Source: Heterodontus francisci (taxonomy: Eukaryota). From it: DNA of 64,000 nt. The DNA is taken from contig NW_027140807.1 in NCBI RefSeq assembly GCF_036365525.1, positions 930,001 through 994,000 of the forward strand, in the 5' to 3' direction. The notes below the pieces were generated by a model, which was not told where the DNA came from, searched no databases, and saw only the letters and a list, made by a program, of their open reading frames with translations. The position numbers and the translations under genes are program-made. Shown piece after piece: positions 1-64,000 of this stretch (positions are counted from its first letter, which is position 1; every line of letters starts with the position of its first letter).

Positions 1-268
1 TTTGAGACACAATTCCTGTTGATATCGAAGGGCTCCAATCAGTTAGAGATTTACTGGTTTGGTTTTGCTGTTGAGGACAAGTGTCGTTATTTAGCGCCAC
101 TGCAGTTGTGCTCAGCGATTCTGGGAATCAGCACATGACCCCTGTGCTGGGGCGTCAGCGGGCTGATCGACTGTAGTGTGCATCGGGAGGTTTACCATTA
201 AAGCTCTCTCTCTCTCCTCATTGTGTCTGTTCTCTTTGACCCGATCTGTTTCTCATGTTCCTCCACAG

Positions 269-570
269 CCCGGTCCTGGAGCGCTCTCGTTACCCAGTGG
301 GGGAACCGGCTGACGGTCGCAGAGGGGAAAACGGTGGAAATGCACTGTTTCCAGAATGACACCAGCGAGAGCTACATGCACTGGTATCGCCAGCAGAGCG
401 GAGCAGGGTTACAGCTCATAGTGACCTCGATTGGCACCTCTGATTCCAGGCCTGAAGAGGGTTTCAAGGAGAGATTTAAAGCCACCAGACCCGATCTTAA
501 AACCTGCAGCCTGAAAATACTGAGGGTGGATCAGACTGACAAGGCGGTGTATTACTGTGCTGCTAGTGAT
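269..570 (+). CDS. TRBV: TCR beta variable (V) exon; leader exon 1 not seen in the window
   Basis: Acceptor ctccacAG at 267-268. Open frame ..ALVTQ..VEMHC(Cys23)FQ..MHWYRQ(Trp41)..DKAVYYCAAS(Cys104), followed directly by a 23-RSS. Confidence 0.96.
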
Positions 571-609
571 CACAGTGATTCAAACAGGTGCAGGGCTGGG
601 TCAAAAACA
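571..609 (+). other. V 23-bp-spacer recombination signal sequence
   Basis: CACAGTG (571-577) + 23 bp + TCAAAAACA (601-609). Confidence 0.96.
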
Positions 610-849
610 TACCACCCTCTTATACTGTGAGTGTTAGAGAGAAAAACTCAAGTAAGCAGAGCTCATAAAGTCAGCTGTTCATTGATGAAACTTTGCAGAG
701 TTTTCCATCAACTTTCAGAGTGTAGATATTTCCTGTTCAAATATATTTCCCAATCTCCTTTCTAAGTTACTGTTGAATCTGCTTCCTCCATCCTTTCAGG
801 CATCGCATTCCTGATCAGAATAACTCAACAAGTTAAAAGAAAAATCTCT

Positions 850-1040
850 TCGTCTGTGCTGGTATTGTCTGTGTGAGTCTGCATCTCTATCTTTCAGCTT
901 GCAAACAGCTCTCGAAGTGATAAATGGATGGCTTGGTTCTGCTGAAAGACAGAGCCATCAAAGTCCGGAAGGATAGATACATCTTATTATCTTAGAATAT
1001 CACCCTGTACCGTTTAAACCGACCATTGTTGTGTTTATCA
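850..1040 (+). pseudogene. possible heavily decayed Vbeta relic
   Basis: Across frameshifts it reads ESASLS..CKQ..DKWMAWFC*K and SYYLRISP..V*TD..VY, resembling V FR1/FR2 and FR3 motifs. No RSS. Confidence 0.25.
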
Positions 1041-1116
1041 CAAATTTTACCCAATCTTGATCATCCGGTTAGCAATCAAGTTACTGCCACTTATCATCGA
1101 CATTCCTAATCACAGA

Positions 1117-1745
1117 ATCAGAAAATTGGTACAGTACAGGTGGCCATTCGGCCCATTGTGTCTGAACCGGCCCTCCGAATGAGCAATTCACTCAGTCCCA
1201 TTCCCTTGCCTTCTCCCCGTAACCCTGCACATTCTTCCTTTTCATAATTCCCTTTTGAATGCCCCGATTGCACCTGCCTGCACCATGCTCTCTGGGCCTG
1301 CACTCCAGACATTAACCATCCACTTTGTGAAACAATTTTTTCCTCATGTCACTTTTACTTCTGTTTCCAATTAGTTTAAATCTGTGCCCTCTCATTGTCC
1401 ATCCTTTCACGAGTGGGAGCAGTTTCTCTCTATCTGTTCTGTCCCGACACCTCATGATTTTGACTCCCTCTATCATACCACCTCTCAGCCTTCTCTTCTC
1501 CAAGGAAAGCAATCCCAACTTCTCCAAATTATCATCATAACTGAGGTCCCTCACCCGTGGAACCATTCTCCTGAATCTTTTCCTCACTCTCTCCAATGCT
1601 TTCATTTCTTTCCTCAAGTGCAGCTCCCAGAACTGGACACAATACTCCAGCTGAGGCTGAACTAGTGTCTTGTACAAGTTCAACTTATTTCCTTGCTCTT
1701 GTACTCTATGCCCCTTTTAATAAAGCCCAGGATACTGCATGCTTT
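1117..1745 (-). mobile_element. CR1-type LINE 3' fragment
   Basis: ORF NLYKTLVQPQLEYCVQFW..LEKLGLLSLEKRRLRG is the typical CR1 ORF2 C-terminus, followed by a CR1-like 3' UTR. Confidence 0.9.
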
Positions 1746-4700
1746 ATTAACTGCTGTCCAGTGCCAATCATGAATAATGTTTGTGGTTAATCTGCGTCTC
1801 AGTATCTTTTTATTGACAAACCGCTAACGTATCCATCTCATTTTCAGAAATTATATTTGGATATCCCTAGGTAGAGCAATCCCCACCTTCTTGGAACGCA
1901 CTGTCTCATAACTGCGTTCAATTCAGGTACTTTGGCCTGAGGAAGGCGCAGCAGGAACTCCCAGGCGCTGGGGCCGAGCTTTCAGATGAAACTTGGGCCA
2001 ACTTGTGTCACACTGAATCTCAACAATAAGGTTTATCCAGCATCTCTCAGCTCTGTACTCTCTGAATTAAACTGTGTTGAGTTCTAGCACTAAGCTAAAC
2101 AGGGCACTGGTATGGAAGGCTGCATTCTGAAGAGGCAGGCTTAGGAATGCAGGATTTGCCAGATGCCAAAAAAAGCCAGGACACCTCGTTCATCTTCTGA
2201 CATCCTTGTCGACCAATAATGTCGTTGTTGATGATGGTAGCCTTTGTAACAGTAGTTGTATTCCAGCAATGATGCTCAGCATAAAGCTGCTGGATTGGCG
2301 GAAAGTGCCACCTGGTTCAGTGATATCCTTTAGGGAAGGGATTTTGCCTCCCTCACCCAATCTGGACTCTCAGTGACTCCAGACCCCGGCAGCAGTGCTG
2401 TTCACCCTTCACTGTCCTGAGGAATGGGCCTCGTCAGCCACGGAGTTGCATTCAAGAAGAAGTCTGCTCAAGAGTGGTCAGACTTGGGAATAAACGTGGC
2501 CCTCGCCAGCCCTCATCCCGTAACAGAACAGAAATAAAACAATTGCGGTGACTTGATCTATAACAGGGCCCAGGCATGAGGCGGGGAATGCACCAAAATG
2601 CCAGGCCCAAAGTCCCTGTTCCTCCCAAGCAGGCAGCTCTTGTCACATGTCATGTCTCAACTTAACCATCGACTGCATCCCAAAAATGTTCCTCACTGAA
2701 GGAAATCTATCAAATCTGGATATGGATAGATCAATACCATGGGGCAAACACAGTCTTAGGGCTCCTATTGAAAAAAGAATGACTGGTGTCTCATTGACAT
2801 ACTTCCACATGTCATGTTAAACCTCTTCAACACTGACCTGTTCAGATGATAACCAGCCTGCTCTTGACAGAATTCCCTGGCGTTCTGGGAGGAATTTGTC
2901 CCAGGGCAGTTCCTACTCCAACACAGCCAAATAAGTAGGGTTTGCTTGACTGGAACCCTGTCTGCGGTGAGAATGCACCCATAGAGATAACAGATAAGGC
3001 TCATCGACTCCCAATAGCTTTGTTGTCACGCTTCATATGCCAAAGGGTGGAGAATAGTTTTACTTTTATTGAATAAAGGCAATGATGTCAAGTTGTTCCT
3101 TTCTGATCTGTCCACATTGTAGCATCACAGAAAGATTCAACAGAAAGGAGATCTTCCCGCCTCTGCTTGCTTTTATGAAAAATCTATCCAGTTAGTCCCA
3201 CTCTCCTGCCCTTTTGCCCTAGTCCTGGAAATCTTCCGCTCCAAGGATCTATCCAATTCCCTTTTGAAAGCTGAATCCCATTCCACTGCCCTTTCAGGCG
3301 ATGTGTTCCAGATCTTTAATACCCGTCCCAGTCAGAATCTTTCTCCTCGTCCACTTCTGGTACTTTTGCCACTGACCCTAAATCAGCGCCTCCCTGGTTA
3401 ACGACCTTCCTGCCACAGAAAACAGCTTCTCCCTGTTCAATTTATCAAAACCCTTCCTGATTTCCAACACCACCTTCCGCTGGGTCCCTTAACCTTCTCT
3501 GCTCTGATTATAATTCATTCCGATCGGCTGGAAATTGCACTGAAATCTACAAACTTCCCTTATCAAAATCTGGTTTGGCCTGTAACTGGCTTCAGGGTTT
3601 GCCATGACGTGACTTCATGGTCAAGTGAAACACGGATTAGACCGGAAGAGAAAGATAATATTTTAGACGGTATGTGCTGTGATGACACAATGATCTGACA
3701 CTGCAAACGCGCAGGAACCACTTACATCAGAACATTAGAAAATAGGAGCAGGAGTAAGCCATTCGGCCCGCCGTGTCTGCTCCTCCACATAATGAAGATC
3801 TTGAGGATCTGCTACCTTCACTCCACTTTCCCGCCATATTCCTACATCCCTGGATTCCCTTGGTGCCTAAAATCTATGGATCTCATGTCTTCAATATTCT
3901 CAATGACTGAGAATTCCACAGCTCTCTGAATTCCAAAGATTCATAACCCTCTGAGTGAAGACATTCCTCCTCCTCTAAGTACGATAGATGGACCCCTTAT
4001 CCTGAAGATTCGACCCCTTATTTCTAGGTTCTCCAGCCAGGAGGGAAGCAGCCTCTCAGTGTGTACCCTGTCAAGCCCACTCATAATCTTGTACGTTTCA
4101 AATGGTTCACCTCTGATTCTTCCAGAGAATAACAGCCCATTAGCCTCAATTTCTCCTCATAGGGCAGCCTTCTCCTCCGAGGAACCAATTGAGTGAACCT
4201 TCGTTGCAACCTCCTCTAAGGCAAATACATGCTTCAGTAGATGAGGAAAGCAACACTCTACACAACACTATAGGTGTGTTGTTACCAAAGTCCCAACTTG
4301 CTGCAGAAAGATTTCCTTACTCTTATGTTTCAAACGCCTTACAATAAAAGCTAACATGTTACTCGCCTTCCTAATTCCTTGCTGTGCATTGATGCAAAAT
4401 TGCTCCCATTCATATACACGGGTCCCTCTTGCAGTATCAATAAAGGGAAGAATGTTGTTATTGAAATTACTCACCCTGTTGCTCGACCACTTTTGCTACA
4501 GCCCCAGATATTTTCAAATTGGACTGGCGTTCCCGAAATCTACAACAGGCCGTCATTTCTTTTCTTTAGCTTTTATAAAGTGGAAGACTTTTGATGGGCT
4601 CTTGACGCTTAGATGTCCTCCAGCCTTTACGGATTCGAGATGCTGTGCACATTTCCAACCTCCATTATGCCAGTGGAGTCGAAAGTGAGTTCCTTAGCTG

Positions 4701-5121
4701 ATGTGTTCTCTGATGATTGAAGCAAAATTGCAGGGACGCAGATCAGAAGTCTTTTCCACGTGCCAACAAGATAGTAACCCTTTACTTGCAGGGTCCAAGA
4801 TCGAGCAGCGTTATAAAACTCCCGGTCGGCACCCTGTCTCGAAATTTCAATGTGAGGTGAATGCACATAACCAGGAATGAATTCCAACTGATGCATCTTC
4901 GATCCAATACTGGTAGCGGAGGGGTGGGTGGGGGAGGGGGGGGAGTTTCGCTCCACTTGTCACCATCTGGTCATCTTTGCACATGGCAATAAATAATCCT
5001 ACATGTCACTGGAAGTAGGTAGCATTGATCATACTCTGGCTGCGACTCGGTAACGCCAGATGAATGATCCAAATGGTGAACGGTGATGAAAATCATTCAG
5101 ACTTCATCGTATTCCCTCTGC

Positions 5122-5232
5122 GGCCGCCAGAGGGCGCGATCACTCGCTGAATGGAAATTCATTGTCTCTCCATCTGCTCGAATTCTATTTGCTGCTCCGA
5201 GATCTGCGGAGTACTGCGCCATCTCCTGGTGG
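5122..5232. promoter_or_regulatory. pair of CTCF-like motifs between V and D1
   Basis: CCGCCAGAGGGCGC on + (5124-5137) and CCAGGAGATGGCGC on - (5216-5229) match the CTCF core CCASYAGRKGGCRS. A weaker reverse site is at 6511-6524. Confidence 0.6.
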
Positions 5233-5669
5233 AAACTGAGAATGACCAGATAATCTGTTTTGGTAAAGTTGGTTCAGGTATGTCTATCGCCCCAGATAAC
5301 CCTCGAGAATTCCCCTGTTATTCTCCGAAATAGTGGCTGTGAGATCCTTCCCATCTGCAGTCGGGACCTCGTTTTAACATCTCAGCCAAAATAAAGAGAG
5401 TACCTCGGTGCTACACCTCCACACGGTGCAGCACTTCCTCTGTCCTGCACTGGGGGTGTCAGCCTCGATTTTATGTTTAAATCTCGCTCCGGGGACTTAA
5501 ACCCACAAACCTCTGACTCAGTGCCGAGGTGCTCCTCACTAAACCACGTCTGATATATAAAGACACATCAGAGGAAGTGGTAAGTCATACAAGATGCTTT
5601 GAGGTTCTCCCATCTGTAGAGATGATGAATGCTGCATGGCCTTTTGAAACAACCAGCACTCTGTAGACT

Positions 5670-6045
5670 AATCAGGAAACCAAGAGTCGGATACACATTT
5701 TTTGATGAGGTAACAGAGAGGGTTAATGAGGGTAATGCGGTTGATGTGGTGTACATGAACTTCAAAAAAAGCGTTTGATAAAGTACTACATAACAGGCTT
5801 GTCAGCAAAGATAACGCCCATGGAATAAAAGGGGCATTAGCAACATGGATACAAAGCAACATGGAACAGAGTAGTGGTAAACAGTTGGTGTTCAGTCTGA
5901 AGGAAGGTATATAGTGGGGTTCTCCAGGGACCACTGCTTGTCTTGATCGATATTAATAACATAGACTTGGGTGTGCAGGGCACATTTGCAAACTTTGCAG
6001 CATTGTGAACCGTGAGGAGGATGGTGATAGATTTTAAGAGGACGT
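5670..6045 (+). mobile_element. CR1 LINE reverse-transcriptase fragment (decayed)
   Basis: Frameshifted FFDEVT..VDVVY..F.KAFDKV.H.RL and F.DD-region motifs. Confidence 0.75.
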
Positions 6046-6584
6046 TACATCAAGCGACAACATACAAGTGCTGAAAACTATAGCAACAGGACGCGAAATC
6101 CCGGTCGTGACAAATTCGAATCAAATTTTCTGTGAATGCAGAGTTTAATTCGTCTCCCCCCGTGGAAGAAACGTCAAGCGAAACTGCCGACAGAGTCCGT
6201 TTCTGGAAGACATGTTCCAAGTCCCAAACCTCCTGTTCACAGGTCAGCACGAGCGTGTAATTAAACAGCTGCAATTTGCATTTATATACCGACTTCACCG
6301 TCCCGAGATAAACGGCCCGAAGAGCGTAAATCTGCCAACTATTTGACACAGAGTTACAGCAGAAATTGTTCGGAGGTGTGGGCCAAAGCTGGGAAGATTT
6401 GGAGGAGAGAGATGTGGAGGGGCTTTGGGAGGGAATGGCAGAGCTGAGGTCGCTGTCAGAGGAAGGAGCGGCTGTGAAGTGAAGAAGTGATCAGGATTAG
6501 TGGAGCAATAGCGCCACCTACCGCCCATCGATCGCCAATGCAGCCAATTTCGTTAATTCAGTACTGAGGTTTGCTGCATTGTTG

Positions 6585-7430
6585 GAGGGTCAGTACTGAG
6601 GGAGTGCTGCACTGTCAGAGGGTCAGTACTGAGGGAGTGCTGCACTGTTGGAGCGTCAGTACTGAGGGAGTGCTGCATGTCAGAGTGTCAGTACTGAGGG
6701 AGTGCTGCACTGTCAGAGGGTTAGTACTGAGGTAATGCTGCACTGTCAGAGGGTCAGTACTGAGGGAGCACTGCACTGGCAGAGTGTCTGTACTGAGGGA
6801 GTGCTGCATGTCAGAGTGTCTGTACTGAGGGATTGCAGCACTGTCAGAGGGTCAGTACTGAGGGAGTGCTGCACTGTCCGAGGGTCAGTACTGAGGGAGT
6901 GCTGCATGTCAGAGTGTCAGTACTGAGGGAGTGCTGCACTGTCAGAGGGTTAGTACTGAGGTAATGCTGCACTGTCAGAGGGTCAGTACTGAGGGAGCAC
7001 TGCACTGGCAGAGTGTCTGTACTGAGGGAGTGCTGCATGTCAGAGTGTCTGTACTGAGGGATTGCAGCACTGTCAGAGGGTCAGTACTGAGGGAGTGCTG
7101 CTCTGTCAGAGTGTCAGTTCTGAGGGAGTGCTGCACTGTCAGAGTGTCAGTACTGAGGGAGTGCTGCACTCTCAGATGGTCAGTACTGAGGGAGTGCTGC
7201 ACTGTCAGTGGGTCAGTACTGAGGGAGTGCTGCACTGTCTGAGTGTCCGAACTGAGGGAGTGCTGCACTGTCAGAGGGTCAGTACTGAGGGAGTGCTGCA
7301 CTGTCAGAGGGTCAGGACTGAGGGAGTGCTGCACTGTCAGAGGGTCAGTACTGAGGAAGTGCTGCACTGTCCGAGGGTCAGTACTGTGGGAGTGCTGCAC
7401 TCTCAGAGGGTCAGTACAGAGGGAGTGCTG
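6585..7430. repeat. about 33-bp tandem minisatellite
   Basis: Unit CAGTACTGAGGGAGTGCTGCACTGTCAGAGGGT, roughly 25 copies. Confidence 0.95.
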
Positions 7431-8925
7431 AATTTGCACCTGAGATTTTAAACCAGCGGCTTGTCTGCCTTCTCAGGTGAGACACACTTTATCCCTTGGA
7501 CTGTGTCCTGAGGCAAATCGCAAAGAAACAGGCCATTCGGCCCAACAGATTCATGCTGGCGTTCATCCTCCACACGAGCTTCCTCGCTCCCGTCTTCATC
7601 TCACCCCATCAGTAGATCCTTCCAAATCTGCCCCACCCCCATTTGTTTATCCAGATTCCCTCTTGAATACATCTCCGCTATTCACCTTATCCCACTCCTT
7701 ACATCCTCCCACTCTCTGGGTAAAGAAGTTTCTCCTGAATTGCCGATTTTATTTATTAGTGACTATCTTTCTATTGATGGTTCGGAGTTCCTGACTCCCC
7801 CACAAGTGAAAACATCTTTTGCACGTCTACCCTATCAAAAACTCTTTCATAATCTTAAATCCATCCATCAGATCACCCCCTCAGCCTTCTCTTTACAGCC
7901 CTTCCTGATAATTATAACCTCTCAGTTCTGATATCATCCTTGTCATTATTTTTTTGCCCCTTCTCCTGTATCTCTATAGCTCTTTAAAATGAATACCAGA
8001 ACTGGGAAAAGTGTTCTAACTGTGGTCTAAGCTAGATTCTATACAAGTTTAACATGACTTCTCATCGCTCTATAATGTCCAGGGAACATTTAGAAGCAGC
8101 AATGGATTCCTACTTTGTGCCATGTTTGCAAAAGGACAAAGGGAAATGTACTTACTTTGATGACTCCATAATCGCCTTTCTTTGAAAATGTTTTGTGTCC
8201 ATATCCCAATCCTTCATTCAACGTCCGCCTTTATTGTTAGAAATTTTTTGAACCTCTTCAACCCAGAACCTCGCGTTACCTTCATCTGAAGAGCAAGCAG
8301 CATCAGAACCGAACAAAAGAGTAAAACCCTCAATGTTAGAGTTGAGGACCAGGTGCATGGGTGATGGGTGTTGGTGTGCAGACAGATCAGCTGAAATGAT
8401 AACAGCACCGCAACAGAACACCTGGGAACTTGCACACCCCTGGTTTGGCAGACCTGGGACTCTCTGAGTGATAGGTGAAGAGATTGCAGTGTACACGATT
8501 TACTGTATACATTAAGTGTGTTCTGTTTGAGGACCCGTAGCCGGTGCTTCCTGAGATCCTGCAGGTTGTGGAGGGACAATGCAGGTAAAGAAAAGGGTAA
8601 GGAACGGAGGCAGGGATTGGGATAAGGGGTGAATTGAGAGGGACAGAAAGNNNNNNNNNNNNNNNNNNNNNNNNNNNNNNNNNNNNNNNNNNNNNNNNNN
8701 NNNNNNNNNNNNNNNNNNNNNNNNNNNNNNNNNNNNNNNNNNNNNNNNNNNNNNNNNNNNNNNNNNNNNNNNNNNNNNNNNNNNNNNNNNNNNNNNNNNN
8801 NNNNNNNNNNNNNNNNNNNNNNNNNNNNNNNNNNNNNNNNNNNNNNNNNNNNNNNNNNNNNNNNNNNNNNNNNNNNNNNNNNNNNNNNNNNNNNNNNNNN
8901 NNNNNNNNNNNNNNNNNNNNNNNNN

Positions 8926-10296
8926 AATGGCCTCCTCCTGTTCCGGTGTAACAGATTCAAGAGGGGCTGAATGTCCTCCTCCTGTTCCTGTGTAACAGAC
9001 TGCAAAGGGCCTGATTGTCCCGCTCCTGTTCCTGTGTAACAGACTCGAGAGAGGCTGAATGTCCTCCTGCTGTTCCCGTGTAACAGACTGGAGAGGGGCT
9101 GAATGTCCTCCTCCTGTTTCTGTGTAACAGGCTCTAGCGGGGCTGAATGTCCTCCTCCTGTTCCTGTGTAATGGAATGAAGAGGGGCTGAATGTCCTCCT
9201 CCCGGTCATGTGTAACAGACTGGAGAGGGGCTGAAAGTCCTCCTCCTTTTCCTGTGCAACAAGCTCGAGAGGGGCTGAAATTCCTCCTCCTGTTCCTGTG
9301 TAACAGACTGGAGAGGGGCTGAATGTCCTCCTCCTGTTCCTGTGTAACTGGCTCGAGAGGGGCTGAATGTCCTCCTCCTGTTCCTGTGTAACAGGCTCGA
9401 GAGGGGCTGAATGTCCTCCTCCTGTTCCTGTGTAACAGGCTCGAGAGGGGCTGAATGTCCTCCTTCTTTTCCTGTGTAACACACTGGAGAGGGGCTGAAT
9501 GTCCTCCTCCTGTTCCTGTGTAACAGACTGGAGAGGGGCTGAATGTCCTCCTCCTGTTCCTGTGTAACAGACTGGAGAGGGGCTGAATGTCCTCCTCCTG
9601 TTCCTGTGTAACAGGCTCGAGTGGGGTTGAATGTCCTCCTCCTGTTCCTGTGTAACAGACTGGAGAGGGGCTGAATGTCCTCCTCCTGTTCCTGTGTAGC
9701 AGGCTGGAGAGGGGCTGAATATCCTCCTTCTGTTCCTGTGTAACAGGCTCGAGAGGGGCTGAATGTCCTCCTCCTGTTCCTGTGTAACAGGCTCGAGAGG
9801 GGCTGAATGTCCTCCTTCTGTTCCTGTGTAACACACTGGAGAGGGGCTGAATGTCCTCCTCCTGTTCCTGTGTAACAGACTGGAGAGGGGTTGAATGTCC
9901 TCCTCCTGTTCCTGTGTAACAGACTGGAGAGGGGCTGAATGTCCTCCTCCTGTTCCTGTGTAACAGGCTCGAGAGGGGCTGAATGTCCTCCTCCTGTTCC
10001 TGTGTGGCAGACTGGAGAGGTGCTGAATGTCCTCCTCCTGTTCCTGTGTAACAGACTGCATTGGGGCTGAATGTCCCCCTCCTGTTCCTTTGTAGCAGGC
10101 TCGAGAGGGGCTGAATGTCCTCCTTCTGTTACTGTGTAACACACTGGAGAGGGGCTGAATGTCCTCCTCCTGTTCCTGTGTAACAGACTGGAGAGGGGTT
10201 GAATGTCCTCCTCCTGTTACTGTGTAACAGACTGGAGAGGGGTTGAATGTCCTCCTCCTGTTCATGTGAAACAGATTTGAGAGGGGCTGAATGCCC
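8926..10296. repeat. 44-bp tandem minisatellite just upstream of D1
   Basis: Unit GAGAGGGGCTGAATGTCCTCCTCCTGTTCCTGTGTAACAGACTG, roughly 30 copies. It resembles the CR1/SINE 3' tail motif gggctgaatggcctcctcctg. Confidence 0.95.
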
Positions 10297-10412
10297 TTTA
10301 ATTGTGCTACAAAGGTCTAACTAAATTTCAGCACCTCAATCTCAACTGCCGTCACCAGGTGAAAGCCTCGGGAGCCGTTTAAGCGGCGGGGACTTGTAAA
10401 TTTCGCGTTCCT

Positions 10413-10492
10413 CTTTTTTGCATGTGTGTCTATCACTGTGGGGACAACAGGGACACGGTGATAAAATCCAATGCAACCTCCGTACAAAAACC
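10413..10492 (+). other. TRBD: TCR beta D1 segment GGGACAACAGGGA (10441-10453) with 5' 12-RSS and 3' 23-RSS
   Basis: CTTTTTTGC-12-CACTGTG | D | CACGGTG-23-ACAAAAACC. All three frames are open. Confidence 0.96.
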
Positions 10493-10978
10493 TCGCTCTA
10501 CACACCTGGTGGAGGATCAGCAGACGAGCAGTGACAACAGAGTGAACGAGTCAACATGGCCCAGGATTATGGCGGGAACTGGGCCCTTTTCATCATAAAG
10601 ATGTCTCAGAATGGTCCAGCTTTATAAGCTAGAATATTCCTCTGGAAAAGAGAATAACTGTGTGTCATTTGTGTGGAAACTGGTTACTCTTTAACCTTTA
10701 AACCCCACCCTGGTGTCCTGGGACCAATATTGATCCCTCAACCAACATCACAAACAATGATCTGCTCATTAATCTCACGGTTGTTTGATGGGACTTTCTT
10801 GGTACAATATCAGTTGCTGCGTCTCCCTGTGGTGACCACTTCATAAACAAACTGCTTCATTGGCTGCAAGCTGCTTTGTACGTCCTGATAATCTTGACCA
10901 GTGCTTCCGAAATGCTGAGCAGGTCACTTTTAGCAATCAGTTTCCGACCGGGTTGATGTAACGAGATCTGCTGACGTG

Positions 10979-11029
10979 CTAACAACGCACCACTCAACTT
11001 CGGGACCGGCACCAAACTGACGGTGTTAG
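10979..11029 (+). CDS. TRBJ: J1.1 NNAPLNFGTGTKLTVL
   Basis: FGxG motif; GGTTGATGT-12-TGACGTG RSS; GT donor at 11030. Confidence 0.92.
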
Positions 11030-11271
11030 GTAAGAAAAAGGGACGTTTTTTTCCCACTCCCTTCATGTCCAGCTGTTTGCATTCCAAGCTTGTACCCCCC
11101 CAACCCTCCACGGGCGGTTTAAAAAGTCAGGCTGATGACAATGGCCCTTCTTTCTGGTTTGCAAAGACCAGTCCAATATGACCCTCGTCTGTAAACCACC
11201 CCGTCCTGTCTCGTTCAGTTACAAGGGGAACATCTCCCGGGTCTGTTCATGACTGAGTTTAGAGCATCGTG

Positions 11272-11319
11272 CAGCAGAGATAGCTTACTTTGGCGATGGG
11301 ACCAAGTTGACAGTGTTGG
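11272..11319 (+). CDS. TRBJ: J1.2 AEIAYFGDGTKLTVL
   Basis: FGxG; TGTTCATGA-12-CATCGTG; GT donor. Confidence 0.92.
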
Positions 11320-11933
11320 GTAAGGCGACTATGTATTTCTGTTCCTCCAATCGATCAGAATCTATGTTCAGTTAAAAAAGCACCAGGAGTAATGTTCAGA
11401 TATTAGATACATTAAAGGGTTAACTCATGAGGACTGGTTACTCAGACGAAGCTGACAGTCCCTCGAATATAGAATTTTAAGGGCTGATATCATGGAGGGA
11501 TTTGAGGTGTTGGATAGATAGAGAGAGAAACTGCTTCCTCAGGTTGCGGGGAGTCCAGAACAGTTTAAATTATTGCCATTCAGGGATGATATCAGGAAGC
11601 ACTTCTTCATGCAAAGGTTAGTGGAAATGATGGATTCCACCCCGACCCCATAAAAAACAATCAGTTGAGACTGAGGGTCAATTGATAAATACAAATCCAA
11701 GATTGATAGAGCTGTGTAAAACAAAAGTATTGAGGGTTACAGAACCAAGGCGGATTGATGGAGTTAAGATTCAGATCAACCTTGATCGAACTGATCGAAG
11801 GGCTGAACGGTCACCTTCTGTCCCCATGTTCCACCGACCTTTACGGTCATTGACATAATAGGAACTTCAATGGAACAGACTTAACAGTCGAGAGGGATTG
11901 AAGGGGATTTTGTGACAGCCCCATACCAGTGTG

Positions 11934-11983
11934 CTCCAATTACGAAGCATATTTCGGAGATGGGACCAAACTGGTGGTTTTAG
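11934..11983 (+). CDS. TRBJ: J1.3 SNYEAYFGDGTKLVVL
   Basis: FGxG; GATTTTGTG-12-CAGTGTG; GTGAGT donor. Confidence 0.93.
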
Positions 11984-13492
11984 GTGAGTGAATGCATTCC
12001 TAACACTGGAAAAGTTGATTCAATTTGGGAATTCACGTGGGGTGGTCGAGGGGGTGAAAATGTAGAAATTTGGTGAATTAATTTCAATTCTTCAGCTTAC
12101 AAGGGGAGACCTACAACTGCCGAATTCGTTTCACTGTCGGGAAGGGTTTTGAGTAGATACATAAGGGAGGGTCGCTAAAATAAACAGAACAAACAGTAAT
12201 GTAGATACAAATAGAATGATTGCGCTTGTGAGAGCAAAACAAGAGGACACAGACATAGAACGAAAAATGTCAGATTGCATCGTTCAGTATGCAGTTCTGG
12301 TCTGCATATTTTGAAAGAAATGATGTAGAGGCTCTGGATAAGGTAAATCAGAACAAATTAACAGCTGTGCTGCCCAAACTGGGACGTTGTAACTATTGGG
12401 GAAGGTCGGACAGACTGGAACTCCTTTCTCGAGAGCAGTGAAGTTTGAGGGGTGACCTGGTCGAGGTCTGCACGATTTTGAAAGCGGTTTCGATAGGGTA
12501 GACACACAGAAGTTTTTTCCACTTGTGGGGAGACCAGAACGGGGGGATCACAAATGTCAGATAGTCAGTAATAAATTCAATGGGGAATTCAGGAGAAATT
12601 TCTTTACCCAGACAGTGGTGCGAATGTGGAACTCACTACCACAAGGAGTGGGTTTAAAAAAGTAGATTGGATAAAAAAAATTGGATTAAATGAAGGGGAT
12701 GAGAGGAGTCTCAAGTGGAGTGTAAACACTGGTATGGAGCAGATGGGCTGAATGGCCTGTTTGTGTGTTGTAAATTCTATGTAATTCTATATATTCCCTC
12801 TTGGCCTCGAGCAGCAATGGATGAAACTGTTTTGAGACACACTATTTTCAAGTTACTAATCGAACTGGTGAGCTATCCATATCCAGTGGACAATGAGGTG
12901 TCAAGGGCCCCATGAGCTTTCCTCATTCACCAGGATAATACCGGTATTCAAAGAGTTTAATTTCTGACGATGTGTTGTTTAAAGTAGGGTTGCAGTAAAT
13001 TGAGAATTGGAGATTCAGGAGTGATCCAATTGATGTGTTTAAGATAATGATAGGATCTGATATTTCCTCTGGTGTGACGGGTCCAGAACAAGAGAGCAAA
13101 ACCTTAAACTGATAGCTTGACCATTCAGGAGTGATGTCAAGAAGGACCTGTTTACAAAATGCCCTGTGGAATCCAGAAATCTCTCCCACAGAAAGCTGAG
13201 GGAGTCAGTCGAAAATTTCAAATGTGTGGTTGATGATTTTTTGATCGGCAAAGATGCTAAAGGTTATGGAACCAAGAAGGCAGGTCGAAGGCGTTAAGGT
13301 ACAATTGATTTATAATCTAATTAAATGTCGGAATAAGCACGAAGGGCTGAATGGTCTACTCCTGTTCCCCAGTTGCTATGTTCCTTTGGACAAAATTTCC
13401 TTATACTTGTCGGTTCTCCCTTATTATGAGGGGCTCCTTCGGAAAAGGACTCAAAGACAGGTGATGTTTTAATACATGAGTTTATCATTGTG

Positions 13493-13542
13493 CTCTGGTG
13501 ACATTTATTATTTCGGAGCTGGGACTAAACTCACTGTTTTAG
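13493..13542 (+). CDS. TRBJ: J1.4 SGDIYYFGAGTKLTVL
   Basis: FGxG; TGTTTTAAT-12-CATTGTG; GTAAGA donor. Confidence 0.93.
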
Positions 13543-13753
13543 GTAAGATTATGTTTGCACATGTAGATATTTATATATGTAAACATCTCTTTTCATCTGT
13601 AAGTCTTTCTATTTCTTTATCTATCAATGTACCTATCTATTTGTTGGTCTGTGGATCCATCTGTCTGTCTGTTTGTCCATCTACTTATCTATTTGTCTGT
13701 CCAAACATCTGTCTACCCATCGTTGTATTTTGGTATTGTTGTTTAGTGCAGTG

Positions 13754-13810
13754 CGGGCGGGTATACCAACCTGTTACATTTTGGGGACGGGTCCACGTTG
13801 ACGATTTTGG
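13754..13810 (+). CDS. TRBJ: J1.5 GGYTNLLHFGDGSTLTIL
   Basis: FGxG; TATTTTGGT-12-TGCAGTG; GTGAGT donor. Confidence 0.9.
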
Positions 13811-14154
13811 GTGAGTTCAGTTTCTTTGTTTTCAATGAAGCAAGGGTCACCTGTAAACATCTTGCAAGAAGGATTGAATGAATAATTGTGAGGGACTTAG
13901 AGAAAATCTCCTATTGTCAGGACTGCCACGGTGGATAACTGACGAACAGGTCCACATAGAGACGGGGCAGACAGTCTTGGGAATTCTGAGAGCTATAACT
14001 GCAAACTGCCTGGTTAGTCCACGAGTTTACATTAACTTACGGTTAGCTTGCGTTAACCAGAGGCCACTATCAAATATTAAGGAATGGCCCAGTGAGTTTC
14101 TTTTCTTCCAAAAGAGAGTTGGGGAATGTTTTTGTGATGTGAGGTGATGATGTG

Positions 14155-14212
14155 GGAGCAGGGGGTATTCAACCTATGTATTTTGGAGATGGCACTAAAT
14201 TAACTGTCCTGG
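14155..14212 (+). CDS. TRBJ: J1.6 GAGGIQPMYFGDGTKLTVL
   Basis: FGxG; TGTTTTTGT-12-TGATGTG; GTAAGT donor. Confidence 0.93.
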
Positions 14213-14952
14213 GTAAGTGAGACGTTAGTCAAAATACGTCTCTTACTAGCATTGAAAACGTCGACTAGTTTACTCTCTTCAATTTAAAGAAAGGAGAGAG
14301 AATGTGAAAACAGGCAAAAGAGTAAGCATTGCATTGAAGAAGCAAGAATGTAAATAGCTAAATGTAGGAGATTGGAGGAGGGCTGGTGAGAGAGGAATTT
14401 GCAACCAGAGATCATGGCTGATCTGATGTTGGCCTCGATCCCTCTTTCCTACCTGTTCTCCATAATCCTTGGCTCCGCTCTCCATCTCAGTTTGAATGCA
14501 TTCACGGACTCAGTATCCACAGCGCTCTGGAGGAGGGAATTCCAAAGATTCACGACTCCCTGATAGAAGAAATTCCTGCTCCACTCCGTCCTAAATGAGC
14601 GACCCCTCATTCTGAAACTGTGCCCTTTAATTCTACATGGGAACATTCTCTCAGCCTTTACCCTGTCAAGCGCCCTCAGAATCTTAGAATTTCCCAGAAG
14701 ATCATCTCCCATTCTTCTTAACTCCAGATGGAGAGAAAACAGCAGACAGAACTGGAGGGAGATGGGAAATTGGATTTAAAACAATAAAAAAAGAGACAGA
14801 GACGAGGAGATCAATTGCAGCAGAATGTAAGATAAAGAGCAATAGGGTGGAATAATGAAATAACACAATACAAAATGTTCCAACTATGTTCATTAACTAT
14901 TGTGTATCGAGTTGAAGAAACGCAAGTTGTGTTACAACAGTATAACATTGCG

Positions 14953-15004
14953 TCAGGCAACGATGGTTATACTTTTGGGGGCAGTTCAAAACTCATGGTT
15001 TTAG
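14953..15004 (+). pseudogene. TRBJ: J1.7 SGNDGYTFGGSSKLMVL (probably non-functional)
   Basis: Heptamer CATTGCG breaks the invariant CAC; FGGS replaces FGxG. Paralogue of J2.7. Confidence 0.8.
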
Positions 15005-17221
15005 GTAAATGATATAGAATCGAATTAGCTCTTCAAAGGAAAGTGGAATCAGAGGGATGTCTGGTTGAAATTTAAAATTATTCAAACCTAGTTGCGGATC
15101 TGAGGACCTTATATATAAACATACACCTTGTATTCGTGTTCAGACTCCATGCATTACTTCCGAGCCCCATATGGAATATTTCCTGAAACAAACTAGAGAC
15201 GTATTGTGTGGGAAATCGACATGTGATAAGTACCTTGGATATCAGAGGTTGAATGGTCTAATCCAGTCCCTAATGTGACTAAATCGGCGTAATGCGAGTT
15301 GATGATAGGAGTGAGGTACAGGGACAAATACGTGACGATCAAGAGATTTAGAATGAAGATTTGAGGAAGCTGGAAAGCACCTTCGTTGATGAAGGATTGA
15401 CGAGGAGTTGAGCAAGGGAGTTAAGCTGAACCTCGATGAATCGCTGGTTAGGTCCCAGCTGGAGAATTGTGAGTGTCACATGTTCGGATGGATGTCAAGG
15501 CCTTCGAGCGGTTGCACGAATGATTTATTCGACTGGTTCCAGCGATGAGGGGCTTCAGTTGCGTCTAGAGACTAGAGCAGAGAAAGTTAAGGGGGGATTT
15601 GACAGAGGTGTCCAAAGCAATGAAGGCTTTGGACACAGTACATGCTCAGAAACAATTTCCAATGCTCGAAGTGTTGGTAAACAAAGGACACAGAGTTGAG
15701 GTAATTGACAAAATAAACAGGGCTGAGATGAAGAATAAAACAATTATGGGGTTTGTTGTTATCTGGAATGCGCTGCCTGAAAGGGTGGTGGAAACAGACT
15801 CAATAGTAACTTTCAAAGGGCGACTGGACAAATACTTGAAGGGGAAATTATTTCCTCTGGTGGGTGGGTTAATAAACAAAGGTCAGATATTTAAAATCAT
15901 TGACAAAAGATCTACAAGGACAATTACTAGATTCCTTTTCACTCAGAGTTGTCAGAATTTGGGACACTCTAGCTGAAGCAGAATGCTGACTCTATGTTTA
16001 AATAGAAGTTACAGGAACATAGGATCATCGGTACACAGGAGCAGGAGTAGGCCATTCGGCCCCTCGAGTCTGCTCTGCCAATCAATGCGATCATGACTGA
16101 TCTGTGACCCAACTCCATATACCCCCATTGCCCCATAATCCCTTAATAGCTGTGGTTAACAAAAATCTATCAATGTGAGATTTAAAATTGACAATTTTTT
16201 CCAGCAGAAGAGACTTCCAAACTTCTACCATCCTTTATGTGAAAAGATGTTTTCTAATTTCACGCCTGAAAAGTTCTGGCTTTAATTCTTAAACTCTGCC
16301 CCGTCGATCTAGACTGCCCAACCAATGGAGATCGTTTCTCTCTATCTACATCATGCATTCCCCTTAATATCTTGAAAACTTTGCTCAAACCACCCTTTAA
16401 CCTTCTCTTTTTTAAAGAATAGGAAATGTGTCATCTTTCCTTGCAATTTAACCCTTGGCGTCCAGGTATCAGTCTGTTTAATCTACACTACACTTCCCCC
16501 AAGACCAACATATCCTTCCTAATGTCTGGTGCCCATAAATGCTCGGAGTAACTCCAGATGTGCTGTAACCAGGGCTCTGTATAGCTGAAACACGACTTCT
16601 ACCTCATTCTACCTATCAACTATTTTGCTTTACTCTTAACTGCTTTCTGAAATAGCCACTCAGTTGACAAGGGCAACTAGGGATGGGTAACAAATGCTGG
16701 CCTTGTCAGCGACGCCCACATCCCATGAAGGAGTTTTTAAAAAGCGCCTCAACATCCTCCAGCCCCCTACAACCCTCTCTATGTCTGTAACCACCTCCAG
16801 TCCTGACAACCCTCCCTATGTCTATAACCTCCTCCATGCCCCTACATCCCTTCCTATCTCAGTAACCTCCTCCAGCCCCTGCAACCCCTCCTATCTCTGT
16901 AACCTCCTCCAGCCTCTACAACTCTCCGAGATCTTTGTGATCCTGAAATTCTGGACTGTCCGATTTCCATCAATCCACCATTGACAGCTGTGCACTTAAC
17001 CACTCAGCTCTGCACCTTTCTTTCCATCCACCTTGATGATATTGAGATACATGATCTTTTTGCATGTCGGATCCCACTCGAAGGGCTGAACGGTCAATTT
17101 ATGCTCTCGTGCTGCTGTCAGCCAATACTCCTGTACTTGTAGGTTCTCCATTGTTGTGAAAGGCTCTCTTGGGATAGAACCACAGAGAGGTGAGAGGTTT
17201 TATTCAGGGATTTAGCTTTTG

Positions 17222-17263
17222 CTATGCTGATATTAATACTTCGGAACTGGATCTAAGTTTTAG
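17222..17263 (+). pseudogene. TRBJ: J1.8 pseudogene (copy of J2.4)
   Basis: Aligns by eye to 22861-22917 but has a damaged heptamer, a frameshift before FGTG and a deletion before the donor. Confidence 0.8.
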
Positions 17264-17422
17264 GTAATATCCCATCGACATAAATGTGCAAATATCCATT
17301 GTTCGATCGATCCACAATGTATCTGTGCATCCATCCATGTGTTTAGATATCGATACATTACTTGTTTGAGACTGTACCTGTCTACCCAACGCTGTGTTTT
17401 GGTACTGTTGTTTAGTATAGTG

Positions 17423-17473
17423 TCGGCGGGAACACCCAGCATTTTGGGGAAGGCTGGACTCTAACAGTTTTGG
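17423..17473 (+). CDS. TRBJ: J1.9 GGNTQHFGEGWTLTVL (open frame; copy of J2.5)
   Basis: FGxG; TGTTTTGGT-12-TATAGTG; GTGAGT donor; unusual Trp after FGEG. Confidence 0.82.
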
Positions 17474-17994
17474 GTGAGTTAGATGTTTATTCGATTAAGC
17501 CAGGATGGCTGGGTTCATATTGCCTGTGCCATGCAAATGTTCCGTCCATGGCTCTCTGCTCCTTTTCTCCAGCAGGAGAGATGAGAATGACAAGGGAAAA
17601 AGGTAGGTAAGGCGGTTTCCCATTACTTTAGTTTGACCAAGACGATAACTGAACCCCTGCTGTTGACATTGCTCTGAATCACACGTGAGCCATCCAGCTA
17701 ACTGAACTATTCGGTCCCCATCCTGCATGCACAACTTACTTAATAATTATGACGAACTCCAAGTAAAATTTTCCAGTATTGTCAGAGCTGTATCTGTGGA
17801 CATCTGACTAACTGGTCCATACATTGATGGAGAGCCAGTATTGGGAATGTTGCTAGTTTTAATTGCCAAACACCCTGGTTAGTTTATGAGTTTACTTTGG
17901 CCTATGTCACTCAAAGGCCCATATCAAATATTAATGATAGGGACAATGCAAATAAGCAGGACGCTATTGAGGAATGTTGTGACATGGTGATGTG

Positions 17995-18052
17995 GGAGCA
18001 GGAAGTAACCATCCATCATATTTTGGAGATGCCACGAAGTTAACGGTCCTGG
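17995..18052 (+). pseudogene. TRBJ: J1.10 GAGSNHPSYFGDATKLTVL (copy of J2.6, nonamer deleted)
   Basis: FGDA replaces FGxG. The TGTTTTCGT nonamer seen at 23652 is missing here. Confidence 0.8.
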
Positions 18053-19659
18053 GTGAGTAGAATATTGGTCGAAATATATCAGTGGGCTCAATCAGCACTG
18101 AAACTGTTGGGCAGTTTGCTCCCTTCCGTTTGAAGAAAGGGGAGAGAACATGAAATTTGTAAAAATAAACCGTAAGCATTACAGTAAAGAAGCAAAGGTT
18201 AAAACAATTAAACATAGAGGAAAGGCGAGGTGGAGAATGGAGGAAGGCTAGGGAGGCAACCATATACAGAGAGACACAGATGGGGAGCAAAATACAGACA
18301 AAAATGAACAGGAAACGTCATTGTTAATTCGTGCTGGGATGCATTTATTGGCCACCCATAATTGCCTTCTGAGTGGTTTGTTAGGCCATGTTTTTATTCT
18401 TGTCATGGGATGTGGGCACCGATGGCAAGGCCAACATTTGTTGCCCATCCCTAATTGCCCTTGAACTGAGTGCTTTGCAATTTCAGAGGGCAGTTAACAG
18501 TCAACTGCATGCTGCAGGTTTGGAGTCCCATATAAGATGGTAGATGGGTTTTTATGACAATCGACGACAGTTTCATGGCACCCTGACAGATTTTTATGAA
18601 TCAGCTGAATTTAAATCCCATCTGCGGCCATTTGAATTCACACAACCAGAACACTAACCCGGGCTGCAGGATTACTAGCCCAGCAACATTATCATTTTGC
18701 TAGCGTCACGCCTGCGTTCAATGTGGTTTAGGTATTTCCACAGTGTTGTTAAGGAAGGAGTTCATTTTTTGACCCATTTTCTCAGAGGGCGGATTATTCA
18801 TTTTCAAACATTGCTCAAATCCCCCCAGAAATGTGTCATCAAGCCAGTGGTGATACTGAACACGAGCCTCCTCTCCACCCCCCCCCCCCCCAACTAGACC
18901 ATCTAAACTTCTATTCCTTTCTCCCTCATGTCAGGTGCATGGCGATGGGGGTTGGTGTGCAATGAGATCTGCAGGAATGATAACAGCACCGCGCACATCA
19001 ACACGACACCTGGGAATCTTGCACTAGTTTGGCAGACATGGGTCTCTCTGAGTGATAAGATAAGAGATAGCAGTGTGAACGATTTACTGTCTAGAGTCAG
19101 TGGCTTCTGTTTGAGGTCCCGTGGCCGGTATGTCCTGAGGTCCTGCACGTTGTAGAAGAGAGAATGCGGATCATGAAGCGGGTAAGGGATGGGGGAGGGG
19201 GAAGGGGAGAAGGGGTGCAACAGGGAGATGGAATGGAGAGAGAGAAAGCAAGAGAGAAAGCAAGCAAGAAAAAAAACCATGAAAGGAAGGAAGGGAGGAA
19301 GGACGGAAGGACGGAAGGGAAGGAAGGAAGGAAGGAAGTAGAGGAAAGGAAGGAGGCTTGAGTGGATGAATGGGCCTGTTACTGTGTAAGCAGCTCAAGA
19401 GGGGCTGAATGGGCCTCCTCTTCTTCCTGTGTAACAAGGTCTAGAGGGGCTGAATGGCCTCCTGCTGCACCTGTGTAGCAGGCTGACAAGGGGCGGACTG
19501 GCCACCTCCTGTTCCTGCTAACAGTTTTGAGACGGAATGAACGGCCTTTAATTATGGTCCAAAGGACTAAAAAACTTTCAGCAGCTCAATCTAAACTGAC
19601 TTCACCAAGTGAAGCCCTCGGGAGTCTTTTGAGAGGCAGGGCCTTGCAAAATTCGCGTT

Positions 19660-19739
19660 CTTTTTTGTATGAGTGTCGATCACCGTGGGGACAGGGGGGA
19701 CACTGTGATAGAATCCAATGCAGCCTCCGTACAAAAACC
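19660..19739 (+). other. TRBD: TCR beta D2 segment GGGACAGGGGGGA (19688-19700) with 12/23 RSS
   Basis: CTTTTTTGT-12-CACCGTG | D | CACTGTG-23-ACAAAAACC. The core GGGACAGGGGG is the pan-vertebrate Dbeta motif. Confidence 0.97.
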
Positions 19740-20223
19740 TCGCTCTGCACACCTCGAGGAAGATTAGCAGAAGAGCAGTGGCAACAGAGTAAACGAATAA
19801 ACATCTCCTCTGGATTATGGCGGGAGCTGGGCACTTTCAATCTTGTAGATGCCTCAGAATGGTCCAGCTTTATAACGTCGAGCATTCCTCTGGAAAAGAG
19901 AATAACTGTGTGTTATTTGTGTGAAAACTTGTTACTCTTCAACCCCTGAAACACCACCCCGGTGTCCGGGGACCAATATTGATCCCTCAACCAACATCAC
20001 AATGATCTACTCATTCATCTCACTGCTGCTTGATGGGACTTCCTTGGTCCAATATCAGTTGCTCTGTCTCCCTGTGGTGACCACTTCCTAAACAAACTGC
20101 TTCATTGGCTGTAAGCTGCTTTGTGCGTCCTGATTGTCTTGACCAGTGCTTCCTAAACGCTGAGCAGGTCACTTTTAGCAAACTGTTTTCGACTGGGTTC
20201 GTGCAACATGATTTGCTGATGTG

Positions 20224-20274
20224 CTACCAGCACACCACTCAATTTCGGGACCGGCACCAAACTGACGGTGTTAG
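20224..20274 (+). CDS. TRBJ: J2.1 TSTPLNFGTGTKLTVL
   Basis: FGxG; GGTTCGTGC-12-TGATGTG; GT donor. Confidence 0.92.
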
Positions 20275-20644
20275 GTAAGATAAAGGGGTATTTTGTTCTC
20301 TCTACCTTCATGTCTAGCTGTGTGCATTCCAAGCTTACTGCGCCGCCACCGCCCCCCCCCCTCCTCCCCGGACAGTTTAACGAGTTAGGCAGCCGGTTAG
20401 ATCTGTCTCATGACCGCCGAGAATTGCGCCTAATTTGCCTCCTGCCACAAGCGTCTGTTTGTCACTTTGGCGGGGTGTTTCTCTCCCCTGGATGACACTG
20501 GCCCTTCCTTCTGGTTCGCAAAGACCAGTCCAACGGGACACCCGCTTGGTGATGTGTTCCACGGTAAACCGCCCGGCACAGACCCGTTTAGTTACAAGAG
20601 GAACAGTTCCCGGGCCTGTTCATGACTTGGTTTCGACCATTGTG

Positions 20645-20692
20645 CAGGAAGCATAGCTTACTTCGGCGACGGGACCAAGTTAACAGTTTTAG
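20645..20692 (+). CDS. TRBJ: J2.2 GSIAYFGDGTKLTVL
   Basis: FGxG; TGTTCATGA-12-CATTGTG; GT donor. Confidence 0.93.
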
Positions 20693-21281
20693 GTAAGGGA
20701 CTCTGTTCTTCCGATCAGATTAACATCTAGGTTTATATGCGGTTAAAAAATCACGGGGATTACGTTCAGATATTAGATGCAGAAAGGGGTTAAATCTTGA
20801 GGACTGGTAACTCAGACTGGTGACAGTCCCTTGAATCTAGATCATTAAAGGGCTGATATAATCGAGGTGCTTGATGTGTTGGATAGAGAGAGAGAAACTG
20901 CTTCTTCAGTTTGGGGGGAGTCCAGAACAATTTAAATTCCAGCCGTTCAGGGGTGATATCAGGAACTCTCCCCGCACCCCCACAACAAAATAAAATACTG
21001 TTGAGACTGGTGGTCAATTGATAAGTTCAAATCCAAGATTGTTAGAGTTTTGTTAAACAGAGGTATTGAGGGTTACAGAACCAAGGTGGGATGATGGAGT
21101 TAAGATTCAGATCAACCCTGATCTAATTGAATGGTGGAACAGGCTAGAAGGGCTGAACGGCCACCTCCTGTCCCCCTGTTCCAACACCCTTTACGGGCCA
21201 TTGACACAGTCCGAACTTCAATGGAACAGACTGAACAATCTAGACTTGAGGGGGATTTTGCGACAGCCCCATACCATTGTG

Positions 21282-21331
21282 TAACGTTGGAGAAGCATAT
21301 TTCGGTGATGGGACCAAACTGGTGGTTTTAG
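21282..21331 (+). CDS. TRBJ: J2.3 NVGEAYFGDGTKLVVL
   Basis: FGxG; GATTTTGCG-12-CATTGTG; GTGAGT donor. Confidence 0.93.
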
Positions 21332-22867
21332 GTGAGTGAATGCCTTCCAAACACTGGAAAAGTTGATTCAATTCGGGAATTCACGTGGGGTGGTTGTGGG
21401 AGTGAATATTTAGGAATTCGGTGAATTAATTTCGACTCTTGGGCTTACAAAGGGAGACCTACAACTGCTGAATTCATTTGGAAAGGGGTTTGAGTGGGGA
21501 CATAAGGAAGGGTCTCTAAAATAAACAGTACAAACAGCAATGTAGCTGCAAATGAGAACAAAACAAGAGGACACAGACACAGAACGAAAACTGTCAGATT
21601 CAATTCTTCAGTATGCCGTTATGAACTGCATATGATTAAAAAAGCAGAGGCTCTGGATAGAGCAAAACAAAACATATTTACAAGTGTGCTCCCAAAATTG
21701 AGAGGATATAACCACAGGTCAAGAATGAAGAGGCTGGTGCTGTTTTCTCCAGAAAAGAGAAGGCAGAGGGGATAACCTGATCGAGGTCTTTATGATTATG
21801 ACAGAGGCAAGATGATTCCACTTGTTGAGGAGACCAGAACCAGGGGACCATCAATATAAGACAGTCACTAATAAATCAAATATGGAATTCAGGAGAAGCC
21901 TTTTCAACCAGAGAGTGGCGAGAATGTGGAACTCACTACCACAGGGAGTGGGCTGAGGCGAATAGCAGAGATGTATTTAAGAGGGAAGCTGGATAAACAT
22001 ATGGGGGAGAAAGGAATAAAAGGACCTTTTAAAAGGATGGGGTGAGATGAAGAGGGTGTGAGAAGGATCATGTGGAGCATTTAATCGGCTAGGACGTAGT
22101 GGGCTGAATGGTCTGGTTCGCTGCTGAATCCTCGATATGATTTGATGTATTCCCCATTATCCTAAAGCGTTTGAATGGATGAGAAGTATCAAAGGGGATT
22201 TTTTTGATTGTGAATGGACACTGGGTGTTGAATGCACATTGAACGGCCTGGGGAACGTGAGCGGAAAGTCCAGGGCAGATTGCAAATGATCTTTCCTCAT
22301 TTACCAGAATGATGCCGGGATTAAATTATGGGGGCAGGTTGCTTGGAGATGTTGAGCATTGGAGATTGAGGATTGATCCAACTGATGTGTTTAAGATAAT
22401 GAGAGGATTCGATAGGGTAGATAGAGCTGCAATTTACACGGGTGTCAGAGCCCAGAACAAGGGTGAGGGTGGAGGGGAGCATTAGCTTAACATCAAAGCT
22501 TGGCCGTTCAGGGGTGATGCCAGAAAGGACATAACTGAACAAACGGTGGTGGAAATCTGGGCCTCTCTCCCCTATGAAACTGCTGAGGCCACAGGGTCAA
22601 TTGTCACTTCCCAATCTGAGAATGATAGAGCCTTGTTAGGAAAAGGGTTTGGAACACAAACAGGCTGATGGGGTTACAATACAGATGAGTCATGACCTCA
22701 CTGAATGCCAGAACAAGCTCGACGGGCTGAATGGCCTACTCCAGCTACAGTATTTCTATGTTCCTTTGTGCCAATACTCCTGTAGGTTCTTTCTAGTTGT
22801 GAAAGGCTCCTTCAGGACAAGAATCAGAGAGAGGTGAGAGGTTTTGACGCAGGGATTTAGCTTTGTG

Positions 22868-22917
22868 CTCTTCTGATATTTACTACTTCGGAGCTGGTAC
22901 CAAGTTAACTGTTTTAG
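22868..22917 (+). CDS. TRBJ: J2.4 SSDIYYFGAGTKLTVL
   Basis: FGxG; GGTTTTGAC-12-CTTTGTG; GT donor. Confidence 0.93.
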
Positions 22918-23072
22918 GTACGTTACCGTCGATATAAACATCTATTATTCCATCATCCACAATGTATCGGTCTGTGTATCCATCTTTATGTTTATCGATC
23001 TACGTAGCTACTTTTCTGTCGGTGTATCGGTCTATCCAAAGGTGTGTTTTGGTAATGTTGTTCAGCATAGTG

Positions 23073-23129
23073 CAGGCGGGAGCGACCAGCCTTTACATTT
23101 TGGAGAAGGTTCGGCTCTAACAGTATTGG
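23073..23129 (+). CDS. TRBJ: J2.5 GGSDQPLHFGEGSALTVL
   Basis: FGxG; TGTTTTGGT-12-CATAGTG; GTGAGT donor. Confidence 0.93.
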
Positions 23130-23679
23130 GTGAGTTAGACCTTCATTCAATGAAGCCAGGGATGCTGGGTTCATCTTGTCTGTGCAGGCTGGTGGTCATC
23201 TGATGTACTGGCTCTCTGCTCCTTTTCTCCAGCAGGAGAGAGGAGCATGAATGTGGAGCAGTGTCTATGAGGAGGCTTCCCCTTGCCTTCCCCAGACACG
23301 GTGAGAAATGAACCCGTTCTGTAAGCATTGTTCTAACTGGCACGTTCGCCAACTGAGCTATCTGGTCCCCAACTTGTGTGTAGAAGTTAATTAATAATTA
23401 TGAAGAACTCCATGTAAAATCTTCCTGTATTATAAGCACTGTATCTGTGGACATCTAACATATTCACAGATGGATGGATAGACGGTACTGTGAATGTTGC
23501 TAGCTTTAATGGTCAAGCCCCCCCTCCCCCACCTCCCCACCCGGTTATTTTATGCGTGTACTTTGTTGTATGGTCAGCTCATGTTAGTCAAAGGGCAATA
23601 TCAAATATTAATGAAATGGACACTGAAAACTGGCAGGGCGCTATTGAGGAATGTTTTCGTGTTGTCACATGATGATGTG

Positions 23680-23737
23680 GGTGCAGGAAATACCCAGCTA
23701 TCATATTTTGGAGACGGCACTAAGTTAACAGTCCTGG
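23680..23737 (+). CDS. TRBJ: J2.6 GAGNTQLSYFGDGTKLTVL
   Basis: FGxG; TGTTTTCGT-12-TGATGTG; GTGAGT donor. Confidence 0.93.
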
Positions 23738-24170
23738 GTGAGTGAGATATTTGTTGAAACATATCAGTGGTCTCAGTAAGTATTAAAACTGTCGGCCGGT
23801 TTGCTCCTGTCAGTTTGAAGAAAGGGGAGAGAACGTAAACTTTAGAAAAAAACAAAGAGTAACGAAGCAACAGTTAAAACAACTAAACATAGGGGAATGG
23901 CGAGGTGGAAATGGAGGAAGGTTAGGGAGGCAAACCATATCTGCAGAGAGACAGATTGGGAGCAAAATGCAGGCAAAAGGGGACGGAGAATTAGAGAGAA
24001 AAAGTTGGGAGAGGTAGAGACAAAGACAAAAGAAATGACAAAAAGAGGTAAAGAGGGAAAGGGCGGGGTAATAAATGCCACCCAATACAAAATGATGCAA
24101 CTATGCATAATTAACCGGCGTGTAGAGAGTTAAAGATTCCTTAGCTTTGTTGCAACTGTGTAACATTGTG

Positions 24171-24222
24171 TCAGGGAACAATGACTACACATTTGGCGAT
24201 GGCACAAACCTCGTGGTTTTAG
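24171..24222 (+). CDS. TRBJ: J2.7 SGNNDYTFGDGTNLVVL
   Basis: FGxG; AGCTTTGTT-12-CATTGTG; GT donor. Confidence 0.92.
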
Positions 24223-25297
24223 GTAACTGATTAACGTGGCGTCAGTGAGAATCATTCCGCACGGTCTGATATGGTATAGTCTGATTGAAATTTACAAGAT
24301 TAATATATGAAGATAACACTAATCATATTCCCTATTCAGGTGCCACCCGTTTCTTAACAATGACCGATTGTGTGTGTGGAAATCAACAAGTGATAGCTAT
24401 CTGAAAAAGCAGACTCTGAATGGCCTACCACTGCCCCTAATGTTACTCTATCGGTTTAATGCGAGGAGTGAGAAAGAGAGAGAGCTAGGTTAAAAAAAGA
24501 GACTAGATGTTTGGAATGACCAGTTGATGATTCTGGAATGCACCATCATTGATTAAAGATTCACGAGGAGTTGAGTAAGGAAGTGAGGATTAACATTTAC
24601 AAATCACTGGTTCGGTCCCAGCTGGAGTATTGTGTTCGGTTCTCGGTACCACACTTTATGAAGGATGTCGAGGCCTTAGATTGGGAGCAGAAATGATTCA
24701 CCAGAATTGTACCAGAGATGAGGGACCTCAGATAGTTGCAGAGACTGGAGAACCTGGGCTTGTTCTCCTTCAAACAGAGAAGGTTAAAGGGAGATTGAAA
24801 AGAGGTGTTCAAATTAATGAAGGTTTTGGATCGAGTTAATAATCAGAAACAGTCTCCATTGGTAGAAGGGTCGGTAACCAGAGGACACAGGTTTTGAGGC
24901 AATTAACAAAAAGGACCAGAGGCGGGATGAAGAGACATTCTCCCACAGAGGTAGTTACTGTGATCGGGAAGGCACATCTGAAATGGTGGTGGAAGTTGGT
25001 TCAGTTGTGACTTTCAAAATGGGAATTGGATAGATACTCGAAGGGAAATATACTGGACTATGGGAAAACTCTTTCATAAAGTCAGCACAGGACCTTCGGG
25101 CCGAATGGTCTCCCCTTCTGCGCTGCATATTTCTATGATTCTATGAGCTTGTTCATTGAGCCACAAATGTAAATTAGGAGATATATAAATTAAGGAGATG
25201 TGATCTACAAACGCTTTCGAGGACAGGGTCCAAGTATGATATCGGCAAGACCTGCACCTTGCCTTATGAGGTTTTGTTACAAGGGTCTCTCACTGTG

Positions 25298-25347
25298 TTC
25301 TGGCTATCAATATTACTTCGGTGGCGGCACCAAGTTACTTGTGACAG
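25298..25347 (+). CDS. TRBJ: J2.8 SGYQYYFGGGTKLLVT
   Basis: FGxG; GGTTTTGTT-12-CACTGTG; GTGAGT donor. Confidence 0.95.
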
Positions 25348-25659
25348 GTGAGTCCAGGAATGTTAGACCAACTCTGAGAATGCACGTTGTCTGAAATGGT
25401 TGGAAAGAGGTTTAAGGCTCCGGGTTCATTGGTGAAAGACATTTTTCCAATGCATTTAAGATATGGTTGCGCCCAAACAGGGACAGAGAGAGAGAGGGGG
25501 AGAAAGATTGATTCTTGAACTGTCTTCGTGTTTAAAGAAGGGAAAATTTCTCCCATTTAGCTTACTATGGACAAACAAACAAGAGCTGTATTATTCACTC
25601 AAATATTCGGCAACATTTCAGAGACCAGTATAGTTTAGTAACAGGGCTGAAACACTGTG

Positions 25660-25712
25660 TTCTGGAAGCTCCGAGTATTTCTTTGGCGACGGGACTAAAC
25701 TGACTGTGTTGG
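25660..25712 (+). CDS. TRBJ: J2.9 SGSSEYFFGDGTKLTVL
   Basis: FGxG; AGTTTAGTA-12-CACTGTG; GTGAGT donor. Confidence 0.94.
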
Positions 25713-26768
25713 GTGAGTTGGACGTTCTTTGAAAAAAAATGATTGTAGCTCACGCTGTTTCTGAGTTTCAGTTTGCAACTGAAATGCTGCATTGACAAAT
25801 AACAAAAAAATTTCAGGCAGCATTTCCAATGTGCATAAAAGCCAGAATACATGGAAAATACTAAGATGCACAGGGAAATACATTTTTTTAATTCGTTCGT
25901 GGCATGTGGACCAGAATGTATTGCCCATCCCTAATTGCCCTCTGAGTGGTTTGCTAGCTCATTTTTTTTCATCAGATATGGGCGTCGCTGGCAAGGCCAA
26001 GATTTGTTGCCCAACCCTAATTGCTCTTGGACTGGATGGTTTGCTGAATCAGAAGGCAGTTGAGAGTCAACTGAAGTCTGAAGTCACTTATGTGACAACA
26101 GGCGGGGTTTTCTGACAATTGACGATAGTTTCATGCAGTTAAACCAGACTTTCATTTATCAGTTGAAGATAAATTCCTCGAGCTACCCTCGGGATTTGAA
26201 CTAGAACATTACTAGCACAGTAACATTATCACTTTGCAACCATCGCCCCTGCACTCAATGGGGTGTAGGTCTTTCCACAGTCCTGTCAGGGAGGGAGTTG
26301 TAGATTTGTGAACCGTTTTCTCAGAGGGCAGATTATTTGTTTCCAAAAAATGCTGTCATAATTCTTCCCCCAGAATGAGTGAAATAAAACATCATAATTA
26401 CATTTAATTATATAGAATTTACAGTGTGTAAGCAAGCCAGTGGTGAAACTGCACACGAGCCTCCTCTCACCCTTACTTCATCCAATCTTCTATTCCTTTC
26501 TCTCCCATGTCTTTTTCCAACTCACTCCTTGAAAGCATCACCACAATTCACCTCAACCCATTCCCTGTGGTAGTGCATTCCACATTATTACCACTATCTG
26601 AGTAACGAACTTCCCTTTCTATTCCTCACAATGATTTTCTAATTAACATTATAATGCCCTTAACATAAAGAGTCAAATCTCCAGTGCATTCTGTGTGAGG
26701 TTTTGCATCAGTGCACCAGCTTCATTGCTCTTCGACCTGTAGTTATACTATTGTCATGTAACATTGTG

Positions 26769-26821
26769 TACAGGAAATACTCCGTATTACTTCAGTGACG
26801 GGACAAAATTGATTGTTTTAG
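26769..26821 (+). CDS. TRBJ: J2.10 TGNTPYYFSDGTKLIVL (non-canonical FSDG)
   Basis: AGTTATACT-12-CATTGTG; GTGAG donor; G-to-S in FGxG. Confidence 0.85.
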
Positions 26822-28175
26822 GTGAGCACAGAACTGAAGCTTTTGTTGTTTTCGTTAATGAGGATCCTTGAGATTCTCAGACGAAATTAGATGCTCTAAA
26901 ATACATCATGTTCTCGGTCACAGGATCACCTCGCCGATTTATATTGGCAGCCGGACCTGCAAAATCTTGGTTTAAGTGCTTTCACATTTGTTTTCAACTC
27001 AACCCAAGGCCTCGCTGTCTCCCTGTCCCTGTAACGTCCTCCAGCCCCTACAAACCTCCCTATCCCAGCACATCGACAATCTTATTATCCTTTCAAAAAT
27101 ATAGAAAATGGTGTGTGACATTAAACTGACAGAGAAGTGCATTGGGTTGTCTAACGTAGAATGTTATGGTGGAATACCTTCTTGTGATTGGATGAATTGT
27201 TTTGGAATTGGGAGACATTCCTTCGGTTCTTTTCTGAGCAGGGTTATTGGGTGGAGTAGAATCCAGGATAGATATGGCTGTAAAGACTGACCCTAATACT
27301 TTTGTCAATCCAGACTTTACGGGCTTGCAGCCAAAAATAAGTCAACAATTCTGAGCTGTCTTATGTTGCCGCATAAGACTGTTAACCTCGCATTAATTAA
27401 TAAAAATGACCTCTTCGATTTTGTTTTAGTAGACTGTACATTGCCTTTATCCGTATAAAATTCAATCCCATTCTTAAACAGAGTTTGTTCAGCTTGTAAT
27501 GATGAAGGTCGTAAAACTGTGATCTTCTGGAATGAATGCTCACTGTTGATAATGGTACAGCCTTCTAAAAACAGTTGATAGAAATAATTAGACAAATATG
27601 CATGTTGGACACAATAATACCACTCGGCCCATCTTACGAGAGTCGGCTGTTGGGAAATGTTCTCCAATTCGCCTCCCTCACCCCTTTTCTTTCTATACAG
27701 CCCTGCAATTTTCGCCTTTTTGAACTGTGATTTTGAAGTTCAGTATGGAATCAGTATCTATCACACTTTCAGGTAATGCATTCCATATCAGACAAAGTCG
27801 TTGTGTAAAGAAGTGGCCCCCTCAATAAACATCTGGATCTTTTGCCAATTGCTTTAAATTTATGTTCTCTGGTTGTGAAATCTCCGGCCAGTGGAAACAG
27901 CTTCCCCCTACTGACTCTCACAAAGCCGTTCGTGGGTTTGAAAGCAGCTATTAAATCTCTCCTTCACCTTCTCTGGGAGAACAATCCCAGCTTCTCCAGT
28001 CTGTCCACATAACTGAGTACCTCATTTCCAGGACCATTCCAGTAAATCTCTTTCTGCACACTCTCCAAGACCTTGATATCCTTCCGAAAGTGTGGTGCCC
28101 TGGTTTGGAAACGAGACTCCAGATCAGGCCGAACTGAGGGCCCTGGTAGTTTCACAACTGGCCTGTGAAATTGTA

Positions 28176-28231
28176 TTCAGCTGGGACCTCGATCTCTTAC
28201 TTTGGCTCTGGGATTAAGCTGACAGTTCCAG
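28176..28231 (+). pseudogene. TRBJ: J2.11 SAGTSISYFGSGIKLTVP (defective heptamer)
   Basis: FGxG and GT donor intact, but the heptamer position reads AATTGTA (invariant CAC lost). Confidence 0.75.
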
Positions 28232-28773
28232 GTAGGTAAACAAAAATAGATCTCAATATGCAAATTTAATTCGCTCTAAGTGTTCATTCATTGCTTCGTA
28301 AATCTGCCAAAACTCACAAACCTAGACACATACTGGAAAACGTGAATCCCAAGATGCACAATTTTGCAAAGACAACGTTACCAGACTTCTCTGTATCTCC
28401 CCTCTGGCCACCCCCTTTCATAATCTTTGGCGCCTCTTTCAGGTCACCTCTAAGCCTTCTCTTATCTATCGTAAAGGCCATTCAGTCTTTCCTGATAGGT
28501 AAATATATATGAAAGCGAGAACTGTGCACAGTGATCCAAGTGCGGTCTAACCGAGGGATATGGAGACCAGAACTGTGCACAGAACTCCAAGATCGTCTAA
28601 GCAAATTTTACCATAATTTCTCTGCTTTCAAATGGAATGGTGGAGAAAAGGTCAAACAAATCTACACATTGCAATTGGTTGAATGATAACTGTTCAAAGG
28701 TGTCAGAGCATTCGATGAAGTATCGTGTAATCATTGGTCCCCAGCAGTTTTAATACTGCTTTGTAACACTGTG

Positions 28774-28829
28774 TTCTGGAAACAGCACACCTCTCCGCTT
28801 TGGCGATGGGACAAGATTAACAGTTCTGG
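28774..28829 (+). CDS. TRBJ: J2.12 SGNSTPLRFGDGTRLTVL
   Basis: FGxG; AGTTTTAAT-12-CACTGTG; GTATGT donor. Confidence 0.94.
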
Positions 28830-29436
28830 GTATGTAAAACCGAGCGATTTGTCCCCCCAGTGGTCAATGTAAAAGCATTAAGCTTCACTAATGTAAAAGC
28901 AGAGAGGCAAGGCTCAACTAGTAGTGATTATTTTAAAAGCTGAACTCAGGAAGGGCCACTGTCGAGTTTATAACAGATGCAAACCCTAGACAACGATTTT
29001 GTAATGGACTCCAATCAAACATAAGAAGCCACAAAGGACCATTCATCCCTTGAGCATCTTCCACCATTCACTTAAATTATGGCTGAGTTTTATCTTAGCG
29101 CCAGCGACCGTCAAACAAAAATTCTTGAATGTAATAAACAAAGACTAGATCTAGTCAAGGTTGTAGAAGATTAGATACTAAATGGCAAACTCACCTAGTC
29201 TTCCTTCAAGAAAATAACTAAATTGAGTTCATAAGGAATTGACTTACATTTACGCTGAAACACTATCTAAAATCAGAATTCAAAGTGAGAGGTACGTGGC
29301 AATGTCCAGACAGCTTAACAATTTCACTATATACTTACTTGATACACGAAATAAATACAGTGAACAAGCTACAGTATTGACAGTCTATGGGAACTGTTAG
29401 GCCATCCTAGTTTTCTGATCGGAATGTAGCATTGTG

Positions 29437-29488
29437 GATGTAACTACTAACTTTCATTTTGGCCCCGGTTCCAAATTAACAGTGTTGG
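29437..29488 (+). CDS. TRBJ: J2.13 DVTTNFHFGPGSKLTVL
   Basis: FGxG; AGTTTTCTG-12-CATTGTG; GTAAGT donor. Confidence 0.93.
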
Positions 29489-30650
29489 GTAAGTTTTAAA
29501 AAATGTAACGTTTTGAGCGCGTCAATTAAGTTAGTTGTATATTTATCCATGGCATTGCACTCCAGTACATAACTGCACAGTGCTGTATGTCTGACCCTGC
29601 TACCCAGATTTCCCTCGTTGCCCCACTTATTACCAAATGATTGTAATAATGATTATATTTAATTCGCAATATTTCAGCAAGATATATTCTGAAAACTGGT
29701 AGGGTAATGCAGAGAGGATTAAGTGGTGGTGGGGTGATTGATACCAGGGAGAAAGGATTTCAGCTTTATAGAGAGACTGGAAAAGCTGAATATTGTTCTC
29801 CTTGGAGCAGAGAAGGTTCAAGAAGATTTGCCAGTGTGGTACCAGGGATGAATGACTTCAATTGTATGGAGATACTGGAGAAACTGGGGTTGTTCTCCTT
29901 AGAGAAGAGAAGGTTAAGGTGAGAATTAATATCATATTCAAAATGTCCAAAATCATATGGTTTGTAATAGAGTAAATAATAACTCATTTCAGCTGGAAGA
30001 AGGGTCGGTAAGCAGAGAGAACAGATTGGTGATTGGTAAAAGAAACAAAGAGGGAGATGAGTATTTGCTTTTACACAGCCAGTTGTTGTCATGTGGAATG
30101 CACTGCCTGAAAATAGCTTAAACAATGCATTTGATGCACACTTGAAGGCTAACAAATGCAGGGTTATGTGGAAACAGCAAGAAGCTCTGGGTGTTAGCAG
30201 AAGATTGAGCAACCTGCAGGCTTAATTCTAATTGGTATCCTCTGATGCAGTACGACATAGTACTTGTCTGCATCTTTAATATCGACTAATATCCAATAAT
30301 AACAGCAAACAAAGCACAGGGCTTCCTTTGCAGGGGATTGGCTAGCATTCCAAAGCAGAGAAGTTACATGAAACTTATATAGAACTTTGGTTAGATTGTT
30401 GCAATTACAATGAATTTCGATGTAAAATCCCCAGCACCAACTCCATCCATCTAGAGGGGAGAGACACTCTTGTTAGTTTTAGAACATAGAAAAATACAGC
30501 ACAGAACAGGCCCTTCGGCCCACGATGTTGTGCCGATCCTTTGTCCTCTGTCAAGGACAATTTAATCTATACCCCATCATTCTCCTTTATCCATATACCT
30601 ATCTAAAAGCCGTATAGAACATACGGCTCGTGTAGGGTTGTAGCATGGTG

Positions 30651-30701
30651 CTTCAGAATATGAACAGTATTTTGGAGGGGGCACGAAGCTAAGCGTTTCG
30701 G
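30651..30701 (+). CDS. TRBJ: J2.14 SEYEQYFGGGTKLSVS
   Basis: FGxG; heptamer CATGGTG with a poor nonamer; GTGAGT donor. Confidence 0.88.
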
Positions 30702-33079
30702 GTGAGTAGCTGACAGTACAAGAGGTCTCAGTTAATGATGGATGGACCAAAGTCTGCTGTTGTTATACGGATGCAGTTCTCTAATTGTGGGGAGGGATTT
30801 TAGCAGATGAACACAAGGATTCATTTCACGTGTCGGGGACATTTACGCGGGATTAGTGCATTGTTCTGTCAGTGAGGCGGTGGCTCCTTATTTCTGTAAC
30901 TTCCTCTAGAGCTTTAAGAAACCCTGATGATTTCTCTCTGCTCCATCAATTCTGGCCTCTTGTGCATCCTCCGCTCCCTTGAACCCACCATTGGCGGATG
31001 TGCCTTCAGCTGCCTGAGCCCTAAACCCTGGAATTCCCTCCTTATACACCTCTGCTTCTCTCCCTCTCTCCTTCTTTGAGAAGTATCTTAGAACCTACTT
31101 CTTTGACAGGTCACCTGTCCCTAATATCTACTTCGATAACTCGGTATCAAGTTGCTGTCTGAGTTGCTCTTATATTGAGATTTTTCACTGCATCAACGGT
31201 GCTGGGTAAATGCAATTTCTTGTTGTTATTAATCACCAGGTAGGCCTCGCCTGGAGTATTGTGACCAATTCGTGGCTAACACACTTTGGGAAGGATGTCA
31301 AGGCCATAGAGAGGGTGCAGAAGATGTTTACTAGAATGGTACCAGACATGGGAATGTTTCACTTGTGTGTAGAAATGGGAGAAGCTGGGATTGTTCTCCT
31401 TAGAGCAGAGAAGGCGAAGGGGAGATCAGTGTTGTTTTATTAAACTTATTCTTACAATAAAGACACATTTGCAAGTAACCAGGAAAAGCAGACAAAATAT
31501 GAAGGGAAAATTAATTGAAGACAAACAACAGCGTGGTGAATCCCGGAGGGAGGAAGTCCCAATAAAAATACAATTGTTAAGACGAAAATTAAACTTGTGT
31601 TCAGCCCCTTTGGAAACAGGCAGATTTTGGACAGCAACGTGCGCAAGGCACTTTCGTGTATTGCAGCAAAGGTACCAAACGAACGAGTGCTTGGTAAAGA
31701 CGCACCATTGTCAAACTGCATCTGTCAATTGCAGCTCAACTGGTTGAGAAAGAGACCAGTTCTCAAAATACAGCTTGGGTTTAAGTATTTCAGTGAAGTT
31801 ACACAGTGGTGACACTCTTACCTCCGAGTCAAAAAAAAAAGCAAATTCCACATTCTCACTATTCTCTGGGTGAAGAGGAGTCTCCTGAAATCTCCATTGG
31901 TTCAATATTCAGAACAAAAATGTAACAAAATTAGGCATCAGTCATTATGTTAATGATTGTATCATTTTAATATTCATGGTATTCTCACAGAGTCTTGACT
32001 GTAAACCCAAACCTGTTCAGGTATTTCTTTCGCAATATTCCGCTCATAGAGCTTTCGAGTTAAAGAACTGACTGTGGAGTGTAGTCACTGTTGTAATGTA
32101 GGGAAAGGTTTCAGCCAAAATGCGCACAGCAAGATCCCACAAGCATCATTGCACGAAATGACCAGATAACCGGAAATGGTGGATGTGAAGTGTTGAATGA
32201 CGGATAAATATTGGCTCGGACACACTCCCCTTATTTTCGTTGAGCCAATACATTGTTTCTCAAACGGTACAATTTTAAATTGGGTGCAGGAACAGAGAAA
32301 CCAGGGATGTATGTTCATAAATCTATGAAGGTGGCAGGGCAGGTTCAAAAGGCTATCAAAATGCACACTGAATCCTTTTGGCTCTGTAAACAGAGGCACA
32401 GAGGGCAAAAGCAAAGCTGTTATCATGAACATTTATAAAACACTGTTTAGGCCTCAGTAGCAGCATTGTGTTCCATTTTGGTGCCACCCTTTGGAAAACA
32501 GGTTAAGTCCCCAGAGAGAATGCAGAGTAGATTGACTGGAATGGTTCCAGAGTTGAGGCACTTCAGATATCGTGAAGAGATTGAAGAAGCTGGGATTGTT
32601 CTCCTTGGAGCAGAGAAGGTACAGGGAAAATTTTAATCGAGGTGCTGAAACTCAGGAAGGCTTTCGATAGAGTTAAAAGGGAGAAACCTTTTTTTCCAGT
32701 GGTAGGAGGTTCGGTAACCAGAAGGACACAGATTTAAGGTCGTTGGCAAAAAAAAGGGGGGGATGAGGAAATATTTTGTTTAAACAGCGAGTTGTTGTGA
32801 TTTGGAATGTAATGCCTGACATGGTGCTGAAAGCAGATTCAATAGTAGCTTCACTTCAAAAGTAGCTTTCAAAAGGGAAATAGAGAGAGTTTGAAGGTAC
32901 ATAGTTTACTGGGTTATGTGAGAAGAACGGGGTGGGGAGTAGGATTCATTGGCTAGTTCTACCAAAGAGCTGGAATTCACACAACAGGCCGAATGGTCCC
33001 CTCCTTTCATGTGTGAGCTTACGGTAGCACTAATTATTAAATATTACATTTGGGGGAAGAGACAAGAGTAGGATTCGAA

Positions 33080-33660
33080 TCATAATACAGCACGGAGGGG
33101 GGCCATTCAGCCCATCGAGTCCATGCCAGCTCTCTGTCTGGCAATCCAATCAGTCCCACTCCCTCGCTCTATCCCTGTGGCCCTGCAAGTTAATTTGCCT
33201 CAAGTGTCCATCCAATTTCCTTCTGAAATCATTCATTGTCTCCGCTTCCACCACCCTTGTAGGCAGCGAGTTCCAGGTCATTACCACACGTGGCATTAAA
33301 ATGTCCCTCCTCACACCCCCCTGCATCTTTTGCACGGCACCAGAAATCTGTCTCTCCTGGTCCTTGTACCAACAACTAATGGGTGAAGCTTTTCTTTGTC
33401 TACCTTATCTAAATCCGTCATAATCTTGTACGCTGCCATCAAATCTCCCCTCAATCTCCTTTGCTCCAAGCAGAACAATCCCAGCTTCTCCAACCTAACC
33501 TTGTAGCTAAAATCCTTCATCCCTGGAACCATTCTGTTAAATATCCTCTGCACCCTCTCAAGGACACTCACTACCTTCCTCAAATGTGGTGGTCAGAACT
33601 GGCTGCAAAACTCTAGTTGTGGCCTAACCAGAGCTTTAGAAATGTTCCCCATAACCTCCC
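33080..33660 (-). mobile_element. CR1-type LINE 3' fragment (similar fragments at about 12280-12790, 15430-15990, 21600-22140, 24590-25145, 27590-28135, 29700-30200, 32270-33000, 34785-35310, 36600-37130)
   Basis: LERVQR.F.RMVPG..Y..RLEKLGLF.LEQRRLRGDL motifs in the ORF track, plus the gggccgaatggcct tail. Confidence 0.88.
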
Positions 33661-33905
33661 TGATAGGAAAGGGCTCTAGATAATGGGACAAGGTGAGTGA
33701 TAGCCTTTTTATTGAGAACAGGCTGGCCCAGAGTTCAGGACGACACTTTTCAGATAGACAGGAGAACCTCTTTCATAATGAGACAGACTTGTACTTCCCT
33801 CAATGACTAAGAGGTTGAGATGATCATTTTCTGCCACTTTGGGTTAAAATGTACAAAAGCAGGTCGAGGTTGCAAACTGATTCTACGTTTTATGACTGAT
33901 CGGTG

Positions 33906-33958
33906 TTCGGGAAACAGAGAGGTTTATTCTGGAGTTGGCACAAAATTAACTGCTCTGG
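33906..33958 (+). pseudogene. TRBJ: relic J SGNREVYSGVGTKLTAL, 93 bp upstream of the C exon
   Basis: F-to-S in FGxG, donor GT-to-CT, poor RSS (ATCGGTG); TKLT.L retained. Confidence 0.8.
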
Positions 33959-34051
33959 CTAGAATTGAAAGGTTGATATTGTTTGGTGGTTTAAAATTCT
34001 CAAGACGGGTTTCATACTCATCCATATTCTCTCCATTTACTTTTCCTGCAG

Positions 34052-34402
34052 GCGAAAACGATACGATTAGGCCTGCCAAAGTTACTGTCTTTGAGCCCTC
34101 TCCCGAAGAGATTAGAGAAAAGAAAAAAGCCACTGTGGTCTGCCTCGTAAGCGACTTCTACCCCGACAACATCAAGATCCACTGGCTTGTCGATGGCAAG
34201 GAGAAAGATGCCAATGACACGAACATTCACACTGATCTCAATGCCATCCTATCAAAAGAAAATACATCTTACAGCATCAGCAGCCGGCTGAGATTCGACG
34301 CCCTAGATTGGGCTCGGTCCAAGAACGTTGAGTGCAGAGTCGATCTCTACACTAACGAATCAGTGCCTACAACAAGCAGTTCAACATTAGCTGTCAAAGC
34401 AG
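34052..34402 (+). CDS. TRBC: TCR beta constant exon 1 (Ig C1 domain)
   Basis: cctgcAG acceptor; VTVFEPSPEEI..KATVVCLVSDFYPD..W..SISSRLRF..W..VECRV; GT donor at 34403. Confidence 0.97.
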
Positions 34403-34722
34403 GTAGGCACACTAGTGAGACCAATACCATTTTATTTCAGCGTCACAGAAATCAGAAAGTTGCATTTATATAGCACCTGTGCTCTTATGAAAGTACAAAT
34501 AAGCAAGTAGATGTATCAGTTAGTCAATAAATAATTAAATAATTCATGAAATAGAACAATATTGTAGTGTAAAGGGGAAGATATGGTTAAACACTCAATT
34601 AAAATGACTCTCAATATATTAGACTACAGTGCGGGACTCAATAGTGATAATCTACATTTACACAGTGATTTCATAAAATATTCTGATGCTGAATGTTTAT
34701 TGATTTTTCTTTCTTTTCCCAG

Positions 34723-34743
34723 AAATGTGCGGTATAAGTAAAG
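34723..34743 (+). CDS. TRBC: Cbeta exon 2 (connecting peptide EMCGISK, interchain Cys)
   Basis: Polypyrimidine-AG acceptor, GT donor, phase 1-1. Confidence 0.9.
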
Positions 34744-36114
34744 GTGAATATCTATCTGCTTCTATCTGTATCTGGTCTCCACACTTTGTAAAGGAGGTGA
34801 AGGTCCTTGAGAGGGTGCAGAGGAGATTTACCACAATGGTTCCAGAGATGAGGAATTTTAGCTAAAAAGTTACATTGGAGAACCTGGGTTGTTCTCCTTG
34901 GAGAAAAGGAGATTGAGGGGCTATTTGACAGTGTTGTACAAGATTATGACAGGTTTACAATAGGTAGACAAAGAAAAGTTGTCCCCATGAGTTGCTGGCA
35001 CAAGGACTGGGGGGGGGGGTCTCTGTGTTCAGGCTTTGGGAAAAATATGCAGTGGGGGGGGTGGGGGATGTGAGGAAGAAGTGTTTTATGCAGCGAATGG
35101 TAATGACCTGGAAGTCACTGTCTACGAGGGTGGTGGAAATGGAGATAATGAATGATTTCATAAGGAAACTGGACGGACTGTTGAGGGTAATTAAATTGCA
35201 GGGCAATGGGGATGGAAGGGGAGAGCTGGACTGACTGGATTGCTCTATAGAGATCCTGCATGGACTCGATGGGCCGAATGACCTCTTTCTGTGCTGTAAT
35301 GACTCCATGACTCAAAAAATATTCACCAATAATTCTGGAATTATTACTGTGTCAGACATTTCATGTATATACTCATTTCAACATTTCCAAGCTGTAGTTT
35401 TACAGTTATACATACTATCATGCACAACGAGTTTATGAGAAAACTCCTCTGGGAGAGAAAGGCCGTTGGAATTTCGAGACCAGCCTAGTCGAATGATATA
35501 ACCTCACGGTCCTCTTGGGTTCACGACCTCAGGGAAATATGTTGCCCTGTGATGAGGGAGAGGGGACGCCTGGGGATGGGAGGGGAGGGAGCTGTGTACA
35601 CCTGTCTTAAAACTTACAATTCCTTGGGAGTTCATAGTGTGAATCTGGCGTGGAGATAAGAGGAACAGTTCCACTTCCCAGAGGTTAAATTAGTTCAACA
35701 CATCATCTCAAAGAAGGTTCCTCCAAAGTTGCAGTGCAGCACACACGCTGTCTACTGGCACTGGGAGAGTCAGTCTGGATTATGGGGTTCATGTCTTTGG
35801 ACTGGGGCATGAACCCACAATCGTACGACTCAGACAGGAGAGCGTTACCCACTCAGCTAGAGCTGATACATACGTGAGCCATAGCTGACACATAAGTTAC
35901 AGCGGCCCCAATTCAGATCGGCCATATTGCTGAACTCCATTTGTCGTAAGGAATACCCCAGGGCTCCTTGCGTCAAAGGGAGATCAGTTCTGCTTTCGCA
36001 GCTCGACCCTTACATTGGGCTCCTTCACTGACACACATTACATTTTCACGCAGTAGCATTTCTTGCCTTGAGAGAACAGAGATTGCAACATTTTCTGTTA
36101 CATTTATTTTACAG

Positions 36115-36221
36115 AGGCGAAAATCCAAAGCATGGCAACAGCAAAACTGACATACCTGATCCTCATCTGCAAAAGCATCTTTTATGCAATTTTCATCTCA
36201 ACAATTGCTTGGAAAACTAAG
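36115..36221 (+). CDS. TRBC: Cbeta exon 3 (transmembrane; EAKIQSMATAKLTYLILICKSIFYAIFISTIAWKTK)
   Basis: Conserved TM Y..L..K(S)..Y (CART) motif with the charged Lys; canonical splice sites. Confidence 0.95.
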
Positions 36222-37166
36222 GTAAGATTAAACTTACTGAAGTTCTTAACATAGGTATTGTAATGGTGAAACTGGGTAAAGAAGTTTCTCCTGAATTCCA
36301 GACTGAAATTACGAGTGACTATCCGATATTCACGAGCCCTAGTTTTGCATTCCTATTGCACGCAGATGGAATACACCAATTCACTTTCCATTCATTCCTG
36401 CGCCCACAACACTAACCAACCAATTTAATCCAGTTGAACACAATTGTCAATGTTCTGGAATTTCCCTTGGAAAATAATTGAACTTATTGTGATTTTACAA
36501 GACTTTATATGCAAGGTTAGGAATGCATGAGCAGGAAAGAGCATGTGCATGGTTCGTCTCGATTATTCGTGCACATGATGATCTGGTCAGGACAGTGATG
36601 TCGAGTCATTGGAGAGGGTGAAGGGGCGATTTACTTGAACGGTAACAGTGTTGAGGGACCTCAGTGATGTGAGGAGAATACGGAAGTTGGGATTGTTCTC
36701 CTTGGATCAGGGAAGGTTAAGGAGAGATTTATTAGAGGTGTGCACAATGATGAAGGGTTTGGATAGGACAACGAATGGGGTAACAGCTTCAAAGAGGCAG
36801 CAGGATTGCCCAACCAAGGACACAGCTGTAAGGTGATTAGCCAAGGGAGCAGAGGGGCAGGTGAGAAATATATTTTGAGCCAGCGAGTTGTTGTGGTTGA
36901 GAATGCACTGGCTGAAAGGGCGGTGGAAGCTGATTCAGTAGTAACTTTCAAGAGGGAATTGGATGAATACTTGTTTGAGGGGGTGGAGGTAGTGGGGGAG
37001 GGGATAGTCTCAGGGCTATAGGGGAAAGAACTGTGAAATGGGACTAATTGGACAGCTCTTTCAAAATGCCAGTATAGGCACGCGGGACGAATGGCCTCCT
37101 TCTGTTCTGTAACAGTCCATAATTCCATGACGATAATAACGCCCTCTTTTTTTTATCATATACCAG

Positions 37167-37193
37167 ACGTCTTACAGCAAAAGGTTTGACTGA
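37167..37193 (+). CDS. TRBC: Cbeta exon 4 (cytoplasmic TSYSKRFD*)
   Basis: Polypyrimidine-cAG acceptor, phase 0, TGA stop. Candidate polyA signals ATTAAA (37442) and AATAAA (37969). Confidence 0.88.
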   Translation, partial: TSYSKRFD

Positions 37194-40100
37194 TCGTCGC
37201 AAATTAATGAACTCAAAAGATGGATAAGCAGCAGAACACACGAGGGAGCAAGGGGAGAGAAAATACGATTATTGTGAATATCTCGGGGGTGAATTTCGTC
37301 TAAACCACTCCCGCTGTACTCGCGTAACTTTGGCGGACAACCCTAAATACCCATCACCACTGCGGGAAACGAACAGAGGAAATTTTAAGCCCCAGTCTGT
37401 CTTTTCCACTAGAATAAGTCCTTTCATATTCTCGTCAATGTATTAAATTCCTGTTGTCTCAGTAGGTGAAGCTTTGAGAAACGTGCAAACTTTTTTTCCA
37501 GTTTATTTTGTCTGTTTATTAATTGTTAGTCTGTGTTGTTTGAAACGTTATAAAGAAACATACAACCTTACAGGACGAAAGGAGGCCACTTGGCCCATCG
37601 TGCAAGTGCTAGCTCTTTGAAAAAGCCAGTTGTTAATGCCAAGGCGATCAATTCCAGCTTTGCTGATCTCTCCATGAAACTTAAGTCCCTCATTCCGTGC
37701 AATTCTCGTAAAGCTGTGTATAATATTAAGCAGTAGTAAACAAATTGTAACTTCAAGTTCTGTTTAGTGCAACTATTAATGTCTTTTTTCCCTTTTCTGT
37801 TAATGCAGAAATGTTATTACTATTTGTATCAGACACCTCATCGATTGCAGATGGAAAATGCGCTCATAATTGTCCATTATTTGTCGTGGGGTTCTCAGTG
37901 GATCCAGTATCGACAGCTCGCTTGTGATCTTCTACATTTTTTTTTCTTTTCTTGTTCACTGGTTAAGAAATAAATAGAATATTTCGACAAAGAAAACCGT
38001 TTCTCTCCACTATTATTTCATTTTTACCCCACGCGCTTGGCACAACATTTCCTAACAACATTAAAATATGCAGGTAGACATTAGATTAATTTTATTGGGT
38101 AACGGGATCAAGGGATATTGAGCAAAGATGGGGAAATGGGGTTGGTGTGCAGATCTTCCATGATCTAATTGAATGGCGGAACATGTGCCGGGGTTTAATG
38201 GACTCCTCACACTATGCCTATGTAATAGGCTCGAGGGGCTGAATTGGACTCCTCCTGTTGCAATGCAACAGGCTCTCCTGGTTTGAATGACCTCCTCCAC
38301 CCAATTCTATGCAACAGCATGAGAGGGCAGAATCGCTTCCTCGCTCTACGTGGCAGCTTCGAGTGGGCTAAATAGTCTCCTGTTTCCCTGTTGCTATGTG
38401 TAACCCATCCCTGACAGCCACTGAGAAGGTGGCGATGAACTTGTTTCCTGAATACAAATGAATGTCTTTCTAGGCCATTTCAGAGAGCGGTTATGAGTCA
38501 ACCACATTGCTGTGGGTCTGGAGTTGCATGTAGGCCAGGCCGGGTAACGGCTGCAGATTTCCGTCCTTAAAGAACATGAGTTAACCAGATGGAGTTTGAT
38601 ACAAATCTCTCGCAGTTTCAAGGTCGCCATTGCTGATGTTAGCTATTTATTGCACATTTTGAGCTAATTAGCAGAATTGAAATTCCCCAGCTACCATGAT
38701 GGGATTTGAACTCTTATCTTGGGATTATGAGCCCAGACCATTCCTACCACAATGCTGTCCTTCCACGCAATTTCACCGATGAGTGCTTTACCAGACTGTT
38801 CGAGATTTGGGCAATTTCATCCCCGGCTTTGGCACCCAGGACGCTGCACCCCTCCTTTGTAAATGGTTTGCTCTGAGCGGGCAATGGCGCTCACAGTCGC
38901 CAAGGGATTGTCCACGTGGGAGATGGGTAATGACAGGTGGCTGCTGTCTCCCTTCTGCCCTTTGGGGTTACTGAGCGATACTGTTGGGGAGGTATCGAGC
39001 AAGTCACCTCTGTGTTTAACTGCACCAGATCCAGGCTGTATACATCGAAACCTAGGAACAGGAGGGGGGCCATTTTGATCCTCGCATCGGTTCTGCCATT
39101 CAGTGAGACCTTGTCTGAACTGCACCCCAGCTCCATAGAGATTTCAGCACAGAAACAGGCCATTCAGCCCGTCTGGTCCATGCCAGTGTTTCAGCTCCAC
39201 ATGAGCCTCCTCCCACCCACTCTTCCTCTCACCCCAGCAACATCTCCTTCCATTCCTTTCCCTTTCAAGTGCTTTCCCAACTTCCCCTTAAAGGCATCGA
39301 TGCTATTCTTCTTAAAGTGGTAGCGAGTTCCACATTCCCACCACTCTCTGGGTAAAGAAGTCTCTCCTGATTGGATTCAATAGTGATGTGTCTTATATTT
39401 ATGGCCCCATCTCCCCTATCAAACCCCTTCGTAAGCCTAAAGACGTCTATCAGTTCACCCCTCAGCTTTCTTCATTCAACAGAAAAGTGTCCTAGCCTGT
39501 TCATTCTTTCCTGATGCCTAACAGTGCACACTGACCTGCATCTCAGGAATATGAACCCATTCTCACTGGCTACAGACATTGAAAGATACCTTCATTATCA
39601 GGCTGATTGATGTACGTAGATATCGAGTCAATCTTTAAACCAGCTTTAGAAGGCTACAAGCGTTGCATTTTTGGTAATCGGAAACTCTTTTTTGTCAGCT
39701 CTATCTACCCACTATTCTAGCTCCTGGTCTCTCTAGCTCACCAGTTCTCTGTCTCTATACGTCCCCTGCCTTTCTCTATGCCCTGCATCTTTCCCTCCTT
39801 TTCTATTCCCCACTATCATTCTCCCTCTCTCTTTCTATTTTTCTCTCCCTGTATCATTCATTTATCCCTTCTTTCTCTCTGTATCTCTTATACAGCCATT
39901 CCCCTACCTCTTTTCCTTTCTATCTCATTTCTTCCTCTTCCTGTGCGCTGCCTGCTTAATTCCCCATCACTCACCATGTTTGTCTCTCTCTCTCCCCTCC
40001 CCCTCTCTCTCTATCACCTCGCTTACCGTTTTCCAAGTTGCTGACTCCTCAGTATTTTTCATTGTCTGCCTTTCTGTCTCTCTGTAACCCTCTCTCTCTC

Positions 40101-40619
40101 TCTCTCGCTGCCTGTCTTTCTCTCCATATTCTATCCTGTCTGTCTATTTGTCTCTCTCCATCCCTTCCCCTCTCTTTCCCTCTGTCTTTCTCTCTCTCCA
40201 TCGCTTCCCTTCTCTTTCCCTCTGTCTTTCTCTCTCTCCATCCCTTCCCCTCTCTTTCCCTCTGTCTTTCTCTCTCTCCATATCTTGCCCCCTCTGTTTG
40301 TTTATCTCTCTCTCTCGCTCCCTTGCCCCCTCTTCCCCTCACCCTCTCTCTCTCTTTGTCTCTCTCCCCAGCTCTCCCTAGCTCTTTCTCTCACACACAC
40401 AATCTGGTCTCGAATCACATCCCTTCCCCTTTTTTCCCAGTACTTGCTCACTCCCCGTTCCAATTCTCCATATATAAAAAAAACAACCCTAAATGCAAAA
40501 TTTCAGCAGTAACACTGGAAAATATCAATGAGACAGAGCAGAGTCGGCCAAACGTTCACTGAAATCTTACATACTGTATGTGGGTAAAGATTTGGCTTGT
40601 TAAAGTGATTGTCTGCTTG

Positions 40620-41010
40620 AGTGAACCGGAGCGATAATGAGCTGTGACTTTAAAATTCGGTTACAGTGTCATTTCCTCCGGAAAATATTAACTCAAAACA
40701 AGACTGGAGCTGGAATATAACATTGTGCAGCTGCACGGAAAGATATCAAACGGAGGCCGTGGGATGTGAACTTTCAAATGGTGCAGCTCAGCTTTCTGCA
40801 TGCAGGCGCGCTGCACGGTTTGTAAAGTAGGTCATTGCGCCCGAATTTCACCCTGTGGTTTAACGGAAAGTGCCACCTGTTATTGTTGCTGTGCTCTCCG
40901 CTCAGAGGCTGGCAGATTGAGCCCATGTTTGTCTCATTTCCTACTGGGTGAGACGCTGTCTCTGGGCCCCGTGCACCTGCCCCCTCCATGCAGAGGAAAT
41001 GTGGCTGCTG
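40620..41010. promoter_or_regulatory. candidate TCR enhancer module A
   Basis: Non-repetitive island with RUNX TGTGGTT (40854) abutting Myb TAACGG (40861), E-boxes (40728, 40874, 40974), an ETS-RUNX-like GAGGAAATGTGGC (40993) and an ROR-like AAGTAGGTCA (40825). Confidence 0.5.
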
Positions 41011-41659
41011 GGTCAGTGCAGCAAAGTCTGTGATGCCTATTGCAGCTGAATTTCCTTCTTCAGCATTTTTATATCATTCATTTAGTTATGCTTTCAGTCT
41101 TCAGTTCCTTATTTTAATTATCTTTCTTCCTCCCCATCATTCTTTTATCCTTTCTTTAATTCTTCTCTTCCATCAATTTTTTTATTTCATCCAATCAAAC
41201 TTTCTGTTATTGTATCGACCAATTTTCTATCTTTTGTCATTCCTTTCAATCTACTCCTCTCCTTCATTGTTTATCTTTCTTTCTCTCTATCTCTCTTCCT
41301 CTCTGTCTTTCTTTCTTGTTCTGATTTCTTCTCTCCATTTTCTTTCCCTTCTCTTTTTCTTTCTCTACTTTCTCATTCCTTCCCGCCCCCTTTTTCCTAA
41401 ACTCTTCTCCTTCCTTGGATTTATCTTGCAGTTCTTCTCTCTTTTCTCGTCACGTTCTTTCAATCTCTTTTTTCCCCCTTTTTCACCCAAACAAACTTTC
41501 TTTTTTCCTGCCCCCTGTCCTTCCTCCATCCTGTCTTTCTCACTGGAGCTCAGGATGATGGAATTGGATGAAATGTTGATCTCTGCTGCCACCTGCTGTC
41601 TGTGATCTTATATGCAGGTCCTGTCAATGAGAGTCCAATGTCAATCTGGTGCACAGAAA

Positions 41660-42533
41660 AATAGATAGATAGATGGATAGACGGATAGAGAGTTAGATGG
41701 ATAGATAGACAAGGATTGACTGATAGGTAGAAAGGGATTGATAGATAGATATAAATATAGAAAGCTATTGATAGATATAAAGAGAGTTGTATGGAGACAT
41801 CAATTGATAAAGTGGTAGATAGATAGATACAAATAGAGAGATAGGGCGTTAGATAGAAATATCGATCTCTAGAGACATATATAGGCATATCATATCAGAT
41901 CATATAGACCTATATAGACATATAGGAGATATAGATGGACAGAAAAGTCAATAGATAGAGATATCAATAGATAGAGAGGGAGATACAGGGAGAGAAATCG
42001 AGATGAAGAGATAGATGGATATAACGAAATAGATGGATGGAGGTATCAATAGATAGACAGAGTGATGGGTAAATAGTTAGTTAAAGAAAGTTATGAATAA
42101 ATGGATAGATGAACTGTTGGAATAAATGGATAGGTAGATAGTTGGATATAAAGAAAGAAAGTGATGGATGGAGAGAGCAATAGATAGATAGAGTGATATG
42201 TGGGTAGATAATGATAGAGAACTAAATAGAAAGATCGAGCAATGCAGGTATAGATATATATATAGGCATATAAGATAGATAGAGATACAGTTGGATAAAG
42301 GGATCAATAGATAGAGAAATAGATAGACAGATTGATAGAGAGATGGCTAGACAGATAGATAAATAACTGGATAGAGAGAGTGAAAGAAATGAATTGGGAG
42401 TTCTACAGGTGGTTTAGAGAATAGATAGACAGAGGGATCAACAGATAGATTTGTAGATAAATATTGATGGATAAAGATTCTATATAGAGAGTGAAATAGG
42501 TAGACAGACAGATAATTAGATAGCCATAGACAG
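41660..42533. repeat. degenerate (GATA)n microsatellite
   Basis: agatagatag repeats. Confidence 0.9.
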
Positions 42534-43454
42534 NNNNNNNNNNNNNNNNNNNNNNNNNNNNNNNNNNNNNNNNNNNNNNNNNNNNNNNNNNNNNNNNNNN
42601 NNNNNNNNNNNNNNNNNNNNNNNNNNNNNNNNNNNNNNNNNNNNNNNNNNNNNNNNNNNNNNNNNNNNNNNNNNNNNNNNNNNNNNNNNNNNNNNNNNNN
42701 NNNNNNNNNNNNNNNNNNNNNNNNNNNAATGAACAGAGGTGTAATGAAAAACAATACCGTGATGTGGGGGTAAATGCTGCTCTGGCACATGCATTTATAG
42801 TTTAACTGCTTGTCTTAAAGATGAAGTGTTGTTCTTCTAAAGGAATCACTACCACACCATTCGTGCAAAATTTTATTGACCTTACAAACACTAATCTGCA
42901 CACAGGAAACAGATTTCCACGCCCCTTTGTGTGAAGAAATGCTTCCTGACATCACTCCTGAATAGCCTGGCTCGATGTTTGGGTTTAAACCAACTTGTTC
43001 TGCCCCCGTGCCCCGCCCCCAACAACAGGATATAGTTTATCTCTATCTATTCTATCAACACATTCAGTCATTTTAAACACCTCAGTCAGATCACCGTTTA
43101 ATCTTCTATACCTGAGGGAATAAAGAGTCAGCAATGTAAACATGTTGGGTGTTGCATTTCCTTCACACTTGATTGACTGATCAAATATATTTTCAGATTC
43201 TCCGACCACAGGGAATCTATCATAGAATCAGAGACTGGTTACAGTACAGAAGGAGGCCATTTGGCCCATCGAGTCAATTCCAGCTCTCTGCAAGATCAAC
43301 CCAGCTAATGCAACTCCTCCGATCTCCCCTGTTAATTCAATTCGTCGCCCTAACTACCTGCAAATTCCTCTGTACTGCTTTCTTTCCATGTGTTTTTGTG
43401 GAAAGACTTTGTCAGAACAACACAGCAGCAGAATCGAATTATACAGAGAGACAC

Positions 43455-43555
43455 AGAGACAGGAAACACGCAGTCAGGATGTGCGGTTATCAGAGTGCAG
43501 CTGCAAACGTTTAAACAGCTTAAGAAAGAAAAACAGGCTGGTGTGTGGGTTTAAC
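43455..43555. promoter_or_regulatory. candidate TCR enhancer module B
   Basis: CAGGATGTGCGGTT (ETS + RUNX, 43475-43488) overlapping GATA TTATCA, followed by E-box CAGCTG (43498); a further ETS ACAGGAAA at about 43459. Confidence 0.5.
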
Positions 43556-43749
43556 AGTGAGTGAATCACACGTAGAAACACGCCTACATTTGTATTTTCC
43601 ACTGGGGCTGAGGCTCAAAAGAAGGTTCAAGTGTAAGTTAGCAAAGTGTTACATTACTGGGCTAGTAATCTAAAGGCCTGGTCTAATAACTTGGTGACGT
43701 GAATTCGAATCCCAGCAAGGTGGATAATGTAAGTTCACTTAGTTAGATA

Positions 43750-44155
43750 AACATTCACTCCCTCCACCACCGACACACAGTGGCAGCAGTGTGTACCATC
43801 TACAAGATGCACTGCAGCAATGCACAAAGTCTCCTTCGACAGCACCTTCCAAACTCGCGACCTCTACCAACTAGAATGACAAGGGCAGCAGATGCATCGG
43901 AACATCACCACCTGCAAGCTCCCCTCCAAGTCACACACCATCCTGACTTGGAACTATATTCCCGTTCCTTCACTGTCGCTGGGTCAAAATCCTGGAACTC
44001 CCTTCCTAACAGCACTGTGGATGTAACTACCCCACATGGACTGCAGTGGTTCACGAAGGCAGCTCACCACCACCTTCTCAAGGGCAATTAGGGATGGGCA
44101 ATAAATGCTGGCCTGGCCAGCGACGCCCACATCCTATGAACGAATTTAAAAAATT
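43750..44155 (+). mobile_element. 3' end of a LINE-type element
   Basis: VAAVCTIYKMHCSN..W.Y....F.....KSWNSLP RT C-terminal motif with the tail agggatgggcaataaatgctggcc, which also occurs at about 16680. Confidence 0.7.
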
Positions 44156-45004
44156 ATAAAAAGCTGGTCTCAGTCATGGTAAGCATGAAACTACTGGATT
44201 GCCTGAAAAACCCATCTCTCACTGAGAGAAGGAAATCTGTCATCTTTAACCGGCCTGGCCTAAAAGGTGACTCCATTCCTGCAACAATGTGGCTGACTCT
44301 GAAATGACTGGGCAAGCCATTCGGTCAAACAAAAAGCTGTGCTGGGCACCCACCCAGCATCCCTTGTTAACATTCCCTATTGACCCTCCATCCTAAACTC
44401 CTCCAAAATGCTGATGTGCCCGCCGTGTTATTTCCTCCCATCCTCAGGAGCCCCTTTCGACTCTGTTCCTGCTGTGAGTTTCTCATGTTGTTTTCAGCTC
44501 AGTATCTGTTTTGTATTTTCTCCTGCGAGCTGGCGAACTGCAATGCCTGGTGAAATGTTGTGCAAAGTTGCGAAAAGCAGAGTTAAAACCACAGCGTATC
44601 ATTTCCACAGATCTTTTTATTAGCCTGCTTGAAGTCACAAGAGAGAGAAGGGTGCATCATGAAGAAGCTCAACTTAAAGAAATAAAGCTCAGTGTGTAAA
44701 CGGGTCAAAGATGGACAGGAGACATCTCAACTAGTTAAAGTAGCTTAACCAGCTCAGCTAACCAGCTGACAAGTGGTTAAATGAATTGAATAGAAATTGA
44801 GACATAAATTTTAATTATGTTATCATACAAACTCTCTAAAAGACCTGATGGGTTTTGCCAGTTTCCAAACTGTTACCAACCAATAGAAAATGACAACATA
44901 TCAATGGTCGGGATATGACCCAATAGCCTCCTCCTCCTTTCCCATATTTTTTCAGGATATGTTGTGACGAGTGCCCTGTTGCAGAGATTTTGGCCCTGGC
45001 TTAG

Positions 45005-45037
45005 TTACTCAAAACTTTTCATCAACTTTCCTGAAAT
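45005..45037 (-). pseudogene. inverted Cbeta-like gene, exon 4 (cytoplasmic ISGKLMKSFE*)
   Basis: Strong polypyrimidine-cAG acceptor, phase 0; ends K-x-F-acidic-stop like TSYSKRFD*. Confidence 0.65.
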
Positions 45038-45318
45038 CTGGAAGCGGAAAAAAGGAAGGAAAAAGATTGAGTCAGTCATGGAATATTTCTTACACAATGC
45101 CCTGGGAAGGATTTCGAGTCAGTGGAAACACATTTCATGGCATTTAAAAAGATCCAGAGGGAAGGGTGTGTTTTTCTTAAACTCAGAGCGTTGTTGTCAT
45201 CTGGAAAGCAATGCCTGAAAAAGTGGACAATTGGATTCAGACTTGAAAGGGTAAATTTTGCAAGGTGATGAGGAAAGGGTGAGGGAGTCGGGCTCTCTCT
45301 CTGTCTCCCTTAAACGCT

Positions 45319-45357
<39 letters not shown>

Positions 45358-46337
45358 TTCTCTCTTTTTGTCGATGTGTTCCTTTCTCTGTCTGTGTCTC
45401 TGTGTCACTCTGTCTCTCCGTTGTACTCTCCTCTCTCTCCCTCTCTCTTCCTGTCTCTCCCACTATCACCGTCTCTCCCGCATGTTCTCTCTGTCTATTT
45501 CTCTCTCTTAGGTTCTCCCTCTGTCTGTTCCTGTCTCCCTCTCTCTGTGTCTCTGTATCTGTCTGTCTCTCCCTTAAATGCTTCTCTCTCTCTCTCTTTC
45601 TCTTCCGCTCTCTGTCTGCCTCAATCTTCCTTTCTCACCCTGTCTCTCTTTCATTGCCCAAAACTCTTTCTTCTTAATGTATATAATACAGACACACTCT
45701 CTCTCTCTGTTTATCCCTCGTATCTCAATTTCACTTTATTTCTGTCGAATTGCCTTTCTCTCTCATTTTATCTCCCCAGACTCTCTCTCTCTCTCTCTCT
45801 GTATCTGTCACTCTATGTTTATCTCTCTCTCTCTCTCTCTTCATCTCTCACTCTCTCTCACACACACAACTTATCCTTAGCTATCCCTTTCTCTCACTGT
45901 CTCCAACTGTCTCAGCATTTCCCTCACTGGTTTTGTCACTCTAGCTCTTTGTCTCTCTTTCTGTCTCTCTCTCTCTCTATGTTTTTTCTTTCTCGCTCTC
46001 TGTCCCTCCCCCTCACACTCTCTCTTTACTCTATAGGTACGTCTCTCTCATTCTCCTTCTCTATCGCTCACTCTGCCCTCATGTGAGAGGGTGGGGGAGA
46101 TTCAGGACCCCTTGGTGCAGGATCTAGATGGATTGCAGTCGACACAGTGGTGCTGATAGACTGTGTGGTTTCACTGTCGATTCACATGCACAGTGACATG
46201 GACTGGGTTCAGTGATTCACCCTATGTCTGGGGAATGTGCCTCACTGAGGCCTAAAACCTGGAGAGGATTGAAGTTTACAGAATAGAGAAGGGGGTCGGT
46301 TCTGCACTTCAGCAAAGTGTCCTCGTAATTCTCATAC

Positions 46338-46447
46338 CTTCCCCTTGAGCAGCACGATGGTGATCTTTGCCATAGACAGGAAGCTTTTGGAGATGAGTAA
46401 AGTGTAAGCAGCTCTTGCCACAATCTGTTGCCTCTGTATCCGCTCCA
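46338..46447 (-). pseudogene. inverted Cbeta-like gene, exon 3 (TM; VERIQRQQIVARAAYTLLISKSFLSMAKITIVLLKGK)
   Basis: tctttcAG acceptor, GTATGA donor, phase 1-0. Aligns with functional exon 3, including IQ and Y.LLI.KS with the TM Lys. Confidence 0.85.
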
Positions 46448-46620
46448 CTGAAAGACAGACAAGAAAGACCATAGTCACTGGCCCTAAAATCCAACTTAAT
46501 CATTATGTACATTCCGTGAGTGTGTGTGAGTGCGTGTGTGTATGTTTGCATGAGAGAGGGAGAGAGAGAGAGAGAGAGAGAGAGATCATAGCAAACAGAT
46601 AAAATATTGGAAGTTCTCAC

Positions 46621-46638
46621 CTTTCCCTTCACATAGGC
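46621..46638 (-). pseudogene. inverted Cbeta-like gene, exon 2 (GLCEGK, interchain Cys; acceptor AG-to-CG)
   Basis: 18-bp phase 1-1 exon, GTGAG donor, long T-rich tract ending ttgcCG. Confidence 0.7.
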
Positions 46639-49600
46639 CGGCAAGAAATTTAAAAGAGAAAAAAAACTTCAATTATTTGTGCATAAAACACAGTTTTCAT
46701 ATCACAGCAAGAACATAAAGTGGGAGAAACTTCTTCACTCTGAGATTTGTGCATTGCATCCAGGCTTCTGTCTCTCTTTCTCTCCCTGTCTCTCTCTCCT
46801 CTCTCACCCCCACCCCCGTCTCTCTCTGTCCCTCTGTTTCTCTCTGTCTGTCTCTGTCTCTCTTTCTCTCTCTCTCTCTTCTGGTCTCTCTCGATCTCTA
46901 TCTATCTGACTCTTTCTCTCTGACTGTCTCTCTCTCTCTCTTTCTGTCCCTCTTTCTCTTCCTGTCTCTCGCTGTGTCTCGGTTTTTCTCTTTCTCTCTG
47001 TCTCTCTCTCTCTGTCTCTCTCTCTGACTCTCTCACTCTGGCCCACTCGAGCTCTGTCTCTCTTTCTCGCCTTGTCTCTGTCTCTGTCTGTCTCTATTTC
47101 TGGCTGTCCCTTTCTCGATTTCTTTCTTTCTACCTCTCTCTCTCTGTCGCTGTCTCTGTGTGTCTCCCTCTGTCTCTCATTCTCTTCTTATCTCCGTCTC
47201 TGTCTTACCCCANNNNNNNNNNNNNNNNNNNNNNNNNNNNNNNNNNNNNNNNNNNNNNNNNNNNNNNNNNNNNNNNNNNNNNNNNNNNNNNNNNNNNNNN
47301 NNNNNNNNNNNNNNNNNNNNNNNNNNNNNNNNNNNNNNNNNNNNNNNNNNNNNNNNNNNNNNNNNNNNNNNNNNNNNNNNNNNNNNNNNNNNNNNNNNNN
47401 NNNNTATCTCTGTCTCTGTCTGTCTGTCTCTATCTGTCTATCTCTCTTTTTCTCTCTGTTTCTGTCTCCCTGTCTCTCTTTCTGTCTGTCTCTCTCAATC
47501 TCTGTCTCTCTCTCTCTGTCGCTGTCTTTCCCTCTGTCTCTCTGCCTCTCTGTGTCTCTGTCTTTCTCTCTGTTTGTGTCTAACTCTCTCTGTGTCTCTG
47601 TCTCTCGTTCTCTATCTCTCTCTCTTCCTTTCTCTCCTTTTCTCTCTGTCTCTGTCTCTCTGTTTCTCTGTGTGTCTCTCTCTGTCTCTCTCTGTCCCTC
47701 TATTTCTCTCATTTTCTCTCTGTATCTGTTTCGCTGTCTCTCTGTGTGTCTGTCTGTCTCTGTCGCTGCTTCTCTCTCTCACTGTCTCTGTCTTTCCCAC
47801 TGTCTTTCTGCCTCTCTCTCTTTCTCTCTCTTTCCTTTCCTGTCTCTCTCTCAAACAGTGTCTCTCTCTCAGTCTCTTTCTCTTTGACCATGTGTCTCTC
47901 TCTGCATGTGTCTCTCTCTTTCTCTCCTTTTCTCTCTGTCTCTGTTTCTGTCTCTCTGTTTCTGTCTCTCTCTGCCTCTCTCTCTCTCATTCACTGTCTC
48001 TGTCTTTCACGTTGTCTCTGCGTCTCTCGATCTGTCACTCATTTGTCNNNNNNNNNNNNNNNNNNNNNNNNNNNNNNNNNNNNNNNNNNNNNNNNNNNNN
48101 NNNNNNNNNNNNNNNNNNNNNNNNNNNNNNNNNNNNNNNNNNNNNNNNNNNNNNNNNNNNNNNNNNNNNNNNNNNNNNNNNNNNNNNNNNNNNNNNNNNN
48201 NNNNNNNNNNNNNNNNNNNNNNNNNNNNNNNNNNNNNNNNNNCTGCCTTTCTTTCTCTCTGTTTCTCTCTCTCTGTCACTGTATATCTATGTCTCTCTAT
48301 CTCGTCTCTCTCTGTCTCTCCCAATCTCTCCCTCTCTCCCTCTGTGTCTATCTCTCTATCTCTGTCTCTGTCTGTCTGTCTCTATCTGTCTATCTCTCTT
48401 TTTCTCTCTGTTTCTGTCTCCCTGTCTCTCTTTCTGTCTGTCTCTCTCAATCTCTGTCTCTCTCTCTCTGTCGCTGTCTTTCCCTCTGTCTCTCTGCCTC
48501 TCTGTGTCTCTGTCTTTCTCTCTGTTTGTGTCTAACTCTCTCTGTGTCTCTTTCTCTCGTTCTCTGTCTCTCTCTCTTTATTTCTCTCCTTTTCTCTCTG
48601 TCTCTGTCTTTCTGTTTCTCTGTGTTTCTCTCTCTGTCTCTCTCTGTCTCTCTATTTCTCTCATTTTCTCTCTGTGTCTGTTTCGCTGTCTCTCTGTGTG
48701 TCTGTCTGTCTCTGTCGCTGCTTCTCTCTCACACTGTCTCTGTCTTTCCCACTGTCTTTCTGCCTCTCTCTCTTTCTCTCTCTTTCCTTTCCTGTCTCTC
48801 TCTCTCAAACAGTGTCTCTCTCTCAGTCTCTTTCTCTTTGACCATGTGTCTCTCTCTGCATGTGTCTCTCTCTCTCCTTTTCTCTCTGTCTCTGTTTCTG
48901 TCTCTCTGTTTCTGTCTCTCTCTGCCTCTCTCTCTCTCATTCACTGTCTCTGTCTTTCACGTTGTCTCTGCATCTCTCGATCTGTCACTCATTTGTCNNN
49001 NNNNNNNNNNNNNNNNNNNNNNNNNNNNNNNNNNNNNNNNNNNNNNNNNNNNNNNNNNNNNNNNNNNNNNNNNNNNNNNNNNNNNNNNNNNNNNNNNNNN
49101 NNNNNNNNNNNNNNNNNNNNNNNNNNNNNNNNNNNNNNNNNNNNNNNNNNNNNNNNNNNNNNNNNNNNNNNNNNNNNNNNNNNNNNNNNNNNNNCTGCCT
49201 TTCTTTCTCTCTGTTTCTCTCTCTCTGTCACTGTATATCTATGTCTCTCTATCTCGTCTCTCTCTGTCTCTCCCAATCTCTCCCTCTCTCCCTCTGTGTC
49301 TATCTCTCTATCTCTGTCTCTGTCTGTCTGTCTCTATCTGTCTATCTCTCTTTTTCTCACTGTTTCTGTCTCCCTGTCTCTCTTTCTGTCTGTCTCTCTC
49401 AATCTCTGTCTCTCTCTCTCTGTCGCTGTCTTTCCCTCTGTCTCTCTGCCTCTCTGTGTCTCTGTCTTTCTCTCTGTTTGTGTCTAACTCTGTCTGTGTC
49501 TCTTTCTCTCGTTCTCTATCTCTCTCTCTTTATTTCTCTCCTTTTCTCTCTGTCTCTGTCTTTCTGTTTCTCTGTGTTTCTCTCTCTGTCTCTCTATTTC

Positions 49601-52600
49601 TCTCATTTTCTCTCTGTGTCTGTTTCGCTGTCTCTCTGTGTGTCTGTCTGTCTCTGTCGCTGCTTCTCTCTCACACTGTCTCTGTCTTTCCCACTGTCTT
49701 TCTGCCTCTCTCTCTTTCTCTCTCTTTCCTTTCCTGTCTCTCTCTCTCAAACAGTGTCTCTCTCTCAGTCTCTTTCTCTTTGACCATGTGTCTCTCTCTG
49801 CATGTGTCTCTCTTTCTCCTTTTCTCTCTGTCTCTGTTTCTGTCTCTCTGTTTCTGTCTCTCTCTGCCTCTCTCTCTCTCATTCACTGTCTCTGTCTTTC
49901 ACGTTGTCTCTGCATCTCTCGATCTGTCACTCATTTGTCNNNNNNNNNNNNNNNNNNNNNNNNNNNNNNNNNNNNNNNNNNNNNNNNNNNNNNNNNNNNN
50001 NNNNNNNNNNNNNNNNNNNNNNNNNNNNNNNNNNNNNNNNNNNNNNNNNNNNNNNNNNNNNNNNNNNNNNNNNNNNNNNNNNNNNNNNNNNNNNNNNNNN
50101 NNNNNNNNNNNNNNNNNNNNNNNNNNNNNNNNNNNNCTGCCTCTCTTTCTCTCTGTTTCTGTCTCTCTGTCACTGTATATCTCTGTCTCTCTATCTCGTC
50201 TCTCTCTGTCTCTCTCAATCTCTTTCTCTCTCTCTCTCTGTCTTTCCCGCTGTCTCTCTGCCTCTCTCTGTCTCTGTCTTTCTCTCTTTCTCTCGGTCTG
50301 TCTCTCTCTCAATGTCTCTGCCTGTCTTTCTCTGTCTGTCTTACTCTGTCTGTCTGTCTGTCTGTCTCTCTTTCTCCTTTTCTCTCTGTCTCTGTTTCCA
50401 TGTCTATCTGTGCGTCTCTATCCGCCTCTGTCAATCTCTCTGTCTCTATTTCTCTTCCTGTCTCTCTTTCAGTCTCTCTCTCTATCCCTATTTCTCTGTG
50501 TATGTGTCTGTCTCTCTGTCTCTGTCTTTCTCTCTATCTCTCTNNNNNNNNNNNNNNNNNNNNNNNNNNNNNNNNNNNNNNNNNNNNNNNNNNNNNNNNN
50601 NNNNNNNNNNNNNNNNNNNNNNNNNNNNNNNNNNNNNNNNNNNNNNNNNNNNNNNNNNNNNNNNNNNNNNNNNNNNNNNNNNNNNNNNNNNNNNNNNNNN
50701 NNNNNNNNNNNNNNTCTGTTTCCCTGTCTCTCTGTGTGTCTCTCGGTCTCTGTCTCTGCTTCTCTCTCTCACTGTCTCTGTCTTTCCCACTGTCTCTCTG
50801 CCTCTCTCTTTCCTTTCCTGTCTCTCTCTCTCTGTCTCTCTCACAGTCTGTCTCTCTTTGACCATGTGTCTGTCTCTGTCTCTGTCTCTCCCTTTCTCTC
50901 CTTTTCTCTCTGTCTCTGTCTCTGTATCTGTCTCTCTGTTTCTGTCTCTGTCTGCCTCTCTCTCTCTCATTCACTGTCTCTGTCTTTCCTGTTGTCTCTG
51001 CCTCTCTCGATCTGTCACNNNNNNNNNNNNNNNNNNNNNNNNNNNNNNNNNNNNNNNNNNNNNNNNNNNNNNNNNNNNNNNNNNNNNNNNNNNNNNNNNN
51101 NNNNNNNNNNNNNNNNNNNNNNNNNNNNNNNNNNNNNNNNNNNNNNNNNNNNNNNNNNNNNNNNNNNNNNNNNNNNNNNNNNNNNNNNNNNNNNNNNNNN
51201 NNNNNNNNNNNNNNNNNTGCCTCTCTTTCTGTCTGTTTCCGTCTCTCTGTCACTGTCTCTCTCTGTCTCTCTATCTCATCTCTCTCTCTGTCTCACTCAT
51301 TGTCTTTCTCTTTCTCTGTGTCTTTCCCGCTGTCTTTCTGCCTCTCTCTGTCTCTCTTTCTCTCGGTCTGTGTCTCTCTCACTGTCTCTGCCTGTCTTTC
51401 TCTGTCTGTCTTACGCTCTCTGTCTGTCTGTCTGTCTCTTTCTCCTTTTCTCTCTGTCTCTGTTTCCATGTCTATCTGTGTGTCTCTCTTTGTCTCTGTC
51501 ACTCTCTCTGTCTCTGTTTCTCTTCCNNNNNNNNNNNNNNNNNNNNNNNNNNNNNNNNNNNNNNNNNNNNNNNNNNNNNNNNNNNNNNNNNNNNNNNNNN
51601 NNNNNNNNNNNNNNNNNNNNNNNNNNNNNNNNNNNNNNNNNNNNNNNNNNNNNNNNNNNNNNNNNNNNNNNNNNNNNNNNNNNNNNNNNNNNNNNNNNNN
51701 NNNNNNNCTCTGTCTCTATTTCCCTGTCTCTCTGTGTGTCTCTCGGTCTCTGTCTCTGCTTCTCCCTCTCACTGTCTCTGTCTTTCCCACTGTCTCTCTG
51801 CCTCTCTCTCTGTCTCTCTCTTTCATTTCCTGTCTCGCTCTCTCTCTGTCTCTCTCTCAGTCTCTCTCTCTTTGACCATGTGTTTCTCTCTGCATGTCTC
51901 TCTCTCTCTGTCTCTCTCTGTCTCTCTCTTTCTCTCCTTTTCTCTCTGTCTCTGTTTCTGTCTCTCTCTGCCTCTCTCTCTCTCATTCCCTGTTGCTGTC
52001 TTTCCCGCTGTCTTTCCCGTTGTCTCTGCGTCTCTCGATCTGTCACTCATCTGTCNNNNNNNNNNNNNNNNNNNNNNNNNNNNNNNNNNNNNNNNNNNNN
52101 NNNNNNNNNNNNNNNNNNNNNNNNNNNNNNNNNNNNNNNNNNNNNNNNNNNNNNNNNNNNNNNNNNNNNNNNNNNNNNNNNNNNNNNNNNNNNNNNNNNN
52201 NNNNNNNNNNNNNNNTCTCTGCCTCTATCTCTCTGTCTGTCTCTCTCTTTTTCTTTCTGTCTGCCTCTCTCTCTGTTTCTCTCCCTCTCTTTGTATCTGT
52301 GTGTGTCTCTCTCTCTTTCTCTCTGTCTCTATCTCTATTTCTCTCTCTCTGNNNNNNNNNNNNNNNNNNNNNNNNNNNNNNNNNNNNNNNNNNNNNNNNN
52401 NNNNNNNNNNNNNNNNNNNNNNNNNNNNNNNNNNNNNNNNNNNNNNNNNNNNNNNNNNNNNNNNNNNNNNNNNNNNNNNNNNNNNNNNNNNNNNNNNNNN
52501 NNNNNNNNNNNNNNNNNNNNNNNNNNNTCAATCTATCTCTTTCTCGGTCTCTCTCTCTGTCTCTCTCTCTCTTTCTCCCTCTCTGTCTGTCTCTGAGTGC

Positions 52601-52938
52601 GAACCATTTGGGTGAACATAAGGTTATTGATGGTTACTGAACCGAGGCGTAAAATAGAGTAATGGTAGAGATTTATCTTAATATAACAGAATGGTGGAAC
52701 AAGCTTGAACGGCTGAATGGCCTCGGCCTCTTCCTGTGTTCGTCAGTCTCACCTATTATGTAGACTTCCCCAAGCTATGAATTCCCTCATCCCTGGAACC
52801 ATTGCCGTGAATATGTTGTGCACCCTCTCTAACACCTTCACATCCTCCCTCAAGGCTGCATTGATAAAGGTTCAGTATAGCTTCCTTGCTTTGGGCTCGG
52901 GTGGAGCGGAGGTGATTCCAGGCATTGCAGACACTCAC

Positions 52939-53267
52939 CTGCCTTACTGCTGATCTTGGCATCTTGAGAAATCTCTGTGCCGGCTTTACTGTAATGGGTC
53001 ACTTTGCAGGAATACTGCTTGCGGGCCCCATTCGGCCATGAGAACCCTCACCCTACTGGTCCAAGCTGTAGCGGTCTGCATCATCCTTTACCTGCCTGTC
53101 AGTCAGCACATCCTTCGTCTCGATCTCCTCGTTGGCCCCCGTCCAGGAGAACTTCCCGCAGTCCGAGAAGAAGCCACTGGCCAGGCATACAATAGTGGCT
53201 TTCATGATTTCTTCATCCGACAGCTCAAAAACGGTCACGGTGGGATGCTAAACCTCTTGGTCTGCCT
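52939..53267 (-). pseudogene. inverted Cbeta-like gene, exon 1 (Ig C1 domain)
   Basis: cacAG acceptor, GTGAGT donor. Conceptual translation EADQEV*HPTVTVFELSDEEIMKATIVCLASGFFSD..FSW..VLTD..RYSL/TSRVRVLMAEW/ARKQYSCKVTHY..ISSKA, with one stop and two +1 frameshifts. Confidence 0.92.
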
Positions 53268-53534
53268 CTGTGGGTGAGCGAAACATGAGTGTTAGGAACT
53301 GTGGGGATGGAAGGGGGGTCGGGTGGGGGGGGGGCGGGGGAGGGGTTGTGGCGAGGGGTGGGGCGTGTGTTTACCCCAGCGTTCATTCTCCTTCACCACA
53401 ACTTCGACAGTTTGTTGTAGACTCTGTAAAAGAAAGGAGGGAGGGGAAAAAACAGGGAATTACAGACCAGTTAGCCTTACATCAGTAGTGGGAAAATGCT
53501 GGAGACTATTATAAAGGATGTGACAACAGAACAG

Positions 53535-56500
53535 AGATCGGGAGGGTTATTGGGGCTGGAAGAGGTTACAGAGTTGAGGAGTGTAGCAGGGGCTGGAGGG
53601 GGTTACAGAGATAGGGAGAGGTGCAGGGGATGAAGGAGTTTCCAGAGATAGGGAGGGTTGTAGAGGCTGGAGGATGTAACAGAAATAGGGAGGATTCAAT
53701 TTAGTTATACAGCACTGAAACAGGCCCTTCGGCCCACCGAATCTGTGCCGACCATCAACCACCCATTTATACTAACCCGACATTAATTCCATATTCCTCC
53801 CACATCCCCACCTGCACCCACCGATACTAGGGGCAATTCATAATGGCCAATTTACTTATCAACCTGTAAGTCTTTGGCACGTGGCAGGAAACCGGAGCAT
53901 CTGGAGGAAACCCACATGGACACAGAGAGAAATTGCAAACTCCACACAGGCAGTACCCAGAATTGAACCCGGGTCGCTGGAGCTGTGAGGCTGCAGTGCT
54001 CACCACTGCGCCACTGAGCCACTGAGGGTTGTCGCGGCTAAAGAGGTTACAGAGATAGGGAGGGTTGTAGGGGCTGGTTGAGTTCCAGAGATAGGGAGAG
54101 CTGTCGAGACTGGGGGAGGTAACAGAGATAGGGAGGGTTGCAGGGGCTGGTAGAGTTTACAGATATAGGGAGGGGCTTAAGGGCTGGAGGAGGTTACAGA
54201 GATAGGGAGGGTTGTAGGGGCTGGAGGAGGTTACAGAGATAGGGAGGGTTGTGGTGGCTGGATGAGGTAACAGAGATGGGGAGGGTTGTAGTGACTGGAG
54301 GAAGTAATAGAGATAACAGTGCTGAAGTGGGTTACAGAGATAGGGAGGGTTGTAGAGGCTGGAGGATGTAACAGAAATAGGGAGGATTCAATTTAGTTAC
54401 ACAGCACTGAAACAGGCCCTTCGGCCCACCGAATCTGTGCCGACCATCAACCACCCATTTATACTAACCCTACACTAATTCCATATTCCTACCACATCCC
54501 CACCTGCACCTACCTATACTCGGGGCAATACATAATGGCCAATTTACTTATCAACCTGCAAGTCTTTGGCACGTGGCAGGAAACCGGAGCACCCGGAGGA
54601 AACCCACATGGACACAGAGGGAAATTGCAAACTCCACACAGGCAGTACCCAGCATTGAACCCGGATCGCTGGAGCTGTGAGGCTGCGGTGCTCGCCACTG
54701 AGCCACTGAGGGTTGCAGGGGCTAAAGAGGTTACAGAGATAGGGAGGGTTGTAGGGGCTGGTTGAGTTACAGAGATAGGGAGAGCTGTAGGGACTGGGGG
54801 AGGTAACAGAGATAGGGAGGGTTGCAGGGGCTGGTAGAGTTTACAGATATAGGGAGGGGCTTAGGGGCTGGAGGAGGTTACAGAGATAGGGAGCGTTGTA
54901 GGGGCTGGAGGAGGTTACAAAGATAGGGAGGGTTGTGGTGGCTGGAGGAGGTTACAGAGATAGGGAGGGTTGTGGTGGCTGGAGGAGGTTACAGAGATAG
55001 GGAACGTTGTAGTGACTGGAGGAAGTAATAGAGATAGGGAGTGCTGATGGGGCTGGAGGAGGTAACAGAGATAGGGAGTGTTGTAGGGGCTAGTAGAGTT
55101 TACAGATATAGGGAGGGGATTAGGGGTGGAGGAGGTAACAGAGATAGGGAGGATTGTAGGGGCTGGAGGAGGTTACAGAGTTTGGGAGGGTTGTAGGGGC
55201 TGGAGGAAGTTACAGAGATGGGGTGGGGTGTAGTGGCTGGAGGAGGTAATAGAGATAGGGAGTGCTTTAGGGACTGGAGGAGGTAACAGAGATAGGGAGG
55301 TTTGTAGGGGCTGGAAGACGTTACAGAGATAGGGAGGGGTGCAGGGGCTGGAGGAGATAACAGAGATAGGGAGTGGTGTCGGGGCTGGAAGAGGTTACAG
55401 AGATAGGGGGCTTTAGGGGATGGAGGAGGTTACAGAGATAGGGGTGGGTGTAGAGGCTGGAGGATGTTACTGAGATAGGACGGGTTTTAGGGACTAGGAA
55501 GAGGTTACAGGGATAGGGAGGAGTGTGGAGGCTGGAGGTTACAGTGATAGGGAGGGCTGTAGGGGCTGGAGGTGGTAACAGAGATAGGGAGGGTTGTAGG
55601 GGCTGAAAGATGTTACAGAGATAGGAAGGGGAGTCGAGGTTGGAAGAGGTTACAGAGATAGGGAGGGTTATCAGGGTTGGAAGAGGTTTCAGAGATAGGG
55701 TGGGTTGTAGAGGCTGGAGGAGGCTATAGAGTTAGGGAGGGTTGTTGGGGCTGGTAGAGTTATCAGAGATAGGGAGAGCTGTAGGGGCTGGGGGAGGTAA
55801 CAGAGATAGGGAGGGCTGTAGGGGCTGGTAGAGTTTACAGATATAGGGAGGGGTTTAGGGGCTGGAGGAGGTTACAGAGATAGGGAGGGCTGTCGGGGCT
55901 GGAGGAGGTTACAGAGTTAGGGAGGGTTGTAGGGGCTGGAGGAAGTTACAGAGATAGGGTGGGGTGTAGGGGCTGGAGGAGGTTACAGAGATAGGGAGGG
56001 TTGTAGTGGCTGGAGGAGGTGACAGAGATAGGGAGGGCTGTCGTGGCTGGAGGAAGTAATAGAGATATGGAGTGCTGTGGGGGCTGGAGGAGGTAACAGA
56101 GATAGGGAGGGCTGTAGGGGCTGGTAGAGTTTACAGATATAGGGAGGGCTTTAGGGGCAGGAGGAGGTAACAGAGAAAGGGAAGGTTGGAGGGGCTGGAG
56201 GAGGTTACAGAGATAGGGTGGGGTGTAGTGGTTGGAGGAGGTTACAGAGATAGGGAGGGTTGTAGTGGCTGGAGGAGGTTACAGAGATAGGGAGGGTTGC
56301 AGTGACTGGAGGAGGTAATAGAGATAGGGAGTGCTGTAGTGGCTGGAGGAGGTAACAGAGATAGGGAGTCTTGTAGGGGCTGGTAGAGTTTACAGATATA
56401 GGGAGGGATTTAGGGGCAGGACGAGGTTACAGAGTTAGGGAGTGCTTTAGGGGCTGGAGGAGGCAACAGTGATAGGGTGGGTTGTAGGGGCTGGAAGACG

Positions 56501-59500
56501 TTACAGAGATAGGGATGGGTGCAGGGCCTGGAGGGGATAACAGTGATAGGGAGTGTTGTCGGAGCTGGAAGAGGTTACAGAGATAGGGAGGGTTGCAGGG
56601 GCTGGAGGAGGTTACAGAGATAGGGTGGGGTGTAGGGGTTGGAGGAGGTTCCAGAGATAGGGAGGGTTGTAGTGGCTGGAGGAGGTAACAGAGATAGGGA
56701 GGGTTGCAGTGACTGGAGGAGGTAATAGAGATAGGGAGTGCTGTAGTGGCTGGAGGAGGTAACAGAGATAGGGAGTCTTGTAGGGGCTGGTAGAGTTTAC
56801 AGATATAGGGAGGGGTTTAGTGGCAGGATGAGGTTACAGAGTTAGGGACTGCTGTTGGGGCTGGAGGAGGTAACAGTGATAGGGAGGGTTGTAGGGGCTG
56901 GAAGACGTTACAGAGATAGGGATGGGTGCAGGGCCTGGAGGAGATAACAGAGATAGGGAGTGTTGTCGGAGCTGGAAGAGGTTACAGAGATAGGGAGGGT
57001 TGCAGGTGCTGGAAGAGATTACAGAGATAGGGATGGGTGTAGAGGCTGGAGGAGGTTACTGAGATAGGGAGGGTTTTAGGGACTAGGAAGAGGTTACAGG
57101 GATAGGGAGGGGTGTAGAGGCTGGAGGAGGTTACAGAGATAGGGAGGGCTGTAGGGGCTGGGGGAGGTAACAGAGATAGGGAGGGTTGTAGATGCTGGTA
57201 GAGTTTACAGATATAGGGAGGGGTCTAGCGGCTGGAGGAGGATACAGAGTTAGGGAGGGTTGTAGGGGCTGGAGGAGGTTACAGAGATAGGGAGGTTTGT
57301 CGGGGCTGGAGGAGGTAACAGAGATATGGAGGGTTGTAGGCGCTGGAGGAGGTTACAGAGATAGGGAGGGTTGAAGGGTCTGGAGCTGGTAACAGAGATA
57401 GAGAGAGCTGTAGGGGTTGGGGGAGGTAACAGAGAAAGGGAGGTCTGCAGGAGCTAAAGCAGGTTACAGAGATGGGGAGGGGTCTAGCGGATGAAGGAGG
57501 TTACAGAGATAGGGACGGGTGTAGGGGCTAGAGGAGGTAACAGAGATAGGGAGAGCTGTAGGGGCTGGAGGAGATAACAGAGTTAGGGATGGGTGAAGGA
57601 GCTAGAGGAGGTTGCAGCGATAGGGTGGGTTGTAATGGCTGAAGGAGGTTACATAGATGGGGAGGGTTGCAGGGGCTGGTGGAGTTTACAGAGGTAGGAA
57701 GTGTTGTCGGGGCTGGAGGAGGTAACAGAGTTAGGGATGGGTGTAGGGGCTGGAAGAGGTAAATGAGATAGGGAGAGCTGTCGGGGTTACAGGATGTTAC
57801 AGAGTTATGGAGGGGTGTAAGGGCTGGAGGAGGGTACAGAGATAGGGAGGGTTGTACGTGCTGGAGGAGGTTACAGAAATAGGGAGGGTTGTAGTGGCTG
57901 AAGGAGTTTACAGTGATAGGGAGGGGTGTAGCGCCTGAAGGAGGTAACAGAGATAGGGAGAGCTGTAGGGGCTGGAGGAGATAACAGAGTTAGCGATGGG
58001 TGTAGGAGCTGGAGGAGGTTACAGCGATAGGGTGGGTTGTAATGGCTGAAGGAGGTTACAGAGATAGGGAGAGCTGTAGGGGCTGGAGGACGTTACAGAA
58101 ATAGGGAGGGTTGTAGTGGCTGAAGGAGTTTACAGAGATTGGGAGGGTTGTCGGGGCTGGAGAAGGTTACAGGGATAGGGTGGGTTGTAGGGGCTGGAGG
58201 AGGTAACAGAGATAGGAAGAGTTGCAGGGGCTGGAAGAGGTTACAGAAATAGGGAGTGGTGTAGAGGCTGGAGGAGGTAACAGACATAGAGAAGGGTGTT
58301 GAGGCTGGAGGATGTTACAGAGATAGGGAGGGTTGTAGGGGCTGGAAGAGGTTACAGAGATCGGGAGTGGTGCAGAGGTCGGCGCAGGTTGCTGAGATAG
58401 AGAGGGTTGTAGGGTCTGGAGGAGTTCTCAGAGATAGGGAGAGCTGTCGGGGCTGGAGGTGGTAACTGCGATAGAGAGATCTGTATGTGCTGGAGGAGGT
58501 AACAGAGATAGGGAAGGTTGCAGGGGATGGAAGAGTTTACTGAGATCGGGAGGTGTGTAGAGGCTGGAGCAGATAACAGTGATAGGGAGGGCTGGAGGGA
58601 CTGGAGGAGGTAACAGAGATAGCGAGGGATGTCGGGGCTGGAAGAGGTTACAGAGATAGGGAGTGGTGTAGAGGCTGGAGGAGGTAACAGATGTAGGGAG
58701 GGTTGTTGGGGCTGGAGGAGGTCACAGAGATAGGGATGGGTGTAGGGGCTGGAGGAGGTTACAGAGATAGGGAGGGTTGTAAGGGCTGGAGGAGGTAACA
58801 GAGATAGGGATGGGTGTACGGGCTGGAGGAGGTAACAGAGATAGGGAGGGCTGTAGGGACTCGAGAATCTGACAGAGATAGGGAGAACTGTAGGAGCTGT
58901 AGCATGTTACAGATATATGGAGGGGTGTTGTGGCTGGAGGAGGTTACAGAGAAAGGGAGGGTTGTCGTGGTTGGAGGATTTTACGGCGAAAGAGACGAGT
59001 GTCGGAGCTGAAGGAGGTTACAGAGATAGGGAGAGCTGTCGGGGCTGGAGGAGTTTACAGAGATAGGGAGGAGTGTCGGGTCTGAAGGAGGTTACAGAGA
59101 TTGGGAGCGGTGTCGGGGCTGGAGGAGTTTGCAGAGTTAGTGAGGGTTGTAGGGGATGGAGGAGTTTACAGAGTTAGGGAGGTTTGTAGGGGCTGGAGGA
59201 GGTGACAGAGTTAGGGAGGTTTGTAGGGGCTGGAGGAGGTGACAGAGTTAGGGAGGGTTGTAGGGGCTGGAGGAAGTTACAGAGATAGGGTGTGGTGTAG
59301 GGGCTGGAGGAGGTTACAGAGTTAGTGAGGGTTTTGGTGGATGGAGGAGGTTACAGAGTTAGGGAGGGTTGTAGGGGCTGGAGGGGGTTACAGAGATAGG
59401 GAGGTTTGTAGGGGCTGGAGGAGGTGACAGAGTTAGGGAGGGTTGTTGGGGTTGGAGGAAGTTACAGAGATAGGGTGTGGCGTAGGGGCTGGAGGAGGTT

Positions 59501-60110
59501 ACAGAGTTAGTGAGGGTTGTAGGGGATGGAGGAGTTTACAGAGTTAGGGAGGGTTGTAGGGGCTGGAGGAGGTTACAGAGATAGGGAGGTTTGTAGGGGC
59601 TGGAGGAGGTGACAGAGTTAGGGAGGTTTGTAGGGGCTGGAGGAGGTGACAGAGTTAGGGAGGGTTGTAGGGGCTGGAGGAAGTTACAGAGATAGGGTGT
59701 GGTGTAGGGGCTGGAGGAGGTTACAGAGTTAGTGAGGGTTGTAGGGGATGGAGGAGGCTACAGAGTTAGGGAGGGTTGTAGGGGCTGGAGGGGGTTACAG
59801 AGATAGGGAGGTTTGTAGGGGCTGGAGGAGGTGACAGAGTTAGGGAGGGTTGTAGGGGCTGGAGGAGGTGACAGAGCTAGGGAGGGTTGTAGGGGCTGGA
59901 GGAGGTTACAGAGATAGAGAGGGTTGTAGGGGCTGGAGTATGTTACAGAGACAGGGAGGGTTGTTGGCGTTGGAGGAAGTTACAGAGATAGGGTGGGGTG
60001 TAGGGGCTGGAGGAGGTTACAGAGTTAGGGAGGGTTGTAGGGGCTGGAGGAGGTTACAGAGATAGAGAGGGTTGTAGGGGTTGAAGGAGGTTGCAGAGAT
60101 AGGGAGGGTT
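53535..60110. repeat. 37-bp G-rich tandem repeat array (about 6.5 kb)
   Basis: Unit GGGGCTGGAGGAGGTTACAGAGATAGGGAGGGTTGTA. Confidence 0.97.
53697..54705 (-). mobile_element. two HE1/V-SINE-like tRNA-derived SINE copies (about 53697-54020 and 54388-54705)
   Basis: On -: A-box TGGCGCAGTGG, B-box GGTTCAATTC, V-domain-like gtgggtttcctccgggtgctccggtttcc, CR1-like tail. Duplicated together with flanking satellite (about 690-bp period). Confidence 0.8.
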
Positions 60111-60136
60111 CGCGTGGGGTTGCATTTTGCACTGAT

Positions 60137-60194
60137 CTTACACTGTAAATCCACTTCCGTTTCCAAAATACACAGGTTTATAATTTCCCGTATT
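60137..60194 (-). pseudogene. inverted J pseudogene NTGNYKPVYFGNGSGFTV*
   Basis: FGxG; RSS on + CACGCCA-12-TGTAAAAAG (60195-60222); TAA at the last codon and the normal donor lost. Confidence 0.75.
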
Positions 60195-60929
60195 CACGCC
60201 ATCACATTGCTCGTGTAAAAAGCCTTTAAACCATTCCTCTGTCAGTTATGAGCCGCCTCTGAGACAGAACCCTCTCTGACCCTCATTGCCCGAGTCCCAG
60301 TCCAGAGCTGCAAGCCTATCATCCAGGGCAACACTACCTCCAGGACTGAGAGAAAAGGAGACTTAGAACAGGAGTGTGTAGGAAAGCGAGGGAGTGGTAG
60401 TTGATTGAACACAAACGAAGGATGGCAAGGAGAGAGGGGGCAAGCAGAGACAATCAACAGGGAAAGGGAAGAGGGCAAGTAGAGAGAGAGATAAGGATAA
60501 GAAATAATGAGGATGAGGAACTTAGAGGCAGAAACTGTGAACGAAAGAGAAATAAAGTGAGTTCACACAAGATGACACCAAGGATGAGAGACTTCAGTTA
60601 ATGTGGAGAGACTGCAGGAGCTGAGATTGTTCTCCTGAAGAGACGGTTCAAGGGAGATTTAGTAGAGACGTTTGCAATTTATCATGGTTTTGACAGAGTA
60701 AATGAGGCGAAACTGTTTCCCGTGACACAAAGCAGTGAGCTGTTGTGATGTGGAATGCACTGCCTGAAAGGGCGGTGGGATTCACTTATAGTATTACAAA
60801 GAGAATTGGGTCAACAGCTGAAGGGAGGAATTGCAGGTCTATAGCGATAGGGTGGGAGGGAACTGGGATCAATCAGACAGCTGTAGAAAAGAGCCAACCC
60901 GGGCACCGTGGTCAATGGTCCAGAACTGT

Positions 60930-61960
60930 ATTGCTCTCTCTGACTGAATCTCTCTCTCTCTCTCTACCTGAATCTCTCTCTCCTTTTCTCTCTCAATCTC
61001 TATAAATCTCTCCCTCTCTGATTCTCTCCCTCTCTCCCTGAATCTCTCCCTCTCTCTCTCTGAATCTCTCCCCCTCACTCTCTTGGGTTCTCTCCCTCTC
61101 TCCCTGAATCTCTCCCTCTCTCTCTGAATTGCTCTCTCTCTGACTGAATCTCTCGCTCTCTCTGCCTGAATCTCTCTCTCCTTTTGTCTCTCAATCTCTG
61201 TAAATCTCTCTGTCTCTTGGGTTCTCTCCCTCTCTCCCTGAATCTCTCCCGCTCTCTCTGAATTGCTCTCTCTCTCTCTAAATCTCTCTCTCTCTCTGAA
61301 CCCCCCCCTCTGAATCTCTCCCACTCTCTCTCTTTCTGCCTCTCCCTTTCTGAATTGCTCTCTCTTTCTCTTTCCAAATCTCTCTCTCTCTCTCTGAAAC
61401 ACCCCCCACCCTCTGAATCGCTCCCACTCTCTTTCTTTCTCTCTGCATCTCTTTCTCTGAATTGCTCTCTCTCTCTCTCTAAATCTCTCTCTCTGAAACA
61501 CACCCCTTCCCTCTGAATCGCTCCCACACCCTCTCTGTCTCTCTGCCTCTCTCTCTCTCTGAATCTCTCCCCCTCTCTCGAAATAACTCTCTCTCTCTTT
61601 CTGAAACTATCTCTCTCTCTGCCTCTCATTCTCTCTCGGAGTGTTTCTCTCTCAATGTGTGATTCTGTCTCTGTGTTTATCTCACTGGCTTTCTGTCNNN
61701 NNNNNNNNNNNNNNNNNNNNNNNNNNNNNNNNNNNNNNNNNNNNNNNNNNNNNNNNNNNNNNNNNNNNNNNNNNNNNNNNNNNNNNNNNNNNNNNNNNNN
61801 NNNNNNNNNNNNNNNNNNNNNNNNNNNNNNNNNNNNNNNNNNNNNNNNNNNNNNNNNNNNNNNNTCTCTCTGGTTCCATTTTTTTCTCGCCATTTTTTCT
61901 ATCTCACATTTTTCTCTGCTTATTTCCCTGTCTCTGTTGCTTTCTCTTTCTGTTTATTTC
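60930..61960. repeat. (CT)-rich low-complexity tract (another at 62480-64000)
   Basis: ctctctgaat-type repeats. Confidence 0.9.
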
Positions 61961-62119
61961 CCCCTCTCTGCACCAAAGAGACACAATGATCGAAGTGCCT
62001 CTTCCAACACAATAAGAAGATCCCATCTGGTCAGACACGGTAAACTCAGATATTATTGTGTGTACCGGCTCCTTTTACCCCCACTCAACCTCCAGCAGCT
62101 GGACTCGAGCATTACTTAC

Positions 62120-62168
62120 CCAGTACGGTGAGTCGGGTCCTACCTCCGAAGGTAGCTGGATCGTTCAC
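62120..62168 (-). CDS. inverted J segment VNDPATFGGRTRLTVL (FGGR, non-canonical)
   Basis: RSS on + CACAGAG-12-ATTGAAACC (62169-62196); GTAAGT donor on -. Confidence 0.88.
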
Positions 62169-62397
62169 CACAGAGAGTGAACCCCCCATTGAAACCCCCT
62201 CCCCCAGCATGCCTCTCGCCTTGCCTGGGCAGTTTGCTATCTCTTCAGGGGGCATGTGCCCCATGAGATGGTCAACTCAGGATTCAGTCTGCTCCTGCCT
62301 GTCCTGACAGTGGAGGCGCCTTGCTGCAGGGGTGGGGATATCCTGGGCACTGGGGCAGGCAGTCGGGTAGCCTGTGAGAAGGGCAAGCGGACGGTGG

Positions 62398-62478
62398 AGT
62401 TCTTGCACGGGGTGAGCACAGGAATGTAACACGGTGCTATACTGACCTCCCACGATGTTTCAAAGCAGTTCAATAAAA
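62398..62478 (-). other. inverted D segment GGAGGTCAGTATAG (62437-62450) with 5' 12-RSS and 3' 23-RSS
   Basis: On -: ..TTTTATTGA-12-CATCGTG | D | CACCGTG-23-GCAAGAACT. Confidence 0.85.
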
Positions 62479-63527
62479 CCTCTCCCCCCTCTCTCTCTCA
62501 TTTTTCTGTCCCTTTATCTCTCACTTCAAATTTCCCTTTTCATCACGTGTCCTTCCCTTTTCCGAGTTATTATCCCATTGGAAGTCTCCTGTTTCCATCA
62601 ACACTGCTCTCCTCCATATTTTAATCTTCTTCTCCCTGTATCAGTCTCTCGACAAGTCTTTCTCTCTCTGTGACTCCATTCCTGTCTCTGTCTGTCTTTT
62701 TCTCTCTCTCTCCATCTCTCCCCGTCCCTCTGAAACCCTTTTCTGTTTCTGTCTCCCTCTTTCTCTGTCTCTCCCTCTCTCTCTCTCTCTTTGCATCTCT
62801 GTCTCCCTCTCTCTCTGTCTCTCTGTCTCTCTCTATCTCTATCCCTTTCTCTCTATCTATCTATCTTCCTCTCTCTTTGTCTCTCTTTCTGTCTCCCTCT
62901 CTGTCTGTGTCTCTCAATCTCTTTGTCTTGATCTCTGTTTTGCTTCTTCCATTTATTCTTTTTCTCCCTTTCTCTCTCTCTATCTTTGCCTGTCTCTGAT
63001 GTTCTTCCTTTTCTCTCTCAGCATCACATCTCTCACTGTCTCTCGTTCTCTGCCTCTCTTTGTCTCTTTCTGTCTCTCCCAGTCTCTCCATCTCTGTCTC
63101 GCTATTTCACTCTGTCTCTCTTTCTGTGTCTAAAACTATCACACTACATCTCTGTCTATCTGTCCCTGACTGTCTGTCTGTCTGTCTTTCCCTCTGTCTC
63201 TCTATTTACCTGTCTCTCTCTCTCTCCATCTCTCTGTCTGCCTCTCTCTCTCTCTCTGTCCCTGTCTCTCCCTCTGCTTCTTTGTCTTGTTCTCTGTTTA
63301 CCTTTACTCTTTCTCACCCTTTCTCTCTCTCTCTATCTTTGCCTGTCTCTGACGTTCTTCTTTCTTCTCTCTGCCTCTCACTCTCTCACTGTCTCTGTCT
63401 GCCTCGCTCTGTGTTTCATTCTTTCTCTCTGTCTCTCCAACTGTCGCACGACCTCAACTGTTTCTCTTTCTGTGCCTGACACAATCTCACTCTATCTCTG
63501 TCTACTGTCTCTCTCTGTCTATCTGTA

Positions 63528-63558
<31 letters not shown>

Positions 63559-64000
63559 CTCTCTCTCTCTACCTCTCTTTCTGTTTCTCTGTCTGCCCCC
63601 TCTCTCTCTTTCTTTTCTCTCTCTTCGCTCCTGTCTCTCTCAGTCTCTTTGTCTTGTTCTCGGTTTCCCTTCCTTCCTTTACTCTTTCTCTCCTTTCTCT
63701 CTCTCTATCTTTGCCTGTCTCTGACATTCTAACTTCTCTCTGCCTCTCACTCTCTCACTGTCTCTGTCTGCCTCTCTCTCTGTTTCTCTCTTTGTCTCTA
63801 TCTCTCCATCTGTCTCACTACCTCATCTGTCTCTCTTTCTGTGCCTAACACTATTTCACTCGGTCTCTGTCGACTGCCTCTCTCTGTCTCTCCCTCCCTC
63901 TGTCTCTCTGTTTGTCTCTCTCTCTCTTCCTTTCACTCTCGCTCTGTCCCTCTCTCTCTCTGCCTCTTTGTCTTGTTCTCTGTCTTCCTTCCGCCCTTTA

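Follow-up and report, generated by a model that had tools for sequence, protein, structure and literature searches.

The minus strand of the window, the 64-kb stretch of Heterodontus francisci DNA analysed here, carries a D-like element, one good J segment, one defective J segment and four TCR-beta C exons, arranged in the right order on a single strand over 17 kb (Table 1). These features are likely to be a pseudogenised second TRB D-J-C cluster, whose C gene comes from an old Cbeta lineage (hereafter B2) set apart from the canonical shark type (B1), and which here lies 3' of the canonical Cbeta and convergent with it. In this assembly the two C genes stand tail-to-tail with 7.8 kb between them. 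The neighbouring plus-strand gene is of the canonical type, with 59-62% identity to the B1-type TRBC of Scyliorhinus torazame and Mustelus asterias, while the divergent B2 lineage comprises P0004, P0005/P0006, P0023 and P0001. This arrangement had been proposed in a sequence-only reading of the window, and indeed every D, J and C part listed there was found at its given position, although three of them needed correction: the acceptor of C exon 2 is CG, J2 is poor, and the RSS pair of the D-like element is at chance level. The C splice phases of 1,1,1,0 that had been read on the minus strand are likewise those of the plus-strand Cbeta exons, so that both genes share one layout of an Ig-domain exon, a short Cys exon, a TM exon and a tail exon. 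An Rfam scan of the window gave no matches.

Table 1. Elements of the minus-strand cassette, the plus-strand unit beside it and the assembly gaps among them, in window positions
Feature	Position	Strand	Details
Two D-J blocks feeding the plus-strand Cbeta	10441..30697	+	D1 10441-10453, D2 19688-19700, about 20 J segments
Intact canonical Cbeta (B1)	34052..37193	+	exons 34052-34402, 34723-34743, 36115-36221, 37167-37193
N run separating the convergent C genes	42534..42727		relative orientation of the cassettes rests on this join
C exon 4	45005..45037	-	cytoplasmic tail ISGKLMKSFE and stop TAA (direct reading)
C exon 3	46338..46447	-	connecting peptide and TM, VERIQRQQIVARAAYTLLISKSFLSMAKITIVLLKGK, Lys in TM
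C exon 2	46621..46638	-	GLCEGK with connecting-peptide (interchain) Cys; acceptor CG at 46640-46639, not AG
Nine N runs in C intron 1	47213..52527		low-complexity tract, 84% C+T, flanking every run on either side
C exon 1	52939..53267	-	C1-set Ig domain, second TRBC type (Pfam, PDB, tblastn, direct reading)
37-bp satellite array	54024..60110		most of the J-C intron; TRF: 146 copies, 80% matches
J2, defective J-like segment	60137..60194	-	YFGNGSGFTV; heptamer 6/7, nonamer 4/9
J1	62120..62168	-	VNDPATFGGRTRLTVL; 12-RSS 62169-62196, GTAAGT donor, FGxG broken (FGGR)
D-like segment	62437..62450	-	GGAGGTCAGTATAG; 5' 12-RSS 62451-62478, 3' 23-RSS 62398-62436 (RSS scan)

The minus-strand exons and frame pieces were searched separately. 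A 64-aa piece of C exon 1 (window:53056-53247:-) matched the Pfam C1-set family with an E value of 1.9e-5 and 25.4 bits, against a cut-off of 21, and the phmmer matches of the C exon 1 piece among solved structures of the PDB were nearly all TCR beta chains, at about 5e-6. When the catshark protein P0005 was compared with the window by tblastn, it matched C exon 1 at 2.3e-22 and the TM exon at 3.6e-8. The shorter exons also have counterparts in catshark, where exon 2 of the orthologues reads GLCEGN and exon 4 of one orthologue reads CSGKLAKHFD, and exon 3 has 51-53% identity to the TM exon of catshark and whale shark. Within the TM helix the Lys is kept (LLISKS), an extra Lys is present, and the conserved Tyr that follows has become Ser (SKSFLS), where intact orthologues have SKSILY or SKSIVY.

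Upstream of the C exons, J1 has a heptamer CTCTGTG (6/7), a 12-nt spacer and the nonamer GGTTTCAAT (6/9), a quality on par with that of the plus-strand J segments. Its peptide is identical to the N-terminus of the RefSeq model P0001, and FGGR is found in both copies. J2 has a single GT donor, which leaves 2 bases (phase 2) and is therefore mismatched to C exon 1. The D-like element combines a 12-spacer signal (heptamer 5/7, nonamer 5/9) with a 23-spacer signal (heptamer 6/7, nonamer 6/9); shuffled windows each yield about five RSS pairs as good by chance, and thus the element is credible only because it is on the expected strand, with J1 270 nt downstream (roughly p 0.02). The remaining 1.5 kb of the window past the D-like element is C+T-rich repeat up to the window end. 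The 37-bp satellite unit of the J-C intron also occurs at 16751-16927.

For the tree given below, C exon 1 was read through with an X at each break. A HMMER search over 1.84 billion representatives returned P0001 at the top, followed by P0004, P0005 and P0006 (52-57% identity). The window C domain is about 88-91% identical to P0001 (88% by HMMER, 91% in the identity matrix). In the same matrix it shares 53-57% of its residues with the intact proteins from Scyliorhinus canicula, S. torazame and Rhincodon typus, as against 35% with the neighbouring Cbeta and 31-38% with B1; overall, B1 and B2 are 25-38% identical. In the final tree, which set TRBC rows against IgL and IgH rows, B2 formed a clade with support of 99/97, B1 a clade with 99/98, and all TRBC grouped apart from IgL and IgH with 85/87, B1 being a weakly supported sister of B2 (83/74). 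Two very long-branched rows, one TRG-like and the other IgH, were dropped from this tree; a first tree that included them left the TCR clade unresolved. A recent copy of the adjacent Cbeta is ruled out as the source of the minus-strand gene by the 35% identity and the separate clades.

Intact B2 genes, found in the two catsharks and the whale shark, encode all parts of a TCR beta constant region, namely a C1-set domain, a Cys in the connecting peptide, a TM helix that bears the CD3-contact Lys, and a tail of short length; upstream of them lie a canonical TRBJ (FGEGTRLTVL) and same-strand V exons, the V joins being taken from the catshark gene models. An AF2 model of the orthologue P0004 (pLDDT 82) gave TCR beta chains for all of its top 50 Foldseek matches. 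Among the 3, 3 and 2 matches of word-indexed protein searches there was no batoid or chimaera B2, which says little given the limits of these searches. The interpretation in the sequence-only reading is borne out by these comparisons: it had described a C domain far diverged from the plus-strand C, an old and separate TCR-beta-like isotype possibly intact in other cartilaginous fish, and the C-domain tree for which it had called, run with IgL and IgH, puts the domain in a clade of its own within TRBC rather than outside. Its further suggestion of a closer likeness to tetrapod TRBC in some motifs holds only as raw identity (42-44% to mammalian TRBC versus 35% to the neighbouring Cbeta), whereas the tree neither supports nor rejects it (AU p 0.28).

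The position of the cassette depends on an assembly with twelve N runs in 64 kb, none of which touches an exon of the cassette. One run lies between J1 and J2, one between the two C genes and nine between C exons 1 and 2, so that exon 1 is joined to exons 2-4 across nine gaps and the four C exons might come from different near-identical copies. Indeed, the same sample contains two or more additional versions of exon 1, one of which is the RefSeq model XP_067881640.1 (Heterodontus francisci), annotated on a separate 1.57-Mb record. Such observations would fit a real cassette whose place and orientation beside the plus-strand Cbeta are a scaffolding artefact, or one that is a chimera of near-identical copies across the N runs. 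We regard this as unlikely, however, given that the parts are ordered on one strand over 17 kb, that an identical C+T-rich repeat flanks each intron gap, and that in S. torazame a B2 gene (scyTo_0012005) and a B1 gene (scyTo_0012006), with consecutive locus tags, are both reported on the longest contig, of 215,987 bp. The convergent orientation of the H. francisci cassette is thus best read as probable.

Where it is intact, B2 would serve as an alternative beta-chain isotype. Its chains may arise through deletional V-D-J joining that uses same-strand V segments or, by an alternative route, through inversional joining that draws on V segments of the opposite strand. It could be supposed instead that B2 is a distinct receptor chain that uses a V set and a partner of its own, like the squamate TCR epsilon that arose from a TRB duplication. 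The identity of only 25-38% to B1, the joining of same-strand V exons to the B2 J-C in catshark gene models and the precedent of TRE itself, an old TRB duplicate whose C, though divergent, retains the residues for TCR alpha pairing (PMC11754216), would all suit such a chain. Nevertheless, TRE is a separate and squamate-specific locus, whereas B2 sits next to B1 within the TRB locus, still has a TM Lys/Tyr motif of the beta type along with the Cys of the connecting peptide and a J resembling TRBJ, and groups with TRBC with B1 as its weakly supported sister, and we therefore consider a separate chain very improbable and an isotype of the beta chain the better reading.

In the window itself the minus-strand C gene is a pseudogene, unable to make a chain in this genome. 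No open frame runs through its C exons with intact splice sites: exon 1 is interrupted by an in-frame TAG (53250-53248), has lost 9 nt at 53204/53205 and is shifted in frame by +1 twice, near 53062 and again near 53026, to which the CG acceptor of exon 2 is added. Contigs of the same organism run unbroken across both frameshift sites and carry both frameshifts. The RefSeq model P0001 moreover follows the shifted frame through the first frameshift and ends at the identical TGA, and the frameshift is therefore common to copies rather than an assembly slip. The TAG has a different standing, as all contigs of runs X1 and X5 carry another base there, giving AAG, with no read support for the stop; it may be specific to this copy or an error. 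Copies without the TAG and without the 9-nt deletion occur among the further exon 1 versions of the sample. That the gene is functional in this animal, its lesions being errors of assembly or consensus, is scarcely credible, for although the contigs lack the TAG and a version without the deletion exists, both frameshifts recur in independent contigs as well as in the RefSeq model of the paralogue, FGGR stands in both copies of J1, exon 2 has a CG acceptor and the Tyr of the TM helix is missing. These same lesions agree with the earlier description of the cassette as decaying in this genome.

A decayed C gene may nonetheless be transcribed. Run X5, whose identity as RNA is only a guess, covers C exon 1 at a depth of 27-176 over 52928-53277 and falls to zero in the unique intron bins 52578-52677 and 52878-52927, both of which are covered by the DNA run X1. 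Germline J-C transcripts thus seem to be made, and the RSS of J1, and perhaps that of the D-like element, still look usable. The locus may therefore still be opened, rearranged and transcribed, though to no productive end.

In mammals the D-J-C duplicates of the TRB locus are tandem and nearly identical, and the sole inverted element is a V (TRBV30) 3' of the last C. The locus described here shares with that plan a D with 12/23 RSS, J segments with a 12-RSS, a four-exon C with phases 1,1,1,0 and an element in opposite orientation 3' of the last C; here, however, it is a whole and very divergent D-J-C unit that is inverted. Divergent TRBC isotypes are known elsewhere, for example in the channel catfish, whose TRBC1 and TRBC2 are 36% identical, and in zebrafish, damselfish, axolotl and bichir, which has five (PMC10464911; PMC10322711 supplement). 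As in H. francisci, these loci hold at least two Cbeta genes with their own D-J sets and with about two thirds of residues different, yet they are mostly tandem on one strand and of lineage-specific origin, whereas B2 is common to three shark orders, points towards the canonical C and has lost its function in this species. Clusters of D-J-C in opposite orientations have been tabulated for the brownbanded bamboo shark (Giorgetti et al. 2023, PMC10322711, supplementary file 6), from which large cDNA repertoires of both Cbeta genes are available, and salmonids and pike have double V-D-J-C loci with oppositely oriented clusters (PMC10464911). In the bamboo shark and salmonids a single locus thus has D-J-C units on both strands and V segments on both strands as well, and some joins there must therefore use inversion. 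The units there stand head-to-head across intervening V segments, in contrast to the tail-to-tail C genes of the present window. We also hand-translated the published primers for bamboo-shark Cb1 and Cb2, neither of which resembles B2, suggesting that B2 may be a third type absent from that study.

The sequence-only reading knew of no description of such a cassette, and in this it overstated the novelty, since RefSeq automatic models of the B2 gene type exist (XP_067881640.1, XP_072356531.1) and divergent TRBC isotypes and inverted D-J-C clusters are known in fishes, including the bamboo shark. We found no publication in the literature that names the B2 lineage, although this leaves the absence of a description unproven. 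A tentative and rather doubtful extension would make B2 an undescribed third Cbeta lineage, at least as old as the ancestor of bullhead, carpet and ground sharks, that forms the C of a convergent V-D-J-C unit sharing the inter-C region with the canonical unit and that differs in its retention between species, catsharks and the whale shark having kept it intact and the horn shark holding only a dead copy. The region shared between the two C genes might then hold a common 3' enhancer. In a bolder version still, the inverted V 3' of the tetrapod Cbeta would be a remnant of such a convergent unit. If the extension were true, the retention and loss of B2 would amount to a natural experiment on the purpose of a second beta isotype.

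The cassette is a real yet fairly ordinary relic of locus evolution, and it leaves the general picture of TCR gene function unchanged, because other fishes are already known to have multiple divergent Cbeta genes, and D-J-C units lying on either strand. It gives annotators a concrete pseudogene to label. For repertoire studies, it indicates that primers for a single Cbeta can miss part of the repertoire of catsharks and the whale shark. Finally, shark TRB loci carry more than the one usually cited Cbeta: a second type, about 35% identical, was long kept intact in several shark orders but has disappeared as a working gene from one or more, a finding relevant to how early the locus acquired multiple beta isotypes and an inversional TRB architecture.

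Direct reading of the minus strand recovered every element of the inverted D-J-C cassette proposed by a sequence-only reading, and its splice phases, 1,1,1,0, follow the same plan as the + strand Cbeta mapped for comparison. The longest unbroken part of minus-strand C exon 1, a 64-aa piece (window:53056-53247:-), scores above the Pfam C1-set cut-off, and its best relatives among solved structures are TCR beta chains. J2 is defective, but the J1 12-RSS is equal in quality to those of the + strand J segments. For the D-like element the RSS score clears no more than a loose threshold, one reached ~5 times per window in shuffled sequence; its support comes from its location 270 nt upstream of J1.

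Features of the minus-strand cassette and of the + strand TRB unit
Feature	Position	Strand	Description
C exon 1	53267 to 52939	-	CAG acceptor before, GTGAGT donor at end
C exon 2 (short)	46638-46621	-	encodes GLCEGK
C exon 3	46447-46338	-	connecting peptide and TM helix, AAYTLLISKSFLSMAKITIVLLKGK
C exon 4 (last)	45037-45005	-	ISGKLMKSFE, then stop
J1	62168-62120	-	12-RSS heptamer 6/7, nonamer 6/9; GTAAGT donor
Cbeta exons	34052-34402, 34723-34743 (EMCGISK), 36115-36221, 37167-37193 (TSYSKRFD, stop)	+	mapped for comparison
D1	10441-10453	+	GGGACAACAGGGA
D2	19688-19700	+	GGGACAGGGGGGA
TRBV segment	250-567	+	ends YYCAAS; canonical 23-RSS

A full HMMER scan against 1.84 billion representatives ranked for the minus-strand C a horn shark protein first (P0001, 88% identity), followed by a whale-shark (Rhincodon typus) model, P0004, and the Scyliorhinus torazame proteins P0005 and P0006 (52-57%), all above mammalian TRBC and Ig light chains. 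We call this divergent lineage B2 and the canonical shark Cbeta lineage of the + strand C B1. In an identity matrix the minus-strand C shares 91% with P0001, 53-57% with intact B2 proteins, 42-44% with mammalian TRBC and 35% with the + strand C. A C-domain tree (LG+C20, TRBC with IgL and IgH rows, two long-branch rows taken out) supports B2 at 99/97, B1 at 99/98, the two together at 83/74 and all TRBC at 85/87, with the + strand C pairing weakly with the S. torazame B1 protein P0024; constraining B2 or B1 with bony-vertebrate TRBC was not rejected (AU p 0.28). The 50 best PDB matches of the P0004 AlphaFold model (pLDDT 82) are all TCR beta chains. The minus-strand feature is real, a pseudogenised gene of a second TRBC lineage of sharks that probably converges on the + strand Cbeta, and the view of it as an old, separate isotype was correct (B2 clade 99/97; 35% to the + strand C).

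The catshark B2 proteins, among them P0023 of S. canicula (labelled 'M1-specific T cell receptor beta chain-like'), are intact, with J (NAEQYFGEGTRLTVL), C domain, GLCEGN, TM (YSLLISKSILYMATVIILLLKMK) and CSGKLAKHFD in order, and match the window cassette exon by exon; P0005, for example, hits exon 1 at 2.3e-22 and the TM exon at 3.6e-8. Searching with the + strand exon returned the B1 proteins P0024 and P0026 (S. torazame) and P0025 (Mustelus asterias) at 56-62% identity. P0005 (scyTo_0012005) and P0024 (scyTo_0012006) are both assigned to a 215,987-bp contig; therefore, B1 and B2 are neighbours in a catshark too. The P0004 gene model skips the 18-nt Cys exon (ISSR/RVKRMQ), a typical gene-prediction miss, and automatic models of B2-type genes may lack the interchain Cys.

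Several lesions mark the minus-strand C of the horn shark as a pseudogene. A TAG interrupts the exon 1 frame at 53250-53248, 9 nt (three residues) after EEI that are present in every other TRBC are missing, and YSL/TSRVRVLMAEWG/RKQYSCKVTHY can be read only if the frame is shifted by +1 twice. The J1 motif is FGGR, exon 2 is preceded by a CG acceptor, and the TM exon has Ser in place of Tyr after Lys and an extra Lys within the helix. We compared contigs of four runs with positions 52528-54020 of the window. A DNA contig and a contig of X5, a run of the same organism guessed to be RNA, each span both frameshift sites gap-free; one contig matches the window exactly over 53105-53234, the window's TAG occurs in none of the contigs from the four runs, and organisms B and C gave only flanking repeats over this interval. 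X5 covers exon 1 at depth 27-176 and has no coverage over unique intron bins where DNA reads are present, a pattern that fits spliced transcripts, short of proof.

The same sample holds further versions of exon 1, with the 9 nt present (adding RAP), AAG for TAG and Tyr-Val for Cys-Gly; therefore, the dead cassette itself is duplicated in the horn shark genome. The contigs of X5 and the DNA run X1 include at least two such versions, which disagree at 53041 and 53070. Exon 1 copies differ by ~3-5% in the compared contigs, probably too much for alleles. One variant version is the Heterodontus francisci RefSeq model XP_067881640.1 (P0001), on a 1.57-Mb record, which is a germline J-C model since its start falls inside the J1 RSS. 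It shares FGGRTRLTVL with the window J1, passes frameshift 1 in the shifted frame and ends at the same TGA; therefore, this frameshift is common to the copies and older than their divergence.

No N run touches any exon in the window, so reading frames are not at stake. Nine N runs lie in C intron 1 of the minus cassette, a 5.7-kb tract with 84% C+T flanking every run, one lies between J1 and J2, and one (42534-42727) between the two C genes; the contiguity of exon 1 with exons 2-4 and the inversion relative to the + strand Cbeta are putative, depending on joins across N runs. Low-complexity (TCTC/TGTC)n kilobase tracts of 84% C+T on the + strand (46639-52351, 62742-63961, ~39700-42500) surround both C genes and hold almost all N runs. 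The J-C intron of the dead cassette is filled by a 37-bp satellite, GAGGGTTGTAGGGGCTGGAGGAGGTTACAGAGATAGG (146 copies, 54024-60110), which recurs at 16751-16927 within the + strand J cluster; in each of three organisms contig depth at its edge lies in the range 1e5 to 3e6, so the repeat is a genome-wide satellite that different species have in common.

The + strand Cbeta is served by two D-J blocks with ~20 J segments, in tandem ahead of the single C (10352-31000, +), whose starts are 86% identical and whose D1 and D2 23-RSS nonamers are both 9/9. Here D-J is duplicated without C, whereas the mammalian repeats are D-J-C. The TRBV segment also feeds this Cbeta; in its RSS a perfect heptamer, CACAGTG, is separated by 23 nt from the nonamer TCAAAAACA. 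At ~33913-33950 (+), ~100 nt upstream of the functional Cbeta exon 1 and inside a 217-aa mechanical ORF, there is a degenerate J-like sequence, VYSGVGTKLTAL.

The horn shark cassette does not represent a novel type of system. Divergent TRBC genes occur in catfish, where identity is 36%, and in damselfish and axolotl, and salmonids and pike as a rule have V-D-J-C units in opposite orientation (PMC10464911); for bichir, five TRBC genes are annotated (PMC10322711 supplement). In the brownbanded bamboo shark TRB table, one D-J-C unit is placed on each strand and V segments occur on either strand; both of its Cbeta genes yield tens of thousands of cDNA molecules (PMC10322711, supplementary files). 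The bamboo shark, salmonid and pike units are head-to-head, whereas the horn shark C genes converge in this assembly. We translated the published bamboo-shark primers (PMC10322711) by hand: neither the beta 1 (SPDEIKQK, LDGTAISATD) nor the beta 2 peptides (PEEVNKKQ, LTDPNSRSVDG) resemble B2, and a beta 2 peptide matches the B1 motif TDLNSISMDG, suggesting that B2 may be a further type. A non-exhaustive literature search found no paper naming the B2 lineage.

In the horn shark, the B2 unit is a relic in which the RSS of J1, and perhaps of D, still looks usable; J-C transcripts seem to be made, from which no chain can result. Where it is intact, B2 would probably serve as an alternative beta isotype that has a D-J set of its own. 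Catshark models have same-strand V exons joined to J-C2, so V segments belonging to the B2 unit are probably joined by deletion, and those on the opposite strand may also be joined, by inversion.

What the first reader, a model, noticed from the sequence alone, without database searches (positions are those of the whole stretch)
62120..62478. Novel D sequence with apparently usable RSSs that could recombine by inversion into the functional locus
Seen: D = GGAGGTCAGTATAG (GGQY/EVSI/RSV*), unrelated to the conserved GGGACAGGGGG core, with CAC-intact heptamers and exact 12 and 23 spacers; the adjacent J also has a good RSS and donor. From the 12/23 rule: this D's 23-RSS could join + strand Js by inversion, + strand V 23-RSS could join its 12-RSS, and D1/D2 could join the inverted J. 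Inference: the cassette may still add CDR3 diversity, or act as a non-productive sink, even with a dead C.
Basis: partly seen in the sequence, partly recalled or inferred. Interest (0 to 1): 0.7.

Follow-up and report, generated by a model that had tools for sequence, protein, structure and literature searches.

The report
Dead second shark TCR-beta cassette
The odd D segment is the diversity piece of a second, back-to-front T-cell-receptor-beta gene unit that this shark carries in 24 assembled copies, each examined copy of its constant gene being broken while related sharks have an intact one, so the D is likely a decaying relic that adds little or nothing to the receptor repertoire, whereas the intact V genes in front of it likely still serve the working receptor gene next door.

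Summary
The D (62450-62437, minus strand), its signals and the J are real. They do not need inversion: a V array lies upstream on the same strand, outside the window. The cassette is the 3' end of a second TCR-beta unit set tail to tail with the working one. The genome (horn shark, by a 99% match to an NCBI-named protein) holds 24 D copies, each with the same V 7-10 kb upstream; 18 of 21 working C exons face a broken C. All 24 second-type C exons share one frameshift. Intact orthologues exist in two catsharks and whale shark (tree support 100/100). The D signals are weaker than D1/D2's, and 23 of 24 Js lack an intact FGxG. D, signals and J vary like neutral flanks, while all 24 proximal Vs keep perfect signals. 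An RNA-like run shows unrearranged D-J transcripts and J spliced to the dead C, from other copies; no junction was seen, at low power. Verdict: pseudogenised second TCR-beta type; inversional use of this D is possible but unshown. An earlier scan note had already reported multiplied TCR-beta units in this genome.

The parts
62437..62450 (-). D segment of the second TCR-beta unit, 14 nt, frames GGQY/EVSI/RSV*
   Evidence: identical in 23 of 24 genome copies
62451..62480 (+). 5' signal of the D: heptamer 62451-62457 (5/7); 12-spacer 62458-62469; nonamer 5/9 at spacing 12 (62470-62478) or 7/9 at spacing 14 (62472-62480); resembles one plus-strand J signal with a 2-nt insertion
62398..62436 (-). 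3' 23-spaced signal of the D (6/7 + 6/9); spacer 14/23 identical to those of D1 and D2; CAC changed to TAC in 4 of 24 copies
62169..62196 (+). 12-spaced signal of the J (6/7 + 6/9)
62120..62168 (-). single J, VNDPATFGGRTRLTVL, FGxG motif broken; GT donor at 62119
   Evidence: this J type is spliced to the second C in run X5
54708..60110 (.). 37-bp minisatellite (146 copies) in the J-C intron
52939..53267 (-). pseudo-C exon 1 (Ig domain): early stop, 9-nt deletion, two frameshifts, one of them shared by all 24 copies
46621..46638 (-). pseudo-C exon 2 (hinge, LCEGK); acceptor reads CG instead of AG in this copy
46338..46447 (-). pseudo-C exon 3 (transmembrane, keeps the Tyr and Lys; 51-53% identical to catshark and whale shark)
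45005..45037 (-). pseudo-C exon 4 (cytoplasmic tail ISGKLMKSFE*), resembles the catshark tail
10441..10453 (+). D1 of the working unit (comparison)
19688..19700 (+). D2 of the working unit (comparison)
28746..28773 (-). 12-spaced signal of a plus-strand J whose spacer equals the majority allele of the D's 5' spacer (12/12)
34052..34402 (+). working C exon 1, facing the pseudo-C tail to tail; 21 copies in the assembly, pN/pS 0.03 among the 12 fetched

Best explanation
The segment is the D of a second, inverted TCR-beta unit (V array, one D, one J, four-exon C) whose C is frameshifted in all 24 copies found, so the D-J-C end is likely a decaying pseudogene cassette and likely contributes little or nothing to functional CDR3s. 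Shown: same-strand V array, D, J and four C exons; tail-to-tail pairing with the working unit; the shared frameshift; intact orthologous C in catsharks and whale shark; unrearranged and J-to-C spliced transcripts from some copies. Inferred: the two C types split before these shark orders diverged; the second C died in the horn shark lineage before the two-unit block was amplified; any V-D-J join made here by deletion yields a message with an early stop; and the intact upstream Vs are kept because they join the working D-J-C, by inversion as mammalian TRBV30 does or by deletion into a neighbouring unit.
For: Own V array: 12 V ends on the minus strand 10-47 kb upstream of the D; the same proximal V lies 6.9-9.6 kb upstream in 24 of 24 copies and a second-type C 3.6-10.4 kb downstream in 23 of 24. 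18 of 21 working C exons face a second-type C at 16-20 kb; the other 3 lie near contig ends. 24 of 24 second-type C exons are broken and share one +1 insertion; a search with the intact whale shark protein returned no intact copy among its 150 scored candidates. The read-through domain is 52-57% identical to catshark and whale shark proteins and 32% to the working C; they form a 100/100 clade and a clade of the two horn shark Cs is rejected, p-AU 0.008. Decay: J lacks FGxG in 22 of 24 and has a stop in 1 more, donor lost in 1, CAC lost in 4; variable sites in D plus heptamers and nonamers (4 of about 46) and in J plus donor (11 of 54) do not differ from flanks (47 of 358; p=0.49 and 0.21). Contrast: 24 of 24 proximal Vs have open frames and perfect signals; working C pN/pS 0.03 against 0.59 for the dead C. 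Run X5 covers the unrearranged interval 62125-62420 and has 2 contigs with J joined to the dead C, no loose end at the J 5' side.
Against: No repertoire data: contigs drop rare junctions and the control lay was cut before any CDR3 could be read, so non-use of the D is unshown. The neutrality tests have little power (14-nt D; copies about 3.6% apart), and the D is identical in 23 of 24 copies. The signals keep CAC in 20 of 24 copies and score within the range of plus-strand J signals. The proximal V's pN/pS (0.53) is no lower than the dead C's (0.59); its selection is argued from intact frames and signals and from changes clustered at CDR1. One copy (L033) has an intact J. The D and J of the catshark orthologue could not be fetched. 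All copies are on 7 unplaced contigs, some identical (19 distinct of 24), so the haploid copy number may be lower. The transcribed alleles match other copies, not this one.
Confidence: 0.72

Rival explanations
1. The D still feeds the functional repertoire: its 23-signal joins a plus-strand J by inversion, which lines the working C up behind the minus-strand V array, and a V then joins the D's 5' signal.
For: 12/23 geometry allows it; CAC heptamers intact in 20 of 24 copies; D identical in 23 of 24; region is transcribed in some copies; inversional joining is routine for mammalian TRBV30 (PMC11264764, passages).
Against: Needs two weak signals; the cassette's own J is 267 bp away and plus-strand Js 30-50 kb; the 5' signal is J-like, and in mouse J-beta 12-signals do not accept V-beta (PMC2642999, passages); no selection on D or signals; no junction seen (low power).
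Confidence: 0.1
2. The cassette is kept by selection as a non-productive sink that lowers the chance of productive rearrangement at many TCR-beta units at once.
For: Present beside 18 of 21 working C exons; transcribed and spliced in run X5; deletional V-D-J joins here could only be non-productive.
Against: Co-amplification of one block explains its presence; signals, J and donor are decaying; no rearranged product seen.
Confidence: 0.06
3. The D was made new in the germline as an imprecise signal joint: a J-type 12-signal fused to a D-type 23-signal with 14 inserted bases.
For: 5' signal aligns with one plus-strand J signal (spacer 12/12 for the majority allele, about 2e-4 under a profile of the other J spacers, chosen after the fact); the exact 19-nt core occurs at 34 of 35 genome sites only in these two contexts; 3' spacer is D-type; the route is proposed in PMC2193153 (passages); sharks have germline RAG activity.
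Against: No homology in 300 bp of flank beyond either signal (p 0.3-0.99); the J keeps its own signal; the D sits where the ancestral D of this unit should be, between a CAWS-type V and the J, and a catshark gene model also runs from a CAWS-type V to this C (P0011).
Confidence: 0.07
4. The many copies are mostly assembly duplication of a few loci (does not change what the D is).
For: All on unplaced contigs; 3 groups of identical D-J sequences.
Against: 19 distinct sequences, several subfamilies with their own extra lesions in C; up to 8 copies on one contig; alleles of several subfamilies appear in sequencing runs.
Confidence: 0.05

Closest known systems
Second TCR-beta of catshark (Pettinello et al. 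2017, title seen in a reference list only; 'two TCR-beta copies' is recalled) and database proteins XP_038657067.1, GCB66422.1, XP_072356531.1, whale shark g47757.t1
   Same: Same C type: 52-57% identity in the Ig domain, matching hinge, transmembrane and tail; 100/100 clade.
   Different: Intact in those sharks, frameshifted in 24 of 24 horn shark copies. Whether it is the second chain of that paper could not be checked.
Bamboo shark TRB locus (Giorgetti et al. 2023, PMC10322711, supplementary file 16 part 1 read)
   Same: Outer V arrays point at a C of opposite orientation across 34 and 46 kb gaps (38 kb here) and are mostly flagged F (27 of 30).
   Different: No D-J-C is annotated in those gaps; 2 units instead of about 21; both listed Ds are 13 nt, like D1/D2 here.
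Inverted pairs of V-D-J-C TRB loci in salmonids and pike (PMC10464911, passages)
   Same: Two complete units in opposite orientation.
   Different: Head to head, recent duplicates, identical G-rich Ds, functional C; here tail to tail, Cs 32% identical, divergent D, dead C.
Mammalian inverted TRBV30 (PMC11264764, passages)
   Same: V downstream of the working C in reverse orientation; used by inversion in mammals, inferred here.
   Different: One V with no D-J-C of its own; here an array with a relic D-J-C.
De novo D from a signal joint with insertion (PMC2193153, passages)
   Same: J-type 12-signal and 23-signal head to head around a short insert.
   Different: No flank homology and no matching rearrangement geometry.

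Membership tests
TRB D segment | 5' 12-signal and 3' 23-signal around a short coding piece | tested here: met
   one of 3 such pairs in the window against a null mean of 0.05; the 5' spacing is 12 with a 5/9 nonamer or 14 with 7/9
TRB D segment | Between same-strand 23-signal Vs and a 12-signal J | tested here: met
   24 of 24 copies
TRB D segment | G-rich core open in all three frames | tested here: not met
   no such core; one frame ends in a stop; trout TRBD is G-rich and open in all frames
TRB D segment | Near-consensus signals, conserved 23-spacer | tested here: inconclusive
   spacer 14/23 to D1/D2 (met) but 10/16 and 12/16 to consensus against 13/16 and 15/16
TRB D segment | Found in rearranged CDR3s | not testable with these tools
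   only contigs were available; no junction seen, power low
Functional TRB V-D-J-C unit | J with FGxG and donor | tested here: not met
   FGGRT here; intact in 1 of 24 copies
Functional TRB V-D-J-C unit | Open C reading frame and splice sites | tested here: not met
   frameshift in 24 of 24; exon 2 acceptor lost in this copy
Functional TRB V-D-J-C unit | Intact upstream Vs with 23-signals | tested here: met
   24 of 24 proximal Vs; 9 of 12 minus-strand V ends here had a signal called, 1 of those with a stop
Shark second TCR-beta constant type (catshark/whale shark clade) | Groups with catshark and whale shark C, apart from the working horn shark C | tested here: met
   100/100 clade in an 11-row tree without light-chain outgroups, p-AU 0.008; with 2 light-chain rows the clade was weak, 64/77; no catshark first-type C was available
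Shark second TCR-beta constant type (catshark/whale shark clade) | Identity with the published second catshark chain | not testable with these tools
   paper not held
Germline signal-joint D | 12-signal traceable to a J and 23-signal to a D or V | tested here: met
Germline signal-joint D | Flanks carried along from the donor sites | tested here: not met
   no flank homology

The most novel reading that the evidence does not exclude
Sharks have an ancient second TCR-beta chain type with its own non-canonical D, arranged tail to tail with the first; in horn shark its C died, but the D, possibly itself born as a germline signal joint, is still recruited by inversion into the working C across some 20 repeated units. 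The inverted V behind C-beta in mammals would be the last remnant of such a unit.
Probability: 0.1. Interest if true: 0.8.

Novelty: new variant of a known kind. Interest (0 to 1): 0.45.

Why it matters
A review describes shark TCR genes as translocons like those of mammals (PMC6795676, section read). This assembly instead shows about 21-24 repeats of a tail-to-tail block of two TCR-beta types, one dead. That gives a lineage-specific loss of a TCR-beta type that other sharks keep, a D-beta that departs from the conserved core, and a natural test of how many TCR-beta units can coexist with allelic exclusion. It also predicts unannotated D-J-C cassettes in two gaps of the bamboo shark locus.

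Tried and rejected
Orphan D that must invert: rejected, own V array and J. V-derived 23-signal: rejected, best V spacer 10/23 against 14/23 for D1/D2. Intact second C elsewhere in the genome: none among scored candidates. No second-type C found within 20 kb of the D copy at C779:584214. Word-index protein search with the N-terminal half found nothing; the whale shark query found only itself. PDB search was dominated by immunoglobulin chains and did not type the chain. No RNA holder was listed on record; X5 is treated as RNA only because it shows GT-AG joints; X6 and X7 laid nothing on the D-J stretch, which is no evidence. The control lay on the working unit was cut before CDR3 ends could be read. 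A first J-scan script printed no J rows and was redone. Six paper look-ups by id found nothing held, among them the 1994 horn shark TCR paper, the nurse shark TCR papers and Pettinello 2017; what they say on multiple horn shark TCR-beta loci is recalled only. Ten literature searches listed no paper describing this cassette; subscription journals are mostly not searched. 8 of 19 supplements of PMC10322711 were not covered by the first search; one of them was then read in part. RIC scoring was not available.

Full report
Context. The window is a shark TCR-beta region: a V at 271-570, D1 (10441-10453), D2 (19688-19700), 22 Js called and a four-exon C on the plus strand. It lies on a 1.99-Mb contig of a 6.0-Gb genome. 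A library protein 99% identical to one copy of the second C is named Heterodontus francisci by NCBI, and that model already joins this J to the broken C.

Observation. The D, its three frames, the heptamers, the J and the donor are as described. The 12/23 pair is beyond chance (3 in the window, null mean 0.05). The signals are weaker than stated. The 5' nonamer matches 5/9 at spacing 12 and 7/9 only at spacing 14. Totals are 10/16 and 12/16 against 13/16 and 15/16 for D1 and D2. Shark J signals here are also loose (5-14 of 16 among 19), so the score alone does not prove the signal dead. The J reads FGGRT. The 23-spacer matches D1 and D2 at 14/23 (p=0.0003), more than any of 33 V spacers, so this is a diverged D-beta relative.

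What it belongs to. In 100 kb fetched beyond the window, 12 V ends lie on the minus strand, 10-47 kb upstream of the D. Downstream lie four C exons (53267-52939, 46638-46621, 46447-46338, 45037-45005). The cassette is thus the end of a complete second unit facing the working unit tail to tail.

Copies. The D with heptamers occurs 24 times, 19 exactly, with 0 control hits; the second C exon 24 times; the working C exon 21 times; canonical Ds 43 times on these contigs. All are on 7 contigs of 0.3-2.0 Mb. Each of the 24 Ds has the same V 6.9-9.6 kb upstream, 23 have the second C downstream, and 18 of 21 working Cs face a second C. Of the 24 D-J sequences 19 are distinct, so some may be haplotype duplicates.

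The second C is dead in every copy found. All 24 exons share one extra base, and subfamilies add further lesions. The shared lesion implies that it died before amplification (inference). Intact relatives exist in Scyliorhinus torazame, S. canicula and whale shark. The horn shark domain, read with X at the breaks, is 52-57% identical to them and 32% to the working C. The four form a 100/100 clade and a horn-shark-only clade is rejected (p-AU 0.008); with two long light-chain rows the support was weak. I recall that catshark has two TCR-beta genes (Pettinello 2017), but saw only the title.

Selection. Among the 24 copies the J lacks FGxG in 22, has a stop in 1 and is intact in 1; one donor is lost; 4 identical copies lost CAC. 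Variation in D and signals, and in J, does not differ from flanks (p=0.49, 0.21), at low power. All 24 proximal Vs keep an open frame, both cysteines, the tryptophan and a perfect heptamer and nonamer, with changes clustered at CDR1. pN/pS is 0.03 for the working C (12 of 21 copies fetched), 0.59 for the dead C and 0.53 for the V.

Expression. Run X5 has GT-AG joints from several Js to the working C. On the cassette its contigs cover the unrearranged interval 62125-62420, and 2 contigs continue from the J end into the first bases of the second C. This is a germline D-J-C transcript. The alleles match other copies (L032, L034, L040, L048 for the J-signal contig), not this one. No loose end marks the J 5' side. 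Contigs drop rare junctions, so this does not show absence of rearrangement. X5, X6 and X7 are one sample.

Mechanism. Shown: anatomy, lesions, orthology, transcripts. Inferred: D-to-J and V-to-D by deletion are the natural joins and give only early-stop messages. Inversions of plus-strand Vs onto this D, or of D1/D2 onto this J, also end on the dead C. The one productive route is D to a plus-strand J by inversion, then a V onto the J-like, stretched 5' signal; mouse data say J-beta 12-signals do not accept V-beta (PMC2642999, passages). I put that route at about 10%. The intact Vs likely serve the working D-J-C, as mammalian TRBV30 does (PMC11264764). The bamboo shark table shows outer V arrays, mostly flagged F, facing a C of opposite orientation across 34 and 46 kb gaps (F is defined as transcribed in the legend of the sister table), which fits the same layout.

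Unexplained. The majority 5' spacer equals that of one plus-strand J signal (12/12), and the shared core occurs exactly at 15 D copies, 19 copies of that J and 1 unrelated site. A J-type 12-signal facing a D-type 23-signal is the layout of a signal joint, a proposed source of new Ds (PMC2193153, passages). Flanks show no homology and the position is that of an ancestral D, so I give this 7%.

Earlier notes. e1-9975573 reported multiplied TCR-beta units from another piece of this genome; my counts agree and are higher. No note on this cassette was shown.

Verdict. Real feature, partly misread. It is the D of a pseudogenised second TCR-beta type in an amplified tail-to-tail block. New variant of a known kind; interest 0.45.

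Noticed in passing
G000 contigs C407, C761, C779, C876, C1317, C1675, C2233: All 21 working TCR-beta C exons found lie on unplaced contigs in alternating orientation, 98-100% identical in protein; some second-type cassettes occur in tandem about 40 kb apart without a working C.
   Followed up: partly
window 40400-41050: Unique sequence between the two C genes with a RUNX-type word at 40854 and an ETS-RUNX-type pair at 40994 (motifs recalled); candidate shared TCR-beta enhancer.
   Followed up: no
window 11905-11933 and 21253-21281: Two paralogous Js have 13-nt spacers with good nonamers; the second is spliced to C in runs X5 and X7.
   Followed up: no
window 33900-33960: Last J-like segment before the working C lacks the FGxG phenylalanine and a GT donor; likely a pseudo-J.
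   Followed up: no
L033 / L070 (G000:C407:502871-508088): The only copy with an intact FGGGT J; its C is still frameshifted.
   Followed up: yes
G000:C779:564001-584241: A V-D-J end with no second-type C found in the next 20 kb.
   Followed up: partly
G000:C407:461253, C761:1969881 and others: D1 occurs in at least three alleles across units while D2 is invariant.
   Followed up: no
window 54708-60110: 5.4-kb 37-bp minisatellite; D-to-C distance varies from 3.6 to 10.4 kb among copies.
   Followed up: no
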